Positions 1-64,000 of a DNA stretch of 64,000 nucleotides are shown here, piece after piece. The number at the start of each line of letters is the position of its first letter. Positions within the stretch are counted from its first letter, which is position 1. The stretch is from the NCBI GenBank assembly GCA_964247055.1, contig OZ176054.1, positions 7,750,001 through 7,814,000 of the forward strand. The letters run 5' to 3'. A program made the position numbers and the translations under genes. Source of the stretch: Paragordius varius. Its lineage: Eukaryota > Animalia > Nematomorpha. The notes under the pieces are model-generated. The model was not told the DNA's origin, made no database searches, and was given only the letters and a program-made list of their open reading frames with translations.

Positions 1-264
1 GTATATATGATAGAAAATGTAGCCGGAACAACTACTAAATTTTTCAAAACAGTGTAAATACTATAATAATATTGTTTCGGTTCCAAATCCTTTATTCTGT
101 AAAACACCTTAAGTTTCAAAAATTTAAGCTTTGCATGGCTAATTAGAAATTTATTAAATGAGAAAAATGTTATAAATCGGTGCATTTATTTTGTGATTTA
201 TTTATATAATTATTTAAAGCCATCGATTATAACATAACTGTTTATATTTGCTGGAATGAATGTT

Positions 265-505
265 CAGAGGCGTAGCTTGCATTTCTGGCGCCTTGGCGCA
301 TGAAACTGTGATGGCGCCCCCTCCATGCGACCCCTTGCATTTTAAAAAATAATCAAAATCGAACCTGGGTGATTTATGTATTATTTGAAATAATAACTTT
401 TAAATATCCATTTTTTGAAATAAATTTAACAAATTTTAATATCCGGCGTCCCTTTTAACTATGGCGGTGCATCAGCCTCCCTTACCCCCTCTAGCTACGC
501 TTCTG
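265..505. mobile_element. hAT-type MITE, family 1 (CAGAGGCGTAGC termini), copy 1
   Basis: Terminal inverted repeats CAGAGGCGTAGC / GCTACGCTTCTG. Flanks tgaatgtt (257-264) and ggaatgtt (506-513) form an 8-bp TSD with 7/8 match. Related copy at 42787-43052. Confidence 0.8.
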
Positions 506-1352
506 GGAATGTTATTTTCGTATTTTGAACATGAGCCCATCAATATAAGTAGCTAATTGAATTATACCAATATAGAGTAAATAATTAAAATATATTTAAA
601 TTTTTTAAATATTTTATTTTTTTAATTATATCAATTATATGATTTGTCAATAAACGGGTCGTGTTTTTTAGACGGTTTCAGTTTTATATTTCGAAACCGT
701 TTCCAAAATTGTTTTCAAAATAACAGAATTCTTGTCGGTTTTCATCGAAATTGATAAGTTATTTAAAAAATAAGTATAAAATTAAAGGCCATATAGTTAT
801 ATATGAGGCAAATTTTTGTGAAAGTTTGAAAAGATCTTTTGGTATATTTATAGTAATTATTATGATTAAAAACTGTATGACCATATATCGTTTCATGAAA
901 AATTATAACCCCGAAATGATTTGTAAAATTTCATATAAAACAAAGTTTTAATTACTTTTAAATAAAGCTGAAATATGGAATTAATAATATTTAAAAAACA
1001 AAGTAAATATAAAAAAATTAAAACATATCTCATAGCCATTGTTTTCAAATGGAAACTCGCTTAAAGGGTAAATTGTATGTAATGCACCGTTGTTTAAATT
1101 TATATGGTTGCAAAACCAGCTTTTAAAGCAAAAATTGATAAAAAAGCAATTTTGTTTTTTAAATTTATTTTAAGTTTCCTACAATTAATTTACCCTTTTC
1201 TAAATCCCAAAATAAACACACATTCATTTAAGTTTGACTGGTATTTATAAGTGGTCACAATCACGATCTTAAATGTATTGATACCGTTAAGACGCTGTTT
1301 TCAAAATTTTTAGTTTTTAACCATTGTGTATGCTAATATTATTGAATTTTAG

Positions 1353-4337
<2,985 letters not shown>

Positions 4338-5697
4338 TTTATAATGTTGGCGATGAAAATCAATAATTAATAACCTTACTATTATAATTTCAATTATTAT
4401 TTCAATAATTATTATTATTTTAGTTTGTACCTACAATAATTTTGATGGACAAATAAAAATTAACGTTCCGGAAAATTTAATTTATCTTATGTAAAAGTAT
4501 TGATTTTATGTTGTCCTGGTAAAAAGAGCGATTTAAATCAATAAATTTGTATATTATAATAATAAAACATAAATGTGAAGGCTTATTATAATTTGTATAG
4601 GTTTTATAAATATATATCAATATGCGCCTTATGTAATTAAATCACTTTTTTGACCTGTGTTTAGCCCTCCCTCTTCCAAAATGGGGTTTTCAAAATTTTA
4701 CCAAAGATCGTGTTTTCAGATCGATTTTCGGGATATACAGGGCAAACAATGCCAAATTATATTTTTTTGAAATACCATGCTTAACCTAATCAGCCCTCCC
4801 ATAAAATTTACAAACGATGACTTAGCAAAAAAGTACCGGAAACTATATACTATTAATACTAGTCCTAAGTATTTCTCATGCAAAGGTAAAGATAATAGTC
4901 AAGCGCTTTTGTAAATAGCCCCTGAGTAAAACATCTCATGTAAAATACGCTTTCGCACAAAATAATCGTGACTTTGGAACTTTTTTGGAAGTTTGCGACT
5001 TGAAATAAATAACGGTCGTATATTTTCCTTTAAGCCGCTCGGCTGATGTCGCCTTTTGGGTAACCCATAGGTAGTTCCATCATCACCCCAAATATTTTTA
5101 GACCTAACTGTGTAAAACCTATTTGAATACGCTCCACATATCGTGACTTGGCAATTTTTCTAAAACGTTTGTAACCATGTGAATTTAATAAAAAAATGCG
5201 TGAATGCAGAAGGCTTATTATAAAAATTAATATTATGAGGTAAGTATAGGTTATAAAATGAATTGAACAGATGAAAAACCGGATAAGCTGTATCTTAAAT
5301 ATTCAAATGTTATTACTACGATAATCTTATTTAGCAAGTTTTTTTTGATTTTTTTTATCAAAAAGCCGCATATATACTAATTTTGGCCATTTCTAGGTCA
5401 TTGTAAAAATATTTTAAAATGTTAATTAATTTATAATTATGTATTATTTATTGGAATAAACCCTAACCTATATACAAAAAAGTAAAGTGCATTATTAAAC
5501 TCGAGAAATATTATGAAAAAGTGGTATTGTGAATACAAATGAAGAGGTATATTACAAAAAATAACTATATTTACTAAAAGTGTGATGGATTTGATTAAAT
5601 TGTGATAAATTGTATAATATATTGTTGCACATCATCACAAAAAATATCATATAATATTTTTGATCCCATGGAGAGTATTATTGCAGTGCATAAACTG

Positions 5698-6075
5698 TTA
5701 GTCCATCGATTTTTTATGAATGAAATTCCATTTATCACCTAATTGCCACGATATTTATAAATAAAAATTGGAATTTCATCTATATTCATGGAATACATTA
5801 ATATAGAATGATTATATCTATCATTAAATATTTATATATCAAAACAATATTTTTTTATGAATTCTAAAGCAAAATATCCAAATAACTTTTATTTCATGGG
5901 TAAAAAACAATAATTTTTAATTTTTTATAAATCCATTCCATTTATCAACTAATCATCATAAATATTTATATTAATTAGATAATTTTTTTATCTTTTCCCA
6001 GAATATTTAAAAACAAAGATTTTTCAAACGAGATATCAAAATATTGAAAAATCATAAACTAAAAAATGAAAAGGG

Positions 6076-6117
<42 letters not shown>

Positions 6118-8272
6118 ATTTGGATGTTCGAATTCGGGATAGGCCATCTGAAATTCTGGTTGCGAATTAACAAAACTTTTAGCTTCCGCTGGCGTGGTTA
6201 AATTAAAGGCATAATCAGTGTTTGTCAAATTTTTGCTAAAAAATAATGTAGTAATTTAAATTAATTGGTTGGACCAAAATATTACGATATGTAAAAATAT
6301 TTTTCTAAATCAGTTATTAATTACCAACATATTTCTTCAACGTTGCTAGGACTTTTAATCAAGCGTTTCCAGGATTCGTGAACTTCTTCAATCAATTTTA
6401 AAGTATACTCCTAAATGGAGAATATGGTTAGAAAGGGTAGGTAAAAAAATCAAGACTCTAAATTGTGTGCTACCTCGAAATAATTCATATTTATAATTAT
6501 TTCTACTTTATGGTTTATTGAGACGAGTTTTTATGTAACACATGTCTTTGTGTACAATTAATGTTTTTACAGATTATTACGAAACTGGCCTTTGCCGTTA
6601 GCGCATGTTCCAGCCAACACCGCGGGGAGTTGGAAATAAGACTTTGACGGCCCAACCCACGGATATATTTGATGATATCCTTATTGAGTTTTTATTTGTT
6701 TATGGCTTATTTGGGCCCAGCAAAATAACAAAGGTTGATTTAATATTGTCAACGAAAACGAATATTTTATGTTAAAATAATAATTTGAATTCTAGTAAAA
6801 TTTATTTAATTAAACTATATCCAAAATTTTCGATACATGGGAATATCTTTTTCAATGGATATTAACTAAAACAAAAGAAAATAATAATAAGTTATAATTA
6901 AAACAAAATTTAAAAAATATAATTATAAATTATGATAACAAAACTCGGAAAAGTGTACACAAAGATCAGCATAAACTAATTAGTTAATTAAATATAATGT
7001 AAATAAAGCATAGGATATCTAAAAAATTAAACTTATAATAATCACCTTATTTTTGTATTCGCCATTGAAACCAAATTTATTTTCACTTTTCCCAGCTGGT
7101 ATTTTATAATATCTAAACCATTCTACAGATCCCTATTATATATAAAATATTCAGAATATGTTTTGATAGCATAAAAACAAAATATTTACCTTCAGATACC
7201 CGGGCATATATTTTTCAACATCTTCGATATCTAAATATTAAAATTTAAATTTGTTATATTTAAAATTATAAAAATAATAAAAAATAATATAAAAAACCAT
7301 TTAATTTGCTAGCCATTTCATCTTGCGTACGTATAGTAACAATTTTCCAGTCCGTCTCTCCTTGAAAGATAAATAAAGATGTTTATTATATTAAGATAAG
7401 ATAATAAAATTTCGATATCTATCACATGCTAAAATTTAAAAGTTTTAGAGATATATAGAACGTCCGATATCAGACAAATAAATATATTTTTTGGGCAGGT
7501 GATATTAATTATAATTGGGGTTTTGTAGCATTTCATTAAATAATTTTTATATTTTTTAAAAGATAGAATTGTTTTTATGTAGAAATTAATTATAAAGAAA
7601 TATAAATATTTTAAAAACCTTGATCAAGTAGGCAGAGAGCACCCAAAACCTTAACCTCGACAACTTCACCAGATCTTAAAATTCTTGAACCAATTTCTAA
7701 AACATCTATGGGATCGTTATCTCCACGGCAGTGAGTATCAGGATTTATATAAGCTGGATCTTCCCAAGTCTAAATTAAGAACAACAAGGTATTCAAATTT
7801 ATTATAAGTGAATATAATTTAATTAACCTGAGGTAAAGCACCGTAATTCCAAATGTAACCTGTGTATGGAAACACATTATCCACATACCGAGGTACACCA
7901 CTTTTGGTATCTTGGTGAATGGGATTTAAATATTCCTTTGTAGATATCTTAAAATAAAATAATTATAAACTTCAAATTTAGCCGTTGACCACCTAGGAAT
8001 TTCCACAACCATATTAAAAGTATTATCCACTCTATTGTGATGAAGAGGAATGTCATGAAAAGGGGATATGTAATGACCATGTTCATTAACTAAATATAAA
8101 ATTACATCTTACCAAAAAATAATTTATAATCAGTAGTGTAAATTTTTCCAGTTGGAACTGTTTGTACCATTTTCTTCAAAGGTGTATGACTTTGATATGT
8201 ACCTGACAATGTAAACACGTTAAACACCCTCGGCAATGTACTAATGATCCGACGGTCGAAAAGGGATTTCAT
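5698..8272 (-). CDS. PPA1: Family I soluble inorganic pyrophosphatase (PPA1/PPA2-like)
   Basis: Exons (minus) 8272-8113, 8089-7971 ([21 protein letters not shown]), 7947-7828 ([14 protein letters not shown]), 7769-7619 ([29 protein letters not shown]), 7360-7298 (ETDWK), 7230-7190, 7132-7046 ([14 protein letters not shown]), 6410-6325, 6235-6117, and last exon 5948-5917 or 5738-5698. Contains the DxDPxD catalytic motif. Confidence 0.95.
6079..6115. repeat. (TA)n microsatellite directly after a splice donor of the pyrophosphatase gene
   Basis: Pure TA run; on the minus strand the exon ends AATG|GTATATATA... Confidence 0.95.
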
Positions 8273-8471
8273 GCGTTGAAAGAGTATATTATTCAAACAA
8301 TGTTTACATATAAAAAGTATTATTTTTATTTTGCCTGCAATATACTTTATTTATAAAGGGGTATAATTTACCTCATAGTTCAATTTTAAGCAGGCAACTT
8401 TTATATACAATTTATCTGAATAATTTTACCATATCAAATGCAAATCTTAAATAAAAAAATATGTGAATTAA

Positions 8472-9030
8472 CACTTCGATTCAAATTGGGGTATCTAAAT
8501 ACCCCAGACTAAATTTAAGTTAGATTAAAAAAGAAGAAAACGGTCCCAATTTAAATGTATGCTTCTATCCTAATAAAAATTATAAAAATATGCCAAAATT
8601 TTAAATACAATTTTGTTTTAAAAAAAATGCTCCATGTCAAACTACTTCGACGCCATTTTTATTTTACAAAATTTTTGCAAAATCTCGTCTTCTTTTAATT
8701 TTAAGGGTAAAATTAAAGTTAATTTTTTATTTAAATTACATCTAAGATTGATAGAAATAAAAAAGCGGTTTATTTTGTATTAATATTCAATTTTACTATT
8801 GTACACATGTCACATTGATTAAATTTTTACATTTTTAGCTTAAAATAAGGAATATCGGTATTTTGGAATAATGTTTTTTATATTATTTCGGTTTATTAAT
8901 GTTATTGTGCAAAATTTTGCCATGGTTTTCCTTCCATATTTTATAAAGAATTTAATTTTAAACAGGCCTGGGTAATCCAACTACACCAATTTGAATCGAA
9001 GGACTGAAATGAATGCGTTGTATCCAAGTG
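8472..9030 (+). mobile_element. piggyBac-like MITE, copy 1
   Basis: TTAA TSD at 8468-8471 and 9031-9034. Termini CACTTCGAT / ATCCAAGTG. Subterminal inverted repeat TTCGATTCAAATTGG at unequal distances from the two ends. Confidence 0.85.
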
Positions 9031-9522
9031 TTAAATTAAATTAAAATTTTACACTCTAAGCACATTAGAACAAAAATATTACCATACTTTTGATATAAAG
9101 ACAATTTGGGTAAATTTTGACTAATAAGCTTAAATTTGATTTAACAATATAATAAAAGGTGTTTTGTCCAAAACATAATAATTCATTATATTTAAATATT
9201 AACACTTCACCTTTTTATTTAGTCTATCAAATTTTAAGTATTGTCAAAGCTTTAGTTATCTATTGGTTTGGAATATTTTATCATTGTCCTCCTGTAATAC
9301 TAAACCGTGGACCAGTGGCCGCATTCAGCTTAAAAATGTTTTTTTATGCCCTGAATTTTTATTACATTTTTTATGTATATCTGGAAGAAATATCTGCAAT
9401 TGTGTCAAACAGCTATGAAATGTTTATTGGCATTATGGCTCTTGAAAAAGGAAAAATTTTCGGCCCAATAAAATTTTTGGTTAGTATCACTATTCTAGAA
9501 TCCGAATTTTGGATGTCTTTAA

Positions 9523-10095
9523 CACTTCGATTCAAAGTGGGGTATCTAAATACCCCAGACTAAATTTGAGTTGGGATTTTTATGAAACTACTGAAGGAAA
9601 CGGTCCGAATTTATATTTATGCTTCTATCCTAATTAAAATTATATAAATATGCCAATATCTAAGTAAAATTTTGTTTTGAAAAAAAAGTTCCATGTCAAA
9701 CTTCTTCGCGCCATTTCTATTTTACAAAATTTTTGCAGAATAATGTCTTCATTTAATTTTAAGGGTGATTAAGGCTGATTTTTTATTTAAATTACATCTA
9801 ACATTGATATAATTAGAAAAAGCGGTTTATTTTGTATTATTTTTTAATTTTACCATTTCACACATGTCACATTGGCCAAATTTTTACCTTTCGGTAGCTT
9901 AAAATAAGTTATATCAGTATTTTTGAATAAATATTTTTATATATATCGGGTTATTAATATTATATAAGTGCAAAATTTTGCCATGGTTTCGATTCCTTCC
10001 ATATTTTATAAAGAATTTAATTTTAAACAGGCCTGGGGTATTTAACTACTCCAATTTGAATCGAAGGACTAAAATGAATGTGTTGTATCCAAGTG
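9523..10095 (+). mobile_element. piggyBac-like MITE, copy 2
   Basis: TTAA at 9519-9522 and 10096-10099; collinear with 8472-9030 over its length. Confidence 0.85.
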
Positions 10096-10249
10096 TTAAA
10101 CCCGATTGAAACAAACAACTGACTTCGTTGTTAATCCTTCACCTTGTTTTAAAACAAATTAATATTTTACCGGTATTTGTACGGCTTTTTGGTTAATACT
10201 CCACTACTTGGAAATTTTATTTTATTGTAATTTTTATTCTTTTCCAAAA

Positions 10250-10650
10250 TAAAAGATTAAATTTATTATATCTCATAAACCAGATGGCAAAAAAATGAAA
10301 AAATAAAAACAATATTTTATTAATTTTATTTTGATATATAAATTATTTTAACTGTATAAAATATGAATCCTAAGATTTTAATAGTGAGATTAGCTAGAAA
10401 ATAATTAAAACAATATTTTTATATATATAAATAAAAAATTTATGTATATAAATTGTATTATGGACAAACATGATTTTTTGATCTGAACCTAGTTATATAT
10501 TTTTAAGTTATTTAAAAATTGTTAATATCCGATAAAAAAATAATAAATTTTACTAACTTTCCTTAATTTTCACTTTTTGGCCGATTCCGATTTTCGCTCA
10601 ACATAAAAACTTGGTCGCCAACAAAAAAATTTTCCGGCAAATACCGCAAA
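10250..10650. repeat. Orphan diverged copy of one arm of the 11001-12190 foldback element
   Basis: Blocks CTCATAAACCAGATG, TAAGATTTTAATAGTGAG and CTTAATTTTCACTTTTTG match 11700-12120 in direct orientation. Boundaries approximate. Confidence 0.65.
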
Positions 10651-11000
10651 TTTAGACAAACCAAAAAATAACCAAAACTATCATATCTATGAAATTTAGT
10701 AAATTCAACTGCATATGGTATTCTTAACCAAAACTCACAGAAAAGGAATAGAGTAATAGAAAGGCAGGGTAGAATAATTACAAGCAATTAGGTGCTTGAA
10801 GAGTCTTATAAAATAAGCTGTGAAATCACAATATAATAAATTAGATCGCTCTTTTATGCACCAAAAAAATTTAGTATGGGTCTAAATATAGGTGGCAACT
10901 CACTAGAATTGGATAAGTAAAATCATCATAGATAGCATGGTCTCAAAAAACGATAGATGCTATATACGCATCAATACATTTTTAAGTAAACCCATATATA

Positions 11001-12190
11001 CACTGTGCAAAAAAAATTTTATTTTCATGAGATAGCTTATGACCAGCGTATTCATTTGTCGCAAAAATATTTGTTTACGACCTAATTTAAAATAAAAATC
11101 GAAATTGGGCAAAACGTGAAAATTATGGATAATTAGATAATTCAAAAATAATAATAAAAGTTGAGATATTATGGTTTATTATAATTTTAAGAGATATTTT
11201 TAATAATAGCCTATAATCATATAGTTAGAATTTCTATAAAATCTCGGTTCAAAAGATGGCGTTTTTCTTTTAACACACTTATAAGACAAAAATTTTTTAT
11301 GAAACTATATTAATTTTTTTTGATTATCCATTAACTAAACTCACTATTAGAATCTTAACATTCAACTTTTATTCAGTATAAAAAACTTATATATTAAAAT
11401 AAAAATAACAATTATTGTTTTTTATATTTTCATTTTTTTGTTTCTCGGTTTATGACGGTATAAAAAATTTAATGTATTATTTTGAAATTTTGCGAAAATG
11501 ATAAATTGATACAAAATAAAATTTACAAGTAATGAAAAATCAACCAAAAATCGATATCCCAATAAAAATATTAATTTGTGTTAAAACAAATTTTTTACAA
11601 GGATTTTTGGTTGATATTCCACTATTTTTAAATCCTATTTTACATAAATAATATAGTTTATGATTCCCACTCATGTAAGATTCAAATTAAACAGTATTAA
11701 TTCTGATACACTCATAAACCAGATGACAAAAAAATGAAAAATAAAAAACAATATTTTTTAGTATTCTGATATATAAGTTTTTTTTACTGAATAAAATATG
11801 AATTCTAAGATTTTAATAGTGAGTTTAGCTAGTAATAAAAAAATTATTTTAATTTAATTTCATAAATAATTTTTGTCTTTTGAATGTGTTTTAAGAAAAA
11901 CGCTATCTTTTGAACTGAGATTTTATAAATACCCTAACTATATGATTTTAGGCCATTTATATATTAATAATATCTCCTAAAATGATAATAAACCATATTA
12001 TCTCAACTTTTATTATTATTTTTTGAAGTATCCTTAATTATACTTAATTTTCACTTTTTGCCCGATTTCGATTCTCTCATAATATTTCAAAAACTAGGTC
12101 GTCAACAAATTAAAATTTTTGCGGCGAATGAATTCGGAGCTATCTCATGAAAAATTTAGTTAAAAAAATTGACCCTCTTTTTGCACACAG
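11001..12190. mobile_element. Foldback element with CACTG terminus (CMC/CACTA-like, non-autonomous)
   Basis: Left end CACTGTGCAAAA, right end TTTTGCACACAG. About 11010-11460 is a diverged reverse complement of about 11710-12160 (e.g. TTTTCATGAGATAGC / GCTATCTCATGAAAA). No convincing TSD. Confidence 0.65.
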
Positions 12191-12197
12191 ATATATA

Positions 12198-13666
12198 CCA
12201 TTTCCCAGTCTAAATAAACGTTTTCCCAGTCAATCGAAACATTTTCCCAATCAATCAAAACGTTTTCCCAGTCAATCGAAACGTTTTCTCAGTCAATCGA
12301 AACATTTTCTCAGTCAATCGAAACGTTTTCCCAGTCAATCGAAACATTTTCCCAGTCAATAAAAACATTTTCCCAATCAATAAAAACGTTTTCCCAGTCA
12401 ATAAAAACGGTTTTATTTTTGATGATATATATCAAAACAAGAATATAAAAACAACCTTTAACCATTATTATCGTAATATTAGGATATAATTTTATATAAA
12501 AACACAAATACTGAATGACAATTTTTCCAAGTATATTCCAGTGCACAATCATTAATGGCTTATTCTTTAAATGTTATATTTTTGGAATTTGAGTTAAGAT
12601 ATTTTTTTTATTTTATCGATGGTTCTCATTAATATATGCGGCTAACTTAAAAAATCTATAGTTACGGAGTAATTAATAAAATTTATAAAAATATACCATT
12701 TTTATCACAAAGGTCATTTAACACTTTATATTGGATCTTAAACATAAATTTTACGCTAACATAAATTTTACGCTAATTTTATAATCTTTATCATTTGGTT
12801 CATCGGGGACCTAAGACGGCCTTCCGAGTATCTTTGTGCGGGCCGCAAAAAATTTGGAAAACCATATGCAAAAATATGCCCACAAAATCTTAGTAATATT
12901 CATATTTCTTACGCAATTATTATGAATAAATCTATTAAATTGGTAATGAATTAAAAAAAATTGTTATATTGTGTTTGTATTTTACAGTCTAATAAAATTA
13001 TGTGAATGCCCTTATATATTTCGAATGGGGAACCGTGTGCTTTTTGAGTTAAACGTTCCGCGAAGGCATTTAATTGGACACCCTTGTTTTAGTCAAATAT
13101 CCTTTTTATTAAATATTTTTAAATCAAAACATTTTTATCAAAAAAATTTTCGTTAAGATATATTTTCCGACAGTATTTTTATCGACAAACCGGACATATT
13201 TAAAAACTATTGTGAAGCATTCTGCAAATATTAATGCGAACCATCGATAAAATAAACAATATTATCTTAACTCTAATTCCAAAAATATAACATTTAAAGA
13301 ATAAGCCATTAATGATTGTGCACTGGAATATACTTGGAAAAATTGTCATTCAGTATTTGTGTTTTTATATAAAATTATATCCTAATATTACGATAATAAT
13401 GGTTAAAAGTTGTTTTTATATTCTTGTTTTGATATATATCATCAAAAATAAAACCGTTTTTATTGACTGGGAAAACGTTTTTATTGATTGGGAAAATGTT
13501 TTTATTGACTGGGAAAATGTTTCGATTGACTGGGAAAACGTTTCGATTGACTGAGAAAATGTTTCGATTGACTGAGAAAACGTTTCGATTGACTGGGAAA
13601 ACGTTTTGATTGATTGGAAAAATGTTTCGATTGACTGGGAAAACGTTTATTTAGACTGGGAAATGG
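12198..13666. mobile_element. CCATTT-ended foldback element, family A, with ~440-bp near-perfect inverted arms
   Basis: TATATA|CCATTTCCCAGTC ... GACTGGGAAATGG|TATATA. Arms about 12198-12635 and 13228-13666, each with about nine copies of a 21-bp unit (CCCAGTCAATCGAAACGTTTT). Explains the mirror-image ORFs 12310-12552(-) and 13312-13554(+). Confidence 0.9.
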
Positions 13667-15030
13667 TATATATATTACAATAATGTAGAATGTTAGCTTT
13701 GAACCAATTTTAAGGAAAACTTGTTGTTAGCCCATTGAAATACCAAAGTGTATTTTTTTGAACATCTACTAAGCAAGGGTGTTTGAAACGTGTTTTTTAT
13801 TAACCCATTAGTTTTGCCCCCATGTGAAAATAACGGTTTTTGAAATAGTGGCATTAAAAGAATTTTCCGAAAAACATGGGAATTGTTTAATCTTTTGCGA
13901 GTGGGCTGAGGATATCAAAGCTGTTTTTTTGAATTAGCCTCTTGCGGTACAGCCATCCTTATAGAGTTTTTGAAAAAGTAAAACACTCCAATTTGCAATC
14001 CGAAAAGTTTAAGACCCATTGGAATTCAATGATATTTTTTTCATTTTTTTATCAAATGCCTAGCGTGAAAGAGCTATTTTATAAATTAAGTGCACCCTCT
14101 TCAATATACGCCTAAAAGTCATCGTGACAATAAAACGAATTTCTGGGATTTGCACAGCCTGATTTTATACATTACTTTTATTAATGCCTTCATAGTAGAA
14201 TTTTTTATGGCTCTTGAATTCAGTCCTATGTGGAGAAATAGTCCTATCAATTTATTAACCAATTTTTTGATAACCAAAATTTTAAAATAAGTTTGATAAC
14301 AGAAAGAGGTAACTTTAATAAAAACAGTTTAAATATAAACTTTGTGTAATAAGTAAAAATTAATTATGAATGCTTAAAAGTTTGTTAATATTTTTTAGTG
14401 AAATATGTTTGGATTTCATTAACATTCAAATTACCTCTCTGTTTATTGCAAATTTTGATTAAGTCGTTCACGAAAATCGCTATTATAGCGACGCCAGACA
14501 GCGACAAGCTGTATAAATAATTGTTTAAAGCTAGCTTTGATGCATATTCCTGGGCACCGTAAAGGTCTATCCAAATGCTACCTAAACGCAGATTATAACG
14601 ATTCCTTTTTAAATTAGTTTCTAGATTTAGTATCACTCTATAGAAGCGTAAGCGACACATCCATTTATATGCGTTAGCTAATTTTAAAATATCTAATTTT
14701 GAGCTCAGCTTAACACAGAGTGTTTTTCAAAGCTCAGGTTTTCGGCCCATTCATAAATGAAAACGGGGAAAATGCGACAAATATTTGAATCTTGTATAGA
14801 AGCTCTCATCAAATTAATGGCCATTCATAATTTCCTATTATGGCGACACTTATACCCTTACAAAAGCTATTGTTTTAATTTCAATGTAAAATAAAAACAT
14901 TCATAATACATTAATGGATAAAATGCCTTATAATATAATAATAATTTATTTACTATATTAATAAATAAAATATTTTTTTCTATTTTAATATATAAATCAT
15001 AAATACGGGTCTAACTACAAAAAGTTCTGA

Positions 15031-16248
15031 TTATTCTTCAGATTGTTCTGGATCTATGAATGGTTTATCGATAGCACTAAAAATGAATAAAATTAGTTTA
15101 TTAAAACATAATTTTGAAAATAAAAGATCTAATACTTAATAGCCAAAGCCCCACAGAAAGGACAATCATCGCTAATGTATTTTTCAATTTTCTCCTAGTA
15201 AAATACATTAAAAATAAAATAAACTTGGGCTAATTGTTTGATAAACTTCAAGTTAGTATCCAAACTATTAACATTATCGTTAATTAATTTTGCTATTTCA
15301 GGATTTCGCGTTGAGGCATCAGTGGAGGAAAAGCATAATTTTTCTGCCTCTTCAAAAATTTTGCAATCGTCTTTTGGTAATAACTTTTTAATCTTAATAT
15401 ATGCAAAATGTTATCTAAAATATAATAACCATTTCCCCCGTTAAAAAAAGTACCAATTAATTGGATAAAAAATAAATTTTACAATGGAGACACCTCTTTA
15501 ATAAGGCAAAGTATGTGAAAAGCGTGAGTACACGGAAAAACATAAAAGGAATTTTGAAGATTTTTATTACAATTATTAGTAGATAAAAGAGCAGTCTGAC
15601 AACTAACACATTTTTCATCAAGTTCCATGGAAAGTGGTCTAAAAAACAAAATATGAATTATTCATTAATCGGTTTAAGGGGTATGAATTTCAAAATAAAT
15701 ATACGAGTTACTTGTTATTAATAAAGGAAATTTCACTATGCAGGGTGTTAGCCGTTTTTCCATGTGCTTCTATTTCTTGATCCAAAGTTTTTAAATGCGT
15801 GTTATAATGATTGAGAGATTCCAAAATAGACTCCTATAGTATGATGTAAAAATCATATGATATTATCAGATTTGAGTATTGAGTAAATAATTTTTCTCAT
15901 AAACTGTTATATTAAATCTAAAAATGAAATATGTGTGTTTTAATGAGAGAAATTTAAAAAACGCCACATAATTAACCTTTTTGATTAAAATGTTTTATTA
16001 GAATTGCTATTTAGTGAAGAAAAATCTAAAATTAGAAAAATATATAAGGATGATAACTTTAAAACAATCGATCGTGTGGAAATCGGGGAAATATGGCAAT
16101 AAATCTTCAATTTCCAAACAAAATTCACTTTGCTTAATAAGGGTGTCGCACAACATTTTAAGTGCATCATAATTGGGGGATGAGGGGTTTTGTATTGTTT
16201 TATCGTTAACTTCATTAGTTTGTGGCAAAGATTTTATGGAATGTTGTG

Positions 16249-16314
<66 letters not shown>

Positions 16315-19300
16315 GTGTAAGGATTACACTGGACAACAAATTTTTCTGCCACTCGAGTTTTTTGCATTTTTTGATAATTAGTATCATTCTAACAGTAAAT
16401 CCGAAATAAAAATTATAACTCGTTGGAAGAATTTTGTATAATTTGATTTTTTTGATTATGCGCCCTCTTTATCAAATTTTATTAAAAAATGTTTTTCTTT
16501 GAAAATATACAAGTAATGCCCCTTTTGTAATATATCATTCGAAAGAGTAATAAAAACTCTTTAAAATGCATATTAATATGTATTACATCGACAGTTAATA
16601 TTGGACACAAAGAGCGACAAACGCGCGAAGCGAGAGCATTTTTTTTAATTACTATATTTTTAAAACTAATAGATAAAAATAGCTAAAACTTTGTTTAGAT
16701 GGTGATGAATGTCCAAAAAAGATAACACAAGAAAGTTTTTTTGATTAAAACATTTTTTTATTGCTTTTATGTCACTCAAAACAGCCATTTTTAAGTTTTT
16801 GTTTTTTAAAAATTACCATCTCATCAATATTAATTTATTTTCTTTACGAGGCTGATAATTTCGAAATTTTTCAAGATAATAACAAGGTTTAAGGTATATT
16901 TGATCTATTATAGCAATTATGTAATAAATTTACAGTTATAACTATGCATTTTAGTATCCACTAGGTAAAATATTTATGATAATAATAATTTTTATTAAAA
17001 AAGCAAACCAAAAGCTTTTTCAAACATTTTTTTTAAATTAAATACTAATATAACCCTAATAATTATATTAAAATAATTTATATGATTTTCAAATTAGTTT
17101 GTCTGTGAAAATTCTTGACTTATTTAAGGATTGAAAATTTCGACCATTTAAATCCAAATAACTTTTACATCCGATTGATTTAAATGACTTACTACCATTT
17201 AAAAGATGCAGTTTTTTGAGCTCTTTCGAATGATATAAAATACATGGCTTCATATTTTAAACTTTTAATTTTCGAAATTTCGAGTTGAATGTTAAATCGG
17301 AGCCAAAAATTATCGATAAACTCTAATATAAAAATATTCTTTCATGCTAGACCAATTTTCTTTTCAGATATACTAATTATGTACTTTAATGAAATAAATT
17401 TTAAATTTACAAGAATGGCAGTTAAAAAAAGTTAAAATTTGTTGTCTAGTGTTATAAAACAGACATATACACAACACAAAACTGGAATCATACACAAACA
17501 AATATGGGATGTTAAAAGATTTCCAAAATGTCGCTAAAACGGGGTCTATTTTTATTGGACTGAGAAATTGTAATGTTTACAATTTGTACTTTGTTTTAAC
17601 AATTGTTATTAATATTAACCACTTCTGAATTTCAATATTTGGGCAAATAATTTTAGTTTAAATGTCTTAATAATATATATATATTCTAATAAAAAAATTA
17701 AGATTCTCATGGCGTATTAATATTGGGGGCTTCTTAAAAAAGTTTTTCCACTTTTGTGCCAATTAATATAGAAAAGTTGCATAATTAGCGCACATTCATA
17801 TCATTCGGTATTTTCCGTGTTATGTTTTTAAAAACTCTTTTTGTTCGGATTTTTTCGCACATAAAATGTTTTTTGTATTTTAATGCCGACCAATAACAAT
17901 TAACAATTTATCCTTTTATAAAATGGTTTTTTTAGCGAGTTCCCTATTTTTGACAAAAGAGTAACTGTATATATTATAACGGTCAAAAAATATACTTATA
18001 AGTTGTTTATGCAAGTCTTTTTACTAAATTAAAGGACAAATTACCTATGACAATCCATAACTTTTTGCGAAATGGGTCACCCAAACCGACTTGATTCGCT
18101 GTAGATTTTGCCAGTTCAATGTCAAACTATAAATTTTCATTAACTTATATTATGATTAATTAAAAAAACAAATTACTGTTATTTCCGAAAAAATGAAATA
18201 ATATGTAAAAACTTGTAAAGCCAATTTAACAGCCGTTTCTATTTGACTCATAACTATGCGAAGATGAACACATGCCCGTAAATTATTGTAATCATGACAT
18301 ATCCTTAAAGCGAATTGCGGATCATAACATATTTTATTACGGTCCTAATAATTAATTAATAAACTTATACTACACATTTTTCACAAATATTATATACCAT
18401 TTGCACTTCAAGAGTGTCCTTGAACATTTCAAGTTGGTCCATGAATTCACGTTGGTCCTTAAGCATATAAGTTTGGATTTAACCATAATTTTAGCCTGTA
18501 TTTTTTACTTTATTATATTTAAACCTAATTTCTTTATTTATCATATATTTATTCATTTTAAATTAAATTTTTTATTCAAAAACCTCTTTTTATATTATCC
18601 AATTCAACAATAATATTAACTTGAAAATATTTTTAACGAAAAATAGGAATTAAAAACACAGAATTATTTTTTTTTATTAACAAGTTGGAATAATATTAAT
18701 ATTAAAATATTTAATAAGTGAGTAAAAAGATATACGGTTTCTAAATGATTAAAAGTTGATATTGATTTAAAAGTAAGAGAATGTGTTAAACTGATAAAAT
18801 AGATGAATGATACACGGTTTAATTGATAAAAGTTAAAAACAAAATAAAAGTGTTTAAGGAACTTAAAGCGGGACCAACATGATCAAGAAAACTCTTAAAG
18901 TGCAAATAGTAATGAAAAAAGTAAAATAAATTATTAGCAGATATTTATAAGGCTTTAAAAGTACCAAGCCTTGAGATTTAAAATAATTTAGTAGCTTGTC
19001 AGGTTGATGTTGGCAATATAAGGAGATTAAAAAATTATGAATTTCTCGTGAAACAAAACATGGGTTATTTGTTGACAGAATGTCGCCATCATTCTACAAA
19101 AATCAAATAAGGTTAACTTTTATATCCCATAAAAATAAATTTTCATTTTTAAAAAATTATAATTAAAAGTCAAGAAACCTGGAAAAATGGTGAATCGATA
19201 AATGTTTGATCCAAAAGAGTTTTTGCTCTATTGGTCGTTGTGTTCATAGAATATTCTTCATAACTTGAAGATTTCTGATTCCTTCTGCAAAATATATTTA

Positions 19301-22191
19301 TTAGTTAATATCGGTGATTTATAAGTTTTCCTTTTAGTCGTCTAAATGTTTAAGCATAAAAAATCAGTTTTTACTTTATATTGATTAAACTCTTGTAAAA
19401 CATACAATTTCTATCGATCATTTTACAGTTTTCGTTTTAGTGGTTGCTTATTTCACAGGTAGGGCTATTCGCAGCACAGAAGTGTCTCGAAAAAAGAAAG
19501 GAAAAATTTGTTTATTTAAAATTTTGTTGTTTTTTCCAACGCTACTGTGTTACAAATCGCCCAACTATAGTGTGAAATAAGCAACCATTAAAAAGCATAC
19601 TATAAACAAAAAAACTCGCAAATAAAATATAATATTATTTCAAACCTGGCTGAAACATATAAACCTCAAAAGATGATCATTAAAAGATTTCAACAAAAGC
19701 GATAATATAGTGCTGTTCTAGTAGATTAATATTCTAAATTACTGCATTAAAGGTGCATGGATTTTTAAATAAACATAGAAATATTTACGGTTGTTTGAAA
19801 CTCAAAATTTTGACCGAATCTGTCAAGAAAGATCCAGTTTCCTTTTCGAGGTAATCGGGAATTTTAGATTTAAAGGGCCCATTTGTGCCATGATGAAGCA
19901 TTGAAATGCAACTCCAATTAGATTGATCACGGGTATTATTTCCATTGGTTGTGAAATTATAAGCATTTTTATTTACATTAAAGCCCAAATCACCATTGCT
20001 TTGTTGAGTACAACTGAGTAATGTATCAAACAAGGAATAAGAATTAATTTCTTCTTGTCTTTTCTGAGCCGTGACACAAAATTCGAGGTATTCTATAACC
20101 ATGGTAACATACTTGTTGGTAGATGTGTTAACATTAACATTGTTGCTCATATTATCCTTTTTATTATGGTTCAAAGCAAATAGATTTGTAGTTTTTTGCC
20201 CAATAAAGTCTTCATTTAATTCTGTCCTTGATTCCAGCGATATAAGGAGTAAGATGATGCTTGAAAAAAGGCGGGAAGGATCTAACCATACTTTACGTTT
20301 TAGGTAACAATCTTTCCAACTTGCAATTAAATGCGACGGTGAATGCGTAATGATATTGGAGGAATATTTAAAGTAAAGCGTTGGATCATGCTAGGGTAGA
20401 AATAAGTAAATCTTGGAATTATCTTAAGATAAGGTAAGTAATAGAAATCGAAAATAATTATTCCAACCTGTTTGCTAAGGAATTGTATAGCCGTGTGAAA
20501 ATCATTTTTAGCAATGTAATATTCAATAATTTTGTCATAATCTGGAAATAAACATGAAATATATACAGATATATTTAATGATTGATTCAAAAACAAATGG
20601 AAAATATCATCTACCTTTACAATGTTCGGCAAATGTCAAATAAGCTTCGTCAATCCCATAACTTTGTATGACTTTAAATATGATATCCTTATGTTGTAAG
20701 AGGCAATCCTAAAAACATACATATAAATATTTTCAAAAATTTATCTAAAAAACTATCGTTCATGGATTTTTAAAAAAATATGATTATTGATATTGATATG
20801 GTAGGAGTTTATTTTATCCAATGATAAAAGTTTGAGGGCAAATTAATTATATGCAACTGTTTTATACATTAATCAATAAAGATATTTAAATTAGATTATA
20901 TTGTAAATTTTCTTGATAAATAAATAAATAAAAAACATTGGAAATTCTAATAAATTATCTACAAAAGTACTTGTATGATAGGGGTGGTTAAAAATTCTTT
21001 GAACCTGGCTATTATAGATTTAAATTTTTTAGTCGTTGTTTGAATTTCACTCTTTTCAGACGAATGTCGAATATTTACAGATGAAACTAATTTCGCGGCT
21101 AATTCATTTTCAAGGTCATTAACTTTATCGGGAAAATCAATACTTTTTTGCAAAAAGTTAGTCAGTAATGTGAGATATAACTGACAAATCCATAAAACTA
21201 GAATGGTTATTTGTTTTCGATCCTGTTGTTAATATATAAAAAATATAAATACTTGAAACGAATTCAATTCACCCCCTTTTAACATTAATGTGAGGTAAGT
21301 TATTAATCCATTATATAGTTTTTCTGTCATCAATGCATCATTAGATATTCTAATAAGGTTAATTAAGATATTGCGTACTTGTCAATCTGTTCATAAAACT
21401 TTAAACCAACTTCATTAATAGTTATTTTCCCGTCCTTTATAATATCTAAAATATAATAAATGATTAAAACAAAAAATTATATCTATATTGATTGAAATTG
21501 AATACAAACCCCTTTCATTATCGATCAATATTTTTGTGCATTTAGAGTAAAGTGTGGCGGCTTCTTCGTAATTTTCAAGAACATCAAATGTATAATTGGC
21601 TTGGGCTAAATCAATTTCTGATAATCTGGCTTTGGTTTCAGGGTTGTCGGAATTTGACCCCTTGAATTTTAAAATACAAATAAAAACATTCCAAAAATAT
21701 ACAATAGTAAATTAAAGATCTCAAAAATAAAAAGCAAATAGAAAATCTAAAAAACCGATTTTGAAAGATACGTAATCGCAATTGACTCGATTGAAATATA
21801 GGGTTATATCATATTAGCCATTCAAACACAAATTTAAATAGTAAAATGAGAATAAATATAAATATTTTACCCAACCTAAAAACTATTGCGATTATTTCGT
21901 CAAAAATAACGCTAATTCCCAATATAAAACATATAAAAAACGGCCAAAACAGGTATTTATGATAGTCGAAGATTTTCTAATTTTTAAAAAATTCTTACTT
22001 GAATGCAATATTTGCGGGCAGATTCATAATCTCCATTGGATAAAAAATATCGCCAAATGTTTCGACCTTCATCTGTTATGCGATATCTCAGCACAGCTGA
22101 TGCACAAAACACCCAAAAGCTAGAGATTATATCAGGATTAGTATTTCCTTTATCAATGCAAATACCCTTACAAGTACCATATTCCTAATCA

Positions 22192-22226
<35 letters not shown>

Positions 22227-25010
22227 CATTAGTTTGTACCTCAAAATAAGGAAAAAATATTTATTATTAGCTCTAAAAATATTTATTTCCAAATATTTAC
22301 ACCTAAGGTTATAAAGTTGATTTTACGCTTAATTTCAATCAATATGATTAACACATAATATTAAGAGGTTTGAGCAAAGATACAATTTAAAAATATCAAA
22401 AACAATTAAAAAATAAAAATTGATTGTTTTAAAAAGGGCTAATTTGCGTTAATGTTATTACTCTTAATTTGGGTCGATATCATATATTAATGCATATACA
22501 TAAATCAAATAATTAATAATAAATATACAATTTAATAAAAAAATGATGAGCATTTACAATGGGAATTATATCTTCAAAGGCGATTTCTTTCGTTTTAACA
22601 TTGATGGCTATTAGTCTAATTATAAATATATATTCTTATATAAACATTTGTTTTATCAAAATAATGAAATATAAAAGAACCACCAACCTATCTGGATAAA
22701 GTAATAAAATGTGAAATTGAGTAAGTATTGCCCCGCAACACTGGGTATCTTTACGGGCTAAATCAATGGTCCTGGGGTAAGGGAGCAAAGAATTATCGAT
22801 TAAAATTGAATCTGTACGCTTTGAAAACGTTCCGTCCAACGAACATAAATATATACCAGCTCCTTTAGATATTACAATTACATTATTATTAATAATAAAC
22901 ATTAACAGAGAAAAGTAATATTTTTAAAAATTAATAAACATTACACTTTAAATTTTTTTAATATAGACTAAAGAGAATGAATATTTTATGTGAATAAAAA
23001 AAATCTCGTATACAGTAAAAACTGAAATTATGCGGACAAAACGTAAAAATATAAAGCACAACCATCCTTTTTAATTCTCGATTTATTTCAATATAACTCA
23101 TTGTTTTAAATGGCATTTGTAGTAGAGATTATTACTAACACAATCATTCTTTATTTTACAATTGTAACTAAATAGGTTATATGAGAAAATTAAGGTTTAA
23201 AAAAGTATGGTCTTTTGGATAAACATATTTGTCTTTATATTTTTACGTTTTGTCCGTTTAATTTTAATATTTACTGTACTATATATTAAACAATATCCAA
23301 TATTATCAATATATATGGCAGTATCTTCTTGAATAAATGAATAAAATATAGCATTTATATAATATGCTAAAACTGTTTATTATCACGTTATAATTATCAA
23401 AATGAAAAACTAGCCACATAATCGATAAATATATCATATAGCAGCATTACAATATTCACCAATTCTTTTCATAAATCATGTACCGTTTAATTGTGCTTAA
23501 TGAGCAATCTTAAAAAAAAGATAATTTCGTCAAAGTTTGATTTCTTATTTTATTCTTTCAAATTTATTTTATATAATATATGTAATGCATATTATTAATT
23601 ACAAGCCAAGGCCGTTTTTGGCCTTATTATCCCTCCATAATTTTTAATAAAAGGTATAAGTGGCAAAAGAATTAAAATAAATGTATACCACATAACCAAG
23701 CCAATGATGTTGGAAATCTATCTTCTCGATTGGAATTAAGAGTTAAAAATGAATGAGGCAAATCTCCGGGCAACTCATAAAATTTTTCTATTGTGTGATG
23801 ATATAAAAGTGGTATAATATAAAATTATAGTCAAAATTAATTTATTTTAAAGTTTAATATTAAAACTAAATTAAACTAATTATACCTGGAATATTTTCAT
23901 ATTTTGTAAATATTTTGTATAAATATGGCGTATCATGTGACGAGGTGCTTTGAGTTGATGTTGGAACCGATATACTGTGAATGTATTGATATAATCGACT
24001 AAAAAGGTATAAATCATATATTGTACTGAGCAGTTGTAATTATTACAAAATATTTGTAAATATCATCCACATTTCGATTGTTGGTATTTGGTATTCGATG
24101 AAACGTTATGCCCTCAATGCTGCAAATTTTTTCTTTGCTTAAATTTATAATCTATTCCATATAAAATATATAAATAATCTTTTATAAAAACTAAAAATGG
24201 AAAAGTTTTGATATATAGCGCATTTATTTTTTTAGCGGTTATCGGTTTATATATAAATCAGTGTGTATATGTAAAATTTGGTTATATACTTATTAATTGA
24301 ATTAATTGATAAAGCTTAAAATTGAGTTAAATAAAAAATATTTATCTAAAATTATATTTTTCTGAAGTAAAGTGTTAAAAAATTATTATTCCCAATTTTT
24401 TTGGAAAAATATAATTTTAAAACATATTTACGGTTTTAGTGTAAAGCTCCCACGATGTTGGGAAAAAGGGTCTTTCTTCAGGAGATATATTAGTTTCGAT
24501 TACCAAACCTTTGGATGTTCCTAACAAAATCGAACCTGTTAATGCTTTATTACTAGTAGTTTCTTCATTCCATGCTAAGCATGTAATAATGTTGTCCTAA
24601 AATATATGACATCACATACTTTAAGCTTAGAAAGATATCGTAATTTTCTAGCAGATTTGGCAAGATATAAATTATCGCCCTGATATGTCGAAAGAATAGT
24701 GTGCAGGGCAGATGGATGTGTATGTAAATGGCTTATAAAGTAATCCTTGAATCCTGATGGATATAAAGAGTATAATGGCGAATTCAAGTAAACATCGATT
24801 TCTGCCATTAAGAAAAAATTAAACCCTCATGATTTTCTGGATCTCTAAGGTTTACCCTAATCAGGGTATTATTTTGTAAACCTAGCAAAACAAAATTATT
24901 ACAGACTGTCATGTGTTTAATAACATGCTTAGGCCTAGTTATGTTTGTTAAATATTATATATTTACTTAAAGTTAATCCTGTGTCTGCTAAATATATCAG
25001 AATGGGTCAT
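15031..25010 (-). CDS. VPS18: Vacuolar protein sorting 18 (HOPS/CORVET core subunit)
   Basis: Multi-exon. Motifs in VPS18 order: MTHSDIFSRHRINFK, LAWNEE..TGSILLGTSKG, FVIITTAHRLYQY, LTQFHILLLYPDRL, EGRNIWRYFL, DPTLYFKYS..WLDPSRL, VIEYLEFCV, EIHNFLISLY, YDPQFALRIC, LAKSTA..KKLWI, LEIEDLLPYFPDF, RING C-x2-C..FYVFPCTHAFHILC..CPFCG, IDKPFIDP, TAA at 15031-15033. Confidence 0.93.
16250..16311. repeat. (TA)n microsatellite forming the 3' end of a VPS18 intron
   Basis: About 30 TA units run directly into the minus-strand acceptor AG (16250-16249) before exon AQHSIK. Confidence 0.9.
18397..18909. mobile_element. CCATTT-ended foldback MITE, family C, copy 1
   Basis: TATA|CCATTTGCACTTCAAGAGTGTCC ... 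CTCTTAAAGTGCAAATAG; subterminal CCTTGAACA-type repeats. Better-preserved copy at 46216-46788. Confidence 0.75.
19426..19602. mobile_element. CAGTATGC MITE family, copy 1
   Basis: Inverted arms (TGGTTGCTTATTTCACA / TGTGAAATAAGCAACCA), TA-flanked; same family as 59068-59277 and 60393-60612. Confidence 0.75.
22195..22223. repeat. (TA)n microsatellite about 10 nt from a VPS18 acceptor
   Basis: TA run; minus-strand acceptor AG at 22186-22185. Confidence 0.85.
23013..23276. mobile_element. CAGTAAAAA MITE (best-preserved copy)
   Basis: TA|CAGTAAAAA..GCGGACAAAACGTAAAAATATAAAG ... CTTTATATTTTTACGTTTTGTCCG..TTACTG|TA. Confidence 0.85.
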
Positions 25011-25065
25011 GTTTTAAATTTGAATTTCCATGCGTATTGAATGGGCACGCATTAAAACATGTTGA
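25008..25065. promoter_or_regulatory. Very short head-to-head VPS18/CTDP1 intergenic region with dyad symmetry
   Basis: 55 nt between the inferred ATGs. Inverted motifs CATGTTTTAA / TTAAAACATG and ATGCGT / ACGCAT. Promoter function is inferred, not shown. Confidence 0.55.
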
Positions 25066-28000
25066 ATGCTTACCGAAATTTTGAGATTAGAATTGGAACA
25101 GCCTATTATAGTGAAAAAACATCAAATGCACGAAGGTGACATTATACTGGCAAATAATGTTTTGTTCACTTACAGTTTCGAAAATGAATTATCTAAATCA
25201 CAAACTTATAAAATCCCATTTACTGCTCAAATTAACAAAATTCTTTTTAATCGCAATGATATAATACAACCCAAGTTTTAATGCTAAGTTATATTATATA
25301 GTCAACCATTATTTGAGGTGATACCTGGGTGTTCGCATCCTACTCTACTTAAGGGTATGTGTGCAATATGTGGTCAATTAGTTTCCGAAATAAAATCCGA
25401 TAGTTATTTATCTATCATTCATAATACACCTCAACTCATCGTTCACCAAGACGTAATTTTTTAATTAACAAATAATGAGTTCTGACTTGATGATATCCTA
25501 ATGTGACCAGATATTTTGAACTTGGACGCAGTACAAAATTAAAACATACTTTGCCTGTATTTACATTATCGTGTGGTATATTACACAGTTTCCACAAAAT
25601 ATCCTGATGAAATATAAATATTCTGATAGGAAAATATCAGGATTATCATGATGTTTTTGGTTTTAACCTTGAATTAACGAAAGCTATTTACACTTTTATG
25701 GTAGGTGCTCCTATAAAATTGCATAAGGTGCGCAATTTTTTCAAATATATTTTTTGGTTAAAGCTAAATGCTTTATTAAAAATATCACTAAAATATAACA
25801 TATATAAAAAGCTAAAATATTGTTAAAAATTCTAAATTTTTAGATGTGAGCTCTGAAAGTCTCAAATTTTTTCGCTCTTTTAAAATGGACTGTTCTCTTA
25901 AAAATTCTGACATTGTGCAATAATACATATACTAAATTTTCACAACTAAATATATTTTTTACAAAATACACACTTTCAAAAATTTAATTTTTAGCAAAAT
26001 TTTGTTGAAGCGTAATTTATATTATTTTGAGCATGAAACGATGTAAACGGTTGAGATGTTATAACATATTATATATATAATTCGAATAATGCTAATTCTC
26101 AATCAAAATTTTGATTAAAATATTCGTTCCTTTCAACATCATCGAATTATTTAGAAAAAGGGATTATTATATCTTAAAGCGTTATACCGTTTCCATCATG
26201 CTTTGAAATCGTTAGAAGTACGCTTCAACAAAATTTCTCTAATTTATTTATGCAAAAAAATAAGAAAACTTAAAAAAATGAAAGTTTAGGAGAAAATTAA
26301 GTAATATCATACCTCCCACCTAATGAGTATAGAAAACGTAAAAACTCTTAATTTTTTAATACTAAAAGGAAGGGTTTGGAACCGGTGTAAAAAAAGTGGA
26401 ACCGCGATGGTTCTTTTAAAATTTCGCGGTTCAGGAACCGGTTCTTTATATTTAGAAGCGGTTCCATGTTCTGTTCCTGACTTTTGATCAAATGATTTTA
26501 CAAAATTATTATAATAATAATCCAATCAAAATATTAACAATTAAAAAACAATTTATTATTTGCCAAATGTATAGTGAAAGAAAAGTTTAGCATAATAAAT
26601 GAAACAAATTATAAAAATATAATAGGAAAATGTATAAGTACAAAGGTATATAATGAGTGTTAAATGAAGTATGGTATCTAAAAAAAAATTTATTTAACTT
26701 TAAAAAATTTTTGCACCAAGCATTTTGCTGTTCAAACTGCTTCTCAGGTCTGAAAATAAATTAAGGGTTAAAACTCCTTTCAACGGAGACCAATATATAT
26801 ATTAACATGTGTACTATAGCTAACCTTGAGTTATGACTATTAGTTTTTTTAAAAACAGCCAAATAGCCCAAAATTTAGAGAGTATCGCTAATATAATATT
26901 AGGCTCTTAGTTTTAGGTTTAAGGTATTTAATATGTAGTGGCACAATCAAATTTAAATAATAAAATAAAATTTTATAATAAAAATCATATGGGAACCAGT
27001 AATTAAGGGGGTGGAACCGGAACCGGGTTTTTTCGTAAACGGTCTGGAACCGCGTTGGTTCCATCCCAATGGAACCGGTTCATGCTAAAATCCCTGGGAA
27101 AGGGTTCCGGTTCCAAGCCCTGCTAAAAGGTTATTTCAAAATCATATGCCATATATAATAATTTTATATAATATGTTACGGGAATAACAATTTTCTATAG
27201 AATTTTCCGTTTAATAATTATAACAAAAAATGAACTTTTTAAACTTAAACATTTATTAAAATATCACAAATTAATTTTGCTAATATTAAATTTTGAGGCA
27301 CCCCTTTTTGCGGAACCCCTGAGTGAAAGAGTCATTAACCTGAATCTTATGGTGTGGAGTCCGAAATTTATAGTTTCGCCACTGCACGAAAGGCTGCAAT
27401 CCTAAGTTTGTATAATTTAAGCAGAAAATAAAATATTAACCAATTAAGGCCAATCTTTGTTTTTTACCGCAAAATAAACCATTTCTTTACAAATTATGGT
27501 GTTATTTTTACTGAGACTATATTAAAATCTAAAATAATTTTTTTGAATTAATAAAAGGTAATCTATATATTTATAAAAATGGAAAATGCTGGCTTTGTGA
27601 TCTGGTACAGAAAAACCGGTAGACCCAATCAAATCCAAATATCGAAAAAATATAATCATTTATAAATGTCCCGACAATAGCTTCGCCCTTTTTTTGAAAT
27701 AGGCCCCCAGTTCGGGCCCACCCCGTATGAAAAACGGTTTTTTTTGAAAACAGAAGTCCACAAAATCGTGTTTTTGAGACAATTTTCCGGAGAACGTGTT
27801 GGACCATTCAATTTCAAATATGATTTTTGTTTACTTATTTTCGATTGCGCCGAACATAGTCGAGTCACTTTTTTGATTTAGGCCCTCTTTTTACCCGCTC
27901 CCCCCGTAAAATGCCACCTTTTTCAAAAAACAAAGTCCACAAAAATAATTTTTTAAATCGATTTTTCGTCCTAGGTATGAGACCTTAAAAATTCAATAAA

Positions 28001-31000
28001 TATTCCACGTATTCCCTGTTAAAAGGCAAAAATTTTAGTCCACCGTTTATTTGATGATAGCTGCTGGGTAAGGAGCTACCCGCTAAAAACTGATTTTTCA
28101 TATAACTTTGTGAACTGTTTCCGGAAAACCGGTGATCCCAATCACATCCAAATATCGAAAAAATATAATCATTAATGAATGCCCCGACAATAGCTTCGCC
28201 CTTTTTTGGAATTAGGTCCCCAGTTCGGTCCCACCCCGTGTGAAAAATGGGTTGAGTCAATTTTTTGGAGAACGTGTTGGACCATTCAATTTCAAATATG
28301 ATTTTTGTTTACTTATTTTCGATTGCGCCGAACATAGTCGAGTCACTTTTTTGATTTAGGCCCTCTTTTTACCCGCTCCCCCCTTAAAATGCCACCTTTT
28401 TCAAAAAACAAAGTCCACAAAAATATTTTTTTGATTGTATTTTTTTGCCCACGGTATGAGACTGTAAAAATTCGAGAAAGATTTTTCGTATTGCCTGTTA
28501 AAAGGCAAAAATTTTAGTCAAGCGTTTCTTTGATGATAGATGCTGAGTAAGGAGTATCTATCATATGCATAGCATGTTAAAAGATATATGGATATTAATA
28601 CATTATTTATCCTCATCTATATATTTATAAAAATGGAAAATGCTGGCTTTGTGATCTGGTACAGGAAAACCGGTAGACCCATTCAAATCCAAACTTCGAA
28701 CCCCCCTCCCCCCCAGAAGTCCGAAGGACTTCCTCGGGCTGCGTAGCAGCACGAGATTCACGCTAGTTAATATATATTTATAAAAATTAAATTTTTCTTA
28801 ATATCAAAAAGCAGTACAAAAGTGAGCGCAGTACTGGCGCAGTTTTTTTCTGAAAACCCAGTACTGCACTGCGAAAAACAGCCTATCTGGTCACATTATG
28901 ATATCCTAAGTTCTAAAATATTATTTTATATGGATAAAAATCTGAAAAAATAAAATTATTACTGAAATATTTAATTTTTCCACCTAAAAAGATTTTGAAC
29001 TAGAGTTTTAAAAGTTAAAATGAAAATGTATATATGATCTCAAAAATATAATGATCATGCGTGAAAATTATATAAAATGATAAACGTTTAAAAACTAAAT
29101 TACATAAAAATATAAAGATAGAATAACCCCAATTAAGAAACAAAAATTACGATTCTCATGTTTTTACACAATTAAATATCTTATTGGGTAGCATGCTCTT
29201 ATCATGAGTCGAACCGATAAAGAGCGTCTTTTGTTGGAACGTAGGCTTATATTGGTGGTTGATTTAGATCACACGCTAATACACACAACCACAACCTATA
29301 ATACTCCACCAATCATTATGCATGCCGTGTCTCAAAACCATAATTTGTTAGAAAGTGTTTATAATATAAATTCGTATACGCTCCCTGGGGATCCGGTGCA
29401 TGTTTGCTATCATACTAAATACCGGCCCGGCGCTATGAATTTCTTGGAAGAAATGAGTTTAGTAATTTTATTAGATTTTTCTACCATTTAGTTAGTTTTC
29501 GGATGGTCTGTCTAGGGTTTAAAAGAGTTTTTTGAACTCTAAACCATTACTTTTGGATCATCTGTATTAACTTAAAATGGTTATTGTTTTTGATTTTTGG
29601 TAGGTTATTTTTGATATGTTATTTGTTTTATATTTAATATAAAAGTATAATATATAAGTTTCAAGTATAAAATCGAACCAAAAATAAAATTATATGAATT
29701 AAAAAATTGGAATCAGAACGGAATTATTTCGTTTAATACGGTTTTCTCAGACAATCAAAAAAAAACAGAGATAATACCCTTAAACGGTTCCGGTTTCGAT
29801 ACCTGTTTAATTCTCTAACATTGGAATAAAATTGTTTGTTCTAGGCAAATTATATGAATTGCACATTTGTACATTTGGGGCTCGACCGTATGCCAACATC
29901 ATTGCAAATATTTTGGATAAAGACGGACGCTTATTTAGTCGTCGCATTCTGTCGCGGGATGAATTTGTTGATTCTACCTCAAAAACACCGAATCTCAAGT
30001 AATATACAGTATGCATTTTAATGTATGTTAAGTAATTTTATTGCCAGTCTAATAACATAAATGGTTTATCAAATGCGTAAAATACTGATCCACAAAATTA
30101 TTTCGTAGTACACATATGAAAGAGGAATGACGTGAGAATTAACATAGGCTTTAATTTGATGGATATTTTGTAATGTTAAATTTTGAGAATATTATAGCAA
30201 TTTATGTTAACATTTGAAATATTGTTTACGTATTTAGATACGGAATTTTGTGATTTTTATCTTTAATAAATTAATAAATAGTAAAATAGGTATTTAAAGA
30301 TCATTTATGTTAATTATTCCAAATTTTTAATAATTAAAATTTTTCAACATGATATATACCTGTATTAATCAAAATTGGTATTATTATTTTATATAGTTGG
30401 TAAATTAATATAACACAGGTAAATATATATTTGTGAAATTTAAGTAGATTTTAGATTTTTTGTCTTTGATGTTTTGCATTGTTAATTATAAATAATTTTT
30501 AAGTATTTCAGACATTTTAATCAGGTAAAAATTGCGGTTTTTAATAAATTTATTCAAATTTAATTTTTTTTTTGTTTTTTATTATTTGTTGTTGTTGTAG
30601 CTAAGGTCGATTCCGACTAACTGCAACATTGAAAATATAACTTGTCCATTCACTGCGATTACCGGATCTGGTGCTTAGTTCGGATATGATTGGTTGGTTT
30701 CTTTGAGGATGTTATCCATCCAACGAGTTCGTCTTCTCCCTCTTTTACGAGCACCTGTCACTTTTCCCACCATCAGTGATTTTTCAAGTGAGTTGGCTCT
30801 CATAATGTGCCCCCGAAAAAGGAGAGTTTTTGCCGTATTAAGCTGCCTAGAAGTGACATTTCTGGGTTAATTTTATTTAAAATAGTGGTTTTTGAAATTT
30901 TGTCTGTCCATTTTATTTGGAAATGTTTCCTCCAAACCCATAATTCGAAAGAATATATTTGACGTTCGTCATATTTTTTCAGTGTCCAGCTTCCCCCCCC

Positions 31001-34000
31001 CCCTCATACATGAATGTGGGGAAAACTGTAGCCTTGATTAGTCTGATTTTGCTTTTTAGTTTAATGTCATGCGACGTCCAAATTTAGTTTAATTTGAATG
31101 TGACTGCTTTTGTGATGGCAATTCTTCGCTTTATTTCTACGTAGAGTTGTTCTCACTCTTAATAATGCTACCTAAGTACGTGTAACTGTTAACTGTTTCA
31201 ATCTGATTGCCGTTGTGGATTATTGGATTAGTTTGAGCCGGGTTAATTTGCATAACTTTTGTTTTTTTAAAATTGATATTTAATCCAAATTTATTGCATT
31301 CAGTTGTAAACACTTGCAAGGCTTGCGATAATGTGTCTACACTGTCTGCGAATAAGACTGTATCATCCGCGTAGTGAACGGATGTAAGTAGGTTTCCACC
31401 TACATTAATGCCATAAGTTTCTGGGATGTTTCTTATTATGCATTCGAGGTATGCGTTAAAAAGAATTCGGGATAAAACGCATCCTTGGCGTAGGCCGACT
31501 TGTACCTTACATACCTGAGTCAGATATATCGTGAGGTGTAGATATTACAGCCGTGGAATTTAAGTAAATTGAGAATATGACGTTGATTAGATGTGTTGAT
31601 ACTCTAAGTTGTTTTAGAGCTTTTCGTAATTTATTGTGTTGGATGGAATCAAATGTTTGGAAAAATCGACAAAGCACATATGCAATTCTTTGTTGAATTC
31701 GATGTGTTTCTCGATTATCCACCTCATATTACATATCATATCTCGGCATCCTCTACCTTTTCAACAACCAGCCTGAATCGTGGATATCTCGGGGTCAAGA
31801 ATGGTATTTAGTCGAAACTGTATTATTTTTAGGAAAACTTTGGACACCTGGTTTATGAGCGCTATGGTGGGATAGTTGTCGTACAGTTCTGGATTACCTT
31901 TTTTTAATATAGGAATAATAATGGATGTGCACAAATCCTCAGGAATTTTTTCCATCTCAAATATGGTTTGAAATAATTTGGTATGTATATCGATTGGAAT
32001 ATATTTTATTATTTCAGTAGGGATGTCTCTGTGCCCCTCTGATCCGGTACTAGAGTGTTTTATCGCGAGTTCCACTTCTTCTTTCATAATAGGTGGTTCT
32101 TTTGAGTAAGTTCGTTAATAGTCTGGGCGTTATTTACATATAGTTTAGTTATGTGTTTATGCCAGAGTTTGCGAATTTCGTCTTTTTCAGTGACGATTGA
32201 GCTGTTGTCGTTTCTCATAGGTCCCTTGTAAAAAACTTTTTTGTGTGGAATAATATTGTTTGTATGGGCAAAAAGGTTTCGGTTATTTTTGGCGTCTGTT
32301 TCTGATTTTTCACATAGTTCGTCATAATACTTATTTTTTTTGTTCTCTCTTGCACTCATTATGAAATTCACTGTTTAATTGTTTGTATTCATCCCATTTG
32401 CATTTGATTTTGGAATCTCTACGTTTTTCTGCGATCTCGAAACTTTTGGTTGACTATTTTTTGTAGCCCAAACGATCTATACACATGGCGTTCCCGTGTC
32501 AAAGATACCGTAACCAAATTGACTTCATATTAGGTAATATAAAAGTTCATTTCATGTCAAATGTTTACCAGGATCGGATTGCTACAGCGACCACAACCTA
32601 TTGATCGCCAAACTCTGCATTAAATTACAACTTCCCAAAATATCCAAACCCACCAGAACAAAATTAGATTATGATACAATCGACGACAAGTTTAGCACCG
32701 CTTTATCTAATGGTTTCGAGTGTCTTGATCATAATTCCGAAAACTATCAGGATATAAACTCCTTTTGGAACGCTATGCACACAATCTGCAGAGACACAGC
32801 CGCCGAATTTATACAGCCTCTCCAACGGACTAAACAAAAGAATAAAATTGTCAACCAAAAGTCCCGAGATCGCAGAAAAACGTAGAGAATCCAAAATCAA
32901 ATGCAAATGGGATGAATTTATTATTTAACATTGTTAATTGTAATTAATTACTACATATTTTGTAAATTTTAATAAAAACAGGTAAAAATTGCGGTTTTTA
33001 ATAAATTTAGTAAAAATTTAATTTTTTTTGTTTTTTAGGATTTGCATTGTTAATTGTAATTAATTATTACATATTTTGATCATTTAAATAAATACAGGTA
33101 ATAATTGCAGTTTTTAATAAATTTAGTCAAATTTAAATTATTTTTTGTTATTTTTATTTAACGTTGTTAATTGTAATTAATTACCACATATTTATAAATA
33201 ATTTTATTTTGACCTATTATAAAGACAGGTAAAAACATTCAGATTTAAGAATTTTTCGTTTTTTCTGTATTGAATTGTTAACATTAAAATTTTCAAATAT
33301 GTTTGTTATATTAATAAATACAGGTAAAAATATTTTAGTTTAAGAAAATTATGTATTTCCAATTCGTTTTTTAGGTTTTGCATTGTTAATTATATATGTT
33401 TTTAATGTTTTTCACATACAATAATAAAGACAGGTAAAAGTCAATGTTTTTCGGTTTTATATGTAATTATAAATACCCACCAATAAAAATAATCTATATT
33501 CACATAAAACATCGCTGTATAGATGCAAAAATATATTTAAATTATAAATTTTTAGAGGTAAAGATTACTACTGATTAATCACACAAAATATACTCAACCA
33601 ATATTTTGCAATTACCCTCTATAAAATATTCAAAAGCTATGAGCAATAAGAAAATAATTTTTAATTATAGATAAATTTATTTATATATAAATGTATTATC
33701 ATAATATAGATCACAAATTAATGTTGGAAGCATGGTTTGAAATAAGCATTCTCATTAATAGGATATAGGTAATTTTAATGATTCTAATATTGATATACGA
33801 TGCGGTGTGCGTTCATGATGATCATAACTTAGATTATATTATGAGATGCCAAAAATCATTAAGAAATGTAGATAATCCTGAAAATTACAATCAACATTTT
33901 CTGGGATGATTATATCAAATAAAATATAAGATAGAAACTTTTTAGATTAGAATATTAGAAAATTAATACCTGGATTCTAGAAGTATTTTCAACATAATTT

Positions 34001-37000
34001 TAAATATTGGGGGCCAAACCATCCAAAGTTTGAAAGGGGACTAAATAAGGGTGACCTGCACCTTTAACAACTAAAATTGCAAAAAAATATTTTCTTTATG
34101 ATAAAAAATCAAAAATGATATTTTATGTTTTCAATCTCCTGGTTCTTTTATCCTAAACTAAATATAAAAAACTATTCTTCACCAAAGCAAACAATGTTAG
34201 TGTTGCCTGCTTAGTTTTGGAGTGCTTGTGCATTCTGGTGAAATCATATAAGCCTTTTCATATTTTTTTAAAATTTGGCTGTAGAACGAAAACGCAAAAA
34301 CAAATATCATTTTTGAATTTTTTATCATGAAGAAAATATTTTTTGAAATTTTAGTTGTTAAAGGTGCAGGTCAACCTTATTTAGTCCCCTTTCAAACTTT
34401 GGATATTTTACCCCCCAATATTTATAATTATGTTGAAAATACTTCTAGAATCCAGGTATTAATTTTTTTAATATTCTAATCTAATAAGTTTCTCTCTTGT
34501 ATTTTAGTTGATATAATCATCCCAGAAAATGATGTTGATTTTCAGGATTATCTACATTTCCTAGTGATTTTTTGGCATCTCATGATATTCTTAATATAAG
34601 TTGTGATCACCATGAACGCACACCGCATCGTATATCAATATTAGAATCATCAAAATTACCTATATCCTATTAATGAGAATGCTAATTTCAAACCATGCTT
34701 CCAACATTAATTTGTGATCTATATTATGATAATACATTTATATATAAATAAATTTATCTATAATTAAAAATTATTTCCTTATTGTTCATAGCTAATATCT
34801 TATTTGAAAAATATTGGTTGAGTATATTTGTGTCATTTAATTAGTAGTTATCTTTAAACCCCTAAAATTTTTAATTTTAAATATATTTTTGCATCTATAT
34901 AGCGATATTTTATGTGAATATAGATTATTTTTATTGGTGGGTATTTATAATTACATATAAAACCGAAAAACATTGACTTTTACCTGTCTTTATTATTGTA
35001 TGTGAAAAACATTAAAAACATGAATAATTAACAATGCAAAACCTAAAAAACAAATTGAAAATACATAATATTTATTAATATAACAAAAATATTTGAAAAT
35101 TTTAATATTAACAATGCAATATAAAAAAACAATAAATCCTTAAATCTGAATGTTTTTACCTCTCTTTATTATAGTATGTCAAAATAAAATTATTTATAAA
35201 TATGTGGTAATTAATTACAATTAACAATGTTAAATAAAAATAACAAAAAAATAATTAAATTTGTCTAAAAATATTAAAAACCGTAATTTTTACCTGATTA
35301 AAATGTCTGAAATACTTAATTATTAATAGTTAACATGCAAAACATCAAAGACAAAAAATCTAAAATTTACTTAAATTTTCACAAATATATATTTACCTCT
35401 ATTATTTTAATTTACCAACTATATAAAATAATAATACCAATTTTGATTAATACAGGTATTTATCATGTTGAAAAATTTTAATTATTAAATTTAATTTGGA
35501 ATTATTAACATAAATAATCTTAAATACCTATTATACTATAGTCAAAATTTAACATTACAAAATATCCATCAAATTAAAGCCTATGTTAATTCTCACGTCA
35601 ATCCTCTTTCATCTGTGTACTACAAAATAATTTTGTGGATCGGTATTTTACGCATTTGATAAACCATTTATGTTATTTGACTGGGAATAAAATTACTTAA
35701 CATACATTAAATGCATATTGTATGTCACATCATATTTTTTAATAGACAGTCTACTAAAAATTCATTATTATTATTATTAAATAAAAATATCACGGCAATC
35801 AAAAATTATATATAAAAAGGGTGTTATTATCATGCCTTTTTTTAATTAAAAAAATTTAATATTTTTTCTTTTCAAATAGTATTACACAAGAGGGTAAAAA
35901 AACACGGTTTACTGAAACAAGAGGTTAAAAAGTTTTAAACATCGTTTAAAAGGGTTTTTTGTTAAATATATTATTTTTTTCTATTTACAAATAACTTATG
36001 CCTTCAAAAAGGTCCTTGTTTCCCGTTGGCGATGATATGGTATGCATTATTGATGATCGTGAGGATGTTTGGAATTCTGCCCCTAATTTAATTCATGTAA
36101 AACCTTATCGATATTTTGAGACCATTTCAAGTGTCGAATTGGTTAATGCTATACTTAAATACCTGTGTGGAAATACACCCTACCCGTCCCCCAACAAAAC
36201 TGACCAAGCAATAGGTAGTTTTTTTATATAAAGTACCGTGATTTTTTTAGTAAATATAATTTTTAGTTAAAAATAGATTAAGAGTATTTATTGATACAGA
36301 AGAAAATGTTTGCGATTCATTTCTTAAGAAAGTAGGTTTAATATATGTATGAAGATATGTAAAATTTTCATCGACCGATTTCATGCTTTAAAAATGTTTT
36401 TTTTGCGTTTATCTTCATAATGAAATTATTATCTTTTATTAAAACACTCATATAGCAACTGTTTACAAAAGCGCAAATGATATTACTCCCGTCTATTTTA
36501 ATCTTCAACAAGATTGCCATATATTTATTCCTCAAGATAGGGAAAAACTAAATACAGAAAATGCATCAAATAATACTGATATACCGCCACAATCAGACTC
36601 AGAAGCGTTTGAAGATCATGACGATTATTTATTTTATTTAGAGGATATTTTACGGAATATACATGCTAAATTTTTCGAAATTTATGACAAAAAGAATAAG
36701 GCTAAAAAAGCAAAACTATCACTAAATAACTCGGCCGCTAACATTGATGCGACAACACCAATTAATTCCAATAAGAATGGATGCTGTATAAATGGGACGA
36801 GTGTTGATCAACCTAGTTTAAAGAAAATAAGTAATATTTTTTTTACTAATTATATATTTAATATTCTTAATATTTAGCAATTTGAATATATATATATTAT
36901 ATTAATTAAAAGTCCCTCATATGAAAAAAACGGTTCTTGCTGGTTGTCATATAGTGTTTAGCGGTATTTTCCCACGGCAGATTGCGCTCCACCAAAGTCG

Positions 37001-37857
37001 TGAAGGGAAAATGGCTTGCGCTTTGGGGGCTAAAATCGCACCCGACATTATCCCGCGAGGTTTTTATTCTCGCAATTTTATTAATTTCATTTTAACATAC
37101 CCTAATTACATATTTGTTGTTGTCATTAGTAACGACCCATTTGATTGCATCATCACGTAACACAAATAAACTCAATATGGCCAAACGATACAGTAATTGT
37201 AATGATAAAAGTATCCACATTGTAAACATTGATTGGTTACTGGCTTGTTATGAGCGCTGGGAACGTGTAAGTGAACAATTATTTCCAGTTTTGCTTACTA
37301 CGCCTCCGTCATATATTTCGCACCCATTAATCAAAGACAAAATTTCCAAAGAATCCACCAGATGTCCAGATAGTATAATTGATTTATCATCCTCTGAAGA
37401 TGATAATTTACTCGATACGGAGCAAGAAGTTTTAACTAAAGACGACAACATTGTTGATCAAAACGAGGAGGTTAAAAATTCTATTACACCGAATGAAATT
37501 ATCTGGAAACTTATTCCGTTAGATCCTATACCTCCACCTTGTATAAGGTTGGAATCGTTGCTTCAAACAAGAACGGATGATGTTACGGCACAACCCACAT
37601 TCACTTATGATAAACGGACAGGGAAACGAATAAAAACAGGATTTAGTGCAATTACTAACTATGTTAATGCACATGAAACCATGAAAATTAAATCAAAAAT
37701 AAATACAAAACTTGGATCTTACGCCAAAAATAAAAAACCAACGGAAAACAGTGTAATATCTTGTAGACTTTTACAAGACATGGAAAATGAAATTGATTCG
37801 GCTCTATTGGAAAGTGATAGCAGTAATAATTCAGAGATCGATGATGTGCTCGAATAA
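25066..37857 (+). CDS. CTDP1: RNA polymerase II CTD phosphatase FCP1
   Basis: Exons 25066-25274, 25302-25452 (GCSHPTLLKGMCAICG), 29192-29456 (RRLILVVDLDHTLIHTT, the DxDxT catalytic motif; KYRPG), 29845-29998 (YELHICTFGARPYA..LFSRRILSRDE), 36012-36214 (SLFPVGDDMVCIIDDREDVW), about 36513-36830 (DDYLFYLEDILRNIH), 36913-37059 (BRCT: VLAGCHIVFSG), 37131-37857 (THLIA..WLLACYERWERVSEQLF, acidic tail). Confidence 0.93.
26370..27122. mobile_element. hAT MITE nested in the 25499-28898 element
   Basis: TIR AAGGGTTTGGAACCGG / CCGGTTCCAAGCCCTG. Perfect 8-bp TSD CTAAAAGG at 26362-26369 and 27123-27130. Multiple subterminal GGAACCG motifs. Confidence 0.85.
27562..28766 (+). mobile_element. Non-autonomous Helitron (composite) nested in the hAT element
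   Basis: A|TCTATATAT 5' end; GC hairpins GAAGTCC-GAA-GGACTTC (28716-28732) and GCTGC-GTA-GCAGC (28738-28750); CTAG|T 3' end; no TSD. Internal duplications, and a second TC 5' end at 28616. Confidence 0.8.
30007..35720. mobile_element. Giant foldback (palindromic) element with CAGT terminus and TA TSD, interrupted by a LINE
   Basis: TA|CAGTATGCATTT ... AATGCATATTG|TA. Left arm 30007-30587 plus 32927-34123 is the reverse complement of the right arm 34302-35720; spacer about 180 bp. No ORF. Confidence 0.88.
30588..32916 (-). mobile_element. Decayed, 5'-truncated RTE-clade (BovB-like) LINE with inverted 5' segment
   Basis: Minus-strand RT motifs VGLRQGCVLSRILFN, YADDTVLF, GLNINFKKTKVM, YTYLGS and C-terminal HIMRANSLEKSLMVGKVTGARKRGRRRTRWMD. 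(CAA)n tail at 30588. Plus-strand endonuclease segment (YTWRS..RNQIDFIL..SDHNLL) at 32464-32916. TSD TTTATTATTT at 30578-30587 and 32917-32926. Contains frameshifts and stops. Confidence 0.9.
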
Positions 37858-39310
37858 ATGCACACTTTGCAATTTTGATGATCGGTCGGAAAAATATAGT
37901 TCAATATGTATTATGCAGTTAATTAGAATAGCACTATCTGTAAATAAATGTACATGTTAGTTTGTTTTGGTATAGGAGTTTACATGCTGCCCTTCGCGAC
38001 ACTTTTTGTTACTAGGGAAAAATTTTAAAAAGTCTATGTATAAAATCTTGGTAAATTAAATAAAATTTCCGTTATTTTTTAAGTATTCTGTCTTAATTTG
38101 CTTAGGAAAATAATATTTACTTCACTTTCTCAAACATCATTTATTTTTCCGTATAATTGAAATAATTTTAAACCATGAAATATTATCGATTGTATTTAAG
38201 TACAATCGGCTCATTGAGTTTATTTTAAATGAGGCTCGACAATCTTCACATCCAAAAATGCGGCTTGTGATACCATGACCCCTCGTTTAGATGTTTATGA
38301 TGTAAAAAAGTTATATAATTCAGAATTTGGTATGGATTTATGTTGTGTAAAATCATAAATAACCGAATTAGCTTTTTGTTTGCTTATAAAATAATTCATT
38401 AGTTGTTTTCTTAAAATCCTTTGAATAAAATTTTAATTTGAATTATTTAATGTTGCAGCTTAGCCAAAAAATGGATATTTTCAAATAGAAGCTAGTTTTT
38501 GTATTTCAGTTTTCGGGCAAATTTAACGACTTTAATTATCACCTCGCTATTTAATACTTTTCTACTAATCGATAGTAATCAGTAAAAAAAATTAATTGGT
38601 GTAAATTGCTTAAAATTTATCACATATATATTATACATTTAATTCTCTAAATAAAACTATTAAATATGGTTTCATTAAAGGCTCCAAAAATATAAGGGCG
38701 ACGTAAGAAAATATTTCACGTTCCCTAACGCATTATTTGCAAATCTGAGTTTTCAATGATTAAATAAAATACAATATATTACAGTTGGTTTAAAAAATAA
38801 TTAAAAACAAACACACCTCTAATAAATATTTTAAAAACAATAAATTATATATAAGATTAATTATGTAACCATTTATTCATTGATGCGGATAATATTGTTA
38901 ATTTTAAATGAGCATTGATACTGTTTATAGGCATCAAATATAGTGATAGCCGACCAAAATTTCCGATAATCCCTCAAAATAAAACTGATGTTTACTTGTT
39001 GAATATTTTTATAGTACATGTTTTGTTGGTGGTTTCATATTCTAAAATTTCAAACCATATAGATGCCCCGAGTTCTCCATAAAACTCTTCTAATGCAGTA
39101 TTAAATATATCATCAATTTTATTTTTGGTTAATTTAATATTTGAATCACAAATGCTAAATATTATTTAAAATTTTTACATAGAAAATTCAATTTTAAAAA
39201 ATTCACTCACAGTTTCACCTGGCATGTCTCATACTGTTATTGAGTTCCATGCTGAAATTAAATTGTTTTACTGTTTTAAATTTACGCATTAAAATATTCC
39301 ATATATTTTT

Positions 39311-41077
39311 ATGGTTGATTGCTGGCAAAATTTTACTGTGATCGATGAAGTTTTTATCAACCATTATTCGTTTAGAATTTATAGATATTTATCTCCCATT
39401 CTAGTCACATTTGGATTAATTGGTAACATTCTTGGTGCCTATGTATCCCATATATCTATATATTCTTACAAAACTAGGCATAAATTATCCTTGAATACGG
39501 TTACATGTAGAAAATCCCTACCAAACTTCAATAAAAATAATTATGTACAATTGGTGCGATTGAATGAAAATGCCTGCACTTTAAATCATTCCGCCTTTAA
39601 TGCCAACCAATATTTGCTTAGATGCTTCTTCCTTACAAACCTTATCAATGTATGTTTTATGTTAATATTCCCTACTGCCCACGTTTTCGGCAACTATAAA
39701 CGCCACCTTGGCTGGCTAAGTTATGGGTGGATGTATTATTTGGCACACATCAACTTCCCAATCACGAAACCGCTGTTGGTTTTTAGCTTCCTGACTTATG
39801 TCATATTTTCGCTCAATCAAACCGTCTCTCAACTCTATCCCTTCCAATACCGCGAAAGGGTAACTTTGCATTTACTTCGGCGAATTTTGGTCTTGGCTTT
39901 ATTACAAGCAATCATATGGTATTTGCCATCATATTTATGGATGCATGTTGTACCTGTACAACTCCATAATACGTGTGATAATAAAACTAACATTACAGTT
40001 TATATCTATAACATTATGGATATAAATCCGTATTCACCCAATCGAAACCGGTTATTGGGAGAACCTATTATGATAAATAGTAACAAATCCGCGGAAACAC
40101 CATCCGATTATGAAATGAAAATTGCTGTTAGATATTACCGCATATGGATAGCTTATGATGTTATTCGAGAATTGATTGTTAAAATTTTTCCTTTCATATG
40201 CGTTATGTTGGGTAAAATCTTGGTTGTGGCTGACAAGCGTTACGTTAAAAGTTTAAAGGAATTGCGAAGTAACACTCTTTCGATCAATCTTTTTCCAGCT
40301 CGTAAAGGTGAAGCCAGAAATACTGATGTTATGTCTGTCCACAGTTTTCACAATCATAAACTATTTGCATTTAAAAATTTGGATAAATATAATTTGAGTA
40401 AAAAACTAAATTTGATTTGGTTCAATTTTTGTAAATTTATACATGGATCTCATCACAAAAGTAGTTATATGGGAAAACGGTATTCACTGCCATTCGTACC
40501 TCAAGATACCGACATCCCTTCAAAGATATTAATAAGGCGTAAATCTGTCTCAATGCCGGACATAATTGATATCCAACGTGCTTCAGAAAACTTAAAAACT
40601 TTGGTGGTTAAAGGAGATACATCAAACGAAACTTTGGAACATTCAAACATTCCTGCAAAAGTGACATTGATCTCACAAACTAGTCCCAAAAATACTTTAG
40701 AACCAACTTCACTGCTTCCTACTCTACAGAAAAATGGCACTCATTTAAAAGATAAGTTATTTAATAGTGCGAAGGCTGAGAAACGTCAACATGTCCGAAC
40801 CCTGTTTATACTTACAATTGAATTCTTGAGTTTACTCTTCCCCATAGCTATCATTCAAATGTCCCTTCAAATTAGGACACCAAAACACAAAAACCACGGA
40901 GATTTAGCACTAATATACGATATTGGAAACACGCTGGAATACATTTACATTTGTTTTTCATTCTACATAAATTTTGCATTTAACAAATCTTATCGTCACT
41001 TTGTTGGACTTAAATTACAAACACTGTGGAATAAGACAGACTATATCAAACGATTTTCCGTTCATAATGCCTATTAA
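39311..41077 (+). CDS. Intronless, divergent rhodopsin-family (peptide receptor-like) GPCR, 588 aa
   Basis: Single long ORF with seven hydrophobic segments. TM1 ILVTFGLIGN, TM4 AIIWYLP, TM5 VKIFPF, TM6 EFLSLLFP, TM7/helix 8 FYINFAFNKSYR. The overall pattern resembles FMRFamide/GPR139-142-like invertebrate orphan receptors. Ligand unknown. Confidence 0.8.
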   Translation: MVDCWQNFTVIDEVFINHYSFRIYRYLSPILVTFGLIGNILGAYVSHISIYSYKTRHKLSLNTVTCRKSLPNFNKNNYVQLVRLNENACTLNHSAFNANQYLLRCFFLTNLINVCFMLIFPTAHVFGNYKRHLGWLSYGWMYYLAHINFPITKPLLVFSFLTYVIFSLNQTVSQLYPFQYRERVTLHLLRRILVLALLQAIIWYLPSYLWMHVVPVQLHNTCDNKTNITVYIYNIMDINPYSPNRNRLLGEPIMINSNKSAETPSDYEMKIAVRYYRIWIAYDVIRELIVKIFPFICVMLGKILVVADKRYVKSLKELRSNTLSINLFPARKGEARNTDVMSVHSFHNHKLFAFKNLDKYNLSKKLNLIWFNFCKFIHGSHHKSSYMGKRYSLPFVPQDTDIPSKILIRRKSVSMPDIIDIQRASENLKTLVVKGDTSNETLEHSNIPAKVTLISQTSPKNTLEPTSLLPTLQKNGTHLKDKLFNSAKAEKRQHVRTLFILTIEFLSLLFPIAIIQMSLQIRTPKHKNHGDLALIYDIGNTLEYIYICFSFYINFAFNKSYRHFVGLKLQTLWNKTDYIKRFSVHNAY

Positions 41078-42586
41078 ATTATTTTCCAATTAATAACTAA
41101 TTTAAAACAAAATATATATTAGTCAAATAAACTTATGGCAATAAAAAGCTCCTCATATATTTATAAACAATATTGATAGATAATTATTATTGATACATAT
41201 AATTAGGCAATCACACAAATAATATATTATTCATATTACAAATAAATTTTTACTTACATATCCCAATTTCGTGGAATATTTTGTTTACTAATATAAAATG
41301 TGTATATACCAAGTCAATGTACGAATTATTTACGTTTGATAGAGCTCATTTCAAATGTAAGCTGTGTAAGGAGAAAATATTTTGACTCAAAAATCTTATT
41401 TAATTTTTCCCCTTCTTTTCACCTAACCACTGCAGGACTCATTAAGATTTATATTAACTGTATATTGTCAATTTGATGTAAGTCTATAATTTGAGAATTA
41501 CCTATAAATGTGTTCATCACGCGGTTAATGCCTAATAATAGTTTGTTATATGATAGGTTAAAAAAATTCACCCATTTACCAAACGAGAACACATAACACT
41601 GATTCCATAAAAATATTTTGTGTAAGATATTTATAAAGAAAAGGATGTAACGGCGATAATTTTAATATTTAATTTAACGGTGTATAGCAGTGGTACTCAC
41701 CTAAAAAATTTAAAAAGCCGCTAAAAACATTTTATTTTATAAATTTTTGATAAAATTTGATGGCTGTACACATTTTCAGATATTTATGATTCAAAATTAT
41801 ATAATTTAATAAATAATCCATGGCTATAAAAAAGCATTTTCAGGGCCGCTGGTAAGGTCTCGCTGGTGTATAGGCCTAAATAAATATGTGGTTACTAAAT
41901 CACAAAACTAATCCACAATATTATTTATATTCATATGAGGTTAGTATCGAAATGCAATTAAAATTTTAATCTTAGTAAAATCTTAATTAAATTTTTGTAA
42001 AATTTTTATTTTTCTATTCTTTTACCACAGAATATTTACCTTATTTTAATGTATGAAGTTATTTAGTTTTTTACGGCAAATTTATCATTATCAAAATTAC
42101 TTTAATTTTTGTTAAGCATATCTCTGAACATTATAGAAACATTAGAAAATAAGATGTTAAAATTTCCTTTATTGCTTTATCCATTTATGATAGAATACGA
42201 GGGAATATTAACTGAATATTCGGTTTTTAGAAAAAATATTATTTTTTGCTGGCAACTTCCATGTGGCTATTAACGTTGATAGCGTCAGAAATATTTTTGA
42301 TATTTTTTACAATCTTTAATGGGTAAGGAAACATTTTGCAAATAATGAAGGTAATTTAACATAATTTTTTTGAAAAAAAAGATATAATGAAACCGGAAGG
42401 TAGATGACAAATATTGATTGTATTAATTAATTAAATATGTGTACACATGCTAAAATTTTATAGTGTGTATTAAACAAACATTTAAATTTTTATAATTGCT
42501 GCGCATACAACTCTTTATTCGGTGATAGCAAAAAATTCCCGCTCACCTTTATGTTTTAAATGAACCGCATTTATTAAATAGATATA

Positions 42587-42605
42587 CCATTTGCACTTCA
42601 AGAAC
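42587..42605. repeat. Solo terminus of CCATTT family C
   Basis: TATA|CCATTTGCACTTCAAGA, identical to the termini at 18397 and 46216. Confidence 0.55.
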
Positions 42606-42786
42606 ATTTGGTAACATAAATTATGGGATAAACCGAAAAACCATTGAGTAAAAGTGTACATTGTTTTTTTCAATACTGCATTCCTTTATTTGCGTTTAGT
42701 TTGATAGTATAGATAAAAAGCCCTATATGGTGTGATTCATTTCAAAATAAAATCGGTTTCGCAACGGAAAACGAATAGATATTTAC

Positions 42787-43052
42787 CAGAGGCGTAGCTT
42801 GCATTTCTGGAGCCCGATGTATGAATCCATGAGGGCGCCCCCTTCCCCTCTATGCAACCCCTGGCATTTCAAAAAAAATATTTATATTTAAACCGTGGTC
42901 ATGACCACATAAAAATCGGTGATTTTTCATGTATTATTTAAAAAATTGACTTTTACATACCTATTTTTTGAAATAAAATTAAAAAGTATTAAAATCCGGC
43001 GCCCCTTTAACTATGGCGCCCGGTCTCCCCCCCCCCTTTGGCTGCGCCTCTA
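42787..43052. mobile_element. hAT-type MITE, family 1, copy 2
   Basis: CAGAGGCGTAGC ... GCTGCGCCTCTA. Flanks atatttac / acatttac (7/8). Collinear with 265-505. Confidence 0.8.
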
Positions 43053-44162
43053 ACATTTACGTTTATAACTGCACAGCGATTGATAATGATCTCTAAGTTT
43101 TGGACATGTCTTTAAAACAAATTCATTACCTTTTCTAAGCGATTGCATTTTGGGGTAGTTTTTCCCAGAGCCTGAACTTGTAAAGAAACTAATGTTTTGA
43201 AGGGTTGTAATTTAATTATAAAACATTGTTCTCATTTATGAGATCACAGTGGTAAACGAAAAATTCTCTGAATAGACAAAAAAAATTTTTTGCCTCAAGG
43301 GCCATAAACATGAATATTTCAGAGCTGTTTGACAACATAGATATTAACACTTCCTTACCTTAAGGGTGTTTTATAACCGATTACAATTTATCTTAAAAAG
43401 TATTTAAGGTATAGAGCTAAAATTAAAAATATACTTTATTTAGCTTTTTAGGAGCATGATTCATTTTTTTTAAAAAATGTGAATTGTAATAAAATATTCA
43501 TATCTTTTTGCCGCCATTTTTTTCTTTGATTTTAAATCGCTAATGTAACAGGCAAATAAATGTATATTATGGTTAAAACTTGTAAATAATTAATTTAGGA
43601 ATCTAATTGCATTATACCTGCAATCGTTATTAATCAATTTAAAAAAGGGCGTTTGAGACCTTATAACGGCAATCCGCACTAACTTTGGAAATTCAAAATG
43701 CAACACTTTTAATATCCTTACATTAGAAATCGAAACTAAAACAGTTTTTCTCGATATGAGGTCTAAACCCCCATTTTTTATAAACCGACCAAAAAATAAA
43801 TAGAAACTCTGGTTATAATGTTAATTACACAGTGCTCACAAAAAATATCTTGATTAAATATCCATATTCCCTCATGGAAAAATATTTGGATTATCATAGT
43901 GTTTTTGCTTTTTACTTATAAGAGTAATATAAGAAAGTAATAATCACTTTTGTGGAAACTGCTTTATTTTTGGATAGGGCAAAAATTGTTCAATTATAAA
44001 TAAATATTTTGATAAAATCCGAATGCGTCATTACAAAAAACCGAAATATTAAATTAACTACATACAAAAAACAAAATATTATTTTCACATAATAGTAATT
44101 TTTGAATGTGGGATCCATTTGTACAAAATTTTTTGACTTTCTGAAAAAGATAGTTCTCTTAA

Positions 44163-44743
44163 CACTTCGATTCAAATTGGGGTATCTAAATACCCCAGAC
44201 TAAATTAAAATTATTTTAAAAAAACTACTGAAGGAAACGGTCCCAATTCAAATTTATGCTTCTATCCTAATAAATATATAAATATGCCAAAATATCTTGA
44301 TAAAATTTTGTTTAAAAAAAAAAGTTCCATCTCAAACTACTTCGACGCCATTTTTATTTTACAACAATTTTGCAAAATATCATCTTCATTTAATTTTAAG
44401 GGTAAAACTAAAGCTTATTTTTTTATAAATTACATTCAACATTAATAGAAATAGAAAAAGAAAAAGCGGTTTATTTTGTATTATTTTTTAATTTTAAAAT
44501 TTGACACATGTCACGATGACTAAATTTTTACCTTTCAGTTTTAGCTAAAAATAAGTAATATCAAGTATTTTTGAATAAAAATTTTTATGTATTTCGGTTT
44601 ATTTATGTTATATAAGTGCAAAATTTTGCCATGGTTTCGATTGCTTCCATACTTTTTAAAGTATTTGATTTTAAACAAGTCTGGGGTATCCAACTACCCC
44701 AATTTGAATCGAAGGAATAAAATGAGTGTCTTGTATCCAAGTG
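44163..44743 (+). mobile_element. piggyBac-like MITE, copy 3
   Basis: TTAA at 44159-44162 and 44744-44747; collinear with copies 1 and 2. Confidence 0.85.
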
Positions 44744-45699
44744 TTAAATCAAAGCAAAACAGCTGAGATTGTGCGATAAAATAAACATATGCTTTTGACA
44801 TTATAAATTTTTTTACGAAAAATGGATATTTTGTTAGAATTTATAACAAAATTTTGGTGGGTGAAAAATTTTACCTATCAAACTCTTTTTAAGATATTGG
44901 ACTTCCAAATTTAAACATTTCCAAAATTTTCTCGTTTTTAAATATTTTTCTCTAATTTATAAAAGACAAACCATTTATCTAAAAGTAAAAAATTAAATAA
45001 GAAGATCCAATACCTTGCGGGCAAAAAACCCTTAAAATTGGGTAAGTTAACATTTTGTGACACAAATATTTTTTTATCATCATATTATAGTAATTTTATG
45101 TTTTTGGATGTTCATAATGTTTGTTTAAATATAAATATCATTGTGTATAAGCTTTGTTGACTTTTATTTTATAAATAAATTTAATTTTTACCTTTTTTGC
45201 TGTTTTTTATTTAACAAAAGATAAAATTTACTCAGCTGGAAATACTAGATTCTTTATTTCATCTGATATTTTTGAATTTTGCCCATATATCTGTTCAGCC
45301 TAAAAATATAAAAAATATAATCTTAACATAATTTTTTCAAATTTAAGATGTCCGACGGGTAAAAATATGGTATCTCACACCAAATCTAAGAGGATGAATT
45401 CTTAGTACGGTGGTGTCGTTTTTGGACCCCGTATTCGAACGCGGTAGAAATAAAAAAAGCTTTTATATATGTTTTCTTAGTTTCATGATTCTCATAAAAT
45501 CAACAATATATCGATTTAAATTAAAGCTAAACGTTTTATTTAAATGCCAGGGACCTTCAAGAAAAATGATATATTCTATCGTAAAATTTTAATCAAATGG
45601 ACTGATAGAGTTCTAATTTTAAACTGATAAAAGGAAATTAAACCAGCTAATACACTCCACAAAATAATAGATTTCATATGGGTTAGGTAGGTCATATTT

Positions 45700-45900
45700 T
45701 AAGCAGTGACCCTTTCGGTTTATCGATATTATTGGGAATGGTTGACGGTAAAGGACCTCGTGTTCGACCTCCAAAATGTTACCATGACCAAGGACCTAAT
45801 CGCAACAATTATAAAATCACTGTTGACGTCAGCTAATAGATTAGCTTTAAAAAATCTGTTTGTACCATGGTCGCATAGGACTGCGCAGAATAAATAAATA
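45700..45900 (+). pseudogene. Possible 3' fragment of an RTE-type LINE reverse transcriptase
   Basis: Frame ILLGMVDGKGPRVRPPKCYHD and downstream RTAQNK resemble the RTE C-terminal GKxEGxRxRGRP..W.D and AQDR motifs. Short and degenerate. Confidence 0.4.
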
Positions 45901-46172
45901 TATAGAATATGCCATATCTATTATAAATCAGTTTTATACAACATATACCATCAATAAATATTTCGATCCTTTAATTATTATACTAAGCCTTTTCATGTTC
46001 TTTAATATAAAAAAATAAGAATCAATTTATAGAATTATACGGCTACTAATGCTTCAGTAAATTAGAGGGAATATTTTAGGGTAGAATTCGCTTAAGAGAT
46101 CTAAAGACACCGATATTTATCATGATTAAGGTAAGTGCAATACATAAACATATAAAATAAATATTTCATTTA

Positions 46173-46186
<14 letters not shown>

Positions 46187-46214
<28 letters not shown>
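46187..46214. repeat. (TA)n microsatellite abutting a CCATTT element
   Basis: TA run immediately 5' of the element at 46216. Confidence 0.9.
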
Positions 46215-46215
<1 letters not shown>

Positions 46216-46788
46216 CCATTTGCACTTCAAGAGTGTCCTTGAACACTTCAAGTTGGTCCTTGAAAGCTTCAAGTTAGTCCGTGAACACTTCAAGTTGGTC
46301 CTTAAAATTTTTAAATTTTGATTCCATAATTTTTATATGAATTTTTTTAATTATTTTTTAACCTAATTTTTAATTACTATATATTTATTCAAAAATAAAT
46401 ATTTTTTTTCAAAAACCAGTTTTTTATTTCAAACTATTTTTTTTACAATTTAACAAAATTATTAACTTTAAATATAAATGAAATATTAGTTATAATAACC
46501 CAGAAAACTTATATATATTTTAATTAGGTGTAAATAACTTTTATATATCCAAAATAATTTTAATTAATTAAGATATACGGTTTCTCAATGATTAAAAATT
46601 ATATTGATATAAAATTTATGGTAAATAATGGGCTAAAAACGATAAAATAGATTAATATTTACGATTTTATTGATTTTAAAACAAAACAAAAAAGAAGGGC
46701 CAACTTGAAGTGTTCAAGGACTAACTTCAACTAGAAATGTTCAAGGACAAACTTGAAGTTTTAAAGGACACTCTTGAAGTGCGAATGG
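46216..46788. mobile_element. CCATTT-ended foldback MITE, family C, copy 2
   Basis: CCATTTGCACTTCAAGAGTGTCC ... GGACACTCTTGAAGTGCGAATGG|TATA. 21-bp unit CCTTGAACACTTCAAGTTGGT on both arms. Confidence 0.85.
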
Positions 46789-46889
46789 TATATATCACAA
46801 ATTAAATTTTTATTATATCGGTATTTTTTTCAAAGATTATTAATGATTGATGTCCCATTTCGTTTTGATCTGTAATGGCGTCTTTAAAA

Positions 46890-47215
46890 TTCTAAATCAT
46901 TATCCATCATATCAAATAAATCGAAAGGAATGGTTGGAGAAGACGGTACAGGAAGATCAGGGGAAGGAGGAACCGGACAAATTGCGCAAGAAAAGTTTGG
47001 ATATTTGATATGTTTTTTGTTTTTTTGGTAATGTTAATTTGAGAAGGTTTTGGAATTCCACAAAAGTAACTTTCAAATTTTGGCTCACGCCATATCAAAG
47101 GGATACCCCAAGAATGGTCCGGTTTTGTGGTGCCATGCTCCTAAACTAAAGTTACATGTGCAACATACGGTGTTTGCTTAACTCTTATCTAGGTCCCCCA
47201 AGAAAAAAGTTTAAA
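46890..47215 (-). pseudogene. Decayed N-terminal fragment of a DNA-transposon transposase (probably Chapaev3/CMC type)
   Basis: Joined across a stop and frameshifts: LGDLDKS*ANTVCCTC..GIPLIWREPKFESYFC..YPNFSCAICPVPPSPDLPVP. This matches the recalled transposase motif series GDQDKxWAPHxCC / PMxWREP..CYFC / YPxxxSAIRPVPH. Superfamily name is from memory. Confidence 0.6.
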
Positions 47216-47868
47216 AATATAATTTTTAAGTAAATCGTAATGCTACTATTAGTTTTTCGTGTATTGTCCACATATAGGGCTAACAATCGGCCATGAATTC
47301 TAGATTTATAAATAAACTTACACTGGTTTTTATTTGAACCGTTTTTTAGTAGTTTTTGAAAAATATCAACTTAAGACATGGATACAAAGGCATTCATTTC
47401 AGTTCAATTTAAATGTGGTAGTTGGTTAACCCGACTTGTTTATATAATACAAATATTTCAAAAAATATGGAATAAATTAAATCATGGCAAACGTTTGCAT
47501 TTATATAAAATTAAGGAGCCGAAAAAAATTCATTAAAAATACTAGATATTATTTATTCAGTAATAAAACCAAAAGGTAAAAATTTAACCAAGATGACATG
47601 TGAGCATAAGCAAAAAAATTATGCAAAATATAAAACTTTTCTGTATATATCAATGAATGTGATTTTAATAATTTAGGATTAGAATCAAATAAACATGATA
47701 TTTTGCAAAAATATTGTAAAATAAAAATGGCATAGTTTGATGCTAAACTTTTTTTTTTCAAAACCAATTATCTAATTTTGACCTATTCATATTATTTTTA
47801 TTAGGAGAGAAGCAATTTAAATTGGAACCTTTTCTTCAGTAGTTTATTAAAAATATCAATTTAATATT

Positions 47869-47906
47869 GTCTGGGGTATTTAGATACCCCAATTCGAATC
47901 GAAGTG
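47869..47906 (-). repeat. Solo left end of the piggyBac-like MITE
   Basis: GTCTGGGGTATTTAGATACCCCAATTCGAATCGAAGTG is the reverse complement of the family's left end (one mismatch). Confidence 0.7.
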
Positions 47907-49872
47907 TAGAATATTGTCTTACATACCCCAAATTGAAAAAGTTTAATTCTATATAATCTTACTTTATATTATATTGTATTATATACATAAACATTTACTA
48001 TTAAATTTAAATTATGATTATAATTTTGATAATTTTTAAATATACATATGTTTTTTCTTTTATGTTATAAACCTTATGTTTGGCAAAATCGGATTCCTTA
48101 AAATTTCTTGATTATTCTTTTTAGTGATTAAATTTAATTTTACGGATATTATTGTTTAGTTCTTTAATGTTTTTTTTATATGGCACATTGTAAGTTTTCG
48201 ATCTCTTTATATTTACTAACCATATAGTTTTTTTTCTGTAATTATTTTGTAACTGATGATTGATGGGACAAGGTTGTTCTTTATAAGTTTATTTGCATAA
48301 TTAAATTCAAGAAGTTTAACCAATATTTATAATTAATCTTTAATTATGTTATATATTTACGCTGTATAATTACAAGCAACTTATAATTATTTAGCACAAA
48401 ATATATTCAGTTTGAAACAAACTAGGTTCGTTATTAATCATTTTTTTATTCAGGTAATCCGCAAAAAACAAGAAAATTATTTTGTGAACGATTAATTTTT
48501 TTGTGATTAACATCCCTCATTACTCTAAGTAAATAATCCGTTGATTCAAATTTATATACCAAAATATCATTAAATGTTTGTTTTCCATATACCTTAATTA
48601 ATTCCCACCTTCTATGGATAATACTATTCCTTCAAATATTCTCGACAAAGCAATTGGTAATATATATTATAGTTATTTTCTCTTCATAATGAGTTATTTG
48701 ATATTTGAAAAAATCATTCCCCATAAACTAAGCTTAAGCTGGATGATTATGCAATTCACATATTATCTCTGTTTTTTAACTGGTATAAGTTGTTTATGCC
48801 CTTTGTTACCTGAATTTTAATTTCTGAAATAAAAGCATTTAGAAACCTATTTTTTGGTAAAAATGGTTGGTTTAATTGCGGATATGAGCCGCCTTTTATT
48901 TAATTAATTTTTATTCTTTTATATTTATATAACAATAATTTAATTATCAGTCAATTGATGTTGATTATTAGCGAAAAAAAATTATTATTAAATTATAAGA
49001 ATTTAGGTATACAGTTGCAGAAATGATATGTTCTGTGCCCCATATTTCACAAACAAATTTTAAGTTATTCTTTTTCCCGCTATATCGATGTTATAAATTA
49101 TGAAAAAGAGAGTTTAGAGAAAAATATAAATTATCAGTCTAGTGATTGCTGTTTTATATTAGTTGGGTGCCCTAAATATGAAATCAGATAAAGATTTATA
49201 TAGTAAAAGTCACACTTTGTCATGGTATTTTGAACTTAATACTTACACATAATGAGCATGGGAAAGGGGATTTCATATTGAAATGCATATTATGGATAAA
49301 CTGTTTCTATAACCCTTAAGTTAGGATTATATTTAAATATGTGAAATAATTCTGTGGTAAACACATTCATGTTAAATTAAAAACAGAGTTTGCCTACTGA
49401 AATATTTAAAAGATTTAGATTTATCTACAAATATCTAATATTTTTAATTGAATCATAATATTTTTGACTCATTTTGCGTTAAAAAGATAAATTTTAATAA
49501 CCTTATTTGGTCTGTGTGTAATCAATTTCATTCGTATATTAAACGGTCTATTAACAATGTTTAAGATTTAAGAATAATTACCAACAAAATTTTAATGTAA
49601 ATAATATTTTTTTTCTGGTTTAAATTCATGCATCTGCCTCTCTATCCACACATTGTCATTCTCATTTTGCATAATATTTCACAATTAAAATTATTGTAAT
49701 ATTTTTATCTTAGATGTTCTATTTGCATGCCTAACTATCTGCTGCGTTTAGTTATTAGTTATTATAATTAAAATTTGCTATTTTTCATTATTTTTATTGA
49801 TGGCGTGTTATTGTTATAACTACAGGGGGACTCTTAATTTCTTTTGGAATTATCTACGTAAATTTTATTAAA

Positions 49873-50413
49873 CACTTGGATGCAACACATTGATTTCAGT
49901 CTTTCGGTTCAAATTGGGGTAGTCGGATACCCCAGACCTGTATATAATTTAAAAAATATGAGTGAATTGAAATATGGCAAAAGTTTGCCCTTATATAACA
50001 TTAATGAATCAAAATATATAATAAAATTCATTTAAAAATACTATTACTTATTTTAAGGTATAAATCAAAAGAAAATATTTAGTCAACCTGACATTTGTGC
50101 ATTAGCTAAGTATTAAATTACAAAATAAACCACTTTTTCTGTTTCTATCAATATTAGATGTAATTTAAATAAAAATTTTGCTTTATTTTATTTTTCAAAT
50201 TAAATAAATCCGATTTTTTGCAAAAATTTCCTGAAATAAAAATGGCGTTCAAGTAGTTTGATGTGGAAATTCTTAAAATAATTCGGCTTATTTATATAGT
50301 TTTTATTAGGATAGAAGCATAAATTTAAATTGGGATTGTTTTTTTCAGTAGTTTTTTAAAATCAACTTAAATATAGTTTGGGGTATTTATATACCCTAAT
50401 TTGAATCAAAGTT
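49873..50413 (-). mobile_element. piggyBac-like MITE, copy 4 (inverted, more diverged)
   Basis: Begins CACTTGGATGCAAC (family right end, reverse-complemented) and ends TTGAATCAAAGTT|TTAA. Confidence 0.75.
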
Positions 50414-50781
50414 TTAAATAAGCATATTATGTTTAAGTCTAGTTTCCTATATTTAGCAATTTGATAGGTTTTAGCATAAGCGCTATTCTGTTTGCTCTTT
50501 GCTAATTTATAAAAAAACATCTAATGTTTTGATTTCCTAATCTCAGAAATTACATCATTTATACGTGTCCTTACCTAATTATTTTAGGATTTATCAATTT
50601 TATCCGCATATTGGATTTTGGTTTGCAATTAAAGGGTATTGTAAAATGACATATAGTGAAAAAATTTATTTATTGCCCAATACATATTTTTTCTATAACC
50701 GATTCAATTATTAATTACTATAAATATATTTTTTAAACAAATCTGTGCTTAGTTTTTCTTTTTTAATATTTTAGTGTCTCT

Positions 50782-53700
50782 ATGACATATCGTTACCCCA
50801 AGCGTATGGTGTAAAACCAGCATAAATAATTTTTCTTCATAAACTTAAAATTATTTATATTTAAATAATTATATTATTTATTTTATTCTCCTAGGTGCTT
50901 TATCAGAATCAGCACGAAAAGCTGGTATAGGCCAACAAAATGCTCAGATATATGCAAACGAAATTTTGCCACACTTTTTAAACAACGGTAAAGGTAAAAT
51001 TATCATTTTATTAGATGTTTTATATATAATTTTTAATTTTAAAGAATGTTCTTTATAGTAAATTATTTTATGTATTAAAATGCATATGCATGCTTAACTA
51101 TATAATTTTTAATTAGACTACGAGTCTTTAAAACTCTTGATATATTTTTATATGATGAAATTTTAATTATATACCACTACTTGTCATCAAAAATAAAATA
51201 AAGTGTTGCACACACGCCGCATAACAAACTCAAAAACGCACATCATCAAAGTTAATTAATTAGCCATAAAATGAGATTTATTGCTTTGCTTGTTTTGAAA
51301 AAAAAATATATTGTGTTACCTGTATATAACTACATTTTATAGAGCTTTTTTAACGCATGAAAAGAGTGAATAAACTCTTCCGTATCCTTCTTTCAATCTT
51401 TGCCAAAAAATGTGTATGTATTTCCATTCCTAAATATGAATATCGCCTTTTTAGATCATATAACAACCCCAGCACCAATTTCTAAACATTTGAATAACGA
51501 CCAACCCGTACATTTAACAACAAATATGTCAATGATGACTGAAAATAATTATAAAGACACTTGTCATACTACACAACAAAAGTTATCTGAATTAACAATA
51601 AATACCGATGACTTAAAACAGTCACCATATTTTACACAATTATCATCGATGCCAAATAATGAACTTGATCCTGTAAGTATTGGTGAAACGATATGGTTTA
51701 AGGTTCCTATTCAATCTTCCTCAATTATTCCGATGACTGTTCAACAGTCCTCACAAAAAGACACTATTCCTGTCAACGTACCCATGGAATATTTTGTTAA
51801 GGGCAAGGTACAGTTTTGTAGTTTTAAGTAACATTTATAATCTGATAATAACTATATATTGCTAGTTTTTTCATTAAAAATAATTGCCAGGCAGCATATA
51901 CAGCAAAGAGCTTTATTATTGGTAAATTACTAGAAAATGTCAAAAATAACCATCAGCTAATAATGTTTCTTTTGCTTTATTTGCTATTTACACAAATGAA
52001 AAACTAGGAATGTATATTAATTTATACTGTTTGTTAATTTATACCATAAATAAAAAAAATTCACGTAAATTATCTTGACATCCTAATTTTTAAATTAATT
52101 AGAAAGATGGAATTATATATGATTATTTATTTTTATATTTCATGATCAAAGGTGCAATTTTATGGACCCATATCACATACATCCTCTACTTGCCAGGTTG
52201 GTGTAGTTTTAGTTCAACCATTTGAATCGGTCGTCCTACTTACTCCCACAGAACACTCCTCTGCCCTGAAATGTTATGCAATTTGTGATAAATCTTATGT
52301 TGATGCCTTGTTTAACAAAGTATACAGACATTTTATTTTTTTAGAAGTATCTTTTGATTTACGCTATGCAATTAAATAAAGACTAAATTGATTCTCAAAA
52401 AAAAATTGCTGACAAAAATTTTGGTTGTTTCTACATACGCAAACACCATTTTTAACTAGGAAAATCGCGAAATTAAAAATAAACGCAACAAATAGGCAAT
52501 TGTCCTTCACCTATACTCATTTTTTTATATATATATTAATCAAAAGATTTCAAAAATTGTGTGATTCTAGGCTATAACTATAGAAACCAAAATATTCACT
52601 TTATTTTTTTTGTTTACAGGTTTTGGCATTGGGTTGTGACGGAACTTACAGGAGCACTAGGACCGGAAGGCAAAACACTAAAACACCTCCCTTAGTAAGT
52701 TCGACCCTTAAATCAGGACTTAATGCTAATCAAATTAGTACGGAGAATGGTAAATTTTTTGCTTGTGAACTGGGCCACGGTTTTTACCTTAAACCCAATG
52801 AATGCCTCAAAGCCACGTTTGAATGGGATAATCTTACACCCCTATCATCTGATATCCTGTTTAGTAATGGTATAGCGCATTTAAATTTTATGACAGGGGT
52901 GCCCGAACACAAATGACTTCGCGGGTCGCACTTGTAACCCAAAAAATCAGGCGGTCCGCTTTCAAAAATATTGGGCACATGAATACAATATAATAATATT
53001 TTCTCAGCAATTGGGAGTATGTTTCTTAAAATAGGACTAATTTGTTTAAGAAATACCGATTTTGTAGTAATACCATAATTTTGTTTGAAAATTATGGAAA
53101 TTTTGTATTCATTAGGTAATTTTCCAAATTTTTTGCCAGCGGCACATAATATATTTAAGAACCGCGTGTTGGACGTCCCTGATTTATTAATCTTTTAAAA
53201 ATTATATATGGATTGCTTTATATCAGGGCCGCCCAACCCAAATAGGTTTCTCGGGCCAAATTTTCGGATTGAAAATCCGACGGGCCGCATTCGCACAATA
53301 TATGGGACATTGTTTGATTAGATTTCAAACATAGGACTGTAAAGTTCATTGCCAAAATGCATAAAGATTATTCAGAAAATTTGTTGAGAAAATCAATTTT
53401 TTTTAGATTTTTATCAAATTTTGCATTTGTAATTACTCGCGGGATGTAAAAATGATTTGCAAGACCGGACCGCATGTTGGACACATCCATGCTTTACATA
53501 ATATAACACTTTAGATAGCAACGATGTTAGCAATCCTAATACATTACCTTACGCGGTTGGTGACCGAGTTGGGGTTTTAAGTCGCGATCCAGTTTTAGCG
53601 CTTAGGCGTACGGTTAACCCTCCTCAACCACAGACCCAATCAAATGACATGTTTGGCAATGGGTTATCTCCCCCAATAGATTCTGCTGATAGGTTAGTTT

Positions 53701-56700
53701 TCATTTCAAGTAAATTTTATCTAAATTTGTTTTAGTATTGAAAACTGGTTGGATTATTTGAATTTTTTTTGTATGTGGAAAGATTCCATAAGTAGAATAA
53801 TAGCTTAAAAATTTAAATAAATTGCAAAAATAAAAGTAATAAAATTACAGATTGTATCAGTTAATGACTATAACATAAACGCTTTAAATATAGAGCAAAA
53901 TAATTTTTTTTCAAAGTAAATAGTGGAAAATTAGTCCGTTTAAATTGTTTTTTATAGATGAAATGAATTTTATTTTTCTGTGCATGTATTATTAATATTA
54001 TTCTCTCTTAATTTATGTGTGATAATTTATTTTGGCACCCGCGATTATGTTTCAATAATATCTGTTTTATGTAGGGATGGTCAACGAAACCAAATATATA
54101 TAAACATTTCCAATTCTTAAAAAAAATAATAAAAAAAAAATCTATTTTTTTATGTTATTATTCATTTATATATAAAAACTAATTTTGAATCAAACGTAAA
54201 ATCCTTTTAATAATTTTTTTTATGAGGCTAAATTTTTTTTTCTTAACGTTTTATTTTTTTACCGTTTGATTCTTTTTACGAAATAACATAGCTAGAATCA
54301 AGATATCCCCTTTTCCCTCACTTCTTTTTCATTATCATCACACTTGACTATTCTGGCAACCGCGTTAACTACTTTAGTCTTTTGAACTGTAACCCACCAA
54401 CAAAACCATTTCGGATTCTTAACATTACTTCTTGCCCCCAAAGTTGCACTTGGTCGCAATTCCGAATCAAATAGTCAGTCCATCTTAAGTTCTGATCCCC
54501 ATGCGTAATTGTGTGAATTGGAATCTGGCTGCAAAAACATTGTCTGTCGGTGCGAATATTTTATTTCGATTACATTAACAGAGTTAAAAGTCAAATTGAT
54601 TAAAGCAAACGATAAGATAATAAAAAAAATTTTTTGGCCTACTACATTGGTCTCACCCATATTCCAAAGCTTAGATTTTATTATCCCGTGCAGTTAGAAG
54701 AAACGGAGTGGGATGCTTTAAGAGCAGTTGGAAAAAATATTTACACCGACGTACTTATAATGTTTGTGCAGCTAGATAGATTCCAATTACCGCAATTACA
54801 AAGGGAGGTACTCAATCCGTTTGGACAAGCAATGTTAATCCGTGATGGTTTTGTTGGTGGGTTACAGTTCAAAAGACTGGATTTGAATCTGTTTACGAAA
54901 TTTCCGCCCGTTTCACGGTAACGAGGCGTTATATAAGCTGATGATAATTTGAATGAACACGATTCCGAGAATAGTAGAGTGATTATAATGAAAAAGAAGT
55001 GCGGAATATCTTCTTTCTAGTTCTTTCCTAAGTTTTTTATTTTTTTACATTATATATATTTTTTAATATAATGTGTTCAAAAATAAGTTTACTTGTAGTA
55101 AAGGTAAAAATAAGGACGGACGATTATTGCTCCTATATATTTCCAATTGATATTTAACAATGTTTAGCATTTAATTTTATTTTTTTGTTTTCGTTTAACA
55201 CAGATTTGGTGGTAGTCAAAGCAGTTTGTATAGCATGTCGAGTGTTTTTTCATCCTATTCAACCACATGTCCCACAACGTCACATCATAACAAACATCAG
55301 AATGGCACCACCGATAAAAATAGCGGTCGACAAATAAAATATGGCACAGTACGATACATTGGACCCTTACATTGTGATCCTAAACCATTGTGGATAGGGA
55401 TAGAGTTAGATTTAACATTGGGAAGGAATGATGGGTCTGTTAAAGGAACTAGGTGCGTAGTAATACACCGTTTTTATAAATTTGATTTTTTTTAAATATG
55501 CTTAGCTTAAAAGCTCAATTTAAACTATTTTCGCTTAAAATGTGAATAATTTCAATGATATAATTGATTTTATATATTATGGTACATTTTATTCTTTATA
55601 AGAAAAGTATAAGTCGTTTAATTCATCTTAAATAATTTTAAAACAAAATATATTTTGATCCTAGCCATAGGTCCTAGAAACAATATATAGGGGGAAACAC
55701 AGCGTTTCGAAAAGTTTTATACCTAATAAAAGACATTTTTATGTTTTTCTATTCATAGCATACTAAAAACAGAGTATATACAATTTCCTTATCGATTGAA
55801 TTCTTTCCTTTTTTATGCCCGTTTCCATCATTAGATATTTCCAATGTGCTCCAAAACGTGGGATTTTCGCACAACCTGACCGTGTGTTTAAAATTGATCC
55901 CGATTCAGATTTTGCCATATCCCCAGATGCTTGTCCCAACCTAAATCGTTCCTCATTATCGCATTCTAGGACATCGCTTACCTCACCATCAACGACACAC
56001 ATGTTGAAAAAAAGTCAACATTTAGTCTCAAGGTAAACCCTCTTTGAATAAAATAAAATGTATTTTACTTTAATCTCTATGAAATATCTTTCTGATGAAT
56101 TTTTAGGCAATAAAACACTTGCATGAACAGATTTTCACACACTCTGCAAATTTTTAAATTTATAATTGGTTAAAGTTGTATTTACCTTCTTTACAAGAAT
56201 TAGAAAGTAAGTTTATGCGTATTTTTCATACATTTATATGGATTAAAGGAATAGAAAAATATTTGATGATTATTAAATTCTTCTAACAATATAATGTTCT
56301 ATATTTTTAGTTATTTAAAATGCTTAAATTTTCGTACTTTTTGCCAACGGTTCATGATGCTCATTAATCAATTTATAATTATATAAAAAAGTCAGCAATC
56401 TAATAATTGTATGTATTAAATGTTATTCCCAACTTAATTTTAAAAGTAATTATCGCTGGTCCCCAAATCTTTATATTATAGTGGGATGCGGACTCCAGTA
56501 ATTACGAATTCTCCAAGAACATCCTTAATAAATCAACAATCACATCGATTAAACTCTTTGGGTGGGACCCTTTCTCTAGCAGGCAGCAGAGAAAGTTTGA
56601 ACTCAAACTTATCATTCATAAGTAATGCTACTTCACGGATACCTCAACTTAAAAAATCTCGGTATAATTCAGTAAAAAAATCAAAAATTAAAAAGTATAA

Positions 56701-57419
56701 GAATTAATATCATCGAAATTTATAAAATTCAAAAATACCCCTTTAAAGAACTTAAATTTTATTTAGATTAATTTTATAACATACGATAATATTGATATTT
56801 TTAACTGAAATTTGATTTACATTTTAATTTTATACAGTATTAACCAAAACACCCATGAAAAGCCTAGCAGCCTATTGCACAAAAACACCATCCTTAATTC
56901 ACAACAATCTTTAGTAGCTAATACCAATCGACCAACATCTAAACCATCATCAACACTTAATTTTGATGCCAATAAACTCAAAGTATTAGAAAAAGAATTA
57001 ATGGAGTTGACTCATGAATTGGCCCGAATCCGTAGTTTGGAGGAATCGCATAAACTTGAAATTTCGCGATATAGCACTCTTTTGAATGAGGTTTTATTTT
57101 TTTAAATAAAATTTTTTTTATATTTTATAACTTTTTTTACAGTAAGAATTTTTTAATATATGGAGTATAAAAAATGAAAGGTTGTCATTTTACAAGCAAA
57201 ACCATATTTTTATGAATTTTTGAGAAATAAGCTATGTGTTATTAAGGTTGTGGGAGTACATTTTTCATCTTTTTTCAGCCATAATCATATGGGTTAAAGA
57301 ATTAAAGATCGTATGTGGTTATTGTAATTAAAAATGAGAGTTTTTACTTTTTAAAATTATTCCGTATATCTTCAATTTTTATTGTGCTATCATTTAATGA
57401 ATATTTTACTCTGTTTTAT

Positions 57420-57459
<40 letters not shown>

Positions 57460-60400
57460 AAGTGAGGAATGTACCACATTAAATTGTCAAATGGAGGAAT
57501 ATCAAACGGAAATGAATGAACAATTGCACCAATTTCGAATTCAAATTGAAGAATTCGAAAAACAAAACGAGGATTTGGAACAAAAATTGACAGATGAAAA
57601 AAAGTTTCATTTATTTTATAATTATATTTTTTTTGTTACATTTAGCATATATAAAACTTTCAAAGGATTGAGTTTTGTAACTTTTGGGCACTATTTTTTA
57701 GATAGAGTGTATGATAATTTTTCAGGATCAAAAATAATTAAGTCTAAAGCGCCATATTAAAAAATGCCTCAATAATAGGAAACTCCTTTATTAGTTCTAA
57801 CATTTTAAAACTTATCAACCTTTTGGGGTAATTCAGTACCTTTTATCTAAAAAGTGGGCTAATTCAAAAAAATGCATTATTTTCTATTAAGGCGCATGAT
57901 TATTTATTGAATTTAAAATATCAAAAAAACATGATGTTATAAATTCTCGCCGCCATTTTATTTTTATTTTTTTTATAACTATTATCAACAAGCAAATTGT
58001 ATATTATGGTTAAAGTGTAATTAATATCTTGAAAAGGTTAATTAATTCTAGCATTAAAATTTTGATATTTATTGATTTTAATTTAGCTGTTTTAATCAAG
58101 TTTTGGTCTGATCCTCTTTTAGAACTGTAACCGGAGGTTAAAAAATTGTAAAAATATAACCTTTTTTAAATTAAACAGTAAAGCAATGGTTAATAATAAA
58201 ATTTTAACCAAAACATTTTACAAATCTACTTAATTTACCATTTTAATCTCTGGGTGCAAAACTACCCTAAAATTTAATCGCTACAAAAAAAGGAAAAGGT
58301 AACGAAGTGTTAATGGAAAATTATTATATGTATATGTATTTATATAGCAAAGTTGAAGATTTGAATTATCAATTGACGGAGATGAGTATAGTTAAGGAAG
58401 ACTCATTATCTGATGAAAAGGCCCCTGGTAATTTTCTATTTTATACATGATAAAATTTAACATTTTTGTAACGGATTATTATTTATAAATAAAAAACAAA
58501 TTCAATAAATTTAATAGATGAAAGTTGTATTTTTTATGAAACTTAATTAAAATTGTAACAATGTTTCATTAAATATTAGTAATTATATTTACAAAATATT
58601 TTTTGTGTAATTTAGAACAAATAAATTATCTTGAAAGACCGGAATTTGCGCAAATGACGGAAAGGATAAAAAGTAATTAGTTTTTATAATAATTTTAAAA
58701 TTTTTAATATTACGTTATCGATTATTTAAATATTTTTGTAGGTTTAGAATCCGACTTAACTAACGCAAATGAAACAAATCAAAAACTTATCAAGCAAAAT
58801 CAAGAACTGGTATATAATTAATTATATTTTATACACGCGTCTAGTTCATAAAAGATTAGTTTTTATCTATTGGCAGATAGCATATTTAGCATTTACCAGG
58901 CAATATTTTTGGCTAATAATTATTTTTTTTCACTTTATATTATTAACCGATAATATTTTGGTTTGCTATATATGTTATCTGTCTTAATAATGAAAAATTG
59001 CAATGTATATTTAATCATTCTCAATAAAACGTATTAAAACGTAAAATAACCAGAGATAAAGTAAATACATATGTATTTTAATGGTTGCTTTTTTTACACT
59101 ATGCTGGGCGATTTGCAATACAGTAATGTATGGGAAAAAACAACAAAATATTGAATAAAATAAACATAATATTGTAAGAACGGAATAAATTGTTTATTAA
59201 CATTTTGTTGTTTTTTCTATCCTATACTGTGTGTTACAAATTGACCAATTATAGCATGAAATAAGCATTCAATACCATGGTGTTTCTTTGAAAGTAACTT
59301 CGGTTAGTATCTTAAATTTTAGATTGTATATTTTTAAAACATGTATAAAAAATCCAATCAAAGTGTCCATGTTAAATTGTTCTATAAATATATATTAACC
59401 AAAAATTAATTTCATAAATTACTGAGTTATTGATATTGTTATTTGGTTTAATATACCATTTACAGTTCAAATTCACCCTCGAACAATTCGAATCAACCCC
59501 TAAATAAATTGTGTGTTTTTTAAGATTAATAATTACTTTTTTTTATAATATATTCAAAGTTTGAAATTCTGGTTAAAAAATGCTGAAAAAATAAAAACTA
59601 TGTCGTAAAAATATATTTCATATTATTGATGAGTTATATTATCCCTAAAACACATAATATTTATTAGGGATTTGAATTGTTCAAGGATGAATTTGAATTG
59701 TAAATGTTATATATTATTAATATGCAGAAAAATCAAATGGCGGAATCCGTAAAATTGTTTGCTCAAATGAAACATGAAAACGAAAAAGCTCTGATAGTTA
59801 ATCAGCACGATAAAACACACATTACCGAAATGGCACAGGAAATTGACAAATTTAAAGCGGATTTAAGTCAAAAAGTAGGACATTTTTTAAAACCTTTTTG
59901 GTTTATGATGGCATTTATAAAGTTTTAATATTATATGATTATCCAAAAATTGTTATTAATATCTTTAAATCAACCATTTGGCACCGTCTACCTTTCTATA
60001 AAGAATGGAACACTATAGACATTTCTGTTAAATTAAATTTAATTTTTTAATTAAAAAACGTATTAAATAAATTTTTGGTCATATAAAATGAGTTTTATTC
60101 TCACTATCCATCAATTATATATGTCTTAATATTTAATACATATTATCAATTCAATAACTTTATGATTAATGTATCTTTAACGCTATTTAGGAAAATGAAA
60201 TAAACGAATTTAAAAACTTGTATGACCAAAATAAATCAGAACTAGTGAAGATTTTGGAAGAAAATAAACGACAAAACATCCAAATCGCAAAACTTAATAC
60301 TGAATTGGCCCAGGTTAAACAAGAATCATCGGAAAAAGTATGTTTAGATTAATAATTTTTTTATTATATATGAACCGACAAACTGTGATACACAGTATGC

Positions 60401-63398
60401 GTTTTAATGTTGCTTATTTTCTATAGTTGGGCAATTTGCAACTCAGTAGTGTATGGAAAAAAACAACAAAATATTTAATTTAATAAACAAAGTTATGAAT
60501 ATAAGAAAGGTAAAAATTGTTTATATAATATTTTGTTGTTTTTTCCATACACTACTGTGTTGTAAATTGCCTAACTATAGTGTGAAATAAGCAACCATTA
60601 AAATTCATACTGTAATTAATATGAAAATAATGATTTTACAAAATTTGTAATATCAAACTAAAAAATAAAGTGTATTTTTCCTTCTTTAAAGGTAACCCTA
60701 TGGTATTATTAAATTCTTTTTAACGTTGACAGTAATGAAAATTGTCAATATTTATTCATCATTCAATATGAATTTATATATATATATATATATTGCCTTA
60801 TATAGATTGATAATATGACTCTTGAACGTAAAGTTTATTCCTGTGAACTGGACAAAATGCAAAATGAGCATACTCAATTAAAATTGGAATTGGAAAAGAC
60901 ACGGCAGGAAATGTATTCTATAATATCATTTTTTTAATTTTGTCATTAAGGATTTGAGATTAATCATTTTTAATTTGTTATAATATTTATCTATAGAGAA
61001 CGGTTATATTTTTATGAATTTAGCCATCGTATAAAAACATTTTTTACCCTTAATAATTGAAAAATTTTGTTTTTAGAACAAACTTATCAAAAAATTATGG
61101 CGATATGGAACAAAGCCGTATAAAATTGGCCTCTCAATTGACTCAATTGCAATCCATACAAGTAAAATATGTTTGTTAAAAAAACTAATTTTATACGCAT
61201 TAAATTTAACTTTAAGGCATTATTATATATTTCAAATATCTTATTTACTTTATTAAACACATGTTTATATTGGTTAAATTTTTTCAAATACTTTATACTG
61301 CGTTAACAGGATTCGCAATTAATGGTTATTGATGCACTTCAAACTGAAAAGGAATCAGCCCTATCCGAAATTAAACTTTTGAAAGCTAAATTAGAAAGCG
61401 CTCCCCTAAATAATGGGCACATCGATCATAATGGTAAATTGTTTAACTTTTAAAACTAAATATATATATATATATTTTAATTAAATTATGGTATGCTTTT
61501 ATAAATTAATTGTATTTTAAAAGCTATTTCTTTATCCTAGGAGGTGATTTAAATACGTCAAAAGACACTGATGAAGACCACGCGGCCAACATTCATGAAC
61601 AATGTCTGATCAAAGTATTTAAACTAAATTAGTTAAATTTGAATATATAGGGTAAAAGTTAAAATCACAAAGGCAGAATGTAAAAATAATATATTTTAAA
61701 ATTATTTTTTGATGCTCAATAATCTCTATACATCATATTATAGTCATGTTATAAGTTTACGTCTCTCTCCTTTATTCCCAACCCAAAATAATATTAATCT
61801 TAAAAAATCATTTTTTTTAAATTTAATTTACAAATTTATTTTTCATGATTTGCCTTTATAATTAATTTTTACTGTAACACAACATATCCATATATTTGCG
61901 TAGCAAAAATTCTTAAATTCCGTTTTGGTTGGTATGAATCAACAAAATGAGAAATTGCAAACTCAAATTAAGGAATTGAAAAAACAGTTTTCTAATGGTT
62001 ATGAAGCTAACAGCAAATATTCGGAAGAAAATTCGGATACCGATGAAGAGGGCATTACAAAAGGTAAATGTACATCAATAATATCACTCTTAAATCATTT
62101 AATTTGTTTTTTTATACATCGTTCGTTTTCTTATAAATCGCTTTCATCTCATATATTAACGCATTTATACAAAGACACTGCATAATGATTTTTAATCTAA
62201 TACTATTTTTTAATGATTAACTATTAAGTTTAGTTCATTAAGATAACGTGAAAATGGCTTGTTATGGAAAATTCACGAATATTTTATCGTTTTTATTATT
62301 TAAACCACAGTCTTTGTTATGCATGAAAAAGTGCGGGCTTAGCCTGACTTATAGACTTTCTTTTCAAAAATGTTTATTCAGTATAAGGAATAAATATGCA
62401 CTTTGTTAATAAAGATTATTAATATGTAATAATGATAGAACGAAATGGTTACCATGGTGATCAAGCAAATGGTAATTCAATTACACTGCAAACTACTCCA
62501 AGTCTAAGTAGCAGTGGGGATTTTTCCATAGTACAGCCTTCAAAAACATCATCGTCTCTTACCACCCAATTTTCTACGGCTTCAAATAGGTTTATATTCT
62601 AATGTTAAAACTTAATCATTTGAAAATTAAAATTTTTTAAAGATAAACTTAAAAAATAGTAAACGACTAATATTTTATTTAAAAGCCGCCTTATTTTTTT
62701 ATATTAATGTAACCTATTTTAGGTTGGACGATATAAAGAATAAAATTTTAAATTGGTAACTTCAAAAAGAAATATTATTTAGGTTATATAAAAAGGAAGA
62801 ATGAATATGGCTTTCCTTTTAAAAATTTTAGTCTTTTGGTTTTGTCTGTAAATTATTGATTTTTACTCTATCTATTATCATTTTTTACCCATAAATAATA
62901 TTTCAACTCAATAATTATCTGACCAGCCTTTCAAGTTAGTCATGCGCAATCCTCTTTATTGCTTTTGTGACAAATGAGTAAAATATAAGGTTAGTTATTA
63001 AGATCTTAATGATTTTCATACCATGTATTAATTTTCCTTTGCGATATTTTTAGTAGTTTGCAACATATGTAAGCGCAGACTTTATTCTGCATTTTATTTT
63101 ATAACTGCTCGCTTTTATCAAAATAACCAATTTTAGCGTGTAATTATCTATTCTTTTACTTAAGCTATATTAGTTTCAATAATATGAAACAAATTTCAGG
63201 ATGTGTTAAATGGTTTACTACAAAAGCCTTAGGTTTAAAAAATCTAGGTTTTATACTTACTTTAAATGCTGTTTTAATTTTCCAAGGAGAATATAAAGTT
63301 TTAGTTTTACAATAATCCGAAATTTGGTAAAATATTTTACATTAAATGTTATTGCTATATATGTATGAGTGTGTTTTAGTTAGAGAACTTTTAAGGTT

Positions 63399-63443
<45 letters not shown>

Positions 63444-63781
63444 CTTTAGTCCCAATGATTCCAAACACATAATAATCAATGCTGGAGAGCTACAAAGCTC
63501 CAAAAAGTATAGAAAACGGCTCTCAAATCCGGCCGATCTTTTGTTCAACAGAATTCAACGCATGGCTAAACAGCGTACACTTGAAAAACGAATGTATTGC
63601 GATAATTGTCAAGTTTTTGATGCCCATGAAACTGAAAATTGTGATGTCCCTCCCAAAGATTATGCGAATGATACCTCAAACGATAATATAATAATATCAA
63701 AAGATTACAAAATTAGCAATGGAAAAAATATGAATCAAAATACGAAAGAATCATTTACGACACGTATTTCCTTGAAAAATG
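50782..63781 (+). CDS. CLIP1: CLIP-170/restin-like microtubule plus-end protein (start tentative; 3' end beyond last resolved exon)
   Basis: Exons include 50895-50993, 51455-51807, 52152-52196, 52620-52869 (degenerate CAP-Gly), 53515-53692, 55204-55452, 55835-56032 (GTVRYIG..WIGIELD..GRNDGSVKGTRYFQCAPKRGIF), Ser-rich 56482-56661 with SRIP, coiled-coil exons 56838-62063 (KVEDLNYQLTEMSIVKED; KFLNSVLVGMNQQNEKL), 62439-62589 and 63450-63781 with zinc knuckle MYCDNCQVFDAHETENC. Phases are compatible throughout. Confidence 0.88.
52894..53181. mobile_element. Degenerate hAT-type MITE in CLIP intron
   Basis: CAGGGGTGCCCGAACAC ... GTGTTGGACGTCCCTG. Weak 8-bp TSD (6/8). Confidence 0.6.
53224..53491. 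mobile_element. hAT-type MITE in CLIP intron
   Basis: CAGGGCCGCCCAAC ... GTTGGACACATCCATG. Flanks ctttatat / ctttacat (7/8). Confidence 0.65.
54292..55020. repeat. Diverged inverted-repeat pair with a perfect 34-bp core
   Basis: 54376-54409 is the exact reverse complement of 54845-54878. Further patchy matches extend to CTAG at both outer ends. Origin unknown. Confidence 0.75.
57423..57456. repeat. (TA)n microsatellite forming the 3' end of a CLIP intron
   Basis: TA run ends in TATAG|AAAAGT (acceptor at 57457). Confidence 0.9.
59068..59277. mobile_element. CAGTATGC MITE family, copy 2 (degenerate ends)
   Basis: Inverted arms collinear with 60393-60612. Confidence 0.7.
59456..59707. mobile_element. 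CCATTT-ended foldback MITE, family B, copy 2
   Basis: TATA|CCATTTACAGTTCAAATTCACCC ... GAATTTGAATTGTAAATGT|TATA. Confidence 0.8.
60393..60612. mobile_element. CAGTATGC MITE family, copy 3
   Basis: CAGTATGCGTTTTAATG ... CATTAAAATTCATACTG|TA, with about 90-bp inverted arms. Confidence 0.85.
63403..63436. repeat. (TA)n microsatellite near a CLIP acceptor
   Basis: TA run ending about 12 nt before the acceptor AG at 63449. It is the source of the spurious IYIYIY ORFs. Confidence 0.9.
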
Positions 63782-64000
63782 GTATGTATGCATATTTAAA
63801 AGTATAAAAAATGTTTTTTAAACGATTCATATTAAAATATTTCATACAAATATTTTATACCGAAATGGACCGCTATTAAGTTGCAATTAATTAATAAGTT
63901 TTTGTGATAATCTTTTCATAAGACTTTTAGTAAACGGATTTTGTCATCTATTTTTTATATATCTAAAATATTATTTAATAAATGGGTTATCATTTTTGCA

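Follow-up and report, generated by a model that had tools for sequence, protein, structure and literature searches.

Gene models and their introns

The window, by which we mean the whole 64,000-nt stretch of DNA analyzed, contains genes for an inorganic pyrophosphatase (PPase), VPS18 and CTDP1/FCP1 (Table 1), and their models, assembled from coordinates within the window, comprise 42 introns in total. All three models are complete and free of internal stops, with frames that are intact across 2,300 codons once the introns are removed. Translation of PPase from the upstream ATG would add a leader that is probably mitochondrial. Homology searches of the spliced models were run exon by exon rather than with a joined protein as query. 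Compared with two insects, the hairworm Gordionus gave the top score for 26 of the 27 VPS18 exons, and it was the sole match to exon 17 among 1.84 billion representatives. These matches point to a probable nematomorph genome rather than to an orthonectid, dicyemid, or myxozoan one, which were also considered. In CTDP1, a BRCT domain was detected, a profile search matched exons 3–5 to TIGR02250 positions 2–71, 73–119, and 123–156, and the entire exon 1 resembles a biotin/lipoyl domain (score 0.92), which we treat as a lead. No useful PDB match was obtained for PPase exon 1 or CTDP1 exon 2. Elsewhere, a homolog search with the 588-aa open reading frame at 39311–41077 found none, and Rfam gave no matches anywhere in the window. 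A CLIP-170-like gene lies at about 50.8–63.8 kb, in which no micro-intron was seen on reading by eye.

On the coding strand, all 42 introns start with GT and end with AG, including ten introns of only 23–32 nt, hereafter micro-introns. The original prediction had listed nine GT-AG segments of this size that need to be removed, and all nine are present with the coordinates, lengths and ends given there, eight on the minus strand and one (25275–25301) on the plus strand. A tenth, VPS18 intron 13, was absent from that list and is added here. As was also predicted, six of the nine are first introns, consecutive from the gene start (PPase introns 1–2, VPS18 introns 1–3, and CTDP1 intron 1), and the CTDP1 introns of about 3.7 and 6.0 kb correspond to introns 2 and 4.

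Table 1. Genes, micro-introns, and long CTDP1 introns in the window.
Feature	Coordinates	Strand	Length (nt)	Phase	Remarks
PPase gene	6036..8272	-			10 exons; ATG at 8170, or at 8272 with a 34-aa leader
PPase intron 1	8090..8112	-	23	1	
PPase intron 2	7948..7970	-	23	0	
VPS18 gene	15031..25010	-			27 exons, 1257 aa
VPS18 intron 1	24935..24966	-	32	2	
VPS18 intron 2	24802..24824	-	23	1	
VPS18 intron 3	24597..24619	-	23	0	
VPS18 intron 5	23999..24026	-	28	2	
VPS18 intron 12	21350..21378	-	29	2	least secure of the ten
VPS18 intron 13	21223..21252	-	30	0	newly found
VPS18 intron 25	15195..15224	-	30	0	
CTDP1/FCP1 gene	25066..37857	+			8 exons, 743 aa
CTDP1 intron 1	25275..25301	+	27	2	
CTDP1 intron 2	25453..29191	+	3739		repeat-containing
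CTDP1 intron 4	29999..36011	+	6013		a single foldback element makes up about 5.7 kb

Reading frames and genomic DNA

Retention of any one of the ten micro-introns leads to a stop within 42 nt. For example, the stop lies 8 nt past the donor if PPase intron 1 is kept and 4 nt past it for CTDP1 intron 1, while VPS18 intron 13 itself contains an in-frame stop. All ten score as non-coding, and the probability of finding GT and AG at two given places by chance is 0.0016, based on the dinucleotide counts of the window. The flanking exons support individual boundaries: those around PPase intron 2 align gap-free to residues 23–59 and 60–99 of PDB 6c45, and those around VPS18 intron 3 cover Pfam Pep3_Vps18 positions 62–100 and then 104–149. 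In-frame GT..AG alternatives of at least 45 nt would cost at least 7 residues (7–29 for the shortest alternatives), mostly conserved where homologs are available.

Four sequencing runs, all of genomic DNA and covering introns, were compared with the assembly. DNA contigs of another sample contain the region 24396–25463 with 16 substitutions and 6 gap letters and the region 23865–24153 with 3 gap letters, and a sequencing run of a second study contains 21253–21441 without gaps. Six of the ten micro-introns (VPS18 introns 1, 2, 3, 5, and 12 and CTDP1 intron 1) are thus carried by other-sample DNA, which excludes the assembly artefact named as a possible refutation in the original prediction for these six. 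VPS18 intron 12 is polymorphic at donor position +5.

Intron positions shared with other animals

Eight of the ten micro-introns coincide with known intron positions, six of them in VPS18 of Gordionus, as determined by exon-by-exon projection, and two in PPase of four animals (a brachiopod, two hemichordates, and a damselfly). VPS18 introns 1, 2, 3, and 5 correspond to Gordionus introns of 49, 2895, 248, and 414 nt, respectively, with zero offset on both sides, and introns 13 and 25 correspond to introns of 210 and 167 nt with zero offset on the acceptor side. PPase intron 1 matches, in both codon and phase, introns of 4624 nt in Lingula, 4883 nt in Saccoglossus, 4570 nt in Ptychodera, and 76 nt in Ischnura, and the introns orthologous to PPase intron 2 measure 1259, 566, 3009, and 80 nt in the same animals. 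In total, six introns are pinned on both sides, five exactly and PPase intron 1 within one codon. Projection onto Gordionus VPS18 gave no counterpart intron for VPS18 intron 12, whose flanking exons match a single Gordionus exon, weakly and in different frames. The ortholog comparison covered the introns of VPS18 and PPase.

Since longer introns are found at the same positions elsewhere, the micro-introns would be old introns that shrank, and the direction of change is given by every compared genome having longer introns at those positions. Introner-type new introns made by transposons were also considered; the eight shared positions speak against them, as does the absence of a common sequence, since comparison of the ten revealed nothing shared beyond AT richness.

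Length classes, long introns, and splice signals

Ten of the 42 introns measure 23–32 nt, none falls between 33 and 56 nt, and the others range from 57 up to 6013 nt (median of all 42, 79.5 nt; mean, 429 nt). The crude probability of the 33–56 nt gap is 4e-6 for this number of introns. Seven introns are shorter than 30 nt and nine are 30 nt or less, the smallest in the three genes being 23 nt. Micro-introns are concentrated near gene starts, comprising 6 of the 9 introns at the first three positions of the three genes, vs. 4 of the 33 later ones (p = 0.0025).

CTDP1 intron 4 holds a foldback element with inverted arms spanning intron positions 6–5725 and retrotransposon-like remains inside, and the TIGR02250 profile continues from position 119 to 123 across the intron. 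The element, of about 5.7 kb, starts about 6 nt past the donor, and therefore insertion next to a donor has been tolerated. It had been proposed that introns near 23 nt may be too short for transposons to colonize. This is not supported, because Gordionus and Saccoglossus have versions of the same introns as long as 2895 and 4883 nt, respectively, and because the foldback element adjoins the CTDP1 intron 4 donor; shortness merely reduces the size of the target that an intron offers to transposons.

The interiors of micro-introns are richer in AT than exons (87 vs. 66%). In this small sample, donor position +3 is A or T and positions +4 to +6 are unconserved, and none of the ten donors has the U12-type consensus RTATCCT. 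No branch motif common to the ten micro-introns was found; a YTRAY-like motif occurs in 5 of 10 micro-introns and 18 of 32 longer ones, at no fixed distance.

Proposed origin and splicing of the micro-introns

Taken together, the reading frames and the orthologous positions indicate that the ten segments are almost certainly real spliceosomal introns, as originally proposed. We hypothesize that they are genuine U2-type (major) introns, mostly ancient, which very probably shrank to 23–32 nt in this nematomorph lineage. Other introns of the same genes would have stayed at 57 nt or longer, and the longest would have grown at least partly by transposon insertion. As to mechanism, we see about an even chance that the following proposal is correct. 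An ordinary spliceosome would recognize the tiny class by intron definition, using minimal signals (the GT and YAG ends, AT richness in between, and a loosely defined branch A), and recognition of the kb-long introns would have to proceed by exon definition. Because U1 and U2 together fit poorly on 23 nt, the 5′ and 3′ sites might be engaged one after the other or by a compacted spliceosome. Introns could be pushed into the short class by a deletion bias that selection does not oppose and that acts most strongly toward the beginning of genes.

Alternatively, some segments might be parts of ordinary introns of at least 45 nt that use other GT and AG sites. The likeliest candidates are VPS18 intron 12, VPS18 intron 25, and CTDP1 intron 1, for which in-frame alternatives of 50 nt, 75–81 nt, and 114 and 138 nt, respectively, are available, and VPS18 exon 25 is 168 nt long compared with 105 nt for the matching Gordionus exon. 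However, the GT donor of the 50-nt alternative to intron 12 is lost from the other haplotype through a synonymous substitution, the 51 nt that would be lost with the 81-nt alternative to intron 25 score +5.1 bits as coding (29 intron starts all score +0.5 or less), and the tail of CTDP1 exon 1 scores +7.4 bits and lies within the lipoyl-like domain. Nor can such alternatives account for the six introns that are anchored at both ends, and we consider this explanation quite improbable. Assembly error, or insertion into gene copies that are no longer functional, is hardly credible as an origin of the segments, given that six are carried by other-sample and second-study contigs, that insertions would have had to fall at ancestral intron positions with GT..AG ends, and that the frames are otherwise intact.

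A different question is whether the micro class relies on splicing machinery that changed in this lineage, for instance through a variant U1 that reads AA exon ends, so that pairing is shifted into the exon and intron bases are freed. The last exon base is A before 8 of 10 micro-introns vs. 9 of 32 longer introns (p = 0.008), and the exon ends in AA before 7 of 10 vs. 8 of 32 (p = 0.02). If position 9 of U1 were a U, exon-side pairing would rise on average from 1.5 to 2.2 in micro-introns and stay the same in long introns. However, these comparisons are post hoc and based on a small sample, no U1 gene lies within the window, and A also precedes 4 of 6 orthologous longer Gordionus introns; therefore, the exon-end A is older than the shrinkage, and the encoded protein partly dictates it. 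We regard a variant U1 as unlikely. A broader form of the idea, which is similarly doubtful, is that after parting from Gordionus this lineage gained a second splicing mode for introns of 20–32 nt, with its own signal (an AA exon end, perhaps with a variant U1 snRNA), operating beside exon-definition splicing, with the 33–56 nt gap marking the switch.

Implications and comparison with known systems

The usual lower limit of the animal spliceosome is about 40–50 nt. If the shrunken-intron explanation is true, hairworms would be a third animal group with such short introns, arising independently and in an ecdysozoan. The value of this third case would lie in the availability of a sequenced relative whose introns at the same codons are of normal size, and comparison of snRNAs and splicing proteins with Gordionus would probe what lets an animal spliceosome pass below that limit. 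In practice, gene finders and read mappers with a higher minimum intron length disrupt the initial exons of genes like these, and gene losses in Nematomorpha could be over-reported as a result.

A survey from September 2026, covering 51 animal genomes, found introns shorter than 30 nt only in myxobolids and dicyemids, without settling by what means such introns are recognized; hairworms are not mentioned in its main text (PMC13644364). The original prediction that tiny and kb-long introns coexist in the same genes was upheld, one of the long introns being mostly transposon, whereas its premise that tiny introns belong mainly to compact genomes was overstated. Tiny introns in a large repeat-rich animal genome are already known from Myxobolus honghuensis, whose 206-Mb genome includes 58 Mb of transposon sequence and has introns averaging 507 bp (PMC8855578) and which the survey lists among short-intron species (PMC13644364).

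As described in the survey, myxobolids (Henneguya salminicola, Thelohanellus kitauei, and Myxobolus spp.) resemble the present case in having GT-AG introns shorter than 30 nt at conserved animal positions, donors of little more than GT plus A/T, and an AT-rich parasite genome (PMC13644364). However, the median intron is reported there as 22–27 nt in three species (PMC13644364), whereas micro-introns are a minority here. The 33–56 nt gap, the gene-start bias, the unrelated ecdysozoan lineage, and introns of 49–2895 nt at the same sites in Gordionus also set the present case apart. Like the present species, dicyemids (Dicyema) are parasitic bilaterians with short spliceosomal introns (median 27 bp) at normal intron density, but about two thirds of their introns are shorter than 30 bp (PMC6543705), compared with about one in six here.

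Ciliates also remove introns of 30 nt or less by canonical spliceosomal splicing (about 25 nt in Paramecium and 15–16 nt in Stentor, for which avoidance of steric clashes has been proposed), but they have essentially tiny introns only and do not need long-range exon definition (PMC8997360, PMC9505925). Trichomonas, with type A and type B introns, has two classes (about 23–28 nt and 50–196 nt) in a repeat-rich genome. By contrast, it is a protist in which only about 63 genes contain introns, the motifs are strict, and kb-long introns are absent (PMC12316389), whereas the genes described here are intron-rich and carry weak motifs.

Gene models and intron lengths

Three complete gene models, for an inorganic pyrophosphatase (PPase), VPS18 and CTDP1 (FCP1), were assembled from coordinates alone and contain no internal stop (see table). 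The window is repeat-rich with ~26% GC, and GT-AG ends are found in 42/42 introns of these models. The nine very short introns of the original prediction were confirmed in position and length, with GT..AG on the coding strand in 9/9, and the VPS18 model requires a tenth that had been missed. The lengths of these ten micro-introns are 23 (four introns), 27, 28, 29, 30, 30 and 32 nt, whereas the next intron above 32 nt measures 57 nt and the longest three 1796, 3739 and 6013 nt; intron positions, lengths and the length gap are direct results of this analysis. Upon retention, each of the ten, including the three with lengths divisible by three, would introduce a stop codon within 42 nt of its donor.

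Compared singly, exons 2 and 3 of PPase cover residues 23-59 and 60-99 of PDB 6c45 and meet without a gap at a 23-nt segment, VPS18 exons 2-4 align to successive stretches of Pfam Pep3_Vps18, and CTDP1 exons 3-5 match TIGR02250 positions 2-71, 73-119 and 123-156. Because these positions run on across exons 3-5, the 6-kb CTDP1 intron is real. For CTDP1 exon 1, similarity to a biotin/lipoyl domain is a lead that fits the N-terminal domain of FCP1.

Genes, introns and other features of the window (window positions)
Feature	Position	Strand	Description
PPase		minus	10 exons
VPS18		minus	27 exons, 1257 aa
CTDP1		plus	8 exons, 743 aa
Tenth micro-intron (VPS18)	21223-21252		30 nt
VPS18 intron 11	21446-21509		64 nt
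VPS18 intron 12	21350-21378		29 nt
VPS18/CTDP1 head-to-head spacing	25010-25066		start codons 55 nt apart
PPase leader, upstream in-frame ATG	8171-8272		34 aa, basic
GT..AG segment in PPase leader stretch	8174-8202		29 nt
(TA)31	16249-16311		directly before acceptor of VPS18 intron 21
Foldback element	30004-35723		~5.7 kb; nearly all of CTDP1 intron 4 (intron positions 6-5725)
Second foldback element	12191-13673		arms 424 nt, 98% complementary, ~ten 21-nt tandem units per arm
ORF	39311-41077		588 aa, intronless
CLIP-170-like gene	50776-63807		CAP-Gly-like motif by eye, coiled coil, CLIP1 zinc knuckle

VPS18 and CTDP1 lie so close head to head that their leaders must be very short or their transcripts overlap the opposite gene; in the hairworm Gordionus, CTDP1 did not turn up in the 10 kb around VPS18. 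The PPase leader is probably a mitochondrial presequence, and the GT..AG segment in this stretch ends 3 nt ahead of the second ATG; its removal by splicing could yield a cytosolic form. By eye, the 588-aa ORF looks like a membrane protein with multiple passes and might be a divergent GPCR; it has no Pfam match and no homolog by word search. By-eye reading of the CLIP-170-like gene showed no micro-intron.

Orthologous intron positions and alternative splice sites

A search of 1.84 billion representatives with VPS18 exon 17 yielded a single relative, VPS18 of Gordionus sp. m RMFG-2023, which was also the top scorer of three animal homologs for 26/27 exons. Identity is 47% over the aligned exons, and intron positions are mostly common to both genes. 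The source is therefore probably a nematomorph that is distant from Gordionus. The Gordionus protein was spliced exactly onto its own gene and each window exon then projected separately. VPS18 introns 1, 2, 3 and 5 (i1, i2, i3, i5; 32, 23, 23 and 28 nt) coincide with zero offset on both sides with Gordionus introns of 49, 2895, 248 and 414 nt, and i13 and i25 (30 nt each) match introns of 210 and 167 nt on the acceptor side; no intron <49 nt occurs in Gordionus VPS18. Likewise, PPase i1 and i2 share codon and phase with introns of 4624 and 1259 nt in Lingula, 4883 and 566 nt in Saccoglossus, 4570 and 3009 nt in Ptychodera, and 76 and 80 nt in Ischnura, with a one-codon difference on the downstream side of i1 in these comparisons. 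The probability of GT and AG falling at two preset places by chance in the window is 0.0016. VPS18 introns 11 and 12 are missing in Gordionus, and an extra Gordionus intron falls inside window exon 4, which points to intron gain or loss within hairworms.

In-frame alternatives of at least 45 nt each cost at least 7 residues; the weaker cases are VPS18 i12 and i25 and CTDP1 i1. VPS18 i12, absent from Gordionus, has a 50-nt intron as its shortest rival. In the other haplotype, the donor G of this rival (21399) is replaced synonymously by A, and 3/4 of the changes listed in this exon are synonymous. An 81-nt rival to i25 would take out 17 poorly conserved codons; these have a coding score of +5.1 bits, vs. 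at most +0.5 for all 29 intron starts and an exon median of 6.4. CTDP1 i1 is based on the stop codon upon retention, the biotin/lipoyl lead and a coding score of +7.4 bits. As for assembly artefacts, contigs from other DNA samples exclude them for six micro-introns: one covers VPS18 i1-i3 and CTDP1 i1 with just 6 gap letters, a second covers VPS18 i5, and one from a second study covers VPS18 i12 gap-free. The micro-introns are a real feature of the sequence and, with good support from comparison, almost certainly spliceosomal introns. Four read runs, all genomic DNA, were aligned to 20300-25700, where haplotypes and samples are highly polymorphic (locally up to ~6%), and i12 is itself polymorphic at donor +5 (21374) and at 21360.

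Splice signals and transposons

The interiors of the micro-introns are 87% AT, and the ten carry little signal besides GT(A/T) and YAG; no fixed branch motif was found in them. Micro-introns account for 6/9 of the first-three introns vs. 4/33 of those further on (p = 0.0025, from just three genes). First introns tend to be the longest ones in most animals; in Gordionus VPS18, the first intron is the shortest one, too. The exon base preceding the donor is A in 8/10 micro-introns vs. 9/32 longer ones (p = 0.008), and by computed pairing U1 with C9U would pair better with exon ends in A. This excess is a lead only, because A also precedes 4/6 orthologous longer Gordionus introns. In the 1796-nt VPS18 intron 21, (TA)31 stands in place of a pyrimidine tract, and PPase intron 9 is also largely (TA)n.

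It had been proposed that a floor of 23 nt is too short for transposons to colonize. The larger foldback element, whose inverted arms are nested and which holds decayed non-LTR retrotransposon-like reading frames (~30600-32900), begins ~6 nt past the donor of CTDP1 intron 4, leaving ~290 nt of intron without it; therefore, insertion right next to a donor is tolerated. Further, introns that measure 23 nt in the window reach kb lengths in other animals. The proposal is thus unsupported; short introns just offer a small target.

Recognition, origin and comparison with published short introns

Most likely, micro-introns would be recognized by intron definition from minimal signals and removed by the standard major spliceosome, with exon definition serving the long introns, and deletion may have made ancestral introns drift shorter, most often near gene starts. 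We infer this recognition mode and this cause with roughly even confidence.

Hadjez et al. 2026 (PMC13644364) report introns <30 nt solely from myxobolids and dicyemids, with no mention of hairworms in the main text. None of the papers retrieved by our literature search dealt with short introns in Nematomorpha, and the word "intron" is absent from the hairworm genome preprints searched. Judged from sequence, this hairworm lineage would probably be a third animal lineage with introns <30 nt. Dicyemid introns have a median of 27 bp (PMC6543705), M. honghuensis has a 206 Mb genome with a mean intron of 507 bp (PMC8855578), and Trichomonas introns fall into two length classes (PMC12316389). Short introns alongside long introns and transposons are therefore already known from M. 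honghuensis and Trichomonas; what is distinctive here is that micro-introns form a minority class with a length gap and a 5' bias, and that normal introns occupy the same sites in a relative.
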